IMG/VR virus record: IMGVR_UViG_3300028920_000027
Location: 32,001-96,000 of that record
Direction: 5' to 3' (one strand)
Source of the DNA: a virus
DNA: 64,000 nucleotides
Positions 1 through 64,000 of the stretch are shown in pieces. Numbering within the stretch: position 1 is the first letter of the stretch; each line of letters begins with the position of its first letter. Below the pieces are notes generated by a model. The model made no database searches. It was not told where the DNA came from and worked only from the letters and a program-made list of their open reading frames with translations. The position numbers and the translations under genes were made by a program.

Positions 1-1390
1 CAGGCTTGTCAAGGTCACGTTGCAGCTCGTCGAGCTTCTTGCTCAACTCGGTTTCACCCTTCGCCAACTCCGCCTTAAGCTTCTTTTCAGCGTCTTTGGC
101 TTCCCTCAGCTTTTCCTGGGCTTCTTCGACCTTCTTGACTTTACCGTCGCTATAATCCTTAACAACCCTCTCGATGACCCCTACCTGGGTGCCCACCGCT
201 TCTGTGATGGGGTTGTTGGGAAGAAGACTCGCGAACTCTGAAACAATGCCCTTGAGGGAATCGTAGACAGCACCCAGGTTCTCGACGAACTTCTTGAAGT
301 CATCGCTCGTTGTGTCAACCAAATCCCCTTCCATGTCGGGAAGATCCGGAACTTCAGGAGACTGCTTGATCTTCTCGACTAAGTCCGCGAGGGCTTTACG
401 CTCATCGTCTTGACCCTTGTCTTCTTGACCCTTGTCTTCTTGACCCTTGTCTTCTTCCCCTAGCGTACCACCTTCATCTGGCTCATCTTCGTCTGACTCA
501 TCAGACTCACCCCCCTCATTGGGCTCATTGTCACTGACTTCATCGGGCTCGAGCTCACTCTTCTCAGTAGGCACGTTTCCGTCGGGATAGAAATCCTCAA
601 CCCACTCCTCGACGGTGTACCCAGTAGGGTCGTCTTCTGGTTCACTCCCCTCGGGCTTCTTGGAATCAAGAATCTCTCGCAACTCGTCAGGCGTGAAGTT
701 GCCGACTCCTGGGATCGTGACCTTACCGACCGTGTCTTCTTCCCCACCCTCATCGGGCTCGTAGGAATCCGCACGGTCGATGGCCGCCTCGATGGCTGCC
801 TCGATGTCGTTGGGGCCCATCTTGTCTTCGATGTCCTGACGAGTGTTCCAGTCGTCCCACGCCTGCCAGTTTTTCTCGGCTTCTTCGATCTCTTGCTCGA
901 CGTGGCGCCGCTGAGCATCGGACAATTCACCCTTGGGCTTCTCTTTCGAGCCGCCCTCTCCCTCCTTGGGCTCGTCCTGCGCGGGCTCGTTGGGAACTGA
1001 AGTTTCCTCTTCGTCCTCAATGGGCTCGTACTTACCCGATTCCTCTTCGAGGGTCTTGGGACTGATGGAAACCACCTTCCCAGTCTCCTTGCTCCGGGCT
1101 GGGATGCGCTCGCCACCGCGAGCCATGAGGTACCGGTAGGTCACCCGCGCCACCGTGCGAGCCTCGATGTAGCGTCGAGCCACCGCGCAGGCGCTGCCCC
1201 CGATTGTCTTGTAGTTCTTGGACAAGTCGGGGTCAGAATCCTTGTCCGGATCGGTATCCTTGTCGGGGTCCACCCGATTACGCCGCCGATCATGGCGCGG
1301 AGGCTTTTGCTTGGGCGCAGGACGCACCAGTCGCTCAGACTCCTCGTCCTCGCGTTCTGGCTTGGTCTTGGTGCTCCAAATGCGACGCAT
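1..1390 (-). CDS. Acidic, low-complexity putative virion/head protein, 3'-partial (>460 aa)
   Basis: Manual translation: open frame from ATG at 1390 (MRRIWSTKTKPERED...) runs off the window edge, so it is absent from the ORF track. E/D-rich, contains AVARRYIEARTVARVTYRY, and follows the portal gene. Confidence 0.7.
   Translation of the reverse strand, partial: MRRIWSTKTKPEREDEESERLVRPAPKQKPPRHDRRRNRVDPDKDTDPDKDSDPDLSKNYKTIGGSACAVARRYIEARTVARVTYRYLMARGGERIPARSKETGKVVSISPKTLEEESGKYEPIEDEEETSVPNEPAQDEPKEGEGGSKEKPKGELSDAQRRHVEQEIEEAEKNWQAWDDWNTRQDIEDKMGPNDIEAAIEAAIDRADSYEPDEGGEEDTVGKVTIPGVGNFTPDELREILDSKKPEGSEPEDDPTGYTVEEWVEDFYPDGNVPTEKSELEPDEVSDNEPNEGGESDESDEDEPDEGGTLGEEDKGQEDKGQEDKGQDDERKALADLVEKIKQSPEVPDLPDMEGDLVDTTSDDFKKFVENLGAVYDSLKGIVSEFASLLPNNPITEAVGTQVGVIERVVKDYSDGKVKKVEEAQEKLREAKDAEKKLKAELAKGETELSKKLDELQRDLDKP
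408..452. repeat. 15-bp tandem repeat x3 (encodes EDKGQ x3)
   Basis: tcttgacccttgtct repeated at 408, 423 and 438. Confidence 0.9.
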
Positions 1391-1418
1391 ACGCTAGAGC
1401 GAACGCATAAGCTCAGTT

Positions 1419-3251
1419 TCAGAAGCGGCCGCCACCTTCGTCGTCCGAAGTGGGAGCCATCTTCAATTTGAGGTACTCCGCGATCCTCTCGACCAAATCG
1501 GTCTTCTCGGCCAGTGTCCTGCCCACCTCACTGTAGACAGAACGCATCACCTCGTTGAAAGTCGCGTCGTTGACTGTGAACATGTCGGCTTCGAGCTTCC
1601 TGCGCGTGTCCTCTGGATCGATGTTCAACAGCTCCAGGAGCAAATCGATGCTGATCGAGCCCTTCTGGTACAAATTGAACAGCTGGTCATAAGTGTCCTG
1701 GCTGTCCCGCAGCGGAAGGCGCGTGAAGCTCAGACGAGGGAATAGCACGACCTCCTGGCCCCACTCATCCAGCTCGACGAAACCCATGCGGCGGGCTACC
1801 GGCTTGAACAACTGATCCTCAACGAACTCCTGGATGATCTCGCGAAGGTGAAGGTACCGTTGGTTGATCACCTCCAGCTTGAGTCGATCACCACTGTAGA
1901 GGGCCTCACCGCTCATCAATGATTCGGTGACCCCCAGGCCCGAGATCAATCGACGCTCGGTTTGCTCATACTCACCCTGAAGGTCGAGTAGTCGGTCCCG
2001 GGCACCCATCTCTTCCCAACGAATCTCGTAGTTGGCGACGATCGAGTAGTCAGGGTCGACCAGGGCTAGGTCCACCTGTTCGCGCAAGTCCTCGACGTCA
2101 GCATCAGACAAGCCCTCGGCCCACACGATGCGTTTGGGTGTCATAGCGCGCGAGGCAATCGACGTCTGCGCCTGCCGTAGTTTGTCACGGTAGATGAGGG
2201 TCCTCAGACAACGTTGAAGAATGCTGTGCCCAAGCGGGGAATCTGCACTCTTCCGACCTGAAACGATAGCAACGAACGAGCCCTCGTCGGGGTCGGTCCC
2301 CAGCGGAATGAAGCGACCACTTCGGATATGCTCACGAACTTCCTGAGGGATGTCCTCAACCATATCTTGAGCGTCCAAATCACCCATCTCGGCCTTCTGC
2401 ACGAGCGACCGATCCCGCTCACTCGGAATCAACTCGACCTTCACCCGATCACTGAAGTCGAAACTCGTGAGCTTGACGTGATCAATAGGCAAGACCACCA
2501 GACGAGACCACCCCTTGTAGTTCTTCTGGTAGTGCAGGAACTCCTGCTGTTCCTTGTCCGGCTGGGCCACGCGAACGCGGACGGGCCGCTCTACGGGGGT
2601 GCCGTCGTCAAGGATGACCGAAGCCGTCCGAACCTCGGTAGAATACCCCAGGTTCTCGGGGATCGGGACCTCACTATCCTCGGCGAACACCGCCACGGAG
2701 CCGTCCAACCAGTAGTGGTGGACGATCGTAATGAGCCGCTGGAACAGCTTGGTCTGCTTGCACATCCGCTCGAAGCGGTCGAGAATGTAGCGACCGTAGT
2801 CGTGGGGATCCTTGAACCCCTCCGGTGCCAGGCGCGGCTTGGGGGCGGCGAGGCGAGTTTTTGACAACGGCAACTCCGTGTGCAGGTCGATAGCCTGCCC
2901 CACCAGCTCGTCGTTGTTGTAGAAGTGCCGGAAGATCTCGCGCTGTTCACGCAAGCTCTGAGGCAGCTCCAGAAAGTCCTTCGAGAGCTGAACACTGAAG
3001 AAGTCCTGGGTTGCTGATCCAATGGTGTTGCTGCCGAAGGATCCCCCACCATAACCCATCCCGAGGCCAAGCCCCCCCTCGCCAAGGGTCGGGGAACACG
3101 CGGCCTCCCGCATCTGCTGGCGAGCAAGGCGCTCCTTGTATGTCAGATTCGAGTATGAGCCCTGCGAGACGTAGGGTCTCGTGGTCCGCACCATGACGTT
3201 ACTTGGCGGAGTCCACTGAGGGGAAACGTTGCTGTGCCGGCGCCTAGGCAT
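1419..3251 (-). CDS. Putative portal protein (610 aa)
   Basis: Size, position downstream of TerL in the head operon and a helical C-terminal half; no diagnostic catalytic motif. Confidence 0.6.
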   Translation of the reverse strand: MPRRRHSNVSPQWTPPSNVMVRTTRPYVSQGSYSNLTYKERLARQQMREAACSPTLGEGGLGLGMGYGGGSFGSNTIGSATQDFFSVQLSKDFLELPQSLREQREIFRHFYNNDELVGQAIDLHTELPLSKTRLAAPKPRLAPEGFKDPHDYGRYILDRFERMCKQTKLFQRLITIVHHYWLDGSVAVFAEDSEVPIPENLGYSTEVRTASVILDDGTPVERPVRVRVAQPDKEQQEFLHYQKNYKGWSRLVVLPIDHVKLTSFDFSDRVKVELIPSERDRSLVQKAEMGDLDAQDMVEDIPQEVREHIRSGRFIPLGTDPDEGSFVAIVSGRKSADSPLGHSILQRCLRTLIYRDKLRQAQTSIASRAMTPKRIVWAEGLSDADVEDLREQVDLALVDPDYSIVANYEIRWEEMGARDRLLDLQGEYEQTERRLISGLGVTESLMSGEALYSGDRLKLEVINQRYLHLREIIQEFVEDQLFKPVARRMGFVELDEWGQEVVLFPRLSFTRLPLRDSQDTYDQLFNLYQKGSISIDLLLELLNIDPEDTRRKLEADMFTVNDATFNEVMRSVYSEVGRTLAEKTDLVERIAEYLKLKMAPTSDDEGGGRF

Positions 3252-3711
3252 TCACCACCTCCCCGTACACTTCGTCAAAGTCATCACCCTCCGACCCTTG
3301 AAGGCTGAGTGTTGTCTGGGCCTTCCGCTCCATCTCACGCTGCTGAAGCTGTTGTCGAAGCTGCTCGTCCTGTTGCTCACGTTCGAGACGAGCTGCTTTG
3401 GAACTAATAAGCGCGCGGTCCGCAGCGGTCATGCGGCGGAAGCCGTTACCCAGAGCGCCCGCGAGACGTAGGTGTTGATTGGCAAATGCAACGAGAGCCT
3501 GCCCGTCCTCATCCCCGCGCAAGTTCCGCCGCACGTAGGCGCGAAGGGCATCACTCTTCTCGACCAGTTTGGCCAGGCCAGATTCCAACTCACCTCGAAG
3601 CTGCCTGATCTCTTCGATCATGGTGTTGGCAGCGGACGCACGTCGCCTGCGCAATTCGTCTTCGTGGCGCCGAACCGCCTCAATGTGTTGCAGCTCGTCC
3701 TGACCTGGCAT
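3244..3711 (-). CDS. Hypothetical coiled-coil protein (155 aa)
   Basis: Overlaps the portal start, co-oriented, heptad-like composition. Confidence 0.7.
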   Translation of the reverse strand: MPGQDELQHIEAVRRHEDELRRRRASAANTMIEEIRQLRGELESGLAKLVEKSDALRAYVRRNLRGDEDGQALVAFANQHLRLAGALGNGFRRMTAADRALISSKAARLEREQQDEQLRQQLQQREMERKAQTTLSLQGSEGDDFDEVYGEVVNA

Positions 3712-3714
3712 GGA

Positions 3715-4230
3715 TCACATCGCTGTCTGTATCCCGAGAAACAAGGAGTTTGTCGATTTCGGGACCTGGGCCACATAACCGGCCACCTGCGCAGGGGCCT
3801 CAGAATCGCCGCTGAGCGTCAGTTCGTCTTCAGGGGTCCACAGGCCCCGAAGACTCAAGAAAAGCTCCTGGTTGGGCGTGTAGACGAGCGGGACGAGAGG
3901 CCCAGCGAGACGTGAGGCATAGGTGTACTGCTCGTAGCTCGTGGTTCCCATAAGCGCGGCCCCAAACAACATCGTCGCGAACTGGTAATGGAGTTGATTC
4001 CGGGCCATCGCCGCGAAGTCGTCTCCTTCCTCATCGGAGCCCCACACCAGAAAACCAGCGTATCGACCCCGCGAGTAGCTGACGATGAACTCGTCGCTGC
4101 TCGATGCTACCCACTGGACTCCCTGACCACCGGGCCAACCCCCTGTCACCATCGCCTGGTCCACGACTACGGGGAACGAGTCGTCCTTGTACCAAACGAC
4201 GCAATCTCGGCTACGGAAGATCTCGGGCAT
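3715..4230 (-). CDS. Hypothetical beta-rich virion protein, paralog A (171 aa)
   Basis: MPEIFRSRDCVVW... aligns over its full length with the 4230-4748 product. Confidence 0.75.
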   Translation of the reverse strand: MPEIFRSRDCVVWYKDDSFPVVVDQAMVTGGWPGGQGVQWVASSSDEFIVSYSRGRYAGFLVWGSDEEGDDFAAMARNQLHYQFATMLFGAALMGTTSYEQYTYASRLAGPLVPLVYTPNQELFLSLRGLWTPEDELTLSGDSEAPAQVAGYVAQVPKSTNSLFLGIQTAM

Positions 4231-4748
4231 CAGAGCCTCGTTTGAACGGTCAAGAAGTTCTCAGTCAAGGCACTGGGAGCCTGCATAACGGTGCCAATAA
4301 TCTGCGAAGGGGCACGCCCGTCACCGCTCGCGGTCCACTCGTCCTCGTTGGTCCACAGCCCGTTGAGGCTGAAATAGAGAAGATCCCGCACGTTATAGGT
4401 GATCGGCACAAGGGGCCCGCTCTGCCGGCTCGCGTAGGTGTAGGTCTCGAACGTACGCGTGGAGAAAATCCAGCCCCCAAACCCCACAACCCCAAACCGG
4501 TAATGAGGCTGGTTGCGAGTGAGTGCCGTGTACTCATCACTGTCCTCGTCGGAGCCCCAAAGCATGAACCCGTTAGGGGTCCCGTCGGAGAAATCCACGG
4601 ACATCTCGTCGCGACCGTTGTCGAACCACCGCACACAACGACCCCCTACCCACCCTTGAGTTGCCATCCGCTCAGACACGGTAAAAGCGTTGGCATCCCC
4701 CTTCTTGAAGACCACCACGTCCCGAGTGCGGAAGATCTCAGACATCAA
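4230..4748 (-). CDS. Hypothetical beta-rich virion protein, paralog B (172 aa)
   Basis: MSEIFRTRDVVVF...; shares WGSDE, RNQ.HY.F, YTYASR..GPLVP..Y and LSL.GLWT.EDE with paralog A. Confidence 0.75.
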   Translation of the reverse strand: MMSEIFRTRDVVVFKKGDANAFTVSERMATQGWVGGRCVRWFDNGRDEMSVDFSDGTPNGFMLWGSDEDSDEYTALTRNQPHYRFGVVGFGGWIFSTRTFETYTYASRQSGPLVPITYNVRDLLYFSLNGLWTNEDEWTASGDGRAPSQIIGTVMQAPSALTENFLTVQTRL

Positions 4749-5010
4749 TGGGCTCTCCTTCCCCAGGCTTCGTCATCCGCCGGCCCTTCATGCGCTTCCC
4801 CCATGCTTTGACCAATCGAGATAGCAAAGAGACATGTCGAGGGTCCCCTGAGACCACCTTTTCCCAATGCCCTCCCAACCGACGGAAGACTCGCCGGATC
4901 ACGAGGTAGTCCCCCTTGAGCAGGGCACACTTCTCGCCGACGCTGTTGTCCACAAACTGTCGGATGGCACGGTTGGCGAACGCGAGGGGTTCGGGCCGAC
5001 GATCCATCAA
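4738..5010 (-). CDS. Hypothetical protein (90 aa)
   Basis: Fills the gap between TerL and paralog B with start/stop overlaps. Confidence 0.6.
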   Translation of the reverse strand: MMDRRPEPLAFANRAIRQFVDNSVGEKCALLKGDYLVIRRVFRRLGGHWEKVVSGDPRHVSLLSRLVKAWGKRMKGRRMTKPGEGEPIDV

Positions 5011-8000
5011 CGCACTCTCCTAAGTCGGCTGGTCACGCGAGAAACGCTGCGGTGTTGGATGGATCGCCGCGTCTGATAGGTCCTAGTGGAGGCACCCGTT
5101 GAAGCATGGGGACGGTAGACTCCGCCGGTCGAAGTGACGGTCTTCTGATTCAGCATGGCTTCGGTACTCAGCCATACCGCGCGCACGAAAGCATCCGCCA
5201 TGTCATCGTGGGCTCCGGCCTTCTGAGGGGCTTCGACCAAGACAATGTTCTTGCTCACTACCCGGCGCTGAAGACTCAAAAGTTCAGCAATGAAGGGGGA
5301 ATGCTTCACGGCGCCGTGCTCCGGAATCGGCCAGTCGTAGAGCACAAGACGCTCGTCGTACATCATCATCTTTGCGTTCTGATAGATCTTCGAGGTCATG
5401 TCGCGGGTGAAGAACTCGCTACGGAACTGCCTCAGCCCTCGCTTAACGAGCGATTGCTCCAAAGGGATGCCGTTCCAACGGTCGAACATCCCCGCGGTGG
5501 TGTGGAACCGTCGGCACAAGGCCACCACCCAATCGCTGATGGCATCGAAGTCGAGACGAGCCTCATCCTCCAACGTCTTGGCGTAGACGATCGGGTACTC
5601 TTCCCCCAAGTGGGGGTTGGTCTTACGCCAATTCTGCCCTGCGTACCAAGCTTCATGGTAGTCGAGCACGATGCGATCATTGTCGACGTGCGTGATGAAA
5701 ACCGACGTACCATCGCCCGCAAGACCGACGTCAATACCCATTTGGTGAGGCATCTTGGGGCGAGCCCGCATGACGGGGCGCCCCGCGGAGACAATGCACG
5801 CCTGGAGATCTTCAGCACGCTCCACCCACCCTTGAGCCTGATCGCTGAACTGGGCCCCATGTTCGGTGACAAACGTGGTCGGATCCGCGTGGTACTTCTG
5901 CTTGTAGTAGCTTGGGGGGACCGTCGGGTTGATTTCCCAAGTCGGCGCCTGAATGGCCAGGAGGTTCTCACTACCCTCACCCCCGTGCATCGCGAGGTCA
6001 AACAGCTCGAAAAACTTGCCACTGCGGCCCAGCGGGCTGGAGATGAGAATGATGCGTGATTCGACGGGGGCCCGCTCCCCTGTCACCTGGTCGACTATTG
6101 GAAGGCCGTTACGAGGGTCCTTGCGCGAGAACGCAGCCGTGGACGGAGTTACCGCGTCATAGATCTCCTTCGCCGAGCTAAGGCCCTTGTCCTTGAAGTG
6201 GGCCACTTCGTCGAGGATGACGACAACGTTACCCGAACCACGAAGGCCCTTGGCAATACATGACTTGAAGGTGACCCTCAACGTTGCCTTACCGTTGAGG
6301 GTCGTGAACTTGCCCGCGTCGGTCCGCAGCGTGGGCCCGAACTTGTCGATGTCGTAGGGCGTGCGGAAGTTGACGTGGCTCAAAGTATTGTTGCCAATGT
6401 AGGGTTGGAAGTAGTCACACTTGGCAACATGTGTCGTCACTTCATTGTAGAGCAAAGACGCCTGGTCCTTGTCGGTCGCGACGCTGATGATCTGGATGCG
6501 GTTGCCGTTCGGCAAACCGTAGTACTCCTGGGGGTTGTGCAAGTTGAGTAGGCGGTAGACTTCGTAGCTGGCGAAGATGCCAGAGAGTGTCGTGTTGTGG
6601 TTGGTGAGGCCGTTTGCCACGAACGATGCACCCTCAGGAACGGTCAAGTCATATACTTGGTGCTCTCCTACAGCCAACTCCGCGACGGGATCGTAGAAAT
6701 AGTCAAGCTCCAGAAGATGTTCGAAATGTGCTCGTTCCTTCGCCGCGACACCAAGCTCTGAAGCTACCGCCAGAGCCTTCTTGAGGCGTGGGTAGGACAG
6801 TTTCTCCTCAGACCCTGGCTTACAGGAGTTTCCAAACGCCTGTCTCAGACGACTACGCCCCCACCCTTTCTCACCACGTGCCGGATTACGCTTGGGCACA
6901 GCTTCCAAGAGATTCCTGACGTGCCTATACTGATGAGGTAGGCTTTCTGTGTCGGACTTGCCCTCCTGAGCCGTCTCCAGAGCCGCCAACAAGGGGGCTT
7001 GCTTCTTCTCTGAATCAAAGCCTATGTGCTTGGCAAACAACTGCCGGGACCGAACACCCTTCAGACTGAGGTTGGCGTAGTGCCGTCGGGTCTTCTTGCT
7101 CCACTTCTTCGCGACGTTGGAGACGATGCCTAGGTTGAGCAGCAAAGTTTGAACGTCAGAGGCCAAGTCGAAGCTCGCCGTTGAGAGCGTAATGTAACAC
7201 CCCCCACCCTCAGCAGAACCGTCTGTTTCGAAGAGGCCTCGAAGAAACGCGCAGACCACTCTCTTAGGGGACCTGAAGATTGCCCAAGGGACTCTCTTAC
7301 CGTAGCGCCCCAGATCGTGGGACCAGCCGAGGTCATGAAGGAACTGACGTGCTCCCACACCGGGGAACTCTAGTCGCCCTGTGTTCTGAGTGCGCTTGTC
7401 CATCTGGACGCGCCAAGACCCAAAAAGGCGCTCAAATAGGGCCTTCAGATAGGACCAGATCTCGTCGTGCTCGACAGTGACAGCAACGCCTTGGGTGTGC
7501 CCCCAAGATCCATCACCCACGAGATACCCCAATAGATTCCCCCAGGACTCGTCGAGGGTATCCGGAAATTGAACGTCTTTGCACCCACGGTCGTTATGGA
7601 AGGGCCGCACATCGAGCGGTTCTGAAGCCCACAAGTCGGTGCCCCGATGCACTGCTAGGAAGTCACCGAGCTGAAGCTCGTCCAGATAACGCCAGGCTAC
7701 GACCCCATCCGAAGTCATGACCTTCACTCGATGGTTGCCTGTACCCGTGATGGCGTACCCAGAAGCGGTCCGTGCCGTCACGGTTGGTTTCACGCCCCCA
7801 TTATAAAAATGAGATGAGCGTGCCTTGACGGTTCCTTCCTGGGCGACACCAACATCAAGTTCGCTGAATTCTTCCTCAGGAGCCCCCCCAAGAGCTTCGA
7901 TAGGGAAAAGACCCTTGTCCGTGAGGATCAGGGTGCCTCCTTCAACGCACTTTCCCGCACGCCTCCCAATGGGTAGAATCAGCTCGCGGCGCGGGTGGTC

Positions 8001-8351
8001 CTGCTCCCCAATATTGCACCGACCCTCATTGTACAAGTAGCGCAGGTACTCGACCTCGGTGAACTCGTAGAGGACCTTGGTGTTGAACATGTCCGTGACC
8101 CGGATGCGGCGATCCGGGTCTTCGGGCAGCTCGCCATCAAGCTCCAGGTAATAGTAGAGCTTGACGATGAACCGTTGCGCGGGGAATAGGCGCATCCCCA
8201 AGCCCCACGGGGACTCAATGTAGTCGAGAATGGTACAGGTCTGAGCGCGGCCATCTTCCTCGACTTGACCCGCTGCCTTCTGCTCTTCCTTGACCTGCTG
8301 ACCAGCTTTTCTGACCAGCTCAGAGAGGTCGGGCCCCCTGGATGCTGCCAA
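5007..8351 (-). CDS. terL: Terminase large subunit with intein
   Basis: Walker A GRRAGK|TT split by an intein, Walker B VVILDEVAH, RuvC-like nuclease GIDVG...D and HDDMADA. Confidence 0.92.
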   Translation of the reverse strand: MAASRGPDLSELVRKAGQQVKEEQKAAGQVEEDGRAQTCTILDYIESPWGLGMRLFPAQRFIVKLYYYLELDGELPEDPDRRIRVTDMFNTKVLYEFTEVEYLRYLYNEGRCNIGEQDHPRRELILPIGRRAGKCVEGGTLILTDKGLFPIEALGGAPEEEFSELDVGVAQEGTVKARSSHFYNGGVKPTVTARTASGYAITGTGNHRVKVMTSDGVVAWRYLDELQLGDFLAVHRGTDLWASEPLDVRPFHNDRGCKDVQFPDTLDESWGNLLGYLVGDGSWGHTQGVAVTVEHDEIWSYLKALFERLFGSWRVQMDKRTQNTGRLEFPGVGARQFLHDLGWSHDLGRYGKRVPWAIFRSPKRVVCAFLRGLFETDGSAEGGGCYITLSTASFDLASDVQTLLLNLGIVSNVAKKWSKKTRRHYANLSLKGVRSRQLFAKHIGFDSEKKQAPLLAALETAQEGKSDTESLPHQYRHVRNLLEAVPKRNPARGEKGWGRSRLRQAFGNSCKPGSEEKLSYPRLKKALAVASELGVAAKERAHFEHLLELDYFYDPVAELAVGEHQVYDLTVPEGASFVANGLTNHNTTLSGIFASYEVYRLLNLHNPQEYYGLPNGNRIQIISVATDKDQASLLYNEVTTHVAKCDYFQPYIGNNTLSHVNFRTPYDIDKFGPTLRTDAGKFTTLNGKATLRVTFKSCIAKGLRGSGNVVVILDEVAHFKDKGLSSAKEIYDAVTPSTAAFSRKDPRNGLPIVDQVTGERAPVESRIILISSPLGRSGKFFELFDLAMHGGEGSENLLAIQAPTWEINPTVPPSYYKQKYHADPTTFVTEHGAQFSDQAQGWVERAEDLQACIVSAGRPVMRARPKMPHQMGIDVGLAGDGTSVFITHVDNDRIVLDYHEAWYAGQNWRKTNPHLGEEYPIVYAKTLEDEARLDFDAISDWVVALCRRFHTTAGMFDRWNGIPLEQSLVKRGLRQFRSEFFTRDMTSKIYQNAKMMMYDERLVLYDWPIPEHGAVKHSPFIAELLSLQRRVVSKNIVLVEAPQKAGAHDDMADAFVRAVWLSTEAMLNQKTVTSTGGVYRPHASTGASTRTYQTRRSIQHRSVSRVTSRLRRVR
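6594..7949 (-). mobile_element. Intein with LAGLIDADG homing endonuclease in TerL (452 aa)
   Basis: Starts CVEGGTLILT, ends NGLTNHN followed by +1 Thr; LAGLIDADG helices LLGYLVGDGS and FLRGLFETDGS. Confidence 0.93.
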
Positions 8352-8354
8352 GGG

Positions 8355-8954
8355 TCACCTCAATTCGTTGGCAGCCTTCTCCTCCCAACCATTGGTGAGA
8401 GTAACCAGCTTGTTGAAGAACACGTCTGCCACCTCAGCCGGCAAAACTATGGCGGCCTCTTGCACCATCGCAATCCAGAGCGCGAAGATCTTCTGCATCT
8501 GCTCACTCTTGAGGTCGATGACACTGGAGGAAAGACGCTTCAGCTCCAGCTCCATATTAGCCACTTCTTTGAGAGCCGTGATGCGGGCCTTGGACACCGC
8601 GGAGGTATCCTTGCCGTACTTGCTCTGCTCGACCCGTTCGAACTCCAGGGCGGCGGCCTCGCGGGCAATCTCCGCTTGGATTCGACGCAAAACCTCGGCG
8701 GCGTCTTTGCGCTGATCCGTAGCGCGAACGACCTCATCATCCTCGACGTGGACGGCCTTCCGCTTGATGGTCTCTGCGTGGTATTCCAAGTCGCTCTTCG
8801 AGGGTTTCGGGTGAACCTTCTTGGGACGTCCTGGCGCGCGCTTGATGTCCGACTTCTCGACCGCGGCCGAGCCAGTCGCAGCATGCAGCGGTACCACGTT
8901 CGCTTGGCGCTCGGCCTTTGCAACACGGTCAACGCGGTCGTTGGAGTCACTCAT
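8355..8954 (-). CDS. Helical protein, possible terminase small subunit (199 aa)
   Basis: Immediately upstream of TerL, with a basic N-terminal patch (RAPGRPKK) and helical body; function inferred from position only. Confidence 0.5.
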   Translation of the reverse strand: MSDSNDRVDRVAKAERQANVVPLHAATGSAAVEKSDIKRAPGRPKKVHPKPSKSDLEYHAETIKRKAVHVEDDEVVRATDQRKDAAEVLRRIQAEIAREAAALEFERVEQSKYGKDTSAVSKARITALKEVANMELELKRLSSSVIDLKSEQMQKIFALWIAMVQEAAIVLPAEVADVFFNKLVTLTNGWEEKAANELR

Positions 8955-9379
8955 GGCTTTGATCCTTGTGGAGGGGTGTCACCACCCCCTTCGGTCCTGA
9001 TCAAATACTGGGACAGGTTTCTCACCGTGGCAAATCCCCTGTCATCTTTGATCCTGACGTCTACCTTCCCTGATTGGTTGTCCCGACCCGTCTCAGCGAA
9101 GTTGCGCACCCCTGCGTTCTCAGGGGTCAATTTGAATACATCCTGTGGTCGGATGTCTCGACGGTCAGCCTTAGCCCCATCTTCTTTTGGCGGTTGCTCC
9201 TTCCCCTCTTGCTTCTGAATCTTGGTCGGCACGTTGAGCAGACGGTTGACGGGAGTCACGTTCTCCCGGACCTTCCGCCGACTCCCAGGTGCCTGGCCCG
9301 CTGCACGGGCAACAAATCGAGCCGCAATATCTGCCCGATAGCGGGCAGCAACTCGAAAAGCGATCGAGCGGTCCGTCAC
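8951..9379 (-). CDS. Hypothetical protein with N-terminal RVAARY motif (142 aa)
   Basis: Operon-coupled (ATGA overlap); MTDRSIAFRVAARYRADIAARF. Confidence 0.7.
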   Translation of the reverse strand: MTDRSIAFRVAARYRADIAARFVARAAGQAPGSRRKVRENVTPVNRLLNVPTKIQKQEGKEQPPKEDGAKADRRDIRPQDVFKLTPENAGVRNFAETGRDNQSGKVDVRIKDDRGFATVRNLSQYLIRTEGGGDTPPQGSKP

Positions 9380-11316
9380 AGCTCGATACCTTCCTCCAGG
9401 GCTCCGGCGAACTCGACTGCCAAGGGCTCAACCTCGACCTCAGGGTCGAGCTCGATGTCGAAATCAGCTGTGTGCCGCTGTAGATCCATCTCGGCCATCA
9501 TACTGACCCCATTGTTAACGAGATTCGCGAAGTTGATTTCTGTCGATCTGCCGGATGCCAGAACCGCACGCTGGGCCTCGGCCTTACCCTCCGGGTACTC
9601 CACCTGCTCCACAACGGGCCTGCCAATCGCTCGACATATGCCCTGGTCGTTGCGAAACACACACGATGTGCAGGCGCTCCCGAGCTTCACAAACGGGACC
9701 CCCCGGCTCCGATGTAGGCGTGACGCCTCCTTGCAGCCCCGACCGTAATCGTCGTAAACCGTTGGATCTACATAGTAAATCCCCTGAAGTCCCTGCTCGG
9801 CTATGAACGGTTTGAGCTGGGCGACGGAAGCCATGAGGTCTCGCTTCTCGAAACGACTCTTGAGCGCGGCCATCAGCTCGGCCCCGTAGAGCCCCTCATT
9901 GAGGAAGCGGCGAGCTGTCTTGACGACTTCCCGCACTGTCAACCCGCCGGTCGAATGGGCATGCTCGCCCGCGATGTGGGCGCGCTCCACAAGGGCTCGA
10001 GAAGGGAGGCTTTGGACGGCGCCTGGGTGTCCCGAGGCAGCCTTGTGGATGGCTTGCAATGCCGCCTTAGGGGTCTCGCCCCACTCAACCTGAGAAGCCG
10101 TCCTGGGCAGCGTTCCGACGAGCCTGTGCTCCTCGATCACGGCATTGACTGTGGCGGCAGTTAACACCTCGTCAGGGCTCGCCACCAAGCGCTTGCCGTA
10201 CATCATGCACTGGCCCACCTGGGCGTAGATGCACGAGGCACATTTGGGCCCGGCCACGATTGCACGGGTTTTGCTCCCCCGCCGGGCCAAGAAATCAGCG
10301 CCCTCATGGCAAGAGTCGAACGACTCCTGAGTCGTGTAGACTGTGCCGTACACTCCCGCCTCGCGGAAGAGGGGCTCCCAGTGAGCTCGAGTCTCGTCGA
10401 GCAAATTGCCATCGAAGCTCAACTTCAGTGTCTTCAGGAGTCCCAGCTCGCTCCGGCCCTTGTGCATCTCACGGCGCAAAGTCGCCAAGATAGGGCGAGC
10501 CTTGAGCGCCACGGGGTCATGTACCTTCTTCTTGGTGAGACGGTCCGCGGGCACGACCGCAGCTGCCCGGTTGGGCTGGCCACTGAACTGCCGAGGCTCT
10601 GGGGAGGCATCGTCAAGGAAAGCCGCTCGAATGCGTGCCCGAGGGCCCCCTTCAGTCGCGGCCTTGCCTTGGGACCGCTCGATAGCCACCGCCAGCTCTG
10701 TCGTGTACGGCACCTCGACGACCAGCTCCTTGTTGAAGACGGCGCAGTGATTACCATTGGCGTGGCGGCACTCCTGGCAGGTATCCTTGGCCTTGAGGTA
10801 CGGGGCTTTGCCCGCGAACCGACGGACGAACTCCGCTGCCTCGGGACGCCCAGTGTTACAGGTCGGGAAATCAGCGGCGTCGATGTAGTAGCGCCCCAGG
10901 AGCCCCCGCTCGGCCAAAACCCCCGCCAACGCGCTCTTGACGCTAGCAAGCCGAGATCCGAAACGGGTCCGCAGGGACTCGGCGATCCGCCCCGCGTGGG
11001 TCGTGCGCATCATGGCGAGTCGAGCCCCCCGCAAAATATCGGCGGGTTCGGACCGAAGCGGCCCATGCAGCTGGCTCATGTCACCCATGGTGTGGGGCGC
11101 ACCCGCGTTGGGAATGAGGTAGTTCGTGCTCGGTTGCCCTTCGTGACTCCAAAGAGCCTTCAGGTCCGGCACGACGTCAAGGTTCTGCTTTGGTAGGGTG
11201 TCTTCCTTGCGGTAGACCGACTCGTCGACCATCATCCAGTCGAGGTTGGCAGGAGTCTCTCCGTCCGCAACGGTGGCGTCCTTCATAATGTAGCCGATAT
11301 CGCCAATCTCGCTCAT
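9376..11316 (-). CDS. Virion-module protein with three Cys4 repeat domains (646 aa)
   Basis: Three units, each G..Y.D....C-x(~22-33)-CxxC-x7/8-C. Confidence 0.75.
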   Translation of the reverse strand: MSEIGDIGYIMKDATVADGETPANLDWMMVDESVYRKEDTLPKQNLDVVPDLKALWSHEGQPSTNYLIPNAGAPHTMGDMSQLHGPLRSEPADILRGARLAMMRTTHAGRIAESLRTRFGSRLASVKSALAGVLAERGLLGRYYIDAADFPTCNTGRPEAAEFVRRFAGKAPYLKAKDTCQECRHANGNHCAVFNKELVVEVPYTTELAVAIERSQGKAATEGGPRARIRAAFLDDASPEPRQFSGQPNRAAAVVPADRLTKKKVHDPVALKARPILATLRREMHKGRSELGLLKTLKLSFDGNLLDETRAHWEPLFREAGVYGTVYTTQESFDSCHEGADFLARRGSKTRAIVAGPKCASCIYAQVGQCMMYGKRLVASPDEVLTAATVNAVIEEHRLVGTLPRTASQVEWGETPKAALQAIHKAASGHPGAVQSLPSRALVERAHIAGEHAHSTGGLTVREVVKTARRFLNEGLYGAELMAALKSRFEKRDLMASVAQLKPFIAEQGLQGIYYVDPTVYDDYGRGCKEASRLHRSRGVPFVKLGSACTSCVFRNDQGICRAIGRPVVEQVEYPEGKAEAQRAVLASGRSTEINFANLVNNGVSMMAEMDLQRHTADFDIELDPEVEVEPLAVEFAGALEEGIEL

Positions 11317-12629
11317 TGGTAAATGTCCTTCTGGGGATCATGGACGGGCCCTCGTCGATGCTGGGGCGTCGAGTAGTCGTAGCGCACGTAACCGGTTGCA
11401 GCGTCCTCACCAAGGGCGTGGGTGTCGTGCAGCTCCGTGACGTTGGTCTCCTGCCAAACTTGCTCTTCCCCTGGTAGCTCAGATGAAGCCAAGGGCGTAT
11501 TGACGAGACTGCCCCGGTCTCCCTCGAAGTAGTCACTGCGAGCCACAGGCTCCTCAAAGTCTCCCGGAAGCTCACTGGCACTTTGGCGGTTGATGTTCAG
11601 CTCCACCGCGGGCGTCGTGTCTTCGATGAAGAGCGAGGCGTCCTCCTTGGGAAGGCTCTCCTGGGGATTCTCTACACCCTGACCCTTGGCGCCAAAGCCA
11701 AGACCGAAGTCATACCCTTCGGTGGGAGTACCATCGGTGGGGAGCGCGCTGGCTGCCAGGGCGTCGATGGCTTCCCCCCGCCCCATCGCCAGCAAGTCGG
11801 CCATGGTAGGGAGCCGTGCGAACCGTCGGAGGTCACCCCCATCCGAAACCTCTCGCTTCTTGACGAGCTGAGGGTCCTCATCGTTATAGGAACCGTAGGG
11901 ACCCTCACCCGTCGCCGGACCACGTTCATCTACGCGAGGGCCGCCGCTATCGTCCACGGTCGTCGAGGGTACGCTCGCCACCTTTACCCCCAAGTCGTCT
12001 TGAGAAGGTGTGTCCTGGGGGTTTAGGCTGCCCCCATCAGGTAACTTGGACCCCCCACCCTCTCGAGGATCCCTCAACCCTCCAGGACCGTCGTTCTCTT
12101 CCTCGATGTCCTTGATGCGCTGCTCGGCCTCGGCCTCGGGCTGCTCCATCACCTCTGCTGACTCCTCGACGAAACGCTGGATGTCCTCGACGGTATTGGA
12201 GTCGAGCTGGGAAAGCTTGGGCTGCCAGTGAGGCGCCTGGATCTCGTCGTAGAGCGTGTCAGCGATGGCGCTCAAAGCCTCGCTCGCCTCCCAAAGCTTC
12301 TTGCGGGTGTCGGCGATGCTCATGACGTAGCCGCGTCCTCCAAGGAGACCATCAGGACTGATGGTTGTGCTCTTGATGCGACTCAAGTGTCGGTGTGCCG
12401 TGAGCGCGTGTCCAAGCGCCACACTACACGCGAACAATGCCTTGCTGAGCGGCTTGAGGGCCTTGGGGTCAAAACCGTGATCCTTGGGAATGTCGCGCTT
12501 CTGGCTGCCCGCGTTCTGGTCGAATTGAGGGGGCACCTGCCCCTTCATAGATGGGGGTGCGCCCGCAGCGGTCTTGGGGCGCTCGCCTCGTGCATACCGT
12601 GCTGCCACCTTTCGTGCCACATCGCCCAT
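11313..12629 (-). CDS. Acidic scaffold/core-like protein with N-terminal RKVAARY motif (438 aa)
   Basis: Helical N-terminal third and long acidic disordered C-terminus; in head operon. Confidence 0.65.
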   Translation of the reverse strand: MGDVARKVAARYARGERPKTAAGAPPSMKGQVPPQFDQNAGSQKRDIPKDHGFDPKALKPLSKALFACSVALGHALTAHRHLSRIKSTTISPDGLLGGRGYVMSIADTRKKLWEASEALSAIADTLYDEIQAPHWQPKLSQLDSNTVEDIQRFVEESAEVMEQPEAEAEQRIKDIEEENDGPGGLRDPREGGGSKLPDGGSLNPQDTPSQDDLGVKVASVPSTTVDDSGGPRVDERGPATGEGPYGSYNDEDPQLVKKREVSDGGDLRRFARLPTMADLLAMGRGEAIDALAASALPTDGTPTEGYDFGLGFGAKGQGVENPQESLPKEDASLFIEDTTPAVELNINRQSASELPGDFEEPVARSDYFEGDRGSLVNTPLASSELPGEEQVWQETNVTELHDTHALGEDAATGYVRYDYSTPQHRRGPVHDPQKDIYQ

Positions 12630-12634
12630 CGAAT

Positions 12635-12922
12635 TTAACCCTTCAGGGGGTCTCCCCCATCCTCGAACAGACGCTCGATATAATAGTTACCGCCGTCCTG
12701 TCGAAGGGCCCACAGGTCACGGGTGCTCTTGTTGACCAAGGTCTCAGCGCTCTGACGCTCAAACTCTTTTAGGTCCGCCAAGGACGCAACCTTGACACGG
12801 GCAGAAGCCGTCCGCGGGGGGGTCTGTCCCACGGGAGTGACCACCTCAGGTTCACGAGCGAAGAAGCCGTCCAGACCTCCGCCAGTGCTGATTTCCATTC
12901 CTTTGAACTCGAAGTCGTGCAT
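12635..12922 (-). CDS. Hypothetical head-module protein (95 aa)
   Basis: Co-oriented and closely spaced, with AGGA-type RBS. Confidence 0.7.
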   Translation of the reverse strand: MHDFEFKGMEISTGGGLDGFFAREPEVVTPVGQTPPRTASARVKVASLADLKEFERQSAETLVNKSTRDLWALRQDGGNYYIERLFEDGGDPLKG

Positions 12923-12929
12923 GGTTCTC

Positions 12930-13835
12930 TCACTGGGTGATAGTCAAGCGGATGGTGACCTCTTCATAGTTGGACTCACTGTAACCGCTGACCCTCAAGG
13001 TTTCCTCGTAGGTCCCCACAACCATGCCAGCATCAGGTGCAACGTTGACGGTGACCATATCGGACGCACCCGAATTCAAGGAACCCGCGACAGGACCGAA
13101 GGACTTGAGCCACTCAATCGAACACCCCACACGCTGAATCTGGTAGTTTAGAACGGAGCCCGCGGGCCCTGTGTTCTCGACCGAGAAGCTCTGGGTGGGG
13201 GTGAGGGGGAAATCCCCAGTGAGAGGCTTGGCGGCCGTAAAGTTGAGGATCAATGGGGTCAGCGTAATAGCCGACTTGGGTCGGATGACGATGGTAACCG
13301 GAACTGTCTGGGGAGAGTTGTCTGCGTTGGGATCACTGATGGTGATGACTTCCACCATAGGACTATCCACCGCCAGCAGGTTGGTGGAGTTGACTGTCGC
13401 CTCAAACGAGCCCGCCTGGTTGAAAGCGAGACCCACGAGCTGCACAGGGTCAGTCTTCACGTAGTCCGCGCTCGTCGCAAGAGCGGCGCTCAGCTGCGAT
13501 CCGTAGACGCCGCCGTTGGTGACCACCACCGTCTGCGGATCGCTGAACCCACGGCCCTCGTCGACCTCGAACGTGAGGGATGTTGGCGGGCCCACCAGGA
13601 TGCTCGCCGGGAAATTGGCGCGGATCTCGGAGATACTGGTCGCCATGGCCTCAATCACACCACCAGGGATCGGCACCGAGTCACGCAGGATGCCATAGGG
13701 ACCGACGACGTCGAGGATACGAAAAACCGCCACCGCACCCGAGATGTCGTACTGAGTGGTCCACTTCCACCGCCCAGTCTGCGTGTCGAGCTGGAACTCG
13801 TAGTTTTGGGACTGGAGATTCGAGGCTAGAGTCAT
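12930..13835 (-). CDS. Ig-like (BACON-type) two-domain structural protein
   Basis: Beta-strand patterns with V.N.G..GS.L, .G.Y.ETL.VS and SPQTVPVTIVI; start refined to ATG 13835. Confidence 0.65.
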   Translation of the reverse strand: MTLASNLQSQNYEFQLDTQTGRWKWTTQYDISGAVAVFRILDVVGPYGILRDSVPIPGGVIEAMATSISEIRANFPASILVGPPTSLTFEVDEGRGFSDPQTVVVTNGGVYGSQLSAALATSADYVKTDPVQLVGLAFNQAGSFEATVNSTNLLAVDSPMVEVITISDPNADNSPQTVPVTIVIRPKSAITLTPLILNFTAAKPLTGDFPLTPTQSFSVENTGPAGSVLNYQIQRVGCSIEWLKSFGPVAGSLNSGASDMVTVNVAPDAGMVVGTYEETLRVSGYSESNYEEVTIRLTITQ

Positions 13836-13959
13836 CCACCGGAGACGGGGCATAAAAGGAAACCCTAGTCTCATCGGGAACCTACGCCCAGTTCGACCCC
13901 AAACTCCTTGGCAACGGTCGCCCCTTCAAACCACGCCGACCGCAAAACCCCAAATTAAG

Positions 13960-14165
13960 AGGGGTAAAGGAGGGCCTATGACCCCCTTTGACCTAGCGAC
14001 CTTCGTCGCGCCCATCGTCATCCGCCTCAGGCGGTGGCGGGGCCTAAAGCGACGATAAGGTCGGACGGAAGGGGTTTACCCTCCCGTCGCCATTACCCGC
14101 CAAAACGCTGGCGATTGATGTGGGCAGAAGATGCCCACACACAGTTCGCGGGCCACCCCTCGCGG
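13960..14165. ncRNA. Non-coding multi-hairpin element (candidate ncRNA, origin or regulatory RNA)
   Basis: About six consecutive inverted repeats, e.g. gaccttcgtcgc (13998) with gcgacgataaggtc (14049) enclosing ccgcctcaggcgg; gacggaaggg/ccctcccgtc; gtgggca/tgcccac. Confidence 0.4.
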
Positions 14166-14202
14166 CGGCACTCCTCGCACTTGCCGCAGGAATAGTGCCC
14201 CC

Positions 14203-14550
14203 TCAAGCCACGCCGGGTGAACTTGAACTTCGGGTCAGGCTTATGAAGTCGCCTACCCACTCGGGGTGGATCTTGACACCGTGCCCGCCCCAGTCAGGAT
14301 AGTTGCTGCTCTTGAGGTTGAGGCAGCGGTCTTTCATAGCAAGCCAAACGTTGTGCTCGGGTGTGTGGCTCATACCGTGCTTGAAGTTGGTACGGTGCCC
14401 CCTGCGTACGGGGCGCAGATCGACACCCTGACCCCACTTGCTCTGGGCCCGTTGGTTGTTGTTCTGCTCGAGTACCGTTGCCCAGCGCACGTTTCCGGGC
14501 TCGTAGTTGCCGTTGACGTCCTTGCGGTCAAAAACACTCATCTCCCCCAC
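14203..14550 (-). pseudogene. HNH homing-endonuclease remnant with domain halves in reversed order
   Basis: DRKDVNGNYEPGNVRWATVLEQNNN (C-half motif) precedes HGMSHTPEHNVWLAMKDRC...W (N-half motif), then truncates. Confidence 0.65.
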
Positions 14551-15280
14551 GCCCGCTCCATTGGGGCAATTTCACCTCGCGAAGAATGTTAAAGCGCTTC
14601 ATCCGTATAGTACTGAAAATCTGTTCATACGGCTTGAGGGTCTCGTCGTCGGAGGCCATTTCGGTCAGCCTGTCCACAGCCTTGAAGAACCTGTGCCTAA
14701 CTCGGCCCTGGGTAAGGCACAAGCGCTTGGCGACCTCGCTCTGGCAAGTCGTCGCCCACATCCCGACAAGGATTTCAACGTCCACCTGTATGGTCCCAAC
14801 ACCCCGACAAATGGGACAGTCCTCACCCTTGCAGCCCTGGGGGCAGTGGACCTGGCTGGGGAACACCCTAGCCAGGTCCCGTCGCATCTCTTCCTCAGCC
14901 ACCTGAGGGATGCTCAAGAGGAACTTGATGCGCTTGATCCCACGGTCGAGCCGATAACTAATGGCCGCCTGTGTCACCCCGAAAATGGTGGCAATATCAG
15001 CCTGGCGCTTCCCGTGGACGAAATAGAGGTAGATAAGGTCGGCTTCTCGTTCAGGAATGCGTTCGAGCAACGGGGCGACCCGGGCCTCGTAGTCTTCGGT
15101 CGCCGAAAATAACTCTGCGATGTCTTCAGGGTCGACAGGATTACCTTCGTCGTCAAAGACATACTCTGGGTCCTCGTCGTCATTGGCAGCCTCTTCATCC
15201 CATGGGTGAACTACATCTATCGGATTGCTGAATCGTTGGGCCAATTCATGGGGGTCCACTGGAATGATGTATGCTGCCAT
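14528..15280 (-). CDS. Sigma-70 region-4-like transcription factor with second HTH and Cys insert
   Basis: LLERIPEREADLIYLYFVHGKRQADIATIFGVTQAAISYRL (sigma4 HTH), HCPQGCKGEDCPIC, and CQSEVAKRLCLTQGRVRHRF. Confidence 0.75.
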   Translation of the reverse strand: MAAYIIPVDPHELAQRFSNPIDVVHPWDEEAANDDEDPEYVFDDEGNPVDPEDIAELFSATEDYEARVAPLLERIPEREADLIYLYFVHGKRQADIATIFGVTQAAISYRLDRGIKRIKFLLSIPQVAEEEMRRDLARVFPSQVHCPQGCKGEDCPICRGVGTIQVDVEILVGMWATTCQSEVAKRLCLTQGRVRHRFFKAVDRLTEMASDDETLKPYEQIFSTIRMKRFNILREVKLPQWSGRGGDECF

Positions 15281-17117
15281 TCTCGATCCTCGGCCCCAAC
15301 AGGGCATCCAGAATGGGGTCGGGGTTGACCCCAATCTCCCGCAGTCGGGAGGCAATACGATCTACATCTTCATCTGGGTTTGTGAGAAAGACAGTAACGT
15401 TTTGAAGGGTCATCAACTCGACGTTGAGAGTCACCTGCGGCTTAGCAGTTTGAAGCTGCTCGTACTGCCGCCCGGAGAGCCCGGCCAACCCCGACTTGAA
15501 AACCCCCTCCACGGTCCCGTGTGTCCGGACAAGATCCCTGAGGACTTTCTTTGGTACTCTGGCAACTCCTGGGATCTCATCGGACGTATCTCCGCAAAGA
15601 GCCCTAAGCTGTACCATTGAACTTGGAAGTACCCCAAACAGTTTCTCAACATCGGCCGGAGAGGTGAACTCCAACTCCTTCCGACCCCCAACTGCTGGCT
15701 GCAAAACATGGGTCGTCAGGGTCACCAACTGAAGCAGGTCGTTGTCGGTGGAGAAGACGACGTTGACCTGACCCTTCAGATGATCGCGCGTCAGGGTTGC
15801 AATAACATCATCGGCCTCGGCCTCCGGATTGATGCCCTGATAGACCCCCAGAGCCGGAAGGATCTCCATCAAATAGTCGATCTGGTTGAAGCCCCTGTCA
15901 GAACTGGAAAATTTTGACATCCTCGATTGACGCTTTGCCTTATACCCCGGAAAAGCGTCCTTCCGGCTCTGGGACGACCCCGGAGCGTCCCAGGCGACAT
16001 ACAGCCGCGCGTTGGGGTACCGCTTGCGTAGAGAACCTAACCCTCGCAAAAAACCGAAGATCACGCCCGTCGGGCGTCCCAACTCATCGGTCAAGTCCTT
16101 CAAATTGGGTGCGTGTAGGCACCTGTAGGCCAAGTTCATCCCATCCACGATGACGTTCTGAGTCACATCGCCTCCATCCAGTTGTGCAACCTGCTGAGCC
16201 AGCCGATCGCAAGCGTCCACAAGCCGTTGGAATCTTTCCAGGACCCCCTGCATCCACGCCAACTCCACGATGACGTTCTCGATACCTGCCACCTTCCGAC
16301 CCAAGAAGTCTGTCTGATAGAAGGTTACAAACGACCACAATCTGCGACCCTTAACTACCCACTCTCCCAGCTGCTCGAACTCCGCCATGCTACTGTTGCA
16401 GTGCACAACGAGGGCGTCAGATGCGTTCGCGACTAGCGACCAAAGACGGCAACCCCGAAACTGCCAGTCAGCGAACCGCGAGTAATCCCCCCACGCCTCC
16501 TTCAACGGCAACAGGGGCTGGTCCTCCCAGGTCAGGTAGGGTCGCGCGTGCATCAGCCATTCGCGCAACCGCGAGACGTGGTGTGCCATGGGAGACCCAG
16601 GAGCACGCTCGATGACCTTCAGGAAGGTTCGCGGCAACGTAAGCAGACTTTGCTTACTCCGTAATTGAACGTAAACCTGAACCTTTCCCTGCTCAGGAAT
16701 GTCGGCGACGACTTGTGCCGGAATCGACTGATAGGGGCCTTTGACGATCTCCACAGTGTCGCCAATACAAATCCCCTGGTCGGCCTCGATGCGTACCTGA
16801 CGCTTCAGACGCTCGACATCTGCATCGGTCACGGTCGACAAGCGACGATCTTTCCCATTACCCTCCGCCAAAAGGCTCTGCACGTAACGGGAACCTTCGA
16901 GCTTGAGGTAGGCCGCGTCCTCGTGGTCGCGGCGCACGAAAGCGTACCCGTCCATCAAGTAGCGAACGACCCGGTCCTCCCCAATCTGGGTGATGCTCGC
17001 AGGAATGAATACCTCCCCCTCCCCCCCAATAACTCGTAGGATGGACTTCGAGATCTCGTCAGGATCCTCAGACTCCCCGCGCAGGCTAAGCTCCAGAACT
17101 ACCCAATCAGTTGGCAT
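15246..17117 (-). CDS. NusG/RfaH-like (NGN+KOW) domain fused to PolA-type 5'-3' exonuclease
   Basis: DWVVLEL...VFIP...LMDGYAFV (NGN) and IGDTVEIVKGPY (KOW); VIVDGMNLAYR, VAWD, EADDVIATL, STDNDL, GDTSDEIPGV (5'-3' exonuclease); start refined to ATG 17117. Confidence 0.8.
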   Translation of the reverse strand: MPTDWVVLELSLRGESEDPDEISKSILRVIGGEGEVFIPASITQIGEDRVVRYLMDGYAFVRRDHEDAAYLKLEGSRYVQSLLAEGNGKDRRLSTVTDADVERLKRQVRIEADQGICIGDTVEIVKGPYQSIPAQVVADIPEQGKVQVYVQLRSKQSLLTLPRTFLKVIERAPGSPMAHHVSRLREWLMHARPYLTWEDQPLLPLKEAWGDYSRFADWQFRGCRLWSLVANASDALVVHCNSSMAEFEQLGEWVVKGRRLWSFVTFYQTDFLGRKVAGIENVIVELAWMQGVLERFQRLVDACDRLAQQVAQLDGGDVTQNVIVDGMNLAYRCLHAPNLKDLTDELGRPTGVIFGFLRGLGSLRKRYPNARLYVAWDAPGSSQSRKDAFPGYKAKRQSRMSKFSSSDRGFNQIDYLMEILPALGVYQGINPEAEADDVIATLTRDHLKGQVNVVFSTDNDLLQLVTLTTHVLQPAVGGRKELEFTSPADVEKLFGVLPSSMVQLRALCGDTSDEIPGVARVPKKVLRDLVRTHGTVEGVFKSGLAGLSGRQYEQLQTAKPQVTLNVELMTLQNVTVFLTNPDEDVDRIASRLREIGVNPDPILDALLGPRIENGSIHHSSGPP

Positions 17118-19881
17118 CGCTCCTCGGGCTGGAAGTACGGACCAAGTACGCCTGGTGAGCGCGCCGCCACTCGGTGGGAGGGAGGAGTCGAAGCCCGCCG
17201 GGGACGCTCTGACGAGGAATCTCAACCTGGGGTGGCGGTTTCCGCTCATGACCCCGAGGTCGTTGGTGAGGCACTCCTTGCTCATCCAACGTCGTCAACG
17301 CCGCAAAGTCATTGCTCCCAAGTGAACCGATCCCATCTGGGCGACCGTGGGCCGGCATGGCAAGCGGCGGTGGAGGCTTGGGGGACTCCTGCTCTGGAGC
17401 CTCGCTCTCCACCTCCGCAGACGCCACAGGAGCAGAAATGGGGGCTGTGGCCTCCACTGGGGAAGGAGGTAATGCCAGAGGGGCTACAACTTGAAGGACC
17501 ATGGGCTGTGAGGGCACGACCGCTGTTTGAGGTATGCCACCACCCCCGGAAAGTGCAACGACGTCACACACCAACCCTGCCTTGGTCACGTGACGCACAC
17601 GCAAAAAGTACTCAGCCAGCTTCGTTACATTGTCCTTGAAAAGACTATACACCTGTTTGGCGAGACCCCGATCCATCAAACTGAAAGGCGCATGCATCTT
17701 GTAGGCGAGCCGATAGCTATTCATGGCCGCCTCGGCGAGGCCCGCGGCAACGTCGTCAGGGTCCAGAGTACCGCATAAATCGTCTACGATCCTGGCAGCC
17801 TCCCCAGGTTGACCCAGAGACAGGAGCACCTTGTAGTACTGAGTGACAGCATCGAGCCTGAGGTATGTTCGAGCCGACTCCAAGGATACAGGTCCAAGCT
17901 GGGCGATCATTTCGAGCTTGTTCAAGATGTCTCGAACATGGCCCTGCGAATGATCGATGACCACCAACAGGGCGTCATCCTCGTACTCAACCTTTTCAGC
18001 CTCCAAGATCTTCCTGAGCCTGACCTGGACATCATCGCGCGTGATGGGGCGCATAATGTGCTCCTCGCACCGTGACCGGATCGTGGAGCGGATCTTGTTG
18101 CCTTCGGTGGTGCAGAGGATGGCAACGAACCTCTTGTCTTCAATGGGCTTGAGCAGTACGTCCTGCGAGTCGCGGCTCATGCGGTGCATTTCGTCAAAAA
18201 CAATGACGCGCTTGGCGGCCCCCGGGACGTTAAACGCCAACTCATCGACGATGCGTCGAACGTTATCGATGGTGCCCGAGCTAGCGGCGTCCAACTCCTT
18301 GTAGGCCACCGAGGCTTCAGTCAACTGGGCTTGGCAGTTGTCGCAGCTGTTACAGGGCTCGCTCCCCCCTTGAAGGTCTTGGCAGAGCAGTGCCCGGGCC
18401 AGGATGCGAGCCAGGGTCGTGTTGTGGTTCATGAACCCCCCAGCTGCAAACATCTCTTGTCCAGGGACCGAAAGGTCAAACACTTCTGCCCGGCCCGGAG
18501 ATGTTTCGATTACCGGATCGAAGTAGTACCCTGTATCCAGCAAGTGCTTGAAGTGGGCATACCCAGGGCACCCTTTGAACTCGCTGACAATGCGCTGGAC
18601 CTGGCGATCCGTACACGACACACGCCCCCTCCGTGCCTGGAAGAAGTGGCTGGTGTCATGAGTCCGCAACTCAGAAGAAAGGCTCTCATAGAAGAAACGT
18701 AGGTGGGCCGCTTGGTAGGGCACCACTTCGTAAGTATTGGATAGTTGACGGCGACCCTTAGCGTGTCCACGAACGAGAGACCGTTGTAGCTGGCCCCGCT
18801 TTCGAGCCGAAAGAAAACCTACCTTGGACGCGAACACGTCGAGGGATGAGCGCCGAATACCGACCCTCCAGTAGACCCCGTACTCCGGATGGGGCTTGGG
18901 GCGCCGATAGGCCACCACCCCTAAATTCAACAACATCGCCTGCACCTGACGAGCGAGCTTAGGGCTCTTGGTGAGGGCCTCTACTCGGTACCCCGAGACG
19001 CTACCGTCACACTCAAAGTAACCTCGCAGAAACTCGCAAACGAGATGCTCAGGGGAGACCCTGATGGACCATGGCATTTCCTTCCCGCCAGCCTTCGCAT
19101 AGGAAACCCCGAGGAATGCCAGAAAATCCCTGAACTGAACACTGCTGCATCGAACCGCAACGAGACCTGGGCGCCGTTTGTCTGGTGAAATGAAACTCCC
19201 CCCGCCCAGGCGGTCTAAAAGACGCCTGGCATCATCCACGGTATCAGGCTCAGCTGTATGGACCGAGACACTTGTCCTACTCGTGCATGAACCGTCCCCT
19301 GCCAGATAGCCCAGCAACCGTGCCCACTCCAAGCTCAGGGTAGTCGGGGGGTTGAAGTCATGGCTGCTATGGTCATGGGGTCGTTTCGCGTAGGAGTAAC
19401 CCTCAATCAAAGGCCCTGTGCCAAAAAGTCCTGTCCCTCGCGAAAGGCACGCATAATCACCTTTGCGCACTTGACCTATCTCCCTCCACTCAATCTCACC
19501 CGATTTAGCCAGGATCTTGATGCGATGGTGGGGGGTCCCTTCGATGAAGAAGCCCAAACTAGTCTTGATGCGAACTGTGTCCCGGACCCCACCTCGATAC
19601 GAGAAAGCTGCCTCACCCACCCCCTGTTCTTGCCCAACGACAATATGCACAGGGTCGACGACATGGGGCCCACCCATAAGGTCTCCTATTTCGAGCAAAC
19701 CACGGTTCGTAGGGACCAAGGTCTCCTTAGACACACACTTCCCACGCCCGTGCCCGCCCGAGAAGATGTAGCTCGTGTCCAGGGCAGTCCCATTCTTCAA
19801 GCGCTGCTTGAGCACCTGGACAGGGCCCTCCTGCCCTAGCACGTCACCAAAAACGCGAGGTCGATACTTGATATCCCACAC
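17107..19881 (-). CDS. dnaX: DNA polymerase III gamma/tau clamp-loader subunit with intein
   Basis: KYRPRVFGDVLGQ, Walker A GRGK|TT, EPCNSCDNC Zn motif, FDEMHRM, LLKPIE, TIRSRC. Confidence 0.93.
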   Translation of the reverse strand: MWDIKYRPRVFGDVLGQEGPVQVLKQRLKNGTALDTSYIFSGGHGRGKCVSKETLVPTNRGLLEIGDLMGGPHVVDPVHIVVGQEQGVGEAAFSYRGGVRDTVRIKTSLGFFIEGTPHHRIKILAKSGEIEWREIGQVRKGDYACLSRGTGLFGTGPLIEGYSYAKRPHDHSSHDFNPPTTLSLEWARLLGYLAGDGSCTSRTSVSVHTAEPDTVDDARRLLDRLGGGSFISPDKRRPGLVAVRCSSVQFRDFLAFLGVSYAKAGGKEMPWSIRVSPEHLVCEFLRGYFECDGSVSGYRVEALTKSPKLARQVQAMLLNLGVVAYRRPKPHPEYGVYWRVGIRRSSLDVFASKVGFLSARKRGQLQRSLVRGHAKGRRQLSNTYEVVPYQAAHLRFFYESLSSELRTHDTSHFFQARRGRVSCTDRQVQRIVSEFKGCPGYAHFKHLLDTGYYFDPVIETSPGRAEVFDLSVPGQEMFAAGGFMNHNTTLARILARALLCQDLQGGSEPCNSCDNCQAQLTEASVAYKELDAASSGTIDNVRRIVDELAFNVPGAAKRVIVFDEMHRMSRDSQDVLLKPIEDKRFVAILCTTEGNKIRSTIRSRCEEHIMRPITRDDVQVRLRKILEAEKVEYEDDALLVVIDHSQGHVRDILNKLEMIAQLGPVSLESARTYLRLDAVTQYYKVLLSLGQPGEAARIVDDLCGTLDPDDVAAGLAEAAMNSYRLAYKMHAPFSLMDRGLAKQVYSLFKDNVTKLAEYFLRVRHVTKAGLVCDVVALSGGGGIPQTAVVPSQPMVLQVVAPLALPPSPVEATAPISAPVASAEVESEAPEQESPKPPPPLAMPAHGRPDGIGSLGSNDFAALTTLDEQGVPHQRPRGHERKPPPQVEIPRQSVPGGLRLLPPTEWRRAHQAYLVRTSSPRSDAN
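18421..19737 (-). mobile_element. Intein with LAGLIDADG endonuclease in DnaX (439 aa)
   Basis: Starts CVSKETLVPT, ends GGFMNHN followed by +1 Thr; LLGYLAGDGS and FLRGYFECDGS. Confidence 0.93.
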
Positions 19882-19895
19882 AGGCCGACCTCTGG

Positions 19896-20396
19896 TTACT
19901 CGGTCAAGGTTAAGAGATCATTGATCTTGACATCTTCAGCTGAGGTCTCTTCCTCGATGATCTCTTCTATTTGGATGGCCTTGGCTACATTGACGAACCC
20001 TTCGAGGCCCGGATGCCACGCACCATACCGTTCCAGAATCGTGGCGAACTCGCTAACGTCGGGTTCGCGAGTGCTCCACTTCATTTCCCCGGATTTCTCG
20101 TCTTCCTGACCACAGCACCGTTCCAATAAATGATCGACTAGTGCCGTCCGTTGGTCGGCGTCCAATTCGTTCCAGCTGTCAAGGCCAACTTCGATGATGA
20201 AGGTCTTATTCGTGAGCCAGGTCAAGAAGGGGCTGCACTTCTTGACCGTGCCCAGAATGGTCTTACCATTCCTGACGCTGGACTTGTCGACGAACACCCA
20301 CAGGATGGCCGCATCGGCCAACTCCGCGTGGTAGTTTGCAATCAGATTACTCGCGATCTGTCCCATCGCGTCACCGGGTTCATAGGTCTTCATCAA
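19896..20396 (-). CDS. Phage metallopeptidase-like fold with degenerate HExxH
   Basis: FIIEVGLDSWNELDADQRTALVDHLLERC...REPDVSEFATILERYGAW resembles the family pattern. Confidence 0.65.
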   Translation of the reverse strand: MMKTYEPGDAMGQIASNLIANYHAELADAAILWVFVDKSSVRNGKTILGTVKKCSPFLTWLTNKTFIIEVGLDSWNELDADQRTALVDHLLERCCGQEDEKSGEMKWSTREPDVSEFATILERYGAWHPGLEGFVNVAKAIQIEEIIEEETSAEDVKINDLLTLTE

Positions 20397-21104
20397 TCAC
20401 ACCACTAGGTTGGGGTCCAATCCTTCCATGAATACACCAAATCGCTCATCTCCCCAAGCTTCCCAAAGATCTCCCCAGTCCTTGGACAGCTTACTCTCTC
20501 CCTCAGGCGCAGCCATGGGTACGGCAGGGGGTAGGGCCACTTCGATACGCTCGAACTCGTCTTGGTGATCCCGACGGAAGGCGTAGGCTACCTTGCGACC
20601 CGTCTCGTCGTTGTCGTAGCCGATCCACACCTGATCGACCATTCGGTGCAAAATCCTGAGTAAATCAGGGGAAATCCCTGCCTTAAGCGTAGCCACCACC
20701 TCAGGGTAGGTCCGTTGGACCGGGCACAGGTCGAACACCCCCTCGACCAACCAGATCCGGTTGCTCTGCCAGATGTGTGGCATGGCCTGATGTAGCCCGA
20801 AGAGGACCGCCTCGTCCCCTTCAAGTAAGTAGTCCATGTAGCCCTTGCGGACGATGGGGCGGAACTGAATGCCCTTGACTTGCCCTACCGAGTTCGTCAA
20901 CGGGAAAACCCAGACCCGGTTCAGGCGGTGCTTCTCAGCCCACCTGGCAAACCCAGGCGGCAAGCCCTCAGGCATCTCGTCCAGGTAGCCAACGTGGTAA
21001 AAGTCAATCTGCTCATCGGTCATGCCCCGACGCCACAAGCGGAAACGAAGGTCCTCGTCGAGCTGTTGCTCGGCGTGCTGCACCAGGCCGTCAATCCAGG
21101 TCAT
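20397..21104 (-). CDS. dnaG: DnaG-type primase core (TOPRIM), no N-terminal zinc-binding domain
   Basis: WVFPLTNSVGQVKGIQFR, LFGLHQA, LVEGVFD and GYDND (DxD). Confidence 0.8.
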   Translation of the reverse strand: MTWIDGLVQHAEQQLDEDLRFRLWRRGMTDEQIDFYHVGYLDEMPEGLPPGFARWAEKHRLNRVWVFPLTNSVGQVKGIQFRPIVRKGYMDYLLEGDEAVLFGLHQAMPHIWQSNRIWLVEGVFDLCPVQRTYPEVVATLKAGISPDLLRILHRMVDQVWIGYDNDETGRKVAYAFRRDHQDEFERIEVALPPAVPMAAPEGESKLSKDWGDLWEAWGDERFGVFMEGLDPNLVV

Positions 21105-21705
21105 TGACCACCATCACCGCGCGGCCAATGCGAGTCACCATCAACCCCACGCGGTCATCAACCCGCGAATAAATCCCCGCCAAACCTGGTGCCGCCAAGA
21201 GTAGAATCACGCCAGGAGGGCCCGGTAACACTTGAAGCCCACCCTCGATCTCCGCCACACACCCCATCGTCAACACCAACTCATCAATGGACTTGCCGTC
21301 CAAACCTGGACAAATGGGGGCCATCCTGTCACGCGCCAAGACCAGGTACCGAGGCTGGTAACCTTGACTCGTCATTGCAGCCACCGCAGCCTTTAGAGTC
21401 ATCTGATACGCCCCGGGAAATGGCGACCTGGAAGGGCGCGAGGCTCCCTCTATGATCCGAGCTTGTAAACCAACCAGCAGCTTCGACTCATCCTCCAAGC
21501 TGCACTCGCTGAACGCGAACCGAACGCGGCCGTTCCGTATGCCAGGTTGGACAGCCATCCCCCTCATATTGGTGACCAGAATCGGAAGGTCTTCGGAAGT
21601 AACCCTTCGTTCCGATATCACAGGGGTGGCAAACCCGCCCCCGTGAGCAATGCTGGCAGCCTGTCGTCGGTTTCGCTCGACATGAAAAATGCGTTCAAGA
21701 GTCAT
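21091..21705 (-). CDS. Hypothetical protein (204 aa)
   Basis: Operon-coupled on both sides. Confidence 0.65.
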   Translation of the reverse strand: MTLERIFHVERNRRQAASIAHGGGFATPVISERRVTSEDLPILVTNMRGMAVQPGIRNGRVRFAFSECSLEDESKLLVGLQARIIEGASRPSRSPFPGAYQMTLKAAVAAMTSQGYQPRYLVLARDRMAPICPGLDGKSIDELVLTMGCVAEIEGGLQVLPGPPGVILLLAAPGLAGIYSRVDDRVGLMVTRIGRAVMVVNDLD

Positions 21706-22288
21706 GGGACCTCTCCGCGAGCTGTTTCAATTGATCAGCTCCGTACCCCTCCAGCAGCTTGATGGGGTCCTCCTGCACTTTCATCGGGGGGTGGATGTCA
21801 ACCTTGGCGAAGAACAAAAACCAAACTCTCTTCCACCAGGGCATCTGATCAACATAAGGAGCCACGATTTGACCCAAGACCCATAGCAACTCATGGACCT
21901 CGGGCAGATGCTTCTTCAGCCAATCAGCGTCGTTGACGTTCCGACGGAACTCAGCAAAAACCTCCTCCTTTTTGAGAGACTGGACCGGCTCGAACTTACC
22001 ACATCTCTGAGCGTCGACCGGTTCATCACAGAGGTCCCCTGGCCACGTCTCGCTGTCCTCGGACCCGTACATGCAAAGCCCTATCTCTTGAACGACTGGC
22101 AACCCCCCGGCCGCCGTGATGCGGTTATAGCTGGGGTTGGGGCCCCCCTCGACGGTCTTGCGGTAGTCGAGGGAATGACGCTGATTGAAGCGACAGTGCT
22201 GGGGTAGGCGTGGAATGGACAGCCGCCGCATCAGCTCGCTGAACAACAGCGCTCGAACTCGGTCCTCGATCTCCTTTAAATTTCGCAT
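21695..22288 (-). CDS. Hypothetical Cys-containing protein (197 aa)
   Basis: Operon-coupled; HC...C...C...C pattern. Confidence 0.65.
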   Translation of the reverse strand: MRNLKEIEDRVRALLFSELMRRLSIPRLPQHCRFNQRHSLDYRKTVEGGPNPSYNRITAAGGLPVVQEIGLCMYGSEDSETWPGDLCDEPVDAQRCGKFEPVQSLKKEEVFAEFRRNVNDADWLKKHLPEVHELLWVLGQIVAPYVDQMPWWKRVWFLFFAKVDIHPPMKVQEDPIKLLEGYGADQLKQLAERSHDS

Positions 22289-22290
22289 TA

Positions 22291-22965
22291 TCAGGCACCC
22301 CTCAGGGTCAGGTGCCGACGGCCACCCTCGACGACCTCGACACAGCGGTAAGCTCGGTTGGCGTGCGTGACGTAACCTTGCTTGTGAGTGACCAGCAGCA
22401 CGTCGATGCCGGTCTCCTTGGCGAGCTGGCGAAGAAAGTGCCCAGTACGCTCAACGTACTCTTCACTGACGGCGCCCAAGCTTTCGTCAAGAACCAGTAT
22501 GGGGATTCGCTTGAGCTTGACCATCGTCATCAAGCGAATGATAAGCGAAGCCACACTACAAGGCCCGCCCCCGAACGAATCCAGGGGCTTGCCTCGAATG
22601 CTCAAGGGGTTCTCGGGCTTACCCTCCCTGATGTAGAACTCGATCCAGACCTTGCCATGCTTAGGCACCAGCTCGGCCTCGAAGCTCAGGTCAAGATCAT
22701 GGAAAATAGCTTCCAAACCTTCTCCCACGATCTTGCGCAGTGCCTCAACCTGATCGTTGATGAGCAAGTCCATGAGCTTGCGGAGGCCCTGCCCCGTTTG
22801 ATCGAGCATCAAGCTTTGGTGGTCGAGGTGATCAATCTGCTTCCGGATCTGGGATCCTTGTGTACGAAGGCGGTCCCGTAACGTCACCAGACGCTCGGCC
22901 TTCAACTCCAACTGACGGAGTCGAGCGATCAATCCCGAGAGGGCATGAAGCGTGTCACTTGACAC
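22291..22965 (-). CDS. sbcC: Rad50/SbcC C-terminal half (ABC-ATPase signature lobe)
   Basis: Short coiled coil, then SFGGG signature, Walker B ILVLDES, H-loop LLVTH; no Walker A. Confidence 0.85.
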   Translation of the reverse strand: MSSDTLHALSGLIARLRQLELKAERLVTLRDRLRTQGSQIRKQIDHLDHQSLMLDQTGQGLRKLMDLLINDQVEALRKIVGEGLEAIFHDLDLSFEAELVPKHGKVWIEFYIREGKPENPLSIRGKPLDSFGGGPCSVASLIIRLMTMVKLKRIPILVLDESLGAVSEEYVERTGHFLRQLAKETGIDVLLVTHKQGYVTHANRAYRCVEVVEGGRRHLTLRGA

Positions 22966-24173
22966 AAGTGCGCCTTATTCTCATCGTCCTGTCCTATAAG
23001 GACCTGACCGTTGTCATCGAGCCAGAATTCGTCGATGGTGCGGAAGGTCGCAACCTTCTTCTTACCCTTGGGCGCCAAGATTGCAACTCGAAGCTCGATC
23101 TCATGAGCCTTGACGGGGTTCACCAGGTCGAGAAGGTGGTTGACGTTGGCATTGATGGCAAAGCCATCCTCCCCTTCGACAGGGTCAACCCCCACGGGCA
23201 CGACCCCCACGGGCACGCTGTTAGCCACATTGGTACCCCCATCGCTCGCCACAAAACGGAGACTGGATTCGGAACTCGTATAGATCACCCGAATCTTGTC
23301 GAGCTTGGGGTCCAACTCGGCACGAGCATACTTCAACGCCTTTACCAGGAAGGTGCGGGGGGCCCGCAAGATGTACTTGTCGGCCTTGAGTGGGTAATAG
23401 CTGAATTTCCCATGCTCCCTCTCATGCTTGGCGCACCCCAATATAGCCCCTTCAGAGTTGACGAAGTAGACCATATTCGGAGCCGTCAAAACCTTGACCA
23501 TTCCCGACGAGTGGGACAAAAACGACAGGATCTGGGGCAGATGTTGCACCCCGAGTCCAAGACCCTTGTCTTTGAACGCCTCGCAATAAAAGTAGAACGC
23601 GCAGACGCCCGTGGCAGCGAATAGGAAGCCATTACCCTTAGCCCACTCCTCCTTCGAGGAATCAAAGATCTGGAACGTCTGAAAGTGCTCGTTCTCGTCA
23701 CGAGCGGCACTGCTCTTGGCCAGGTATGGTTTAGCCAAGGTAAGAGCCTCCCTAAGGACGGCGATAGGGTACTCCCGCTCACCCTCAGCGTCGGACAAGT
23801 CACAGGGACTCATAAAGCGGGCCTCAAATGATGTCTTCTTGCTGGAGGCTCCGCCCTCGGTCTCGTAGGAGACCGAGCATTCCTCGGGATTCGACGAGAA
23901 CTCAATCCACCCGTCAAGGCACTGGAGCGCGCCAACCTGATTGGCAGGGTAGATGAAGCTCCCCTCCCCTCGCACGTCCTCGACTTCAAGGGCCGCTCGT
24001 GACGTGTGGAATTGATCACGAGAATGCACCTCACACTTACCGTCCTTGATGACAAACAAGTACCCCGCCCCTCCCTGGGGAGTCACCGAGGAGGGGGTTA
24101 CAATCCCAACCAACCTCAACACGGCATGGAGGTGTGTCGCCTGTGTGCGAAACGTGATGTTGCTCATACTCAT
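22929..24173 (-). CDS. dnaN: Sliding clamp (DNA Pol III beta-like)
   Basis: About 410 aa, three-domain length; ANVNHLLDLV..V....IELRV and terminal RFMPSR resemble DnaN motifs; co-occurs with DnaX/HolA/HolB. Confidence 0.75.
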   Translation of the reverse strand: MSMSNITFRTQATHLHAVLRLVGIVTPSSVTPQGGAGYLFVIKDGKCEVHSRDQFHTSRAALEVEDVRGEGSFIYPANQVGALQCLDGWIEFSSNPEECSVSYETEGGASSKKTSFEARFMSPCDLSDAEGEREYPIAVLREALTLAKPYLAKSSAARDENEHFQTFQIFDSSKEEWAKGNGFLFAATGVCAFYFYCEAFKDKGLGLGVQHLPQILSFLSHSSGMVKVLTAPNMVYFVNSEGAILGCAKHEREHGKFSYYPLKADKYILRAPRTFLVKALKYARAELDPKLDKIRVIYTSSESSLRFVASDGGTNVANSVPVGVVPVGVDPVEGEDGFAINANVNHLLDLVNPVKAHEIELRVAILAPKGKKKVATFRTIDEFWLDDNGQVLIGQDDENKAHLCQVTRFMPSRD

Positions 24174-24451
24174 CCCTGTCCTTCGTCGTAGGTGCTCAGT
24201 GCATCTTCAACATTTGTCAGATCCTTCTCGAACTGGTCCAGCAGCTCGACCAACCGCTTCTCTGCCTTGTCCCGTTCAGACTTGATGGTCTTGGGGTCGT
24301 AGCCCGCGGCCTTGATTTCCTGGCTGAGGTCAGCCAGCTCCCTCTTCTTGGCGCCCAACTCGCCCTTGAAACGCTCCTTCTTCCCTTTGGCGGCTTCATA
24401 CCGACGTGACAAGTCATCAAAACGCTTCCTGAGTTGCTCGAAGTCGGCCAT
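24170..24451 (-). CDS. Small coiled-coil protein (93 aa)
   Basis: MADFEQLRKRF...; AAGGAG RBS and GGTGTAAAGG motif upstream. Confidence 0.75.
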   Translation of the reverse strand: MADFEQLRKRFDDLSRRYEAAKGKKERFKGELGAKKRELADLSQEIKAAGYDPKTIKSERDKAEKRLVELLDQFEKDLTNVEDALSTYDEGQG

Positions 24452-24467
24452 TGATCTCCTTCTCCCT

Positions 24468-25367
24468 TTACACCGCGCCATGCGGCGCTGCACGGCGCCG
24501 CGCCTCCAATTTTTTGACAACGGCCGCTCCTCGAGGGCACAGGTCCTGAGTGGCGAACGTGCAAAAACGACAATTCTGCTGACTAGGCTTCGGTTTGAAG
24601 GTCTTTTTCACCTGCTCGATGCCCTGCCCATCAGTCTCTTCGAGCCAAGCTGCTGTCTGAGCGATGATGCCCATCACCTTGGCCTTGAAAGCGTCCAACT
24701 TACCCTCGTCGAAGTCCAACCACATGAGGGCGTCCTGAGGCGAAAACCTCCACAGGAAGTATCCCAACTTGTCAGGGGCTTTGCCGAAACGCTCTCGGTG
24801 CAGTACGCCGTACCACAACAGCTGGTCCCAATCGAGGTAGCGGACTGCACGCTTCTTGGAGCCCTTACCGTCCAAGATCACCTTATCGCACAGGGGCTTG
24901 GCCCGCCGAATCATGAAGTCGACGCGACCCCCCAACTTGTGCCCGTCTACCTCGGAATCGAGCTTGATCTCGGCCCGCGCCATGGGGCCCAGCAGTCGGT
25001 GAAACCGGATGGCACCGAGCGCCCGAGGGACCGTATCTCGAACGTCAGCCTCCAGCTCCTCTCGTGAAGCGTAGTTACTGCCCTCCCCATCGAACTCGAT
25101 GTAACGACCCTTCTTGTTTGACTCTTCGTCGATCACCCGCTGCACGGTCTCATCGACCAAGTCCATGACGAGCTTACGGGGCTTGGGATCTCGCGAGCGC
25201 CACAGCTCTCTCTCGTAGAAATCCTCGATGAGCGACGACACAATGGACCCATAGAGCGTGTTGACGGCGTTCTCCTCCTTCCCCAGATCTGGCTGGCCCA
25301 CATAGGCAAACCAGTAGCGAAGGGCACAGTCCCGGAGGTACTTGTAACCGGAGTAAGAGAGGTACAT
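24468..25367 (-). CDS. PD-(D/E)XK (RecB/Cas4-like) nuclease
   Basis: LSYSGYKYLRDC..RYW, GRVDF, ILDGKGS, QLLWY, C-terminal CRFC...C. Confidence 0.85.
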   Translation of the reverse strand: MYLSYSGYKYLRDCALRYWFAYVGQPDLGKEENAVNTLYGSIVSSLIEDFYERELWRSRDPKPRKLVMDLVDETVQRVIDEESNKKGRYIEFDGEGSNYASREELEADVRDTVPRALGAIRFHRLLGPMARAEIKLDSEVDGHKLGGRVDFMIRRAKPLCDKVILDGKGSKKRAVRYLDWDQLLWYGVLHRERFGKAPDKLGYFLWRFSPQDALMWLDFDEGKLDAFKAKVMGIIAQTAAWLEETDGQGIEQVKKTFKPKPSQQNCRFCTFATQDLCPRGAAVVKKLEARRRAAPHGAV

Positions 25368-27434
25368 CTACTTCTTCCTCGCGCGGGCACGCTCTAGATA
25401 CTCCAGAATCAAGCTGGAGACTTCCTGACTCACGTCCAGCGACCCGATGTTGTCCTCCAGGGACGCCGATGTGTCCAAATCCTGCTGCTGTCGCAGCGAC
25501 CGCGCAAACTCCTCGATGACCTCCTGACGCTGCTCCTGCCGATCTTTCTTCTCCAGGTCGAACACCTCACTGGCAGGGGGTACCCGCAGGGGGACCTCTT
25601 GGGCGCTGATCCCGCTGAAGTTCGTCTGGAGGATCGCAACCTTAGGGACCCGAGTCAGATTCTCCTTAACCAGAGCGCCACGACTGAGAGCGCCCAGGTT
25701 GACGAAGGTCTTCCCGCCAACCTTCACGATCCCCTGGTCGATGTGCCAATGCCCAAAGCAGTTGTGTACCAGCAAACCCCCAGCAACGTACTGCTCTGAA
25801 CTGGTTCGGAAGTTGTGGACGGGCCCCTTGTAGGCGACGTCGCATATTTCAGTGATCCTTGCATAATACAAGCCCTCATGGAAGAAGCCGGACACACGGG
25901 TTTTCTGACGCTCTGGGGGCCTAATCCCCATGCGAGAGGCTAACTCGCAACCAGAGTCCCCATAGAAGGCCACAATGTGGCAGGGGTGGTTCTGGTGCTG
26001 TTTAGGAGGACACACTTGGAAGCAGGGGCGCCAGCCCACAGACAGAGCCAGGAAGAACAATTGGAAAGCCAGTTTCCGAGAAGCTGTAGCCCCCGCAACC
26101 TCTACCTTGGTCGACCTGGCATGCCCATCCCCCAACAGCCAGCCAAGCAGAAGCTCCTTACGATCAATAGTCGGACGTTCCCATACCCAAGCAGAGACCT
26201 CTTTTTGGTCTGAATAGCGGCCGCCGTGCTCTTTGAAAAAGGCGGTGATGTTGAGACCGTAGGCGCACAGTTGGATGCAGTTGGGGTTATCTGGGTGCGC
26301 GTGCTCATGAACGGTCAAACCGAAGTGACGCTTCACAAGAGTCTTGACGTCGAGGTGTAAGGCATGTTCGAGAATATGAAAACTCCAGCCAACACCGGCT
26401 ACAGGGGCGCCCTTGCGATTGTTGATCAAGTGCCCCTCAGCAAGATAATAACCTAGTAGTCGAGACAGTCCTGCATACGAACGAGCCTCCGTGGGAACTG
26501 AAGGAACGGGCACCCCCAAGTAGTCACCCTTAACAAGGCTTCCTGCGGCGCACCAAGTGGGCTCCACGAAAGGCTTGTCAGTGCAACTACTACAGGGCGC
26601 TGATGAGGCCGTCTTATCTGGGTAACAACGGCGATTAACCTTGGCGGCCCAGAAGGGGTGTTCTGACGTAACACCTTCAACGAGCGGAGGTAGCCCCTCG
26701 ACCTCGAAATGGATCAGAGGCTCATTCACTTGCCTTGGGGGGTGGACAGCCTCCACCACGGTCGACTTTGAGCCCGCCATGTGCTGGCCGACCTGCACGT
26801 CCTCAATGGGGATAGGTCGGTATAAGGCGTCCAGTACAGGTGTCTGTGGGGGAAAGCACCAGGCATCAGGGCCCCCTTCATAGACGAGATCCCTGTATCG
26901 GAAAACTGGCTCCCCAAAAAACTCCTCAACGCGGGTAGGCGGATTCTCAGCAGCAAGCTGGTGGACGATGGCTACCAAGTGCTCCCCGTCCTTCTTGTGT
27001 GCCTGCCGCAGCTCGTCGAGGGTACGGTTGGGGGCGTAGGGAAACCCCACCACGCGTACGCATTCGGGCCCCTCCCCAAACGTCACGTCCCGCAACTTCT
27101 TGAACACCCCCGCCTCGTAGAGGACGCCGATGGGTTGCCTATCCACAGTGTCGAGGTTGTTATGGGCCATGTCGTGGTTGCCCTCGACATGGTACACCGG
27201 ACAAGGATAACCAGCGTGTAGAGACGCCGTACGCGCTACCAAGGCGTGTGAATTGCGAGTGGCCGCCTTGACGTGGAAGTAGTCACCCCCATCGAGCACC
27301 GCCTCGACCGCTTGCTCTTCCGCGATGTGACCCACCTGAGTCAGCAGGTCCCACACCTCTGCCTGGTAGTCGCCCTTCCAACTCAAGGGGGAGCGATCTG
27401 ATACATGGCAATCGGTGCGGAACAGCAGCTTCAT
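25368..27434 (-). CDS. sbcD: Mre11/SbcD-like metallophosphoesterase nuclease with intein
   Basis: TDCH, GGDYFH, GNHD, VHQ, GHWH motifs; intein sits just before GHWH. Confidence 0.88.
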   Translation of the reverse strand: MKLLFRTDCHVSDRSPLSWKGDYQAEVWDLLTQVGHIAEEQAVEAVLDGGDYFHVKAATRNSHALVARTASLHAGYPCPVYHVEGNHDMAHNNLDTVDRQPIGVLYEAGVFKKLRDVTFGEGPECVRVVGFPYAPNRTLDELRQAHKKDGEHLVAIVHQLAAENPPTRVEEFFGEPVFRYRDLVYEGGPDAWCFPPQTPVLDALYRPIPIEDVQVGQHMAGSKSTVVEAVHPPRQVNEPLIHFEVEGLPPLVEGVTSEHPFWAAKVNRRCYPDKTASSAPCSSCTDKPFVEPTWCAAGSLVKGDYLGVPVPSVPTEARSYAGLSRLLGYYLAEGHLINNRKGAPVAGVGWSFHILEHALHLDVKTLVKRHFGLTVHEHAHPDNPNCIQLCAYGLNITAFFKEHGGRYSDQKEVSAWVWERPTIDRKELLLGWLLGDGHARSTKVEVAGATASRKLAFQLFFLALSVGWRPCFQVCPPKQHQNHPCHIVAFYGDSGCELASRMGIRPPERQKTRVSGFFHEGLYYARITEICDVAYKGPVHNFRTSSEQYVAGGLLVHNCFGHWHIDQGIVKVGGKTFVNLGALSRGALVKENLTRVPKVAILQTNFSGISAQEVPLRVPPASEVFDLEKKDRQEQRQEVIEEFARSLRQQQDLDTSASLEDNIGSLDVSQEVSSLILEYLERARARKK
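25761..26858 (-). mobile_element. Intein with LAGLIDADG endonuclease in Mre11/SbcD (366 aa)
   Basis: Starts CFPPQTPV, ends GGLLVHN followed by +1 Cys; LLGYYLAEGH and LLLGWLLGDGH. Confidence 0.92.
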
Positions 27435-28783
27435 CAGTGAATACGATGTCCCGGTTCGAGCCGTTGCTCACAAGTTGGGCACGCGCCAAGTGCCTCGAAC
27501 TCGCTGATCAACTGGGTGACTTCATTCTCACACCGAACACAGCGAGCTTCTGCTTCTTCGACTTCAGCCGCCAGCTTGTCGTACCGAGTCGCAGTCTGGC
27601 AAAGCCAGACGAACTGCTGGTAACTTGCCTTCAAGGTTTTAGGGTCCAGCAGCTTGGGCTTGACCGCCTCGGTGAGCGTCAAAAACTTGACCTTGAGCCG
27701 CTTCAGGTAGTTGAGCCACTTGACCAAACGCTTCAGCTCTTCCCTCGCCTGATGGATGGGCTCGAGTTTCGGCAGCTCGACCAGGCAGGTTTGCTCCAGC
27801 GTCACAATCTGCGGCTCCAGAGGCGTCAGCCGATCGCTCCAACCGGTCAGCAAGGTAAACTCTTCCCGCTGCTCGGCAGGGGGTTTCATGAGAGCCGGCT
27901 TCGTAGCAGTCTCCAGGGCGTCCACATGGGCCACCAAAGCTTCGTAGTCATGCTCGAAGCGCCTCAGGTCCAGGATTCTGTGAAAGCTCTCCTGAAGGCT
28001 CTGAGGGACCGGTAACTCGGGCTTAACCGCCGTGCGCAAAGCTCGAATGGCCACCGCGTACTCTTCCAGCTTCGACAGAAACCCCAAGAGCCGATCTAGC
28101 TCGTCCCCCACAGCCTCGACCCGCTTTCGGTCGGCCTCAACTTCCCGGACCCGAGTGGTGGCCTCATCGAGGCCGTCGTAGGTCTTCAACTCGTCTTCCA
28201 GCTTGATGAGGTCCCCCACCCGAACCTTGCGTTCGGACACCGCCGCACGCCGGTCTTTCTCAACCAAGCGTAGGGCCTCGTTCAGGTCATCGAGCTTGGC
28301 CACGTCCCCAAGGACGTCCGCCGCTACTGAGCCCGACTCCCCGAGCAAGAAGATCGGCTTGAACTGGTCCCCCACCTGGACAACAACCTTGTCGTCCCCA
28401 ACTTTGAGTGGCTCGAACCCTTCCAAGAAGTGGAGGTTGCCACGTTCGACCTTAGTGTAGACCTGCTTCTTTCCCGCAGTATTCCACACGGTGTACTGAT
28501 TGACAGCATCACCCTTCTCCCACTTAAAGGTCATCTTGCCAACGATCTCGATACGCACCGTGCAATGACACTTGCACTTCTTGGCGTTGCGCCGAATACG
28601 GGCGCACGTTGCAGGGCTATGGCGCACAAAGTCTGACCCCTTGGCTCCGGTAAGAGCATACTTGACGGCTCGGATCAGGGCGCTCTTCCCAATGTTCGAC
28701 CTCCCGACCAAGGCGGTGAACCCGTCAACCTCGACCTCGACGTGCTCCAGGCTCTGAAAGTTGTCGACTGTGATCTTCAGCAT
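27434..28783 (-). CDS. sbcC: Rad50/SbcC N-terminal half ending at the zinc hook
   Basis: ITVDNFQSL, Walker A GRSNIGKS, Q-loop QVGDQ, long coil, terminal CPTC. Confidence 0.85.
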   Translation of the reverse strand: MLKITVDNFQSLEHVEVEVDGFTALVGRSNIGKSALIRAVKYALTGAKGSDFVRHSPATCARIRRNAKKCKCHCTVRIEIVGKMTFKWEKGDAVNQYTVWNTAGKKQVYTKVERGNLHFLEGFEPLKVGDDKVVVQVGDQFKPIFLLGESGSVAADVLGDVAKLDDLNEALRLVEKDRRAAVSERKVRVGDLIKLEDELKTYDGLDEATTRVREVEADRKRVEAVGDELDRLLGFLSKLEEYAVAIRALRTAVKPELPVPQSLQESFHRILDLRRFEHDYEALVAHVDALETATKPALMKPPAEQREEFTLLTGWSDRLTPLEPQIVTLEQTCLVELPKLEPIHQAREELKRLVKWLNYLKRLKVKFLTLTEAVKPKLLDPKTLKASYQQFVWLCQTATRYDKLAAEVEEAEARCVRCENEVTQLISEFEALGACPTCEQRLEPGHRIH

Positions 28784-30177
28784 CAGTCAGCCAGAGCTTC
28801 CTCCGCCTCCGCAACATCATCAGGCTCGTCCACGTCCCCCATGCCTTCCCCACTATCTTCCTCTTCGATATCTGAAGCCTCGAAGGCGTCTTCGTCGAAG
28901 TCCGAGGGGACGTCGTCGAGAACTGTATCTCCGGCGTCTCCCATGATGACGTTGAGGCCGTCGAGGCCCTCTTCAATCAAATCTTCCTGAGAGGGGTCCT
29001 CACCCAGGGCCGCCAAATCTTCCGAGCGAATGGCCTCCCCCACCAATCCCTTGACCTCTGTGAAAATGGATGGGTGCTCGCGGAAGAAGGTTCGCATTCC
29101 CTCTCTACCCTTGATCTTGTGCGGACCGTAGGTGTACACCGCACCATTGCGCTTGACGATACCGTGAGCACTTGCAGTATCGATGATACTGAACAGCTCG
29201 TCGATGCCCTGTCCATAGCGGATGAAGATCTCAGTCTCGTGACCTTGCTTACCATCAAGCTTGTTCTTGATGACACGGACGTTGGTCTTGTTGCCGTAGG
29301 GGAAGGACCGGGACTTGCGCGTGGCAGGGTCCTTGCGCTTGACATACTCATGTCCCTTGCTGGTCGTACGCAATCGAACGGCACAGTAGAACTTGAGGGC
29401 CTTACCGCCTGATGTGTTTTTGTTGGCGCCCTTGGCCTGCTGACCGTCGATGGCCGAGCGCTCCTGGTTGACCCAGATAAGGGAGGTACCCCTCCCAGGC
29501 GCGTCGTGGAGCCACTTCTGAATCAGGGGCAGGAAGCGACTCATCTGGCGAGCCTGAGCACCGATGGTCTCTGCCTGGTCGACCTTCTTGCCCAAGCTCG
29601 ATGCAGGGATCATGGCAGACACACTGTCCACCACGATCAGGTCGGCCCCCGCCATGATCGAGATGTAGATGTCCTTGACCCCATCCTCCAACGTGTTGGG
29701 TTGGTAGATGAGGAGATTACTCTGATCGAAGTTGACCCCTAGATTCTGGGCATACCCATGTTGGAGGGCATGCTCAAAGTCGAGAAACACCGCCACGCCG
29801 CCTTCCTGTTGGGCACTAGCGACGGCCTCCAACGACATGGTGGTCTTCCCGCTCGACTCTGGACCGTACAGCTCGACCATGTAGCGGCGGGGGTACCCCG
29901 GACAGACGAGAGTCTTCCCATCAGTTGCCAGAGTGCCACCGATCAAGGTATCCACCAAGAGACTACCTGACGGTACCACATCGAGCCCACTCAAGTTCTT
30001 TGAGACAGGATCAGCGCCCATGTTCTTCTTGATGTTGGCGCGGATAAGGCCAGCTACGTCCTTCTTGGACCCTGCCTTCTTCGTGACTGCCGCCTTCTTG
30101 ACGGGAGCCTTCTTCGCCGCCTTCTTGACGGGAGCCTTCTTCGCCGGGGTAGTGATGGTTTTCTTCGTAGCAGCCAT
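28783..30177 (-). CDS. recA: RecA recombinase with Lys/Ala-rich N-tail and acidic C-tail
   Basis: GPESSGKT, DFEHAL, VDSVSAM, QARQMS, SGGKALKFY, KNK. Confidence 0.95.
   Translation of the reverse strand: MAATKKTITTPAKKAPVKKAAKKAPVKKAAVTKKAGSKKDVAGLIRANIKKNMGADPVSKNLSGLDVVPSGSLLVDTLIGGTLATDGKTLVCPGYPRRYMVELYGPESSGKTTMSLEAVASAQQEGGVAVFLDFEHALQHGYAQNLGVNFDQSNLLIYQPNTLEDGVKDIYISIMAGADLIVVDSVSAMIPASSLGKKVDQAETIGAQARQMSRFLPLIQKWLHDAPGRGTSLIWVNQERSAIDGQQAKGANKNTSGGKALKFYCAVRLRTTSKGHEYVKRKDPATRKSRSFPYGNKTNVRVIKNKLDGKQGHETEIFIRYGQGIDELFSIIDTASAHGIVKRNGAVYTYGPHKIKGREGMRTFFREHPSIFTEVKGLVGEAIRSEDLAALGEDPSQEDLIEEGLDGLNVIMGDAGDTVLDDVPSDFDEDAFEASDIEEEDSGEGMGDVDEPDDVAEAEEALAD
30092..30145. repeat. 27-bp tandem repeat x2 (AKKAPVKKA)
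   Basis: gccttcttgacgggagccttcttcgcc at 30092 and 30119. Confidence 0.9.
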
Positions 30178-30179
30178 GT

Positions 30180-30842
30180 TCAGGTCTCCACATCCACATC
30201 CTCCGGAGCCAACTGACTGAACCGGAAGTATCGACTGTTCTCTTTGAAAGCGAGCCCCGCCCTCGTAGTCTTGCCCGCGTTGCGCCCGCGTGTGTAGGTG
30301 TGAATGCGCGCGTAAGAGTTGCGCTCCGAAGGGGTCAGCTCATCCTCACTAATCTTGCCGTTCACGAAATTCCAGAAGCGCGCGGCCTGGCGAGCAACGA
30401 TGAAGGCGTCAGCCTCGTTGTGATTCCAGCGCTGGATACCAGTATCCCCCCTGGCAGCGTCCACCATGTCAGCTTTCTCCATTCGACCACGCCGAACCTT
30501 GGGATCCATCCGCGCCAACGACTTGAGGCTCGTTGGGTCGAAGTAGACAACATCCTTACGGGACAAGTATGCTGCTTCGTTGACCTGGACAAACAGGCCA
30601 TACATCCCTTCGGAAAACTCTTCTCCATACAATGGGGACTCGACCCCCATGGCCTCGACAGGATACCGTTCCAGCAACTCACACGTCCTCTCACGCAAGT
30701 AGATGTAGCGCTTCACAAACACCCACTTGGAGGGGGTCGAGAAAACGCCCTTGGCCCGGACCCTAGCCTCACCGCCGACTGAGTTGTCATGGACACACCA
30801 GCCGAACCCCGTAAGACTAGGGTCGAGGCCGAGCGTGATCAC
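30180..30842 (-). CDS. ruvC: RuvC-like Holliday junction resolvase
   Basis: LGLDPSLTGFGW, GVESP, K..M, NEADA acidic residue spacing. Confidence 0.85.
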   Translation of the reverse strand: MITLGLDPSLTGFGWCVHDNSVGGEARVRAKGVFSTPSKWVFVKRYIYLRERTCELLERYPVEAMGVESPLYGEEFSEGMYGLFVQVNEAAYLSRKDVVYFDPTSLKSLARMDPKVRRGRMEKADMVDAARGDTGIQRWNHNEADAFIVARQAARFWNFVNGKISEDELTPSERNSYARIHTYTRGRNAGKTTRAGLAFKENSRYFRFSQLAPEDVDVET

Positions 30843-31720
30843 ACGTTGTCGATGACGTCGTTGTAATCGCCCGTATCGTCGTCCATGTCGCTGCCGCCAG
30901 CACCATCGTCGATCCCCAGCTTGATCTTGAGATCAGCCGTGGAAAGCGAACGGAACGGATCCAGCTTCTCGTAAAGCTTGACAGCCCTCTCCAAAACCAT
31001 GGCCCTGAACTTGTCATTCCGGCGCCACGTGGCGGGGCCGTTGGCGTTGACATCGAAGTTCTGGAACCCCGAGTTGGTGCAGTCGAGCTTCACGTCCTGA
31101 TGCGCGATGTCGGTACTGTTCTTCTTCAAACTCGCGTTGAGCTTGTGAACCGCCTCGTAGCTCTTTGACGACAGACGCCATGGCTTGAGTCGCCAGTGCT
31201 TAGCCAATCGATCTTTGTCGATAGTCAGCTCCCCGTCCTCTTCCACCGTCGGGTAGATGAGCAACAAGGTGCCGAAGTAATTGCGTATGTCGCCGAGCTG
31301 CTTCCACACAGCATCGGCATCCTCGCCATCTTTGCCCATTCTGGTATACACATAGCCAATACCTTCTTTGTAGTGGGCTTCCCACTTTTTGAACTTGGCG
31401 ACGTTGATGTCGAGCTTCTCCGCTTCCGTTAAAGCGTCAACATCCTTGCCCAGCTTCTCAGCAACCTTGGCCAAGGCTCGGTTTCCGACTTCGACCATCT
31501 GCTCTCGAGTAGCCGTCTGCCCTTCCTTGGCCAACTTCCTCTTGAGGGCCAAGGCCGCCGCGATGGCGATGGGGTGGAAGTAGACAAAAGCCACGAGATG
31601 ACTGCGGCCCTTCTCAGACTTGAACCAGTCCTGCCGGTTGCCGGTTGCGTGCTTCTTGTCCTCGGGTTCTACGCCAATGTCTTCCTCATAAGCGTCGAGG
31701 TCATCAAACGGATCACTCAT
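30839..31720 (-). CDS. Probable single-stranded DNA-binding protein (gp32-like)
   Basis: Aromatic-rich core, acidic C-terminal tail, located in the recombination operon. Confidence 0.55.
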   Translation of the reverse strand: MSDPFDDLDAYEEDIGVEPEDKKHATGNRQDWFKSEKGRSHLVAFVYFHPIAIAAALALKRKLAKEGQTATREQMVEVGNRALAKVAEKLGKDVDALTEAEKLDINVAKFKKWEAHYKEGIGYVYTRMGKDGEDADAVWKQLGDIRNYFGTLLLIYPTVEEDGELTIDKDRLAKHWRLKPWRLSSKSYEAVHKLNASLKKNSTDIAHQDVKLDCTNSGFQNFDVNANGPATWRRNDKFRAMVLERAVKLYEKLDPFRSLSTADLKIKLGIDDGAGGSDMDDDTGDYNDVIDNV

Positions 31721-31821
31721 GATTCAATCTCCTAACGGTCGCCTAGTGCCCACGGTGCGTTTTCTCTGGCTTGCTTGCGGGTGGACCCAGAACGAACAAC
31801 TGACTCTACACCACGGAATGG

Positions 31822-32802
31822 TCAGAGGTCCTCAAAAAGATCGGAATAGTCCTCTCCTTCTCCATCAAGGAATGCATCCACATCGTCATCCTCGGTGTCG
31901 CCCGTATTGTGGCCCTCACCCCCGCCCTCCCCATCATCCTGGGCTTCCTCTTCCTCGACAGGGCCTTCGCCTTCGCCCTCACCCCCGCCCTCCCCATCAT
32001 CCTGGGCTTCCTCTTCCTCGACAGGGCCTTCGCCTTCGCCCTCTCTCCCATCCTCTTCCTCAACAGGCTCTTCACCGGGGCCTTCACCCTCTCCCTCGTC
32101 GCCGGTCTCGTCGGACAACAGGCTATCAACATCGATACCATCATCCCTGGAAGACCCTTCAGCGAGCTCAGGCTCAGCGAGCTCGACCTTCTTGGCTGGC
32201 GGCGGTTTCTCCGGCTCTTCCGACTTGCCTTCACCCTCGACTCCTTTGAGGATATTCTCGTCGAAAATGACGGATAGCTCGTCCTCGTCGGGGACCCCGA
32301 CCTTCCCTCGACCCTCGCCCGTTTCGTCGCCGTACTGCCCCCCTGCCTCGACCTCGACTTGGAGGAGCGATCGTTGAAGACGAATGGCACTCATTGTCTC
32401 TTGAAGTTCCTGGTGCCGCATCTTGACGGCCTTTTCAACGAAGTCCACGTCAGCAATGGTATGCTTGATCTTCTCGATCTTCTGGTACTCATCCCTTTGG
32501 AGCATAGCGATCATGGCGCGGCGATCTTCGATCGCTGGAAGACGACTGACTCGGTTGTCACTAACCAGCAGGTTCTGGGCGCCAATGTCGTAAGCCGTTT
32601 GAAGCTCGCTCAACTGCATCGTCAACATGTGCTTTTGACGACTGAGCTTGGACCGCAGGACCCCCGCAGCGTTGAGAAAACCACGAGTCTTGCTGATTAT
32701 CCCCATCAGGTACTCAGTACCTCTGGCAGCGGGATTAGGATCAAGCTCAATGACGTAGGTGTCAATCTGGTCGTAGATCTTTTGGGCTTGCTCGGGGGTC
32801 AT
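31822..32802 (-). CDS. Coiled-coil protein with long acidic tail (326 aa)
   Basis: Helical N-half; E/D/G-rich C-half containing a repeat. Confidence 0.75.
   Translation of the reverse strand: MTPEQAQKIYDQIDTYVIELDPNPAARGTEYLMGIISKTRGFLNAAGVLRSKLSRQKHMLTMQLSELQTAYDIGAQNLLVSDNRVSRLPAIEDRRAMIAMLQRDEYQKIEKIKHTIADVDFVEKAVKMRHQELQETMSAIRLQRSLLQVEVEAGGQYGDETGEGRGKVGVPDEDELSVIFDENILKGVEGEGKSEEPEKPPPAKKVELAEPELAEGSSRDDGIDVDSLLSDETGDEGEGEGPGEEPVEEEDGREGEGEGPVEEEEAQDDGEGGGEGEGEGPVEEEEAQDDGEGGGEGHNTGDTEDDDVDAFLDGEGEDYSDLFEDL
31912..32043. repeat. 63-bp tandem repeat x2 (GEGEGPVEEEEAQDDGEGGGE)
   Basis: Identical units start at 31912 and 31975. Confidence 0.9.
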
Positions 32803-33155
32803 GAGTCTGGATTCTCCTGCTTTTCCAACAGCTTCTTGATGCGAACGTCGTATCGCTCGCAGGCAGCCTTCAGCTCACCACTCGCCGTTTGCTTTGAGAC
32901 CATCCGCCGGACTACTGCATCCAAGTAGACCTGGGTCACGATCCTCTTGCTGACGAGGCACGCTACGACCTCAGCTTCCTCGGGAGCCCACCCCTCTCGG
33001 TTTTCCCGCTGAGCCGTAGCCGACACCATGCTCCACCGCTTCTGACCGTTGGCGTCTCGGTCCTCGATGGAGAAACCAATTGTCACTCGACCGAAGCGGA
33101 TCTCACTCTCCAGCTGATTGAGCCGCTCCTGTGGTGTCTGTGGTGTCTTTGGCAT
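32799..33155 (-). CDS. Hypothetical protein (118 aa)
   Basis: Operon-coupled; GGTGTAAAGA 6 nt upstream of ATG. Confidence 0.7.
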   Translation of the reverse strand: MPKTPQTPQERLNQLESEIRFGRVTIGFSIEDRDANGQKRWSMVSATAQRENREGWAPEEAEVVACLVSKRIVTQVYLDAVVRRMVSKQTASGELKAACERYDVRIKKLLEKQENPDS

Positions 33156-35373
33156 CACCCCTCTTTACACCAATGAGGGCATCCGTGACCGCTTTCCCGA
33201 GCACGGAATTGCGAGATCGGACCTTGTTGTTCTCAATGGCCCGCTGGATGGCACGTTCTTCACCCAGAAGCCAAACCTGGCGTCGGGCGCGCGTCACACC
33301 CGTGTAAAGCAGGTTGCGCTGGAGCATCCAGCCCTGGCTGTTCACAATCGGCATGATCACCACATCGAACTCCGACCCTTGACTTTTGTGCACGGTGATC
33401 GCGTAGGCCAGCTGGAGCTTGTCAGGGGCTTCGCTGAAGGGGAAGGAAACGACGGCATCCCCACCGTGCTCCCCTGCCCCGTGTACGCGCAGGATCAACT
33501 GCTCCTTCACATAGTCGATGCCGTGCAGTTTGGCCATGTCACCGTTGTAGACCTCCCGCTGATAGTCGTTGCGGATGACCATCACACGGTCGCCTACCCG
33601 AAAAAGCATCTCCTCCTTAGTACCGGGTTTGCGGTACCGCCACTCCAAAGGTCCCGGGGGGTTGAGCCGTTCACGAAGAGCTTCATTGAGACTGTTTACC
33701 CCCACAGCACCTTGGTACTTCGGACTCAGCACCTGGAAGTTGGCATCGCGCTCCTTGAGACGAGCAGCCATGTTCACAATGACGGCACGGACCTTCTCTT
33801 CGTCGGGGATCCTTACGAATTTCAGCTCGCTCTCACCCTTAGGTTCACCCAATTCCGGCATCTCACCTCGATTGATGGCGTGACTGCCTCGAACAATAGC
33901 GCTCCGATGACTCTGCCGGAAGATCTGAGTCAGCCGCACTCGGGGAATGGCCTCACAGCTCACCAACTCCTTGAGTACGTTGCCCGCCCCCACACTCGGC
34001 AGCTGGGCATCGTCCCCCACCAAAACGACCATGGTGTCGGGTTGAAGCGCCGACAGCAGACGGTAGAGCAGTTCCTGGTCCACCATGCTGACCTCGTCAA
34101 CGATCACGGCATCACACTCAGTCAAGCGGTTATCAGCATTGTGCCCCCACTCCGAACTGTTGTACCGAAGCTTGCGATGGATCGTGAAGGCATCGTGCCC
34201 CACCACAGCGCCTAAGCGCTTAGCTGCGATGCCTGTGGGAGCCAGCAGCTCGAACCTCAGGTGAAAGGACTCCAGGAGGCGGACCAGGGCGCGCACGACC
34301 GTGGTCTTCCCCGTTCCAGGAAGCCCTGTCAGAACGAGAACTCGCTTGTCGGCAAGTTGCGAAACAGCTTCTCGTTGACTCTCAGACAGCTCGATGCGGT
34401 TGGATCGCTCGTAGTCCTCGATGAAGGGTTCGAGGTCAACCGTGATCTCAGAGGGGAGGATCATGCGAGCCAAGATCTTCGCAGAATCACGCTCGTACCG
34501 GTACAAGGCCGGAGCGTAGATGCCCGTCCCGCGCTCCAAAATCACAGCCCTTCGGTCCACCAGATCCTGGACCACATCACTGAAGTCGTGGTTCTCGAAC
34601 GACCGGGTACGCTCACGGGTCGTTATGTCTACGATGTGCCCCGTCAGCTCCCCCCGCCTCAGGAACAAGTGACCTTGGGTCGTAGCCTGCCACAGCGCCC
34701 ACAGCACTGCGCCCTCTCGACGACGAGGGTCGTCGGTTCCGATGTTGAGTTTCTGCCCCAGCTTGTCGACGGCCTCGAAGGTGAAGCCCTGGACTTCCAG
34801 AAGTCGATAGGGGTTCTGCTGAATGACAACGGGCGCGTCAGACCCAAAGTGCCCGATCACGGCGTCCACCATGTCGGCTCGAAGCCCAGCTTGCTGCATC
34901 AACAGAGCCGTACCCTTGGCCGCCAACATCTGAAGCCAGCCGATGACCGCGGCTTCCACCTGCTCAGGGGAAAACCCTGGGACGGGAACCTGTCGAACTA
35001 AGTCAGGGTCGTTCAGGGCCTCGAACACGTCGCCGTCATGTACCTCGACCCACTTGCGGCAAAACACTGAATCATGGCAGCCCTGCACACAGACATGAAG
35101 AAAGTGGGCTTGGTCTGATGGTCCGGATGCCCAGGGAGCCCAGCTGGTCACCGCGAGCTGGGACCCGTACTTGGGGTGCTTCTTCCACTCCCCCACCAGC
35201 TCCAAAGAGAGATCGGGCTCCAACCGAGAGACACCGTGAAGATTCCCTCGAAAGGTGACGCGCCTGGGCACCGTCCCGGCATCATCGGTGCCCCTTGCAT
35301 CAACATCGATCTGCCCAATCACGAATGCGCCCTCCTGGTACCGAACATCGACGATCCGCCCTCTCAACTTCAT
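33103..35373 (-). CDS. recD2: RecD2-like SF1B helicase
   Basis: NPYRL, GLPGTGKTT, APTGIAA, TIHR, IVDEVSM, GDDAQLPSVG, LTQIFRQ, AYAITVHKSQGSE, YTGVTRAR. Confidence 0.93.
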   Translation of the reverse strand: MKLRGRIVDVRYQEGAFVIGQIDVDARGTDDAGTVPRRVTFRGNLHGVSRLEPDLSLELVGEWKKHPKYGSQLAVTSWAPWASGPSDQAHFLHVCVQGCHDSVFCRKWVEVHDGDVFEALNDPDLVRQVPVPGFSPEQVEAAVIGWLQMLAAKGTALLMQQAGLRADMVDAVIGHFGSDAPVVIQQNPYRLLEVQGFTFEAVDKLGQKLNIGTDDPRRREGAVLWALWQATTQGHLFLRRGELTGHIVDITTRERTRSFENHDFSDVVQDLVDRRAVILERGTGIYAPALYRYERDSAKILARMILPSEITVDLEPFIEDYERSNRIELSESQREAVSQLADKRVLVLTGLPGTGKTTVVRALVRLLESFHLRFELLAPTGIAAKRLGAVVGHDAFTIHRKLRYNSSEWGHNADNRLTECDAVIVDEVSMVDQELLYRLLSALQPDTMVVLVGDDAQLPSVGAGNVLKELVSCEAIPRVRLTQIFRQSHRSAIVRGSHAINRGEMPELGEPKGESELKFVRIPDEEKVRAVIVNMAARLKERDANFQVLSPKYQGAVGVNSLNEALRERLNPPGPLEWRYRKPGTKEEMLFRVGDRVMVIRNDYQREVYNGDMAKLHGIDYVKEQLILRVHGAGEHGGDAVVSFPFSEAPDKLQLAYAITVHKSQGSEFDVVIMPIVNSQGWMLQRNLLYTGVTRARRQVWLLGEERAIQRAIENNKVRSRNSVLGKAVTDALIGVKRGDAKDTTDTTGAAQSAGE

Positions 35374-35795
35374 TGCAAAGTCTCCAACAAAGGGTAGTGC
35401 TTGACTGTGATGGCCCGGACTGAACGCACGCGGGACCCGAGAACCGCAAACCACCCGTGTGGCCTCATCAACCAAAACTGCTCCCCCCATCGAGGATACT
35501 GAGAAGCCATGACATTCCAAAAGCCGAACCGAGGGTCATCCTCGAACAGGACCAGGGGCACAAGCGTCAAGTAGTCCTCCCCCCAGGCTGCAAACAAAGC
35601 GGACCCTTCGATCCGTCGCATGGGTGGGCTACCCATCTGCATGGCGGATTGGGCATTCCTGTACACTGGAACGTCGTAGTAGGGCCCGACGTTGACCAAG
35701 GGGCACCGCGCCCGCAGGTCATCCCGCAAGTCACGTAGCTGATGAGTCACCTGGCTTTCAACCACCAACCAACTCCAGGAACTCGCGCTCACCAA
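35370..35795 (-). CDS. Hypothetical protein (start uncertain)
   Basis: Fills the gap between ligA and recD2. Confidence 0.5.
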   Translation of the reverse strand: MVSASSWSWLVVESQVTHQLRDLRDDLRARCPLVNVGPYYDVPVYRNAQSAMQMGSPPMRRIEGSALFAAWGEDYLTLVPLVLFEDDPRFGFWNVMASQYPRWGEQFWLMRPHGWFAVLGSRVRSVRAITVKHYPLLETLQ

Positions 35796-37716
35796 TGCAC
35801 TTGGTACCGTAGGAACGGGCCTTCTTGGCCTTGCTTGTCATAGAGTTGGGGTTCGCCATCACGAGGTACGTCAGCCCCCTGGTCACCCCACTCTTGACAG
35901 AGGCACCCGCCTCGGATGCCAAATTCTCCAAGAGATCGCGCTTGTTCTCCATTGTGCCCGTGAAGCATACTGATTGCCCCGTCAGCGCGCCTTTGGGCCG
36001 GGGACGGATCCCAACCCCTGCCGCCAAAAGCCGCTCGATGAAACCACTGTGGCGCCGTAGCCAGCCGTACAGCGACTGAGCCCGAACGGGCCCTATTCCC
36101 GGAATGGCACTAAATTGGTCCAAGCCAGCCGCCTGCACCTTCTCCAGAGTGTCGTAGCCCGCGTTCACGACCAGCTCGATGGTGCTGACCGAGCACAGGG
36201 GGATGGCGAGGCATCCCAGCCACTTCTCCAGGGGAAGGGGCACGACAGCTCGCAAATTACCGTAGACCGTCTGGGCACTCTTTTCACCCATCCGGTCAAG
36301 GGCCGCCAAATCCGCCACGGAAAGGCCGTAAAGGGCGGGGACATCCCTAGCCAGGCCCTGCTGTACCAGCTTGTGAATGAGGGCCTCTCCGACCTCCAGG
36401 ATGTTGAGCTTCCCGATCCAGTTCCTCAAACGTCCCTCAGCTTGAGCAGGACATTCCCCGAGGTTCGGGCAGATCAGATGCTCCCCCTTGAACTCCAAAA
36501 GACCTCCGCACTCAGGGCACTTCTCGGGCACGGGGGCTGTGGTTCCGGTCCCACGCACCACAGCCGCGATGCGAGGAATCACATCGTTGGCGCGCACCAC
36601 GGCGACAACAGCCCCAACGTCAATACCCAGCCGTTGAATGTACTTCCAGTTGTAGAGGCTGGCTCGCTCAACACGGGTCCCTAGCAAACGCACCGGCTCC
36701 AGGATGGCAACGGGGGTAGCCAGCCCCTGTCCCCCGATTTGAACAATGATCTGCTTGAGCGAGGTATCTCGCCGCACGGGCGGGAACTTGAACGCCACCG
36801 CGCCCACGGGGTTGAGCCCATCAAATCCCAACTCTTCCTGATAGCCCAAGTCATCGAACTCGACCACCAACCCGTCAATGTCGTAGGGAAGCCCTTCCCG
36901 AATTGTCTGCTGGTAGTCGACCCAGATGTCATGAGGGCTCTTGATGCCCGGACGGAAAGCCGTGAGGTAGGCGCTGGGGGTCTCCATGCCTAGGACCTCC
37001 CGGATGTACAAGACCTGTCGGTACCGAGAAGAGTAGTCCCAGTCGGGGGTCTCCAGACCGTCGATCTGGTAAAATAGGACGGTCAGGTGCTTACACCCCT
37101 TCCCATCGTACCGACGGGCGATGCCAGACGCGCCATTGCGGGTGTTAGCGTAGTCGTCCTGGAAGTGCTCCCGGAAGTCGGCCTTCAAGATCACGATCTC
37201 GCCGCGTAAGGTGATCGTCATGGGGGTGTCCAACTCTTGCCGGACCCCCTTCATACGAGCCACGTTGGGCGTGATGTCCTCCCCTTCAAGTCCATCCCCT
37301 CGGGCCACCGCGCGCACCAGCTTCCCGTCCTCGTAGTCCACCGAGACGCTGATCCCGTCCAGCTTGTCGGTGACACAGAGCTTGTTGAGAGGCTCCTGGG
37401 GGTCCTGGGCAGGGTCCTGGGGGTCGGGGCGGGAGTGCTTGCGGATCCAAGCCGTCATCATCTCCTGCGACGACACCTTGCTCAAGGACCCCATGGGGAT
37501 GTGGTGCCGAACCTTAGGCCACTCGCTCATGGCGGGAGCCCCCACCGCGGCTAGCTGAGGGCTGTCGGAACGAATCTCAGACAGCTCGTCGACCATCCCG
37601 TCGTACTCCTCGTCCGACATGATGGCCACGCCATTGTAGTAAGCTTCCCGGGCTTCCTGGATGCGCTCTTCTAACTCGTCGGCACGAGCAGCCTGTACCT
37701 CGTCCAGGATGTCCAT
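35758..37716 (-). CDS. ligA: NAD+-dependent DNA ligase
   Basis: AYY..., MGSLSK, KLDG adenylation motif, RGDGLEGEDIT, LRGE, NTRNGA, AVAFKF, Zn finger, C-terminal BRCT. Confidence 0.95.
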   Translation of the reverse strand: MDILDEVQAARADELEERIQEAREAYYNGVAIMSDEEYDGMVDELSEIRSDSPQLAAVGAPAMSEWPKVRHHIPMGSLSKVSSQEMMTAWIRKHSRPDPQDPAQDPQEPLNKLCVTDKLDGISVSVDYEDGKLVRAVARGDGLEGEDITPNVARMKGVRQELDTPMTITLRGEIVILKADFREHFQDDYANTRNGASGIARRYDGKGCKHLTVLFYQIDGLETPDWDYSSRYRQVLYIREVLGMETPSAYLTAFRPGIKSPHDIWVDYQQTIREGLPYDIDGLVVEFDDLGYQEELGFDGLNPVGAVAFKFPPVRRDTSLKQIIVQIGGQGLATPVAILEPVRLLGTRVERASLYNWKYIQRLGIDVGAVVAVVRANDVIPRIAAVVRGTGTTAPVPEKCPECGGLLEFKGEHLICPNLGECPAQAEGRLRNWIGKLNILEVGEALIHKLVQQGLARDVPALYGLSVADLAALDRMGEKSAQTVYGNLRAVVPLPLEKWLGCLAIPLCSVSTIELVVNAGYDTLEKVQAAGLDQFSAIPGIGPVRAQSLYGWLRRHSGFIERLLAAGVGIRPRPKGALTGQSVCFTGTMENKRDLLENLASEAGASVKSGVTRGLTYLVMANPNSMTSKAKKARSYGTKCIGEREFLELVGG

Positions 37717-37759
37717 CGCCGGACTATACACCGACTAGGAGGCTGGGTCCCTTCCAGGA

Positions 37760-39703
37760 TCACCTGATGGGGCAAGCGCCGCCCTGGCACTCTTCGATCT
37801 CGATATCACCGCCTTTGACGAGAGGATGCCAATGCTCGATTCCATCGTACCGCTGCCAGTACTCTTCCTCAGAAATCGCTTCGTAAGGCGGCTGCTCATA
37901 GCCATGCGTTGAAGGCAAACAGGAAGTGCTCTTGAGTTGAGGAACATATTCCTTCAAGCAGGACGCCAGCTCTTCACGATCAGTCTTGGGGTTAAAATTT
38001 AGCGTGGCTGAGACCGCATTGTCGGCCCACCACCTCTGAATGGTGGCCTGGCGCTCGAACTGCCCACGGATAGTCTCGTTTTCCTTGGTAGTCTGCCCGT
38101 TGGGTGCGCGCATGGGGAACGAGAAGACCCAGGTGTGTCCGGTTTGGTCGTAGACATCCTCTTCATACGGAACGCCAGCTTCCATCATAGCACCCGCCAT
38201 GGGGTCGTTCTTGGCGATTCGCGTGCGACGAACATAGAACGGCGAATGGGGGGCGTGGATACCGGGGCTGGACCCATTCAAAAGGCTAATGGTTCCGCTA
38301 GGTTTGACTGTCGTCACCGTGATGGGCTTGTTCACTTGTAGCTCAGCGGCATACTCATCGGCTTCACGCCGACACGTGCCGTACCATTCAGCAAGCTGCT
38401 CGGGAGTCCACGAGAAGTCGCAGATGCCACCCAAACCAACGCCGACCCGCATATTGGTGCGACCCACAGCGTTGCTCTTGGGGTCGAGCAGGGGAGTCAC
38501 TCGTTGGCGCATCGTGTAGCGAGTCACCAGACGGAAGACCACAACGGGGTCGACTCCCTTTTCGAACTTCGCAGGGAAGACCTCCGCGAGGTTACAGCTC
38601 TCCCGGTCATGAAGGGCTTGCTCCCCACACGGGTTGACCCCCATTGCACTGGGGTCCGTCTGACGCACGAGTGGCAGATTGAGGAGCCCCGGCTCCCCGT
38701 ACTCAATGTTGTCGTTGACCAAGGACATCCAATCGAAGTCCTTGATCTCATCCCAGTCCTGGAATGAGATCGAGTTGTTGCTCGTGTGTCGATGGGAAGC
38801 GACGGCCGCGTAGTCCTTCTTCGCATCGCGGAACTCCTGGTCATCCGAACGCCCCAGCGTGATGAGTGCCGACCGTCGGACGTTGCCACTCTTGATGCAC
38901 AGTCCGATGTGGTTGGTGATGTCCAAGCATTCGACGCTGTTGAGCTGCCGACCCTGGGCACCCCTGACGATAGACCAGACGGCGCGCAAAAGGTTCGTAA
39001 GAGGGCCGGGGCCGCACGCAATGCCGCCGAACGTCTTGATCAGGGCCCCGCGGGGGCGGATGTTGCTGACATCGACCACGACGTCTTCCCCGTTGAAAGC
39101 GGCATTGAGGACTCGGCGCAGAGACTCTACCCAACCCGACCGTGAATCGGCAGCATGGTAGACGGGAGTCGAGCCGTTGAGGAACTCCGGACCCTCAGGC
39201 TTCACCTCACCAACGTTCTCGTGCTGATCGCTGCACCACACGGCCATGCGAGCCCCAGAAACCTTGGCCGTTGGCAAGCTTTCGATGCTGGTCAAACCCA
39301 CCCCCACTCCCCCTCCGAGCATGAGCTGGTTCGCGGTCCAGCACCAGTCCTCTAGCTCGTAGAGCGTCGAATACCAGCAGTTGAATCGAGCGTCGGCCGG
39401 GATACCCTCAACCCCTCCGACCCACAAGCTTCGTCCTGGTGGCAACGCCTGCATTGTCCAGAACAAGTGGAACAGCAGCTCAGCCTCGCTACGAGTCACC
39501 CCCAGCACGAGATTAACGTTACCCTCTACCACCCGCCGAATTGTGTCGGTCCAGGTCTCCCCTTCCCGACTGTACTTCGTCAGGTAGGTGGACCTCGCCA
39601 GCAAAGAGTCGAATGGGTCACGACGCTTGCGGTAAGGAGCAAGGAAATCCTCGCTGAAACGGAACTCGGTGGTGGTGGTAGTAGGCTGCTGTGTAATCAA
39701 CAT
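37760..39703 (-). CDS. nrdJ: Class II (adenosylcobalamin-dependent) ribonucleotide reductase
   Basis: PPGRSLW, FNC, GNVRRSA, NPCGE, CNLAE, TTVKPSGT, terminal CQGGACPIR; no beta subunit nearby. Confidence 0.9.
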   Translation of the reverse strand: MLITQQPTTTTTEFRFSEDFLAPYRKRRDPFDSLLARSTYLTKYSREGETWTDTIRRVVEGNVNLVLGVTRSEAELLFHLFWTMQALPPGRSLWVGGVEGIPADARFNCWYSTLYELEDWCWTANQLMLGGGVGVGLTSIESLPTAKVSGARMAVWCSDQHENVGEVKPEGPEFLNGSTPVYHAADSRSGWVESLRRVLNAAFNGEDVVVDVSNIRPRGALIKTFGGIACGPGPLTNLLRAVWSIVRGAQGRQLNSVECLDITNHIGLCIKSGNVRRSALITLGRSDDQEFRDAKKDYAAVASHRHTSNNSISFQDWDEIKDFDWMSLVNDNIEYGEPGLLNLPLVRQTDPSAMGVNPCGEQALHDRESCNLAEVFPAKFEKGVDPVVVFRLVTRYTMRQRVTPLLDPKSNAVGRTNMRVGVGLGGICDFSWTPEQLAEWYGTCRREADEYAAELQVNKPITVTTVKPSGTISLLNGSSPGIHAPHSPFYVRRTRIAKNDPMAGAMMEAGVPYEEDVYDQTGHTWVFSFPMRAPNGQTTKENETIRGQFERQATIQRWWADNAVSATLNFNPKTDREELASCLKEYVPQLKSTSCLPSTHGYEQPPYEAISEEEYWQRYDGIEHWHPLVKGGDIEIEECQGGACPIR

Positions 39704-39716
39704 CGACTGGGGTCCT

Positions 39717-40667
39717 TCAGGTGGCGATGGCGAGCACGGCAAGCTCAACCTGAGTTCGCTTGGAAGGGGCCGTGCTTTTGACCAGGGCGTCCAATCTACA
39801 TAGATGCTGCATCTGCCCCAGCATCGCTTGAAGCGAGTGCTTTTGGGCTTGGGGGATCAGAGTTTTCTCGCATCGGAAACGATGCATCTCAAGCCGGTCG
39901 GCGATAGCTTGTGACCCGTCCCCACGGTCCAGCATCTGCCTGACGATGACCAACTTGGAAAGTGTGCGCATGAGCGCTGTGGTGATAATCACGGAAGCGC
40001 CATCACCCTTGTCCCCATAGAGCATAGCAACCTTGTTCATCGCCCTTACAGGCTGCTTCGAGTAGGCGTCTTCGACGATCTCGTAGCCCTCGGCAGAGGG
40101 CTGGGAAGCCACCACCAACTTCAACTGCTTCTCGGTGGCCATGCCTCCCTCCGCCAAGAGGGCCAGCTTGGACAGCTCGTTGTGGATGCACCCAAGGTCA
40201 TAGCCAACGTGGCGGATCAACATGGCAGCCAACATCTTGTCGATCTTAACCCCCACATACTTGGCCTCACGCATGATCACTTCGACCTGCTTCTCGTCCT
40301 CCCATGGCTTCGGCTGCTGGTGCTCGTACACCCGCCCCTTGGCAGTGGCTTCCTGCCACACCTTCGGCACCGAATCGCGCCGAAGTATTGCCACCAATAC
40401 GACCGAATCGTCCGAAGGGTCACGCTCCTTGAGGTATTGCTTCAGGTATGGACCATCGACCTTATGGGCGTTGTCGAGGATGATGACCCGCTCCGTCATG
40501 TCAAACGACATTGTCTCGCACTCGTCGACCAGCTCAGCATCAGACACCTTCGTCCCATCGAGCTGACTGACTTGACGGTCTTTCCAACTACGTGCCGTCC
40601 GAATGACGCGATCGAGCAAGAACTCTTCAGTCCCGAAAGCAACGACGAAGGGCACCTTCTTCGCCAT
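39717..40667 (-). CDS. holA: DNA polymerase III delta subunit
   Basis: GTEEFLLDR, MSF...RVIIL, VGYDLGCIHNELSKL pattern. Confidence 0.85.
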   Translation of the reverse strand: MAKKVPFVVAFGTEEFLLDRVIRTARSWKDRQVSQLDGTKVSDAELVDECETMSFDMTERVIILDNAHKVDGPYLKQYLKERDPSDDSVVLVAILRRDSVPKVWQEATAKGRVYEHQQPKPWEDEKQVEVIMREAKYVGVKIDKMLAAMLIRHVGYDLGCIHNELSKLALLAEGGMATEKQLKLVVASQPSAEGYEIVEDAYSKQPVRAMNKVAMLYGDKGDGASVIITTALMRTLSKLVIVRQMLDRGDGSQAIADRLEMHRFRCEKTLIPQAQKHSLQAMLGQMQHLCRLDALVKSTAPSKRTQVELAVLAIAT

Positions 40668-40670
40668 GCA

Positions 40671-41627
40671 TCACCCCATCAAGGCGCTCGCAAGCGCCGC
40701 CTTGAAGTGAAAGGAAAGAAGCGCTGTCTTGGGCAACGTGCCCAAGGCGCGAAGATGGGCTCGAACCTTGACCAGCTTCTCCAAGCCAAGCTTGTGCCGA
40801 AGCTCCCGGATGTCGCTCATCAGATCGAGGTTGGTCAACGACGCAGGCTCATAATCAACCAGGAAGAGGTCCTTGATGATGTGGTCGAGGAAGGCCAACC
40901 CTTCAGGTAGGTCGTCTGACTTCTTCTTCGAGTCAGCTTGAAGGGCGTCCGTCGTGTGAAAAGCGGTGACCAGATCACGATTTGCCGCCGCCCGCAGGAT
41001 GGTCACCATGCGGTCGCGCACCTGAATTCGAGAAGAAGCCCACAATCTGAAGGCTCGCCCCAGAGACCCGTCGGACAAGCGCGCACAGACCAGAGCCGCG
41101 TCAGCATCACTCCCTCGCTCACACAGCTTGCTGACGATGAATGCCTCACTGAGCCGGTTGTAGCGCACCAGCCCACAACGAGAGCGAATGGGCGGGAGAA
41201 CATCAGCAAGGCGTTCCGCAAGCAAGAAGAACCGTGTTGCGGGCGGGGGCTCCTCCAGAGTCTTGAGTAGGGCGTTGTCAGCCCCAGCCGACATCTGATC
41301 AGCTCCGTCGATGATGATGTAACGGTCCCGGGAAAGAGTGGGGTACATCTTGGCCTGGGCCAGGACCTCCCGAACCTCCTTGACCTTGAGGTCCTTGCCA
41401 GGCTCGTCGGGTTCGAGCAGTGCCAGGTCAGGATGGGTGCCAAGGCCCCCACCAGCGCCGATCATCACGGCGCTGGGCCCGAACGATTGTTTAGCGGCTT
41501 GCAGAACAGAGAAGCGGCGGCCGACCCCCGAAGTGCCCACGAGTAGCAAGGGGTCCTTCACCTTCCCCTCGATCACGCATTGGAGGGTGCGTAGACCCTC
41601 TTCCTGCTCATGTACTTCGCTCAGCAC
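40671..41627 (-). CDS. holB: DNA polymerase III delta-prime subunit
   Basis: HPDL, VKEVREV, IDGADQM, NALLKTLEEPP, LPPIRSRC; degenerate Walker A. Confidence 0.9.
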   Translation of the reverse strand: MLSEVHEQEEGLRTLQCVIEGKVKDPLLLVGTSGVGRRFSVLQAAKQSFGPSAVMIGAGGGLGTHPDLALLEPDEPGKDLKVKEVREVLAQAKMYPTLSRDRYIIIDGADQMSAGADNALLKTLEEPPPATRFFLLAERLADVLPPIRSRCGLVRYNRLSEAFIVSKLCERGSDADAALVCARLSDGSLGRAFRLWASSRIQVRDRMVTILRAAANRDLVTAFHTTDALQADSKKKSDDLPEGLAFLDHIIKDLFLVDYEPASLTNLDLMSDIRELRHKLGLEKLVKVRAHLRALGTLPKTALLSFHFKAALASALMG

Positions 41628-41839
41628 TGCTCACCCAAAATAGGGGTCCTAGTGTCGGCTTCCACCGGCACCAACTGCATCACCACCAAGTAGTGTTGAC
41701 CACACCCCTGGCACACGACCCGGTGTGGCTCGCGCCCACTGCTCTGACAGACACTCTTACACCGAAGGCAGCGCATCAGGGAGGCTGAGTTGTCAGATTT
41801 CGTGGCGTCCATGTCAAAGCTGTCCGACGTACCGGGCAA
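41621..41839 (-). CDS. Small zinc-ribbon protein
   Basis: CLRC...CQGC. Confidence 0.55.
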   Translation of the reverse strand: MPGTSDSFDMDATKSDNSASLMRCLRCKSVCQSSGREPHRVVCQGCGQHYLVVMQLVPVEADTRTPILGEQC

Positions 41840-42661
41840 TCAGGATCGGGCTGCAAGAAGGACGTGCCGATAAAGGAACTCGTGGACCTGGGCGTACGGC
41901 TTTTCGTCTTGTAGCCCGTTGTCCGAAACGCGAACTACGACACCTTTCAAGGCGTTACGGATCGGGGCCGCGCGCCACGCCATGAGGAAGTAATTGGAGC
42001 CAGTGAACTGGCGCTCAAAATAGGCCAACGAGTCAGGAGAGGGCGGCCGACCTGACAGCCACATTCTCACCGCGATCGACATCGCATATCCGCGCTTTTC
42101 CCAGTGCACTCGTCCGGGAGCGGGCCAGGGCGCAACGAGCGCGAGCCCCCCGACGAGCACGAGAGTTTCCCAGCCCGTGAGCAAGAAGCTGGTGACGATT
42201 GTTGCAGCCAGAGCGCTGGTGATGATGGCGATGAACGCAGCCATTGACCTCTGTACAACCGCGCACCCCAACACGTAGCCCAGAATTGGCACGAGCATCA
42301 GCCACGAATGCCACCCCGCTAGCCATGCATACACCAGCAACGGTAAGGCCACGAGGATCTGAGGGAACATATAGGACACCTGAAACCACCCGGGGAACCG
42401 CCGACTGTCGTACAGATGGACATACTCGTGCGCCAATACCGTGAAGCTCGCTTCAGGATCCTTCGAATAGTACCCAAAGTTCGGAAACCAAATGGTCTTC
42501 CCCAGCGTCGTGACATATTGGTCCATGAAGCCGGGGTTGAAGGGCCACACCAGAAACCCAAGGGTCAGCATGAACCAAGATTCGTTTTTGAAACAGACCT
42601 TGAAGCCTGGCACCCATCTGTTGATGTCTGCCTCGAACTTCCGCAGTATATTGATGTCCAC
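41840..42661 (-). CDS. Membrane protein with HExxH metallopeptidase motif
   Basis: VLAHEYVH followed by several hydrophobic segments, then WEKRGY (possible third ligand Glu). Confidence 0.7.
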   Translation of the reverse strand: MDINILRKFEADINRWVPGFKVCFKNESWFMLTLGFLVWPFNPGFMDQYVTTLGKTIWFPNFGYYSKDPEASFTVLAHEYVHLYDSRRFPGWFQVSYMFPQILVALPLLVYAWLAGWHSWLMLVPILGYVLGCAVVQRSMAAFIAIITSALAATIVTSFLLTGWETLVLVGGLALVAPWPAPGRVHWEKRGYAMSIAVRMWLSGRPPSPDSLAYFERQFTGSNYFLMAWRAAPIRNALKGVVVRVSDNGLQDEKPYAQVHEFLYRHVLLAARS

Positions 42662-42669
42662 GTTTCACC

Positions 42670-42885
42670 CTACAAATTAACCGAGCCGCCTGTGTTGACT
42701 CCCCAAGAGTGGCCGCACTTGGTGCAGCGGTACAGTCGCTGACCCCCTGCATTTTGGAGATGTACCTCCTGCGCCGTGATCGAGTCACACTTGGGATTGC
42801 GACACTTGAGCTGAACTGGTACGGGCTCTTCTTTTGCGCGCTTGGATAGGCCGGGAGTTGTCCCCGCCGGATCTACTTCTGTCAT
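42670..42885 (-). CDS. Small zinc-ribbon protein
   Basis: CRNPKC...RLYRCTKCGHSW. Confidence 0.65.
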   Translation of the reverse strand: MTEVDPAGTTPGLSKRAKEEPVPVQLKCRNPKCDSITAQEVHLQNAGGQRLYRCTKCGHSWGVNTGGSVNL

Positions 42886-42929
42886 GATGTCCCTTCTGAC
42901 ATGGCTGGACCTCGACAAGTCGGGGCCAC

Positions 42930-43319
42930 TTACAATGACGACGTTGGGTAGTCGTCAGTGAACAGACTCTGCAAGATGCCAAGCACCCGAGCATAGAAGG
43001 TGCGGTCCCGGGCGTCGAGAGTCCCAGGGGCGAAATGCACCTCGGGGTCTCGAACGGTCGGGGTGGCGGCAGGGACAATTTGGGGATGGAACGTGTCTGT
43101 CTCCACGTAGGGTAGAATCTTCTCCCAATCCTCGTGGCGAATAACTACGTTCACCGTCAAACCATGTAGGCGCACGTAGCTGATCCCCCGACCTTGGTTC
43201 GCATCCACACGCACTTTTCCACGCGCATAGGCTACGATGGCCACGGCTACTTCGGGGAGGTCACTCTTTAGCAGTCGAACGGGTCGCCGCCCGGAGATGC
43301 GTAACAAAGTGCCGTCCAC
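42930..43319 (-). CDS. Hypothetical protein (129 aa)
   Basis: Co-oriented ORF downstream of groEL. Confidence 0.55.
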   Translation of the reverse strand: MDGTLLRISGRRPVRLLKSDLPEVAVAIVAYARGKVRVDANQGRGISYVRLHGLTVNVVIRHEDWEKILPYVETDTFHPQIVPAATPTVRDPEVHFAPGTLDARDRTFYARVLGILQSLFTDDYPTSSL

Positions 43320-43352
43320 ATCAGGGGCAAGGCCACAAGTGAATCCATCACA

Positions 43353-45352
<2,000 letters not shown>

Positions 45353-45386
45353 GACCTGGCAGCATACACCAAGTCAGCCCGTGGTG

Positions 45387-46934
45387 TTACCAGCCCTGAC
45401 GGCTCTTTGAAAGCGAAGGCTTCTCGGCGACGAGCTGTGGCGATGGGCTCTCCGCAGGCGCGGCCCACTGAACCCCGTCCCCGAAGCTCGGTGTCTCTGC
45501 CGAAGCATTGAGAGGAGACTGCTCAGGAACGTAGAGGATGCCGCTGCCGCTGCCGCTGCCGCTGCCGCTGCCGCTGCCATTCCCCACGAACGAAGAAACC
45601 GTTGCATCACGCGCCGCATTGCTGAGCTGCACGCTTCCCAAGTTCTGAAAGTCGGCCAGGGCCTGGAAATCAGCACAGACCAAACCCATGCCCCGAGAAG
45701 CAAAGTGCCGTGCTGAGTTCCGATAGCCCGCGCCCACACTGTAGGCCGCCCCCGACACATAGTTCTGCCTCAGGTTGGTTGCCATAGCAGCCAGACCATC
45801 GTGACCTGCTACCTGATCAGAGACTTCGCGCAGAAGCTCTGATGCCGTGTCGAAGTTACCTCGGGAGGCTTCCTCTTCAGCCTTGCCTTGCGCCCGCACG
45901 ATCTTGGCAAGCCCCACGATCTCTTGCAGGTCCGCGGGGATCTCCTTGGCCACCTCGTCAGGCTTAACGAACCGCACCTGGCACGTGGCCTCAACGTTGT
46001 GAGTGCTGGTTGTGCCGTGCTGATCCAGCATCGCGTAGGTTGTGACCACCTTAAAGGCGTTGACGTCACGAGGGAATGCCTGCTTCTGCTCTTTCAGCTC
46101 GATCTCCAGCACGAGATGACGGTTCTCCTCCGCCAACATCTCGGGGATCTTGAGAGTGACCTGTCCGATCTCATCCTCGACGTCGACATCGCTCAGCACG
46201 TCCCGAATGCGATGCCCATTCAAGGGCTCGATCGAGACCTCGATGCTCGTCGCGTAAGTCGAGAGGAGTCCACCCAACTCGGCGCCGAACGCTGCCAGCG
46301 CGGCGTCAGGCTCCTGAACGTAGGCATAGTTCCCTTTTCCCGTGCGTGCAAACTCGGTCAGGAAGTCTTGGTCACATCCGGTCCAGGCATCGTTGCCCGC
46401 ACCATAGCCAAACGCGCTCACCGTCACGTTGCCACGTTGCTCGGACAACATCCGGAGGATAGCAAGGCTATCCTTGACACCCACCGTCGGCTGCCCGTCA
46501 GTGAACATGATGACGCGAGACCGGTAGCTTGGTGGCAAGTCGAGCTGAGTCACCAACGCCAAGCTCCGAACCATACCTTCACAGAAGTTGGTGCCACCCA
46601 TTGGTGCCAACTGGTTGATGGCCTTGACCAGCTGATCCCGAATCTGGCTCAAAGGCCCGGGTTCGACCCGAACATGGACATTGTTCTCGAAGACAATGAG
46701 CCCGGACACATCGTCGTCTTTCAGGTGCTCGACGAGCTTGAGGGCACTCTTCTTGGCGTACTCCAGCTTAGCTCCCCGCATCGAACCAGACACGTCGATG
46801 ACGGGCAGAACTGCGAGAAGGGGGCGGGTCTCGACCCAATCGACCTCGGGAGCGCTGAGGGTAAGGACGAGGTGGTCTACATTGGACTGGGTATGATCAA
46901 AATTGGGGGATGCGCAACGCGCCTGAATCTGCAT
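45387..46934 (-). CDS. vWA-domain protein (YfbK/Ca-activated chloride channel-like family)
   Basis: MIDAS DVSGS, GGTNF, MFTDGQPT, GKGNY. Confidence 0.85.
   Translation of the reverse strand: MQIQARCASPNFDHTQSNVDHLVLTLSAPEVDWVETRPLLAVLPVIDVSGSMRGAKLEYAKKSALKLVEHLKDDDVSGLIVFENNVHVRVEPGPLSQIRDQLVKAINQLAPMGGTNFCEGMVRSLALVTQLDLPPSYRSRVIMFTDGQPTVGVKDSLAILRMLSEQRGNVTVSAFGYGAGNDAWTGCDQDFLTEFARTGKGNYAYVQEPDAALAAFGAELGGLLSTYATSIEVSIEPLNGHRIRDVLSDVDVEDEIGQVTLKIPEMLAEENRHLVLEIELKEQKQAFPRDVNAFKVVTTYAMLDQHGTTSTHNVEATCQVRFVKPDEVAKEIPADLQEIVGLAKIVRAQGKAEEEASRGNFDTASELLREVSDQVAGHDGLAAMATNLRQNYVSGAAYSVGAGYRNSARHFASRGMGLVCADFQALADFQNLGSVQLSNAARDATVSSFVGNGSGSGSGSGSGSGILYVPEQSPLNASAETPSFGDGVQWAAPAESPSPQLVAEKPSLSKSRQGW
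45540..45578. repeat. Hexamer microsatellite (GCCGCT)6 encoding (GS)n
   Basis: gccgct repeated six times plus gcc. Confidence 0.9.
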
Positions 46935-47165
46935 GATAAATCTCCGTGCAAACAATCGAGTGGTCGCCTTCGACGCGGGCTTGGACAGAGCCCCAGAATC
47001 TCTGGCAAAACAGTTCGAGTGTCCTTACGGCCACCCCAAAACCTTGCGGCGCGGGCAACCGCGACAGAGAGCCAATCCTTCAGGGACGCAATGCCCTCCG
47101 CGTTCCGTACTACACCAACTATCCGGCCAAAGCCACGAAATTCGTTCGATGCCCTGTCTCAAGTC

Positions 47166-47471
47166 ATGGGCACGCAACGTCGCCATTCATCGCAACGCCT
47201 GCGCATCCGCAGTTCAACACCACCGCCGAAACGCGACACGCTGATCCCCTGCCCAGCGTGCGGCTCCAAGGGGGAGCAAATCTACGAGGACCACCGCGGA
47301 AGGTACCGCCATCGCGAATGCCCCTGGTGCGACGGCAAAGGTTTCACCGACTTTCAGACCATCTCGATGTTCTGCCGTTGGCAGCGCATCCTCCAGCACA
47401 ACTGGGCAACGGGAAGGTGTGGCATCAAGAAGAGGACGCCTCTACCACGACCCCCACCGCCGAAGAAATGA
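47166..47471 (+). CDS. Small protein with DnaJ-type CxxCxGxG zinc motifs (101 aa)
   Basis: CPACGSKG and CPWCDGKG; corresponds to the 3' end of the long shadow ORF 45888-47471. Confidence 0.65.
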   Translation: MGTQRRHSSQRLRIRSSTPPPKRDTLIPCPACGSKGEQIYEDHRGRYRHRECPWCDGKGFTDFQTISMFCRWQRILQHNWATGRCGIKKRTPLPRPPPPKK

Positions 47472-47670
47472 CCGTGCATCGCGCGTGGACAACCCCACCG
47501 CCCCGGGTCAGGTTGAACTTGAACCCTGGTGTGAGTAAGTATGCTGGGCGTTGACTGAGCCATTCCACATAGCCCTCCACTTCCCCATTCGGATCTGGGT
47601 CACCCAGAAGCTCCCCCAGCATCGTCCAGTACTGGAACTCCTCAGGCAACAGGTCCCCCGTCGCCGGCAT
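47425..47670 (-). CDS. Hypothetical protein (81 aa)
   Basis: MPATGDLLPEEFQYW... has protein-like composition. Confidence 0.4.
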   Translation of the reverse strand: MPATGDLLPEEFQYWTMLGELLGDPDPNGEVEGYVEWLSQRPAYLLTPGFKFNLTRGGGVVHARCTVISSAVGVVVEASSS

Positions 47671-47788
47671 AGCTAACCGACGATTGGGGAAGTTGCAGGG
47701 GTTGAGGCGAGAGTGCTCGGTGACGAATCGGAAGCGGGCACGGGCGCGAGAGTCCATGCCCTTAACTTACACCACCACCAGCACTTAG

Positions 47789-48370
47789 CTACCCGGCTTG
47801 GAGGAAGGGTCTCCACTCGTCGGGTGCCTTTTCGAGATCGATGTGAGGCGAATGCATCGGCAAGATCGCAGGTCGGACCGGCACCCTCAGAAGCTCCATT
47901 CCCGCCTGTTCTGGCGTGCGATTGTCCTTGCGAGAGTTGCAGGGATAGCATGCCATCACGATGTTCTCCCACACGGTCTTCCCGCCTTGCGACCGAGGGA
48001 GTACGTGGTCGTAGTTAAGCTGACTCAAGGGTAACTTCTCACCGCAGTAGCAGCACCTGAAGCCATCCCGAAGAGCCACGTTAATCTTCGAGAACTTGAC
48101 CCCTGATTTGGTCATGCTCACCGGGCGTCGCAGAACAGCAACGGCGGGTGCCTTGATGGTCAAACTCTCGGTGTCCGTTCCAACAACTTGACGAAGGGCG
48201 CGTCGCAGCTCTGGAAAGCTCGATAGCGTCTGGCGCCCGATGACAGCCAACACCTCATCATACTGAGCCAGCACTTCGATGGACCCCTTGAACATGGCGG
48301 CAACAGCGTCCTGCCACGTGATGATGTCATGGGGCTTCCAGGCTTGGTTCAAAACGAGTGTACGGTACAT
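47789..48370 (-). CDS. HNH endonuclease (McrA-like)
   Basis: LVLN, RDGFRCCYCG, DHVLPRSQGG, WENIVMACYPCNSRK. Confidence 0.92.
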   Translation of the reverse strand: MYRTLVLNQAWKPHDIITWQDAVAAMFKGSIEVLAQYDEVLAVIGRQTLSSFPELRRALRQVVGTDTESLTIKAPAVAVLRRPVSMTKSGVKFSKINVALRDGFRCCYCGEKLPLSQLNYDHVLPRSQGGKTVWENIVMACYPCNSRKDNRTPEQAGMELLRVPVRPAILPMHSPHIDLEKAPDEWRPFLQAG

Positions 48371-48432
48371 GATGCTATTCTCCTATCTCTAACAGCTTGA
48401 CAGGGCAAATTCTTCTTGTGGTCCCGGGGGTT

Positions 48433-48794
48433 ATGCTTGAGGACTGGATTGCCGAAAACCTCGGAAAGGCCCTGCTGATAGGTATGGGAGCCACGATCCT
48501 GATAGCCATCCTGGCCTTCTACCTAGCACCATCATCACCATCGTAGGCGGGGGCCTGGCGCTGGCCCTCGGCATGGTTTTCTACCGAGCTTTGGCCATCA
48601 GCTGGGGAGTGGTCAAGGGCCATCACACACCGGTAGATAAGGGCCATCACACGGAAGAGGACCATCCAGGCGACGACTTTCTGACCGGCATCGATGCCTA
48701 CCTCAACGGGATACTGCTGACGCCAACCTCACCGAGGCAGAAGGCGCCCACACCTTTACACCACAGAACCCAGAAGCACACATCGTACACATGA
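48433..48794 (+). pseudogene. Frameshifted small membrane protein
   Basis: MLEDWIAENLGKALLIGMGATILIAILAFYLAP continues in the -1 frame as IITIVGGGLALALGMVFYR...; break at gcaccatc (48526-48533). Confidence 0.6.
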
Positions 48795-48892
48795 ACGTGG
48801 ACAAAAAGGGTACCGACTGGGAGGTCGAATCTCCGCGGCCGACCCACCAGTCATCGCCGACGAGCTGGGAGCGGCTACGCGAAGACGACTGA
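48791..48892 (+). CDS. Micro-ORF ending SWERLREDD (33 aa)
   Basis: ATGA overlap with the upstream stop; shares the WERL tail with other ORFs. Confidence 0.45.
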   Translation: MNVDKKGTDWEVESPRPTHQSSPTSWERLREDD

Positions 48893-48955
48893 AAGAGGTG
48901 GTAATTCTTGGGGTGTGGGCGTGAAACTACTTTTCGGCCTGCCTAGACGAGCCCC

Positions 48956-49867
48956 ATGAGAATCCTGATCGTCGAGGATAACCCCCAAGAGCGCGAACTG
49001 TTGCGCTATTTGCTGGAAGATCGCTTCCAGAATGAGGCGAAATTCCGAGAAGCCGCCAACTTGGAGCTTGCTCTCAAGTACCTGGCGTCGGACACCATCG
49101 ACGTTGTTGTGCTGGACCTCTCGCTACCCGACAGCGCCGGGCGCGAAACCTTCAACAAGCTGCATGAGGCACACCCCACCATCCCCATCGTGGTGATGAC
49201 AAACAACAAAGATCGCACACTCGCGATCGACATGATCCAGCACGGGGCAGCCGACTACATAGTCAAGAACTTCACCGACGAAGAGGAGCTGTTCCGGAGG
49301 ATCTTGTTTGCCGTCGAAAAGCACCAGACCACAATCCGAACTACCTCCAAGCGGGCAAACAGCATCCACGCCTTGGACCGGGCCCGCGCCAAAATGCAAC
49401 GAGCTCACCAAAGTGGTCAACACCAACTTGCTCTAGATGGGACCGTCGAGACCTCACAGGCGGTGGCAGCCCTTGCCCGTTCAATATTTGAGGGAATGCA
49501 GGATGTCACCCAGAGTGTCCAAAAGCTCTCATTGCAATCCGAGGCCATGGGCAAGACTGTCGACACCCTCGACCAGGAACTCCTCCGTGGATACTCGGGG
49601 CGCCCCTCGATGCGGTCCCAGGTCGACGTCATCGACACGCGGCTGACCAACCTCGAAGAGGAAGTTGGCGACGTCAAGAACTCAGTTGAAAACGACCGGC
49701 AGAGCGCCGTCGAGATCCAGCGGTTTCAGATTCAAGAAAAGCTGAGCGCACGGACCAAGGTCATCCTGGCCATCATCGGTGTAGTCGGCACCATCGCGAC
49801 AGGGGTAGTTACTTGGGCAGTGACAGTCGCTTCCGGGGGGACAGCCACAACAATTGAGGGGAAGTAG
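48956..49867 (+). CDS. Response regulator: REC domain, coiled coil, C-terminal TM helix
   Basis: ILIVEDN, VVLDLSLPD (phospho-Asp), VMT, DYIVK; tail VILAIIGVVGTIATGVVTWAVTV. Confidence 0.88.
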   Translation: MRILIVEDNPQERELLRYLLEDRFQNEAKFREAANLELALKYLASDTIDVVVLDLSLPDSAGRETFNKLHEAHPTIPIVVMTNNKDRTLAIDMIQHGAADYIVKNFTDEEELFRRILFAVEKHQTTIRTTSKRANSIHALDRARAKMQRAHQSGQHQLALDGTVETSQAVAALARSIFEGMQDVTQSVQKLSLQSEAMGKTVDTLDQELLRGYSGRPSMRSQVDVIDTRLTNLEEEVGDVKNSVENDRQSAVEIQRFQIQEKLSARTKVILAIIGVVGTIATGVVTWAVTVASGGTATTIEGK

Positions 49868-49876
49868 GACAATGAC

Positions 49877-50950
49877 ATGCACAAGCCTTGCTCGAGTACC
49901 ACTGCCTACTATCTCTGCCAGCCTGCCTTTCACAACTCTCCCATAGGCCAGGCCGTCCTCAACATCGATGGGTCCTTCGTCGAGGTCAACCAAGCATTCT
50001 GTACCCTCCTTAGGCGAACCCGAGAAAACGTCATCGCTCGAGGGCATGACGAGCTGCTGCACCCCGACGAGACCCTGACCCTCGGTAAGGTAGCTGACCG
50101 CATTCGGATGCGACGCTCCTGTCAGACCGAAGCGCGCTATGCCCGCGGTGATGCAAACATCATGCATGCGCTGCTCAGCGTATCGGGGATCTTCCAGGCC
50201 AACCTGCTTCAGCACATCGTCATCCAGCTGCAAGACATCACTGAGCTGAAGCGCCTTCAAGAAGACCTCCAGCAGAACGCCGCCGACCTGGAGCAGTTCG
50301 CGTACATTGCCTCCCACGACCTTCGCGAGCCCCTTGTCACCATGGCCGGGTTTGCCTCCCTCCTCCAGAAGAAGTGCAGTGGTGAACTCGAAGAGAAGGG
50401 TCGGCACTGGGTCGAAGAGATCCTCAACGGTACCAAGCAGATGGAACGGAAGATCGACGATCTGCTCGCCTTCAGCCGAGCCAGTCGAATCGATCCCCAA
50501 GGTGAGTTCCCCCTGGGCGCCGCCGTCGAGGAAGCACGGCGTGCACTGGTAGGAGCCATCACTCGAACCAACGCCAGCATCATCCTCGACCACCAGCTCC
50601 CCCTCGTGCAAGGTGACCGGTCGATGGTGGCCCAGGTGTTCCAAAATCTATTCTCGAATTCCATCAAGTACAAAAGCTCCAAGGAGCCAGTGATCCATGT
50701 GTCAGCCAAACGATGCAGCGAAGGCTGGGTCGTGTCGGTATCTGACAACGGCATTGGGTTCGACATGAGGCATGCCAACCGCATTTTCGGAGTCTTTCAG
50801 CGCCTCTACACAATCGACCAATACCCCGGGACAGGAATCGGTCTCGCCATCACCAAGAAGATCATCGAGCGCCATGGGGGTCGCATCTGGCCCGAAAGCG
50901 AACCTGACAAGGGAACCACCTTCCACTTCATCCTGCGAGCCTCACAATGA
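49877..50950 (+). CDS. Cytoplasmic PAS-HisKA-HATPase histidine kinase
   Basis: FHNSPIG...VNQAFC...HPDE (PAS), SHDLREPL (H box), NSIKY, DNGIGF, GTGIGL. Confidence 0.93.
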   Translation: MHKPCSSTTAYYLCQPAFHNSPIGQAVLNIDGSFVEVNQAFCTLLRRTRENVIARGHDELLHPDETLTLGKVADRIRMRRSCQTEARYARGDANIMHALLSVSGIFQANLLQHIVIQLQDITELKRLQEDLQQNAADLEQFAYIASHDLREPLVTMAGFASLLQKKCSGELEEKGRHWVEEILNGTKQMERKIDDLLAFSRASRIDPQGEFPLGAAVEEARRALVGAITRTNASIILDHQLPLVQGDRSMVAQVFQNLFSNSIKYKSSKEPVIHVSAKRCSEGWVVSVSDNGIGFDMRHANRIFGVFQRLYTIDQYPGTGIGLAITKKIIERHGGRIWPESEPDKGTTFHFILRASQ

Positions 50951-51396
50951 GTCGTTGCCTCAACATCCTGCTAGCCGAAGACAACAGGCACGATGCCGAA
51001 CTGATCACGGAGGCTTTCGCTGATAGCGAAATCTGCCACAACATCCAGGTTGTAGCCGACGGCGAGGCGGCTCTCATCCACCTCAGGAACCGAACCCCTG
51101 ACCTGCTGTTCCTTGACCTAAACCTCCCCAAGATGGGGGGTCTCGACGTTCTGCGCTCCGTGCGCAGAACCCCCAACCTTGAACACGTCCTGGTTCTCAT
51201 TCTCACGAACTCGACTTCTGACGATGATGTGTATGCCGCATATCGAGCAGGCGCCAACGCCTACATCCGCAAGCCTCTTGGCTTCGACAGCCTCCTGACC
51301 GTCGTCAAAAGCACGACCGCCTTCTGGTTCCGGGTCGCCGTCATCCCGGGAAGGCCGGCTCCTCGCATCGATTCTGGGCCGCCCTCGGCGGTCTAG
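50947..51396 (+). CDS. Single-domain response regulator (Rcp1-like)
   Basis: ILLAEDN, PDLLFLDLNLPKMGG, LTNS, GANAYIRKP. Confidence 0.93.
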   Translation: MSRCLNILLAEDNRHDAELITEAFADSEICHNIQVVADGEAALIHLRNRTPDLLFLDLNLPKMGGLDVLRSVRRTPNLEHVLVLILTNSTSDDDVYAAYRAGANAYIRKPLGFDSLLTVVKSTTAFWFRVAVIPGRPAPRIDSGPPSAV

Positions 51397-51471
51397 CCCC
51401 CTTGGTTCAGAAGACCCTGCCGCTATGCGAATCGCTAAGCCCTCATAATCCTTTTCTGTAACGGATTTGGC

Positions 51472-51807
51472 ATGGGCACCACCACCAAGAAAGTTGCCGC
51501 GCGTTTCAAGGAGCGCATGGCCAGTGCCTCAGGCGACCGTCTGATGCGCCCCCTTTCAGATGCCATCGACGATCTGGTGGAAGCCAAAAAGAAAGCCGAA
51601 AAGGCACTTCAAGCCCTGCGTCGCCACACAGAGAGTGTCGTCAAGAGCGAAGACTTCCAAGCTCGTGTCAAAGGGCTCGACCGGGAGGCCCCCCAGCAAA
51701 TGATCGGCTACATGAGGGAGCACCTGGAAACTGCCAAAAAAGGGATCGAGAGCTTGGCCTCCGAGTATGACGATGCCGCCATCCGCCTCAAGCGCATGGG
51801 AATCTGA
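51472..51807 (+). CDS. Helical protein with N-terminal KKVAARF motif (111 aa)
   Basis: ORF with late-type motif 13 nt upstream. Confidence 0.75.
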   Translation: MGTTTKKVAARFKERMASASGDRLMRPLSDAIDDLVEAKKKAEKALQALRRHTESVVKSEDFQARVKGLDREAPQQMIGYMREHLETAKKGIESLASEYDDAAIRLKRMGI

Positions 51808-52073
51808 TGGATCCAGTTGCTCGACGAGTTGCCAAACGCTTCCGAGACCAACGGGGCCCCAGCAAAGGCACGTTGATAGATCGCATCGTGGTATACGTGC
51901 GTGAGACCACCGGGCTCAGTCGGGGCATCGCAGAAGGCATCGCCAAAACTCTAGTTCGGAGCGGACGGAACATCGACCAACTCGCCGTGCAGAAGGGGTG
52001 GCCCCTTGATGGAGGCCAGCTCATGGGACCGCGGGGCGCCGTCACGTTGGACGAACTACGAGCCCTAGTCTGA
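51807..52073 (+). CDS. Small protein with N-terminal RRVAKRF motif (88 aa)
   Basis: TGATG stop/start overlap. Confidence 0.75.
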   Translation: MDPVARRVAKRFRDQRGPSKGTLIDRIVVYVRETTGLSRGIAEGIAKTLVRSGRNIDQLAVQKGWPLDGGQLMGPRGAVTLDELRALV

Positions 52074-52201
52074 TCTGGCCGGCTTTCTCTGTCACTGCTC
52101 TGGGGCCACTCTAGTACTGCACTACCCTGACCGCGCGACCACACCCATCACAGACAACTTTCACCTGGGTACCCGGGACAATGACCAACCAGCCCAGCGC
52201 G

Positions 52202-52882
52202 TCAGTGATAGTCGTACTTGACCTTCAAATTGTCCCAAACCTTACGCAGTTCGAGGATGCTCATCCCGTTGACCTTGGACAGGTTCTCCTGAAGCCATAT
52301 GTTGAACAACTTGGCACCCTTGGCCACTTCTCGCTTACCGCCAGCTGGTGTGTAAAGGGTGTCCTGAGTGAAGCTTCCTCCGTCAGGCCTCCCCATGATG
52401 GCCACGCTCTTGACGCCCCAATCCGTAGGTTTGGACTCGATGACCATGTAGTCCCCGTTGTCGTTGGGACGAGTCTTGAGGGTGATCTTGGTGAGCCCCC
52501 CTGGCTCGACATCGACCCCTCGCGCCTGTGAACGGTTGACCTCGATCTCGCCAGGATAGCTCGCAAGCAGGTCCCGGAAGAAAGCCATCACTTGGTCAAA
52601 GGTCCGGTAATGAACCAACGCCTGTGACGTGCTGTCAAACCACTGGTCCCAGTCACCCTTGTAGGCGTAACTCGGACTGACGGTGGCTTCATCGACCTTC
52701 TTGCCCCGCTTGCCCGCGTTCGTCAGGTCCGTGACCCGAAAGTGGTCTCGGTACCGATGAACACGAACGTTCCCCATCTCGACGGTGCGGCCCACGCCGA
52801 TGCCTGCAAGGGCTTCCTTGTAGCGACGGGCAACTCTGGTCGCCATGGACCTGTGGGCGGCAATACGGGCTTTGATGCTCAT
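52202..52882 (-). CDS. Hypothetical protein with N-terminal RVARRY motif
   Basis: Start refined to ATG 52882, 13 nt after CTTGTG. Confidence 0.75.
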   Translation of the reverse strand: MSIKARIAAHRSMATRVARRYKEALAGIGVGRTVEMGNVRVHRYRDHFRVTDLTNAGKRGKKVDEATVSPSYAYKGDWDQWFDSTSQALVHYRTFDQVMAFFRDLLASYPGEIEVNRSQARGVDVEPGGLTKITLKTRPNDNGDYMVIESKPTDWGVKSVAIMGRPDGGSFTQDTLYTPAGGKREVAKGAKLFNIWLQENLSKVNGMSILELRKVWDNLKVKYDYH

Positions 52883-52908
52883 GCGTAGGCTGGCCCACAA
52901 GTAGAACT

Positions 52909-53322
52909 TCAGGCCCCCATGACGTAGCGAAAGATCTCGGTACCGCTCATCACTTCTTCCGACTTGACTTCTAGTTCAGGCTCAATGACCTGGGGCTCAC
53001 TTGAGAAGATGAGGACCGGCTTAGGGAGCAAGACCTTGCCACTGCGAAGATCAAGGATGAGCTGGCGACGACCTTGGAAAGTAGCGAGCTGTCCCCGGAA
53101 GGCTCGCAAGGGAGCCTGGGAGCCCCTTGTAGCTGCCCGCACCAGCGCCCGAGGACACAACCACCTCCGCGTGGGACCCCTTGTATCAGCCTCTGTAAAG
53201 CCCAGTATCGCCCCATCCACACTATCCCGCGGGATGATCATCGCGCCCGGCTCCACCTTGGCATCTTGTACCGCCTTGAGCCAGGCATGTGGATCCTCGA
53301 AAGTGAGCACATTTCCAGGCAT
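52909..53322 (-). CDS. Hypothetical protein (137 aa)
   Basis: GGTGTAAAGT 9 nt upstream of ATG. Confidence 0.7.
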   Translation of the reverse strand: MPGNVLTFEDPHAWLKAVQDAKVEPGAMIIPRDSVDGAILGFTEADTRGPTRRWLCPRALVRAATRGSQAPLRAFRGQLATFQGRRQLILDLRSGKVLLPKPVLIFSSEPQVIEPELEVKSEEVMSGTEIFRYVMGA

Positions 53323-53356
53323 TCCAAGCTCACTTTACACCACGATCCAGGGCTCG

Positions 53357-53716
53357 TCAGGCCAACCGCTCCCAGAGCGTCGGGATCGAGGCCCGTTTCC
53401 GGTTCGCAGCTTCCTTGATCCGTTTCCGGTTCGCAGCTTCCTCGATCAGCCCCTCGATGAACTCGTTACGGGCCGCCTGACCCCGGAAGGTGTTCCGAAC
53501 GGTCACGTCACGGTGGTGGGCAAAAACCTCGATCTGGACCTTGATCGTGACCCGAGCCACATCACCACTGTTGTGGAAAATATAGGTGATCTCGCGACGA
53601 GAGATGTTGTCACTGGGGGTCATCTTTTCGTAGCCCAGCGAAATGGCAGCAATCATGGCCTCGGAGAACTCGTCGACCGACGTGGCCGTGAACTCCCTGT
53701 GAAGGGTTAGAGGCAT
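53357..53716 (-). CDS. Hypothetical protein with EAANRKR duplication and PTLWERLA tail
   Basis: Operon-coupled; 24-bp internal duplication. Confidence 0.65.
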   Translation of the reverse strand: MPLTLHREFTATSVDEFSEAMIAAISLGYEKMTPSDNISRREITYIFHNSGDVARVTIKVQIEVFAHHRDVTVRNTFRGQAARNEFIEGLIEEAANRKRIKEAANRKRASIPTLWERLA

Positions 53717-54078
53717 CGGAGGCGCTCCCACACGTTGGGTTGTTTTTCAGCCATCTCCCGACGGCGACGTTGAATGTCGTTGGCCTGAACCTGCAAGCTC
53801 TCCAGGAGACCTACACTCGAATGAATCCGCGCCGGGCTCCTAAGCAGAACTTCCATTGGAAGCAAAACGTGGAAGAAGTGGTTCGATCGCCTTGTGTCCC
53901 AAAGTGTGTACCGAATCGCCCGCAGACGTTGATCGTCAGAAGGTACCACCTGGTACCCCTCCAGAGCAAGAGCGAGAATCATGACGTCTCGAAAGTCAGC
54001 CATGCTGCCCGCCTTAAAGGTTTCATCACAGCAGGCCCGGAGCTTATACTCGTGCTTGAAGTCCTCTCGGGTCAGCAT
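53707..54078 (-). CDS. Hypothetical protein with PNVWERL tail
   Basis: GGTGTAGAGT 20 nt upstream of ATG 54078. Confidence 0.65.
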   Translation of the reverse strand: MLTREDFKHEYKLRACCDETFKAGSMADFRDVMILALALEGYQVVPSDDQRLRAIRYTLWDTRRSNHFFHVLLPMEVLLRSPARIHSSVGLLESLQVQANDIQRRRREMAEKQPNVWERLRCL

Positions 54079-54209
54079 GTCTGTTGGAGTCCCCCCGTAC
54101 TCTACACCAATCAACCAGTACAGTCGTAGAGAGCAGCCGGTGGTGGCCGCCGCATCTTGTGCATCGGCACCCTTGAACCTTGAACCCGGGCATCAGGGGA
54201 GAGCAGCCG

Positions 54210-54692
54210 CTACTCGATTTGGGAGGCCAGCCGCCGCAAGTGGGCGGCTAGATCCTGGCGCGAAGGTCGCTCGGGTCCTTGGCACGAAGCCAAAATATGG
54301 CCCAGCTCCTCCCGAAGCTCGTGGGGGTTCGTGATGCGAGCCGCCTTCGACCTCATGTACCGGTCCAGTTGTCGTTTCAGGCTCTTCTCAGCGCTCATCC
54401 GATCTCGGATGTTGGCCATCATCTCGGCGGAGGGCGGCCCCTCTTCACGACGTTGGTGGTCCGCGATGTTGGCGTGGAAGTGGAGCCAGTTCTTGGCGAG
54501 CATCAGCACTCCGTAGAGTCCAGGATCCCCCTCACGTTGCTTCTGATTCGCGATCTTCCCCATGGCCTCCTTGACGGCCATGATTGAGGTGAGGTCGGTC
54601 CCGATGGTGCGGGACATCTCTTCCAGAGCGATGTTGGCCCCCCGGCTGAGGGCCGTGCCCAGGAACTTTTCGGCTACCTGTACGGCGTTCAT
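54210..54692 (-). CDS. Helical protein with N-terminal QVAEKF motif (160 aa)
   Basis: CTTATG 13 nt upstream of ATG. Confidence 0.75.
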   Translation of the reverse strand: MNAVQVAEKFLGTALSRGANIALEEMSRTIGTDLTSIMAVKEAMGKIANQKQREGDPGLYGVLMLAKNWLHFHANIADHQRREEGPPSAEMMANIRDRMSAEKSLKRQLDRYMRSKAARITNPHELREELGHILASCQGPERPSRQDLAAHLRRLASQIE

Positions 54693-55043
54693 AGTCGAGG
54701 GTGCTCATAAGCAGATTCTGGTGAGCTGCGGTCTGATCGTGTACACTAAAGCCCTGTGCCCGTGAAGCCCCCAGCAGCCCCCGTGAAGACACCCAAGCCG
54801 GTGACGCCGGCAAGGAGGTCTTCGCGATGCATTACAAGCGCAGGCGCCGCCGTAGGGGCGGCATCAAGGGCTGCTGCCTCATATGCAGCTTGGCGACCAC
54901 GGACGGTCGCCGTAACGGCCGCAAGCTGACTCTGCAAGAGGAGCGTTCGCTCCAAGACATGGTGGAGCAGCTCGAAGGCGTCGAGGTCGTGTGTCAGCCT
55001 CGAACCTCATAGAGCGACTCATGTGAGCACTCTACGTCGGTTC

Positions 55044-55131
55044 TGGCGGAAGGTGGAGGAGTCGAACCCCTGCGCCTCTCGACACACCCCGGTGTTCGAG
55101 ACCGGTTGCCCACCACTGAGCGGCACCTTCC
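55044..55131 (-). tRNA. tRNA-Ser(CGA)
   Basis: Anticodon arm CCGGT-CTCGAAC-ACCGG, long variable arm, CCA. Confidence 0.9.
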
Positions 55132-55168
55132 AAGGGGAAAGACAGGACAGATTCTCTGGAGTGGAAAT

Positions 55169-55239
55169 TGGAGCCTCCGCGCGGAATCGAACCGCGACTA
55201 GCTGAGTACGAAACAGCCGTCTGACCATTCAGCAGAGGC
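55169..55239 (-). tRNA. tRNA-Thr(CGT)
   Basis: GCTGT-TTCGTAC-TCAGC, GCC acceptor start, CCA. Confidence 0.75.
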
Positions 55240-55241
55240 AA

Positions 55242-55317
55242 GGGTCCCCACCGGAGGAGTCGAACCTCGTCAACGGCCTTCGGAGGGCCGTGCTCGGAAT
55301 CCGCCGAGGCGGTGGGG
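55242..55317 (-). tRNA. tRNA-Arg(CCG), atypical D-arm
   Basis: CGGCC-CTCCGAA-GGCCG; 5-bp D-stem. Confidence 0.8.
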
Positions 55318-55377
55318 TTATAAACTGTCCTTCCAAAGAGGAGCTGGATACCCCGGGTAGAGGCAGCTGGAGCGGTG

Positions 55378-55452
55378 TGGTACCCCCGTGAGGATTCGAA
55401 CCCCTTGCACCGGACTAGAAAACCGGCTCCCCTTCCATCGGGTAACGGAGGC
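55378..55452 (-). tRNA. tRNA-Arg(TCT)
   Basis: CCGGT-TTTCTAG-TCCGG, CCA. Confidence 0.8.
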
Positions 55453-55455
55453 AAA

Positions 55456-55539
55456 CGGAGGAAGGTAGAGGACTCGAACCCCTGCGCTTTCACGCACCCC
55501 GGCTTTCAAAGCCAGTTCGCCGCCTTGGCGGTACCTTCC
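55456..55539 (-). tRNA. tRNA-Ser(TGA)
   Basis: CTGGC-TTTGAAA-GCCGG, long variable arm. Confidence 0.88.
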
Positions 55540-55543
55540 AGGT

Positions 55544-55630
55544 TGGCGGAAGACGGAGGAATCGAACCCCTCACCCTTGCGGGTGCAGCCGCTTTCCAGG
55601 CGGACCAGGCGCCTTGCCTGTTCATCTTCC
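55544..55630 (-). tRNA. tRNA-Ser(GGA)
   Basis: CCGC-CTGGAAA-GCGG, long variable arm, CCA. Confidence 0.9.
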
Positions 55631-55633
55631 AGA

Positions 55634-55710
55634 TGGTCTGGGTGAGAGGACTTGAACCTCCAACAACCGGCACCCAAAGCCGGTCCTCTACCAGGTTGAG
55701 GTACACCCAG
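55634..55710 (-). tRNA. tRNA-Pro(TGG)
   Basis: CCGGC-TTTGGGT-GCCGG, CCA. Confidence 0.92.
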
Positions 55711-55713
55711 ATG

Positions 55714-55790
55714 TGGCTCCCCAGGCAGGACTCGAACCTGCAACCAGTCGGTTAACAGCCGACCGCTCTGCCAAATTGAGCTACCGGGGA
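55714..55790 (-). tRNA. tRNA-Asn(GTT)
   Basis: GTCGG-CTGTTAA-CCGAC, CCA. Confidence 0.93.
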
Positions 55791-55796
55791 ATGAAT

Positions 55797-55941
55797 TGGC
55801 CTCCCGCCGGGACTTGAACCCGGTAACGGAGCCCGTTCGAGCTGACTCGGGGCCGCACCGTGGGCCCACGGTACAGCCTAACCCTTACCCTCTCGAATGG
55901 CGTCCCCGTCAGAGCCGGCTCTTGTGAGCTGCCATGGCAGG
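55797..55941 (-). ncRNA. About 145-nt tRNA-like structured RNA (T-arm + CCA, no canonical anticodon arm)
   Basis: 3' end CCGGG-TTCAAGT-CCCGG...GGCCA; internal long hairpins. Confidence 0.55.
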
Positions 55942-55945
55942 GTAG

Positions 55946-56019
55946 TAGGGGCCGGGGGAATCGAACCCACCCTTCGTCTGCTTGTAAAACAGCTGCCGTC
56001 ACCAGACAGCACGACCCCC
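55946..56019 (-). tRNA. tRNA-Val(TAC)
   Basis: CTGT-TTTACAA-GCAG; T1:T72 mismatch. Confidence 0.75.
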
Positions 56020-56024
56020 AGAGG

Positions 56025-56126
56025 CTAGTAGCCCCCGAAGTGCAGCCCGATCAACACGACCGTCACGATGAACGGGATGAGTGAGAAACCGGCAATGAAG
56101 CCTTGCAGCCTGAGGTGGTAGTCCAT
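56025..56126 (-). CDS. 33-aa single-TM micro-protein
   Basis: MDYHLRLQGFIAGFSLIPFIVTVVLIGLHFGGY with GAGG RBS. Confidence 0.5.
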   Translation of the reverse strand: MDYHLRLQGFIAGFSLIPFIVTVVLIGLHFGGY

Positions 56127-56173
56127 GCCTCAAGAGTAAAGGATTCGAGCGTCTGTGACAAGGGTGTGACAGG

Positions 56174-56644
56174 CTATTTACGGCTGGGTGTCAGTGACCG
56201 AACCGTCGATCCGCAAGCGCCGAGAAGTGTAGGGGAAACGTCGCCGATCTCGACAGTAGTGCGGTCGTTGTAGACCCGCTCGAAGGTGTCCTTGTCGGCC
56301 TCGGTCAAGAGTTCCAAGAGGTCCACGTTGGCGGAGCCCAACTCGCCCTCTTGTACAGCAAGGTCCGCATAAACCTTGACGTTGCCGTTGCCTACCTCGT
56401 ACCTGATGTCGGCTGTCCACCCCTTGGCCTCGATCTCGACTCGGGCAGGCCCGAGTCGCCCACTTCTCACGGGGCGGGCCTTGATGTTGAAGCGGCCCCA
56501 CCCGCCGCTGGCGCGTGACCAGTACTGCGCCGTCGCCTCAGCAACCTCGTCCAGCCACAGAGTCTGGGCCTGCGCCAGGTTCGGGAGCGACCCCGCCGTC
56601 TTCCGGATCTGGTACTGCTGGACAACGCGCTGCTCAGTGGTCAT
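56174..56644 (-). CDS. Hypothetical protein with N-terminal RVVQQY...RKTAG motif
   Basis: Start refined to ATG 56644, 13 nt after CTTGTG. Confidence 0.7.
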   Translation of the reverse strand: MTTEQRVVQQYQIRKTAGSLPNLAQAQTLWLDEVAEATAQYWSRASGGWGRFNIKARPVRSGRLGPARVEIEAKGWTADIRYEVGNGNVKVYADLAVQEGELGSANVDLLELLTEADKDTFERVYNDRTTVEIGDVSPTLLGACGSTVRSLTPSRK

Positions 56645-56660
56645 GTCATAGTCAGCGCAC

Positions 56661-56691
<31 letters not shown>

Positions 56692-56693
56692 GT

Positions 56694-56765
56694 CGGTGCT
56701 GGCGAGTGGACTCGAACCACAGCCGCAGGACATATGAAATCCCCGTACCGCCTTGGTACACCAGC
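56694..56765 (-). tRNA. tRNA-Met or Ile2 (CAT), elongator type
   Basis: GGGAT-TTCATAT-GTCCT; paired G1-C72. Confidence 0.75.
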
Positions 56766-56962
56766 AAAATGGTGACCTCACTTGGTGTGAGGTCCAGTGT
56801 GAATTACTGGGATCGTATCAACCACCCCATGGGCGCACTTGGCGACTACGGTACCGTCAATACCGAGAGTATGACCTCGCAGATCAATACCGACAGCAGA
56901 TTGAGTACTGGCAATCTGCGGGCACCCACTGGTACACTAGTTCGTTCTATTTGCCCGAAAAA

Positions 56963-57038
56963 TGGTGACCCTGGGGGGAGTTGAACCCACCTCTTCCCGG
57001 GTGAAAACCGGGGCGCCTAACCGTTAGCAGACAGGGCC
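56963..57038 (-). tRNA. tRNA-Glu(TTC)
   Basis: CCCGG-TTTTCAC-CCGGG, CCA. Confidence 0.88.
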
Positions 57039-57040
57039 GT

Positions 57041-57113
57041 TGGAGCCAGCGGGGGGAGTCGAACCCGCCGTCGTCACCCATACCAAGGGTGCGCCTCGCC
57101 GTGAGTCGCTGGC
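57041..57113 (-). tRNA. tRNA-Thr(GGT)
   Basis: CACCC-TTGGTAT-GGGTG, CCA. Confidence 0.85.
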
Positions 57114-57171
57114 AAACGGTGTACAAGGTTTGAAGATCCGAAGCTGCACCAAGGCTGGAACCCTGACATCC

Positions 57172-57247
57172 TAGTGACCCCACCGGGACTTGAACCCGGA
57201 TTTCCTGAGTGAGAGTCAGGTTGCCTCGCCAGTTAGCAGATGGGGCC
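57172..57247 (-). tRNA. tRNA-Glu(CTC)
   Basis: CCTGA-CTCTCAC-TCAGG. Confidence 0.9.
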
Positions 57248-57351
57248 AGTTTGCGACGCCCGAGCAAGCTCGGGGCCGCCCACACCCCCTGGTGATCAAG
57301 CAGGGGGCTTGTGTGACGCAGACCATTTGGTTTACTCCCGTCTGCGAGGGG

Positions 57352-57426
57352 TGGAGCGAGTGACGGGAATCGAACCCGCCAGGACTGCGTTGGCAACGCA
57401 GTTCTCCACCTTGGAGAATCACTCGC
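57352..57426 (-). tRNA. tRNA-Gly(GCC)
   Basis: CTGCG-TTGCCAA-CGCAG, CCA. Confidence 0.9.
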
Positions 57427-57482
57427 AGAAGTTCTCGGCAGCCGTTACTGCTACCACGGTCGCCTGTTCGAATTCTTTTAAA

Positions 57483-57689
57483 TCATGCTGTCGGGTCGGA
57501 GGGTAGACGAGCCGCTTCCGATTCCAAGCCCACCGCCAACAAGCTCAGCGCGTCGCGCAGGGCCCTATCCAGACGGTCGTCGTAGGTGATTTCCCAGGTG
57601 CCCTCTTGAGTCAAAATCTCGATGTGACTCATCGTGGACCGGTTCGACACGCGAAAGGTGTTGCCCCGAAAGGTGCAGTAGCCATACAT
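57483..57689 (-). CDS. Small hypothetical protein (68 aa), probably leaderless
   Basis: GGTGTATAGT 5 nt upstream of ATG 57689. Confidence 0.5.
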   Translation of the reverse strand: MYGYCTFRGNTFRVSNRSTMSHIEILTQEGTWEITYDDRLDRALRDALSLLAVGLESEAARLPSDPTA

Positions 57690-57706
57690 GAGAAACTATA
57701 CACCGT

Positions 57707-57776
57707 TGGGGTGTCGCGGGGAATCGAACCCCTCAACTCGGGTCACAGCCGAGTTCGCTCCCAGAGCTACGACACC
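57707..57776 (-). tRNA. tRNA-His(GTG)
   Basis: CTCGG-CTGTGAC-CCGAG, G-1:C73, short D-loop, CCA. Confidence 0.88.
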
Positions 57777-57822
57777 ATTCGCACCAGCCGGTAGACGTGT
57801 TCTCGACGAATCGAGAATCGCT

Positions 57823-57910
57823 CAGCGGAAGGCGAGGGAATCGAACCCCTTAGCCCTTACGGACTACACTGGGTAGCGACCAGCTCCAGCACCATGCTGG
57901 ATCACCTTCC
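57823..57910 (-). tRNA. tRNA-Ser(GCT), copy 1
   Basis: GCTGG-TCGCTAC-CCAGT, long variable arm. Confidence 0.82.
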
Positions 57911-57946
57911 AAGAGTCATTTGCTGTCTAACGGTGTAAAAAACTCC

Positions 57947-58219
57947 ATGGCACTCAGTAACAAGAGGCGACAACACGCCCTGCTGTCAGGCGAAGCATGG
58001 GCCAAGGGAATGCTCAAGATCTTCATCGAGGACCCGAGTTACTTCCCGAAAGGTGCCGAGTCACTCTACGACTTTGTACCCAGAGCGGCTCGATCACACC
58101 TAGCCATGAATTGCACCCACAAACCCAGTCAAGAAGAAGAAGACCTGGCTCAAAAAGGTGCAGCCGATCTGATCCGGCTGGCTCTCGACTTCGCCGAAAA
58201 GGTGCCGGAGAATCCTTGA
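57947..58219 (+). CDS. Hypothetical protein antisense to the tRNA array (90 aa)
   Basis: GGTGTAAAAA 5 nt upstream of ATG 57947. Confidence 0.65.
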   Translation: MALSNKRRQHALLSGEAWAKGMLKIFIEDPSYFPKGAESLYDFVPRAARSHLAMNCTHKPSQEEEDLAQKGAADLIRLALDFAEKVPENP

Positions 58220-58292
58220 GCAGAGAGCAGGGGTCTCGATCCCCAGGGCTTCTCGACCCCGAATCGCTTTCCAAGCGGACCCGGCACGATGA

Positions 58293-58308
58293 TGTCTCAC
58301 GTGAAATA
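58293..58308. promoter_or_regulatory. parS-like palindrome 1
   Basis: TGTCTCACGTGAAATA, 14/16 match to TGTTTCACGTGAAACA. Confidence 0.5.
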
Positions 58309-58309
58309 T

Positions 58310-58385
58310 CGGCCCCCACCGGAGGAGTCGAACCTCGTCAGCCGGTTTAGGAAACCAGCGCCCGGAATCCGCCGAGGCGGTGGGG
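58310..58385 (-). tRNA. tRNA-Arg(CCT), atypical D-arm
   Basis: CTGGT-TTCCTAA-ACCGG; body nearly identical to Arg(CCG). Confidence 0.8.
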
Positions 58386-58388
58386 GAG

Positions 58389-58474
58389 TTGCGGAAGGCG
58401 GAGGAATCGAACCCCATGGCCGTAAGACCACTTCGGGTAGCAGCCGAGCCCAGCACCTTGCTGGTTCGCCTTCC
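58389..58474 (-). tRNA. tRNA-Ser(GCT), copy 2
   Basis: CTCGG-CTGCTAC-CCGAA, long variable arm. Confidence 0.85.
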
Positions 58475-58530
58475 AAGGGTTTCGGACGGGCCCGAAACCA
58501 AGAATCTGCTTGTGCCCTCGCTGAGGCACC

Positions 58531-58863
58531 ATGTACTCCTACGATCGACGTACCGCCTCCCGTCACGGCCCCGTGGGGGAGATTCTGATGAAGCGCTGGA
58601 ACATTCTCCACGACCTCGACCGCGAGCTGCAAGACGCGAGTCAGGAGTATGACGTGGCGGCCTCCTACAAGGGCAAGCCGGGGGAGAAGGGCGCCGAAAA
58701 GGTGATGGAAGCCATCAAGAAGGTCCGTGAGGCCATCTCCAACCTCGCCGACAGTGGCAAGGACTTCGACAAACTCCTCGAAGCCGAGACCAAGTTCGTC
58801 AAACAGCATGGCTCACCTGGCGACTACGCTCAGGCCCAGCGCGACGCGATCTACCCGCTGTAG
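58531..58863 (+). CDS. Helical protein with N-terminal YDRRTAS motif (110 aa)
   Basis: ATCTGCTTGTG 16 nt upstream; GAGG RBS. Confidence 0.75.
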   Translation: MYSYDRRTASRHGPVGEILMKRWNILHDLDRELQDASQEYDVAASYKGKPGEKGAEKVMEAIKKVREAISNLADSGKDFDKLLEAETKFVKQHGSPGDYAQAQRDAIYPL

Positions 58864-58934
58864 TGGAATCGGGGGGACTCGAACCCCCATCTCTGGCTTG
58901 CGACACCAGCGTCTTCCCGTTGGACGACGACCCC
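58861..58934 (-). tRNA. tRNA-Ala(CGC), copy 1
   Basis: CTGGT-GTCGCAA-GCCAG; G3:U70. Confidence 0.85.
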
Positions 58935-58935
58935 T

Positions 58936-59010
58936 TAGAGCCGGCGAGCGGAATCGAACCGCAACCCTGAGGTTTACAAAACCCCCGCTCCTCCTTGGAG
59001 CTGCACCGGC
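58936..59010 (-). tRNA. tRNA-Thr(TGT)
   Basis: GGGGT-TTTGTAA-ACCTC. Confidence 0.88.
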
Positions 59011-59174
59011 ATTCTCCCGGACCACCCAGAGCCTGCAATGGGGACCGGGGCGACGTCTCGTGCCAGACGCCCTCCTGTATGCAGGAAGGAGGGTCCGAAA
59101 GGTCACGTACATGGTCGCACGCCTTGAAGTAATCAGGTCCCAGGCAGCTACCCCCGGGTTGATAGCTCATGGCG

Positions 59175-59251
59175 TGGTACGGGGCGTGGGGATCGAACCC
59201 ACCAGGAACCTGCTTGTCGAGCAGGTGTGTTCACCAGCTCACTCGCCCCGC
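59175..59251 (-). tRNA. tRNA-Val(GAC)
   Basis: CCTGC-TCGACAA-GCAGG, CCA. Confidence 0.82.
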
Positions 59252-59260
59252 ATCTAGACA

Positions 59261-59276
59261 CATTTCACGTGAAACG
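59261..59276. promoter_or_regulatory. parS-like palindrome 2
   Basis: CATTTCACGTGAAACG, 13/16 match with a perfect core TTTCACGTGAAA. Confidence 0.5.
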
Positions 59277-59323
59277 TTCAGTTGCGTGGTTCAGACAACC
59301 TACCGAAGGCCAACCTGAACCCG

Positions 59324-59395
59324 TGGTGGAACTGCCGGGTAACGCTCCCGGTTACCCTGGTTGCGACCCAGGGTCCCTGCCTTCAGGACAGCCCC
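59324..59395 (-). tRNA. tRNA-Ala(CGC), copy 2, non-canonical T-loop
   Basis: CCTGG-GTCGCAA-CCAGG; G3:U70; T-loop AGCGTTA; CCA. Confidence 0.7.
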
Positions 59396-59424
59396 GAAGA
59401 ACGCCTTCCCAAGGATGAGGGTTG

Positions 59425-59502
59425 TAGTCAGGATGGCCGGAATCGAACCGGCGGTCTCCGCACCCCCAGTGCGGCGCTCTAGCCAAACTGAGCCACACCC
59501 TG
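59425..59502 (-). tRNA. tRNA-Pro(GGG)
   Basis: CCGCA-CTGGGGG-TGCGG. Confidence 0.92.
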
Positions 59503-60088
59503 AATCTTGTGCCAAGCCTCCAAAGTTGAAGGCTTGAATGAAACGTACCTGCCGTTGCTGCCGATGTCCTCCCAGGTGAAGACGTGTACCTCGTCCAGCA
59601 ACAGGTCGTAGCCGACTAGTAGGTCAAAGTCGGAAGGCTCGTAGTGGCGGCGACCTTGGCGCTTACTGGATGGGGGGCCCCTGCCTATGACGGGCAGCCC
59701 ACTTTACCTGGAGCCTGACTACGCGCGCATCTTCTAGCTCGATGAGCCAGTCGCTGCGGCTCCCCTCGAACACTGAGCGTAAGGGAGTGTACCCTAAGAC
59801 CACCAGCCGAAACAACACCGCCGCCTCCGCGATGCGACCCTTGTGTTCGGAAGTCAACCCGCCCGCCATCAGGTAGTACTTGGAAGGGCTGATTACCCGG
59901 GACGGTTTTGGCTTGTTAGTTGCCTGTCGAGACCTCAACTCGCTAGCCGTCAGAGGGTACTCCTTGAGCCAGAGGGACAGCGAGCCTTTTGCGGCTCCTG
60001 TAAGGTCGTGAATCTCGCGCAAGGAGCGTCGCTCCTCGACTCTCAACCGCACACATTCAGCCCTCAACCCGTCGTTACGCTTTGTCAT
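59479..60088 (-). pseudogene. Frameshifted HTH + PD-(D/E)XK endonuclease (group I intron-like family)
   Basis: KGRIAEAAVLFRL...SDWL...RLQVKW, then +1 frame GLPVI...HYEPSDFDLLVGYDL...WHKI; break near 59700. Confidence 0.75.
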
Positions 60089-60121
60089 AGGTTCATTGAA
60101 CCATATCTGGGTTCGTAGAGC

Positions 60122-60196
60122 TGGTCGGAGACCCGGGGATCGAACCCGGCGAGTCTTGGTCCCGAACCAAGCGGCACACCCTGCGCCTTGTCTCCG
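60122..60196 (-). tRNA. tRNA-Pro(CGG)
   Basis: CTTGG-TTCGGGA-CCAAG, CCA. Confidence 0.85.
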
Positions 60197-60197
60197 T

Positions 60198-60274
60198 TGG
60201 ACCCCACCGGAGGAGTCGAACCTCGACAACGGGTTTCGTAGACCCGTGCCCGGTAATCCGCCGGGTCAGTGGGG
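60198..60274 (-). tRNA. tRNA-Arg(ACG), atypical D-arm
   Basis: CGGGT-CTACGAA-ACCCG; 5-bp D-stem; CCA. Confidence 0.82.
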
Positions 60275-60291
60275 ATGGACTTCAGTTGGAG

Positions 60292-60375
60292 TTGTAGGCC
60301 GCGTGAGAATCGAACTCCAAGCCAAAACGCTCATAAGACGCCCGGATGCGACCAGCACCCTGAAGGACGCGGCCC
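60292..60375 (-). tRNA. tRNA-Ile(TAT) with extra 8-nt insertion before the D-arm
   Basis: GGCGT-CTTATGA-GCGTT; insert CCTTCAGG; weak T-stem. Confidence 0.6.
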
Positions 60376-60379
60376 AGAT

Positions 60380-60455
60380 CAGTACTCGGGAGAGGAGTCG
60401 AACCTCCACTGGTCGGCTTCTAAAACCGATGTCTCTGCCGTTGGACTACCCGAGC
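60380..60455 (-). tRNA. tRNA-Leu(TAG), short variable loop
   Basis: TCGGT-TTTAGAA-GCCGA; 5-nt variable loop. Confidence 0.85.
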
Positions 60456-60456
60456 G

Positions 60457-60532
60457 TGGTAGGGGCGGAGGGAGTCGAACCCTCACTGGCCGCGTTTTAA
60501 GGGCGGTGTCTCTGCCGTTGGACTACACCCCC
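60457..60532 (-). tRNA. tRNA-Leu(TAA), short variable loop
   Basis: CCGCC-CTTAAAA-CGCGG; 5-nt variable loop; CCA. Confidence 0.82.
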
Positions 60533-60533
60533 G

Positions 60534-60605
60534 CACCCCAAGAAGGAATCGAACCCTCATCCTCGGTTCCGAAGACCGATGCTCTATCCGTTGAGCTACT
60601 GGGGC
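60534..60605 (-). tRNA. tRNA-Arg(TCG)
   Basis: TCGGT-CTTCGGA-ACCGA; canonical D-arm. Confidence 0.9.
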
Positions 60606-60612
60606 AAGGTTT

Positions 60613-60700
60613 TGGTGCTCGCAGCAGGACTTGAACCTGCACGTCCACAAGGAACACTGGAGTTTGAAACCAGGATGTCTGCCAATTCCATCATGCGAGC
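60613..60700 (-). tRNA. tRNA-Leu(CAA)
   Basis: CTGGT-TTCAAAC-TCCAG, long variable arm, CCA. Confidence 0.9.
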
Positions 60701-60701
60701 A

Positions 60702-60791
60702 TGGTGCCGAGGACAGGAGTCGAACCTGCACGCCCCTTCAAAGAGCACCTGGACCTGAACCAGGCGTGGCTGCCATTTACACCACCTCGGC
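60702..60791 (-). tRNA. tRNA-Leu(CAG)
   Basis: CCTGG-TTCAGGT-CCAGG, long variable arm, CCA. Confidence 0.92.
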
Positions 60792-60853
60792 AAGTAGCGT
60801 CACACTGTCCCTGGACGACTGCTGGACCATTCCAACGACACCGCCGCGTGACG

Positions 60854-60939
60854 CAGTGCTAGGAGCGGGACTTGAACCCGCACGCCCACAAGGAGCACAG
60901 CTTCTCAAGCTGCCGTGTATGCCATTCCACCACCCTAGC
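60854..60939 (-). tRNA. tRNA-Leu(GAG)
   Basis: CAGC-TTGAGAA-GCTG, long variable arm. Confidence 0.9.
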
Positions 60940-60942
60940 AAA

Positions 60943-61006
60943 GCTCAGTTGCAGGGAATCGAACCACCCGGGCACCGACGTCGCTTGCCATTACGCCAAA
61001 CTGAGC
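60943..61006 (-). ncRNA. tRNA-like element lacking an anticodon arm (64 nt)
   Basis: 8-bp acceptor GCTCAGTT/AACTGAGC, D-like GCGTAATGGCAAGC, T-loop TTCGATT; no anticodon stem-loop. Confidence 0.55.
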
Positions 61007-61079
61007 GGTGGAATCGGAGGGAATCGAACCCTCATTACAGGTCTGCCAGACCCGTGTCTTCCCGTTAGACGACGACCCC
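61006..61079 (-). tRNA. tRNA-Ala(GGC)
   Basis: CGGGT-CTGGCAG-ACCTG; G3:U70. Confidence 0.9.
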
Positions 61080-61141
61080 AAGTTGAAGGCGGCGCTACCC
61101 TCGCTCTTACATAACCACCGTACAGATGGCGTAGCCTTCAC

Positions 61142-61216
61142 CAGCTCCGGGCCTAGGGATCGAACCTAGCTCAATGGGGTCAAAGCCCACCGTCCTCACC
61201 AGAAGACCAACCCGGA
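61142..61216 (-). tRNA. tRNA-Gln(TTG)
   Basis: GTGGG-CTTTGAC-CCCAT; U1-A72, G73. Confidence 0.88.
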
Positions 61217-61318
61217 ATAGTACCCCCTGTACGGGGGTGTAATCTTGAATTTTCTCAGTGCATCCTCGTGTGATCCTTGGGACTCGACACAACATCCTGA
61301 GCACTACACCTTGGGAGC

Positions 61319-61570
61319 ATGTACATTCACAGAAAGACCCCCCTCGAACGCTTCATCACCTACGACGCGGCCCGCACCGGCTGCACCTACGACGCGGCCA
61401 GGCAGCGCCTTGAGCAAGCTGGGTTTGACCTCAACCGAAGAAGCTGGGAGATGGTCTTGAAGTACTATCTCCCCCTTCTCCAAGAAGACCCCTCGCTGCT
61501 GGAGGAGTTCGTCTACCGCCCGCCGACCTTCGCGCGGCTTCGAGAACTACGAGTCAGGCTGGCAGCATGA
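61319..61570 (+). CDS. Hypothetical protein (83 aa) with TYDAAR duplication
   Basis: GGGAG RBS; GGTGTAATCT upstream at 61236. Confidence 0.65.
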   Translation: MYIHRKTPLERFITYDAARTGCTYDAARQRLEQAGFDLNRRSWEMVLKYYLPLLQEDPSLLEEFVYRPPTFARLRELRVRLAA

Positions 61571-61636
61571 ACCGCGGGAGTGCCTCCGGTTGACTAGACC
61601 GTTGGCTGTGCCGGGCAGCCACCCCCAGCACCTCCC

Positions 61637-61712
61637 TGGTGCGAGCAGCGGGAATCGAACCCGCGTCTGCGGCTTGGGAAGCCGCCGTCCTGGCCAACTG
61701 AACGACGCTCGC
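61637..61712 (-). tRNA. tRNA-Gly(CCC)
   Basis: GCGGC-TTCCCAA-GCCGC, CCA. Confidence 0.92.
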
Positions 61713-61713
61713 G

Positions 61714-62355
61714 TCATCCTCGGTCCACCACTTGACGGGCCCGGCGAATCGCCGCCGGGACCGTACGCGTGGGGTCGAACTCGTCATCGGCAAAGTCGGC
61801 CACATCCTGACTCACCGATTCGTTGATGAGATTCAAGCCGTACCGGTGACGTCGAACGCCCTTATGCCGCATCGACCCCAGATGCTCGCCCACCCAGCCG
61901 TAGAGGAAGCCCCAGGAGGGCTCCCTGAGCTTGACCCAGGCACCCAATCGGAGCCGCCGCTTCTCGGGCTCTGGGGGCTCGTACAGCTCGGGAGCGGGCA
62001 CCGACTCCTCGACGAGGACAGGGACGTGGGTGAAGCCCAAGTCCTTGCTTGCATTGTATCGGTGGATTCCATCCACAATGTCGAACTTGCCGCCCTTGTC
62101 CACCACATCGAGGGGGTCAAGAGGAGTCCCACGCTCGATGTGGCGCCGTACCTCTTCGTAACGCCCCGGGTTCCAGACCGGCTTGGGAATGATGAGGCGG
62201 ATGGGCACCAGCAGAAGTCGTGCCTTGGTGTAGACGCCCAGCTCTCGAGCCTCATCGCGCTGGGTCTCAGGATCGTTCTTCGCGTCCAGACTCCGGCGAT
62301 CCACCTTGTAGTGGCTCCTCGCGCGGGCGATGCGGCGGTCATAGTGATACGCCAT
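61714..62355 (-). CDS. ParB/sulfiredoxin-like N-terminal-domain protein with YDRRIA leader
   Basis: PLDPLDV...FDIVDGIHRYNA...GFTHVPVLV (ParBc motif). Confidence 0.8.
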   Translation of the reverse strand: MAYHYDRRIARARSHYKVDRRSLDAKNDPETQRDEARELGVYTKARLLLVPIRLIIPKPVWNPGRYEEVRRHIERGTPLDPLDVVDKGGKFDIVDGIHRYNASKDLGFTHVPVLVEESVPAPELYEPPEPEKRRLRLGAWVKLREPSWGFLYGWVGEHLGSMRHKGVRRHRYGLNLINESVSQDVADFADDEFDPTRTVPAAIRRARQVVDRG

Positions 62356-62368
62356 GTTTCCAACAGGC

Positions 62369-62550
62369 TCAGTCTTGGTCAGCGTAGATGTTGGCTTGTT
62401 CCCAGATGTACGCCGCGATCTGCTGTGGCACATTTGCCTTCAGGCTCAACTTCGCTGGCCGAGAATCGTTGAGTAGGCCCTCCGAGCCTCTTCCACCATA
62501 TTGGAAAGAGTCTTGGCACCCGCTGCCATTCGATAGTCATAGTGCGTCAT
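62369..62550 (-). pseudogene. Frameshifted small protein with MTHYDYRMAAG leader
   Basis: Frame 1 stops after ILGQRS; another frame continues AKLSLKANVPQQIAAYIWEQANIYADQD; CTTGTG 13 nt upstream. Confidence 0.5.
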
Positions 62551-62578
62551 GCTACCGATCGATCACAAGAAGAATCTC

Positions 62579-62649
62579 TGGAGAGCCGAGTGGGGGTCGA
62601 ACCCACCCTCGAAGGGTTGCAATCTTCGTCGTCCCCGGGACGCCGGCTC
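62579..62649 (-). tRNA. tRNA-Cys(GCA), shrunken D-loop
   Basis: GAAGA-TTGCAAC-CCTTC; U73; CCA. Confidence 0.75.
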
Positions 62650-62652
62650 AAG

Positions 62653-62728
62653 TAGTGGGGCGCCAGGGAGTCGAACCCTGCGCAGGAAGTTTATCGGACT
62701 TCCCCGGTCATACCGGGCCGCACGCCCC
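62653..62728 (-). tRNA. tRNA-Ile(GAT), atypical D-arm
   Basis: GAAGT-CCGATAA-ACTTC; D-stem CCCGG/CCGGG. Confidence 0.8.
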
Positions 62729-62781
62729 AAGTAGTGCACTCCGAAGAGCGCGCTACCTGCCCCCGCTGTAGTGCAGGGGCT

Positions 62782-62858
62782 TTGTAGCGAGGGTGGGATT
62801 TGAACCCACGATCTCCGGGTTATGAGCCCGACGAGCTGCCAAACTGCTCCACCTCGCA
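62782..62858 (-). tRNA. Initiator tRNA-fMet(CAT)
   Basis: TCGGG-CTCATAA-CCCGG (three G-C pairs); unpaired 1:72. Confidence 0.92.
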
Positions 62859-62934
62859 GTGGGTCGTCGAGGAATCGAACCTCGTTCTCCCGCTCTTCAG
62901 GCGGGCGCTGAATCACCAGACTAGCTCACGACCC
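62858..62934 (-). tRNA. tRNA-Phe(GAA)
   Basis: CCCGC-CTGAAGA-GCGGG. Confidence 0.9.
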
Positions 62935-63290
62935 TTGTAGTCTTCTACAACCTTCAGAAGAAGCTTATCGCGCGAGCTATGCTCTATACGATGGCAGTTC
63001 GAGCACAGAAGCTCGCACTTGCTCAGCTCCTTCTAGATGACATCCCACGACCGGTTGGCAACGTTCCCGATCGTGAACTCCTTCTGACCTTCTCGGTGGT
63101 GAAACTCGAAGGCTGCGATCGACCCCTTCCAACCGCACCTCTGGCACCTACCTCCAAGGTGGGCAACGGCTGCCTTCTTGGCCCTCAACCTCCGAATCTT
63201 GGTGTTGCATGACCCGCACCGCTTGCGCCTCCCACTCGTCATCAGGCGAGAGCACAGAGGGCATGGGTAGGGGTCTTTCTTGGGCCGCAT
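62913..63290 (-). pseudogene. HNH endonuclease interrupted by an in-frame TAG
   Basis: GGRCQRCG...FEFHH...SWDVI, TAG (63033-63035), then KELSKCELLCSNCHRIEH. Confidence 0.8.
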
Positions 63291-63322
63291 ACAACTGGTG
63301 TGACATAAGATGTTTCACCATC

Positions 63323-63392
63323 TGGATCCAGGGGAGGGGATCGAACCCCCAAAAATCTCGGTTAGCAGTCGGGCACCGGAACTTCTGGGGGA
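63323..63392 (-). pseudogene. Degenerate tRNA (T-arm and CCA retained, GCT-type loop)
   Basis: GGGGG-TTCGATC-CCCTC...TCCA; acceptor and anticodon stems poorly paired. Confidence 0.45.
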
Positions 63393-63428
63393 TAAACTGC
63401 TCCCAAGGGCCGACGCCGCCCTTGTCTA

Positions 63429-64000
63429 CTACCCAACCAGAGCTTGTGCCTTCATGGCGGCCCTCTGGGCTGATCCTGAACTTCCCCAGCGGTGTCGTCG
63501 CGATGTACGACTGGTACGTGACGCCGCGCTGGGTGACCTCGACCATCCCACTTCCAGGGAGTGCCGAGCTTCTTGGACCCCTTCTGCTTGATGACGGGGC
63601 GAGCCCACTCGACGCCATCCCGACAGAGCTTGATGGCCTCCTTGACCGCAGGGCGAAGGGCTCGGTCTATCGACTGCCGACGCGCTCGACGAGCGCGGCA
63701 GCTGCATCAGTCGGGGAGCCTTCGAGTCCCGCAAGGTAGTCATCATTGTAGGGTGGAGAATGGTAAGGGCCTTGATGCCTTTCATGGCGGCTTCGGCGCG
63801 GCTCGCCCAGCCCTCGATGCCCGTGAAGAGGTCGTCGATCTGATTGTCGATCACGAAGAAGGCGTCATCGAGAGCTTGGGCAGACTTCTCGTTCGGGCTC
63901 CGTTGAACTTCTGCCAGAGCGGCCTCCAAGGACGAGACGTGACCATTGACTCGCTGCACCGTCGCGGCCACGCGATTCCCCACACCTTGGTTCATCTCCT
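63429..64000 (-). CDS. 5'-partial helical protein, probably frameshifted downstream
   Basis: Protein-like helical start (NRVAATVQRV...) degrades after about 63770, where other frames look coding. Confidence 0.4.
   Translation of the reverse strand, partial: EMNQGVGNRVAATVQRVNGHVSSLEAALAEVQRSPNEKSAQALDDAFFVIDNQIDDLFTGIEGWASRAEAAMKGIKALTILHPTMMTTLRDSKAPRLMQLPRSSSASAVDRPSPSPCGQGGHQALSGWRRVGSPRHQAEGVQEARHSLEVGWSRSPSAASRTSRTSRRHRWGSSGSAQRAAMKAQALVG

Follow-up and report, generated by a model that had tools for sequence, protein, structure and literature searches.

Judging from sequence comparisons, a three-gene two-component cassette is carried by a lineage of uncultured phages with very large genomes (about 370-450 kb), and its main receiver, RR1, is a predicted tail-anchored membrane protein whose family is not known from cells. 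Two-component systems are viewed as sensing devices of cells, most of which end in transcription factors; here, a whole huge-phage lineage keeps a private one without transcriptional output. We consider it about an even bet that the cassette is a branched two-component system, self-contained and owned by the phage, whose non-transcriptional output lies at the inner membrane of the host. Through it, the phages would probably link a cue inside the host to something that happens at its membrane. Should both phosphotransfer to RR1 and a membrane effect prove real, RR1 would represent a new class of response-regulator output, and the cassette would provide a concrete case of a virus that senses the state of its host and acts on the envelope.

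The cassette and its phage setting

The window, by which we mean the whole stretch of 64,000 nucleotides that was analysed, derives from a 182-kb IMG/VR viral contig (CheckV completeness 38%), and its PHROGs assignments, among them portal, large terminase, UvsX, clamp loader, RNR, NAD ligase and GroEL, mark it as phage DNA; it also encodes 33 tRNAs. Amid phage genes on the minus strand, it holds three plus-strand genes, RR1 (48956..49867, 303 aa), the histidine kinase HK (49877..50950, 357 aa) and RR2 (50947..51396, 149 aa), with a gap of 9 nt between the first two and an overlap of 4 nt (ATGA) between the last two, which agrees exactly with the tight coupling and common orientation described in the initial annotation. 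According to Pfam, RR1 contains a receiver (Response_reg, PF00072, residues 3-115, E 6e-24) and no other domain, RR2 contains a receiver at residues 7-120 (E 9e-23), and HK combines a PAS region at 49928-50245 (PAS_9, residues 28-123) with HisKA at 50288-50482 (residues 138-202) and HATPase_c at 50612-50941 (residues 246-355). The last two domains place HK among the HisKA-class kinases (PF00512, 49.6 bits with a cut-off of 26.9; PF02518, 92.7 bits with a cut-off of 26.4), and both receivers lie above the Pfam cut-off and are REC domains by their canonical residues. The catalytic positions, described earlier as intact, are indeed all present: in HK the H box SHDLREPL with His147 (codon at 50315-50317), the N box QNLFSNSIKY, the G1 box DNGIGF, the F box FGVFQRL and the G2 box GTGIGL; in RR1 E7/D8, D54, T82 and K104; and in RR2 E11/D12, D57, T87 and K109. 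We found no sigma-70-like promoter in 47700-52300, and none of the RNA runs searched contained the stretch. A CACTTGT-like box that lies 5' of RR1 in several relatives was dropped as a candidate signal, as it shows no enrichment in the window (6 matches versus 9 expected).

An independent assembly crosses the cassette unbroken, in the form of one Logan contig of 11,138 nt (depth 51) that covers 45588-56000 with 0 differences. The order RR1-HK-RR2 is kept in all related loci (L005-L021), where the identity to the window is 44-55% for RR1, 37-58% for HK and 42-52% for RR2, and where the upstream VWA and HNH genes are often kept too. In five cassette-bearing IMG/VR contigs, the portal shares 68-81% identity with that of the window. 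One of them, IMGVR_UViG_3300037297_000066, carries terminal repeats and, with 437,331 bp, is rated 100% complete; this relative encodes exactly one HATPase_c and two REC domains, all inside the cassette. The independent assembly, the synteny in relatives and this sole set of kinase and receivers in a complete genome bear out the view of the cassette as phage-owned and complete, and the continuous contig and the synteny are at odds with the chimeric host insert that the initial annotation had named as the case against it. That the cassette is a mere passenger without a function peculiar to the phage, stemming from either an assembly chimera or the recent capture of a host operon, would fit the clear descent of the kinase and RR2 from bacterial phytochrome-type pairs, but this reading is hardly credible and is already contradicted by the single contig with even depth across both junctions, by a GC content (0.57-0.59) similar to that of the remainder of the window, by the synteny across phages with such diverged portals, and by the absence of RR1 from the cellular genomes searched.

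Among deposited phages (INPHARED) no relative of RR1 was found: the matches were to generic receivers, mostly in bacterial contigs filed as phage, and did not include LR745208 or Tunturi_5, the nearest portal relatives. PADLOC gave weak receiver-level matches only. Our coverage of the literature, which was incomplete and included Al-Shayeb 2020 and a jumbo-phage comparison (PMC7824862), yielded no description of such a cassette.

The kinase and RR2

The initial annotation likened the kinase and the stand-alone receiver to the Cph1/Rcp1 pair without its GAF and PHY domains, and the closest solved relatives are indeed phytochrome kinases and Rcp receivers. RR2 is closest to RcpA (1k68, 7e-25) and Rcp1 (1i3c, 5e-23), followed by other bacteriophytochrome receivers, and its gene overlaps that of the kinase, both of which characterise it as an Rcp-type single-domain receiver; the HK core matches bacteriophytochrome kinases at 3e-32, and JGI names its relatives as kinases of the 'bacteriophytochrome' type. 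Cph1/Rcp1 and the bacteriophytochrome pairs (1i3c, 1k68, 8avv, 8uph) thus resemble the phage proteins in the sequence of the kinase core and of RR2, and in a gene order that puts the kinase before the small receiver, the stop codon of the one overlapping the start codon of the other. They differ in that HK has one PAS domain instead of the GAF/PHY module, and in that the present cassette is phage-encoded and has an extra, membrane-anchored receiver gene before the kinase. Residues 17-123 of HK match PAS-fold families only, with no GAF or PHY domain, and since the PAS-GAF-PHY chromophore module is missing, HK is not a Cph1-type phytochrome. As read from the sequence, HK has no hydrophobic segment. 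The search for a PAS ligand found no informative solved relative, the best match having an E-value of 0.005 over 44 residues.

The term phosphorelay, under which the cassette had been described, is wrong: a profile search found no HPt domain (PF01627) in G000, in the complete genome G001 or in G002, and because of this the cassette is better described as a branched His-to-Asp system than as a multi-step phosphorelay. A DNA-binding domain was found in neither RR1 nor RR2. By lineage, the classical partner of the kinase would be RR2 rather than RR1, and phosphotransfer to RR1 is assumed in what follows.

The RR1 family and its helical region

Homology searches make RR1 the founding member of a new family with a REC-helical-TM architecture. 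The family comprises more than 100 full-length homologues of about 300 aa and 40-72% identity, all from metagenomes, and no full-length relative was found in 185,579 cellular species genomes. With the output region as sole query, only 28 proteins were retrieved among 1.84 billion representatives, nearly all of them fused to a REC domain. The description of RR1 as a regulator without DNA-binding or enzymatic output that ends in a membrane helix holds, as Pfam recognises the receiver alone and the protein closes with a C-terminal hydrophobic helix.

In the receiver domain (residues 1-125, 48956..49330, plus strand), D54 and K104 are invariant and E7, D8 and T82 are conserved in at least 90% of 45 family sequences. 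Structure comparison relates it to the NtrC4 and NtrX receivers (Z 20), and when the family alignment was used for a profile search of the PDB, it was the only part of RR1 to be matched. The receivers that it most resembles are the control receivers of hybrid REC-PAS kinases, that is, inputs, an observation that speaks against an output role.

The middle of the protein had been described as a coiled coil. Helical periodicity is present, with a hydrophobic repeat of 3.5 residues over residues 156-211 and 219-261 (z = 3.1 versus shuffles), and so is the membrane helix, but rather than a generic coil, the region is a conserved helical domain that is specific to the family and includes an invariant loop. 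Its first two helices, H1 (residues 131-153) and H2 (residues 156-211), are encoded at 49346..49588 and contain the conserved segments AH-SGEH and TVETT-A-ADLSR-FTELQ, which have no match in Pfam or the PDB. Between H2 and H3, both models place the loop G212-x3-RPSMRSQ (49589..49621), the glycine of which is invariant in 113/113 sequences; this membrane-distal loop, not the membrane helix, is the best-conserved part of the output region. H3, or the stalk (residues 219-264, 49610..49747), is variable in sequence in its TM-proximal half and occurs with spacers of 50, 57, 61, 72, 39 or 36 residues. Among 35 length changes inferred in the family, 10 were of +/-11 and 4 of +/-7 residues, steps that keep the helical phase; overall the phase was kept within 40 degrees in 18 of the 35, versus 28% expected. 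AF2 modelled RR1 with pLDDT 84, and it also predicted a single unbroken helix that leads from the loop to the TM segment, although the relative arrangement of the helices is uncertain in the models (pTM 0.34-0.50). A homodimer prediction (two copies, family alignment) gave a score of 0.09 and no verdict.

The hydrophobic helix itself (residues 269-292, 49760..49831, KD19 2.2) is conserved in position in 107 members, all of which (107/107) carry a positive net charge before it (+2.5 before versus +0.7 after), and small residues recur in it in a G/A/T pattern. It is followed in RR1 by a polar tail of 11 aa (to 49864) and in the family by 5-30 variable residues (median 16). With a single C-terminal helix and a cytoplasmic N-terminal domain, RR1 has the features of a tail-anchored protein, and insertion into the membrane is predicted.

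No fold could be assigned to the output region by searches of BFVD (best match herpesvirus UL14, E 0.02), by the Atlas shape search (only RND-adaptor and MCP hairpins, TM <=0.5) or by a PDB-wide search (Z <=8.4). The top structural matches were the membrane-acting hairpins of ESCRT-III, PspA and Vipp1, namely Snf7 (8wb7, Z 8.4, rmsd 3.0, 89 residues aligned), 5fd9 (Z 7.9), ESCRT-IIIB (9ftl, Z 7.7), Vipp1 (8qhv, Z 7.2) and PspA (4whe, Z 6.9), all with values in the range that the tool yields for unrelated helical hairpins; the TM of 0.57 to the Atlas PspA cluster is likewise within noise for helical proteins. Neither PspA_IM30 nor Snf7 occurs among the Pfam families listed for the RR1 family, and these proteins differ from RR1 in being peripheral rather than tail-anchored, with no sequence signal between them. 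A His-carrying role of the hairpin, similar to that of Spo0B or a DHp domain, was rejected, as the helical domain has no invariant His.

A parallel in domain order is offered by NtrC1 (1zy2/1ny5), DgcR (6zxb/6zxc) and PleD, in which a receiver is followed by long helices and which are good matches to the RR1 receiver. Receivers with coiled-coil linkers of this type signal via dimer rearrangement. These proteins end in AAA+ or GGDEF enzymes, whereas RR1 has a membrane helix at its C-terminus and no enzyme; by analogy, a similar rearrangement of a putative helical dimer is plausible for RR1.

Possible roles of RR1 in the cassette

As to who phosphorylates whom, we infer that the soluble PAS kinase would autophosphorylate at His147 upon an intracellular cue and hand the phosphoryl group to two receivers, RR1 and RR2, of which RR2 would be a diffusible, Rcp-type partner or a phosphate sink. 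The sensor domain of the kinase differs between lineages. RR1 would be inserted tail-first in the inner membrane, leaving the receiver and the helical domain of ~140 residues in the cytoplasm and 5-30 residues outside. Phosphorylation of D54 would alter the packing or oligomerisation of the receiver, and the rigid, phase-locked stalk would relay the change either to the membrane helix or to a partner bound at the G-x3-RPSMRSQ loop, or to both. The target is probably a membrane-level infection step, for example one that sets when the envelope is disrupted, remodels the membrane or excludes other phages. One could speculate further that RR1 is an effector of a new kind, a tail-anchored membrane actuator switched by phosphorylation, which might resemble a holin/antiholin gate or else a remodeller of the ESCRT-III/PspA type, and by which the phage kinase controls when and how the host membrane is breached, reshaped or closed to competitors. 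We regard this more specific proposal as unlikely; if true, it would provide the first demonstration of a two-component system whose direct action on a membrane serves a virus.

The relationships of the receiver allow the direction of signalling to be read the other way. The nearest cellular relatives of the RR1 receiver (<=44% identity) are the N-terminal receivers of hybrid kinases (L041, L088, L091) that share an H box of the FAYVASHDLQEPL type, and among known systems the receiver is most similar to those at the N-terminus of hybrid REC-PAS-HisKA-HATPase kinases, for example a dual-sensor kinase (6oap), and of Rec-controlled kinases such as Leptospira LvrB (8vc9). The best NCBIfam match of HK is LvrA-type, and LvrB and LvrC are among the matches of the RR1 receiver. 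RR1 could thus be the control receiver of the kinase, detached from it and anchored in the membrane, where it would localise or gate the kinase or report the state of the membrane, with RR2 as the sole true output. The close relative P0108 offers a parallel, since a recent in-frame deletion of the helical-TM part has fused REC residues 1-138 to the kinase and recreated exactly the REC-PAS-HisKA-HATPase architecture of the hybrid kinases, a type of fusion that persists in two clusters differing by >10%; as the whole helical-TM part was lost, the membrane part is dispensable in this lineage. The window and its more than 100 relatives differ from the hybrid kinases in having the receiver as a separate protein, which runs on into a helical domain peculiar to the family and then into a membrane anchor. 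Some relatives, on contigs of up to 120 kb, have kinases of about 250 aa without a sensor domain, the input of which must come from elsewhere, as an input-side RR1 would allow. We nevertheless hold an input role to be rather unlikely: the extracytoplasmic tail of the family is too small for a sensor, the conservation of the output region peaks in the membrane-distal loop instead of the membrane helix, and the phage has no second kinase to serve a control receiver, which leaves only this one kinase or the host as donors of the phosphoryl group.

Other relatives point to the membrane as the site of output. In some of them, the RR1 gene position is occupied by a REC domain fused to a DUF1003 membrane domain (PF06210, 95 bits in P0112), which Pfam does not find in RR1 of the window, and in a split form a REC gene overlaps a separate coil-TM gene by 4 nt, suggesting that membrane output recurs in other forms. 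Together with the receiver-kinase fusion and the 11-residue stalk indels, the DUF1003 swap and the split genes constitute natural experiments that make the question of RR1 function tractable.

A resemblance to holins and hemolysin-like proteins, proposed in the initial annotation, extends to architecture only. The output part of RR1 shares its coil and C-terminal TM, as well as its occurrence in phages, with XhlA, DUF2951 and DUF7201, which are the top Atlas feature leads, but there is no significant sequence similarity, and these proteins are receiver-free and located in lysis cassettes, unlike RR1. An Atlas score of 0.80 is at chance level, as one shuffled protein in three attains it too, and XhlA (PF10779) matches 4/45 family members with a best E-value of 0.12, far under the cut-off. 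The shared architecture, the small residues in the membrane helix, and the position of a weak stand-alone relative (P0142, E 5e-4) after a tail-fibre-like gene would all suit a phosphorylation-switched holin, antiholin or XhlA-like protein that gates lysis as a signal-dependent clock; lysis genes often sit after tail-fibre genes. In the loci examined, however, no lysin gene adjoins the cassette and no membrane or lysis gene is conserved as its neighbour, and the loss of the TM part in one lineage would be odd for an essential lysis component. Lysozyme, amidase and SLT domains (PF00959, PF01510, PF01464) are also absent from the 182-kb fragment, which says little given that it covers 38% of the genome. 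A lysis gate is quite improbable, and the link of RR1 to holins or lysis is unsupported, as is the suggested rewiring of host development signalling.

Tail anchoring would also set the RR1 receiver beside the membrane kinases of the host, and it is a generic receiver, with ~40% identity to many host receivers and no enzymatic output. By extension from the known behaviour of phosphate-sink receivers, RR1 might then be a decoy that drains phosphoryl groups from these kinases and so silences envelope or stress responses of the host, or an eavesdropper that reads them for the phage. We think this very improbable, because it gives no account of why 140 residues of helical domain are conserved, why the loop is invariant and why the stalk is phase-locked, and because the phage has its own kinase in strict synteny.

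Downstream of the cassette, a possible accessory gene, orf88 (51807..52073, plus strand), has tblastn matches of 40-45% identity in L013, L017 and L020. In several relatives its homologues lie behind the cassette and precede an additional gene that encodes only an RR1-like receiver (L017 ORFs), and orf88 may be a further member of the module.

Gene content and phage ownership of the cassette

The three plus-strand genes lie exactly where the initial annotation had placed them, adjoined by large genes on the minus strand: the first regulator, RR1 (48956-49867, 303 aa), is followed after a 9-nt gap by the kinase (49877-50950, 357 aa), which shares an ATGA overlap with the second regulator, RR2 (50947-51396, 149 aa). 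Pfam recognizes a single receiver domain and no further domain in RR1, as expected from the proposal that it has neither a DNA-binding nor an enzymatic output, PAS_9, HisKA and HATPase_c in the kinase, and one receiver domain in RR2. Every catalytic motif could be located, namely His147 within SHDLREPL and the N, G1, F and G2 boxes of the kinase, E7/D8, D54, T82 and K104 of RR1, and E11/D12, D57, T87 and K109 of RR2. The final 35 residues of RR1 contain a hydrophobic helix of 24 residues.

By PHROGs, the window encodes a portal, large terminase, UvsX, clamp loader, SbcCD-like nuclease, RNR, NAD ligase and GroEL, and ARAGORN finds 33 tRNA genes at 55-63 kb (55044-62934, minus strand), directly downstream of the cassette region, with specificities for most of the amino acids. 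Large tRNA arrays are typical of huge phages. The parent IMG/VR record spans 182,335 bp (CheckV completeness 38%), and the closest deposited portals are those of a 485-kb uncultured phage (51% identity), Tunturiibacter phage Tunturi_5 (38%) and Bacillus phage G (26%). An independently assembled Logan contig from marine sediment (the probable source run) covers 45588-56000 with zero differences and even depth, bridging the VWA and HNH genes, the cassette and the first tRNAs; the GC content of the cassette region is unremarkable. The order RR1-kinase-RR2 is identical in all related loci fetched, and five IMG/VR contigs with the cassette carry portals 68-81% identical to that of the window. The Logan contig, the conserved gene order and the related portals establish that the cassette belongs to a huge phage, as had been claimed, and we consider it hardly credible that it is a passenger or a chimera.

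One of these five contigs is a complete genome of 437,331 bp with terminal repeats, in which the cassette provides the sole HATPase_c kinase and the sole two receivers. HPt domains are absent from this genome, and likewise from the window's contig and from another relative that is 94% complete. The system is thus complete and private, consisting of one kinase and two receivers without DNA-binding output, and the term phosphorelay, used in the initial annotation, does not apply. Kinase and receiver families without a name are already present in PHROGs, so that a two-component gene on a phage genome is by itself no novelty; the novelty lies in a complete, lineage-wide, non-transcriptional cassette of huge phages, of which we found no published description in the literature searched.

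The window encodes a VWA-domain protein (522 aa, 45387-46955, minus strand, with a (GS)n run near its C-terminus) that most relatives keep upstream of the cassette, along with a single HNH endonuclease gene or a pair of them. Outside the cassette, a small minus-strand ORF encodes a third receiver domain, which is weak (45 bits) and has Ser in place of the Thr, about 850 nt past the window end (96853-97179 of the contig; 1477-2163 in the fetched locus L003). In three minus-strand genes, for the terminase large subunit (1114 aa), a clamp-loader-like protein (924 aa) and a UvsX-like recombinase (5007-8351, 17107-19881 and 28783-30177), an internal stretch matching one unnamed family, phrog_9666, interrupts the match to the host enzyme; these stretches look like inteins or similar insertions.

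RR1 as a predicted tail-anchored receiver family

Among 5.8 billion proteins searched, more than 100 are full-length RR1 relatives (~300 aa, 40-72% identity), and many of these come from contigs of 330-476 kb. Conservation is high in the receiver, in stretches of the helices behind it (AH-SGEH; TVETT-A-ADLSR-FTELQ) and in a loop, G212-x3-RPSMRSQ, whose Gly is invariant (113/113 sequences). The output region alone (aa 116-303) matched 28 proteins among 1.84 billion representatives, nearly all REC-fused family members, and a scan of 185,579 prokaryotic species, each represented by a single genome, yielded receivers at ≤44% identity but nothing related over the full length. Beyond its receiver, RR1 is not recognized by Pfam, NCBIfam, PADLOC or a PDB profile search. 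Judged by these comparisons RR1 is a new family, a tail-anchored receiver by prediction, of a kind not known from cells. The holin/hemolysin-like resemblance noted initially is architectural only: XhlA and similar families have no significant match to RR1 and no lysis gene is linked to the cassette in the loci examined, and a role as a specific lysis gate therefore seems improbable to us.

An AlphaFold2 model based on the family alignment (pLDDT 84) comprises the receiver (1-125), helices at 131-153, 156-211 and 219-261, the conserved loop (212-218) and the membrane helix (265-292). Folded alone (pLDDT 79), the output region forms one unbroken helix that runs from the loop on into the membrane helix. 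How the helices are arranged relative to one another is not confident (pTM 0.34-0.50). Structural matches to ESCRT-III, PspA and Vipp1 hairpins recur (Z 6.9-8.4, TM 0.57), and are kept only as a lead because such scores fall inside the noise range for helical proteins. The 12 residues preceding the hydrophobic helix carry net positive charge in 107/107 members (mean +2.5 versus +0.7 after it), and the tail beyond has a median of 16 residues. By the positive-inside rule, this pattern predicts a cytoplasmic receiver and helices and a tail anchor.

The segment from loop to membrane helix is poorly conserved in sequence but quantized in length, with classes of 50 (52 sequences), 57 (14), 61 (11), 72 (5), 39 (4) and 36 (5) residues, and helices 2 and 3 show a significant hydrophobic 3.5-residue periodicity (z = 3.1). 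On a tree built from residues 1-225 only, parsimony requires 35 length changes, exactly ±11 residues in 10 and ±7 in 4. Helical phase is kept within 40 degrees in 18/35, against 28% expected for arbitrary lengths, and this count is probably an underestimate, since the helix start is fuzzy by a few residues. This pattern of lengths argues for a rigid helical stalk of hendecad character, whose rotational register relative to the membrane helix would matter, rather than a floppy tether.

Origin, variants and possible mechanism

The closest solved relatives of RR2 are RcpA and Rcp1, and those of the kinase core are bacteriophytochrome kinases, which bears out the suggested Cph1/Rcp1 resemblance; unlike Cph1, the kinase lacks GAF/PHY. 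The RR1 receiver is nearest to N-terminal receivers of bacterial REC-(PAS)-HisKA-HATPase hybrids with the same H-box type. A three-step history is plausible, in which a bacterial operon of REC-PAS-kinase and Rcp-type receiver would have been captured, the control receiver split off into a separate gene, and this gene would then have acquired a phage-type helical-TM module.

RR1 occurs in several natural variants. Two clusters (P0108, P0109) have the receiver fused to the kinase. Pairwise alignment reveals a clean in-frame deletion, which brings RR1 residues 1-138 up against kinase residue 1 in a phage with a kinase 86% identical to the one at locus L007; the fused form is thus the derived state, and loss of the helical-TM part is possible. 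At the RR1 position, clusters P0112-P0114 instead place a receiver followed by the uncharacterized membrane domain DUF1003 before a PAS kinase and RR2 (PF06210; P0112 at L011 5001-5969), which could give DUF1003 its first functional context. In P0139 the protein is divided between two genes that overlap by 4 nt, one for the receiver (163 aa) and one for the loop-helix-TM part (148 aa). The kinase core is 55-65% identical across lineages, with a sensor region that varies (none, PAS_9, PAS_4, PAS_3 or two PAS domains).

The cassette may work as a branched His-to-Asp system, with RR1 at the inner membrane as the output that would set it apart, a reading to which we give about an even chance. Its strongest rival, in our view rather doubtful, is that RR1 is the kinase's own control receiver, tethered to the membrane, with RR2 as output. 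The ancestry of the RR1 receiver, its re-fusion to the kinase and the kinases of some relatives that have no sensor domain speak for this, but the external tail is tiny and conservation lies at the membrane-distal loop, not the membrane helix. That RR1 is a decoy for host kinases is very unlikely, more so than lysis gating.

Just after the cassette, orf88 (51807-52073, no Pfam) has homologues at this place in several relatives, and in some a further gene for an RR1-like receiver alone comes directly behind it (regions L017 6553-7304, with a receiver of 153 aa, and L020 3720-4372); the two are possible fourth and fifth module members. In L009, a more distant cassette-bearing contig of 310 kb, two of the neighbouring genes encode proteins of 685 aa (310-2367), which gives a weak Cas12f1-like TNB match, and of 652 aa (8532-10490), which contains a Transgly domain (PF00912). 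In another viral group (L022-L024, IMG/VR contigs of 42-186 kb) a kinase is combined with an RR2-like receiver and one further receiver (order HK-RR-RR, all at 29-46% identity), possibly an independent phage two-component module.
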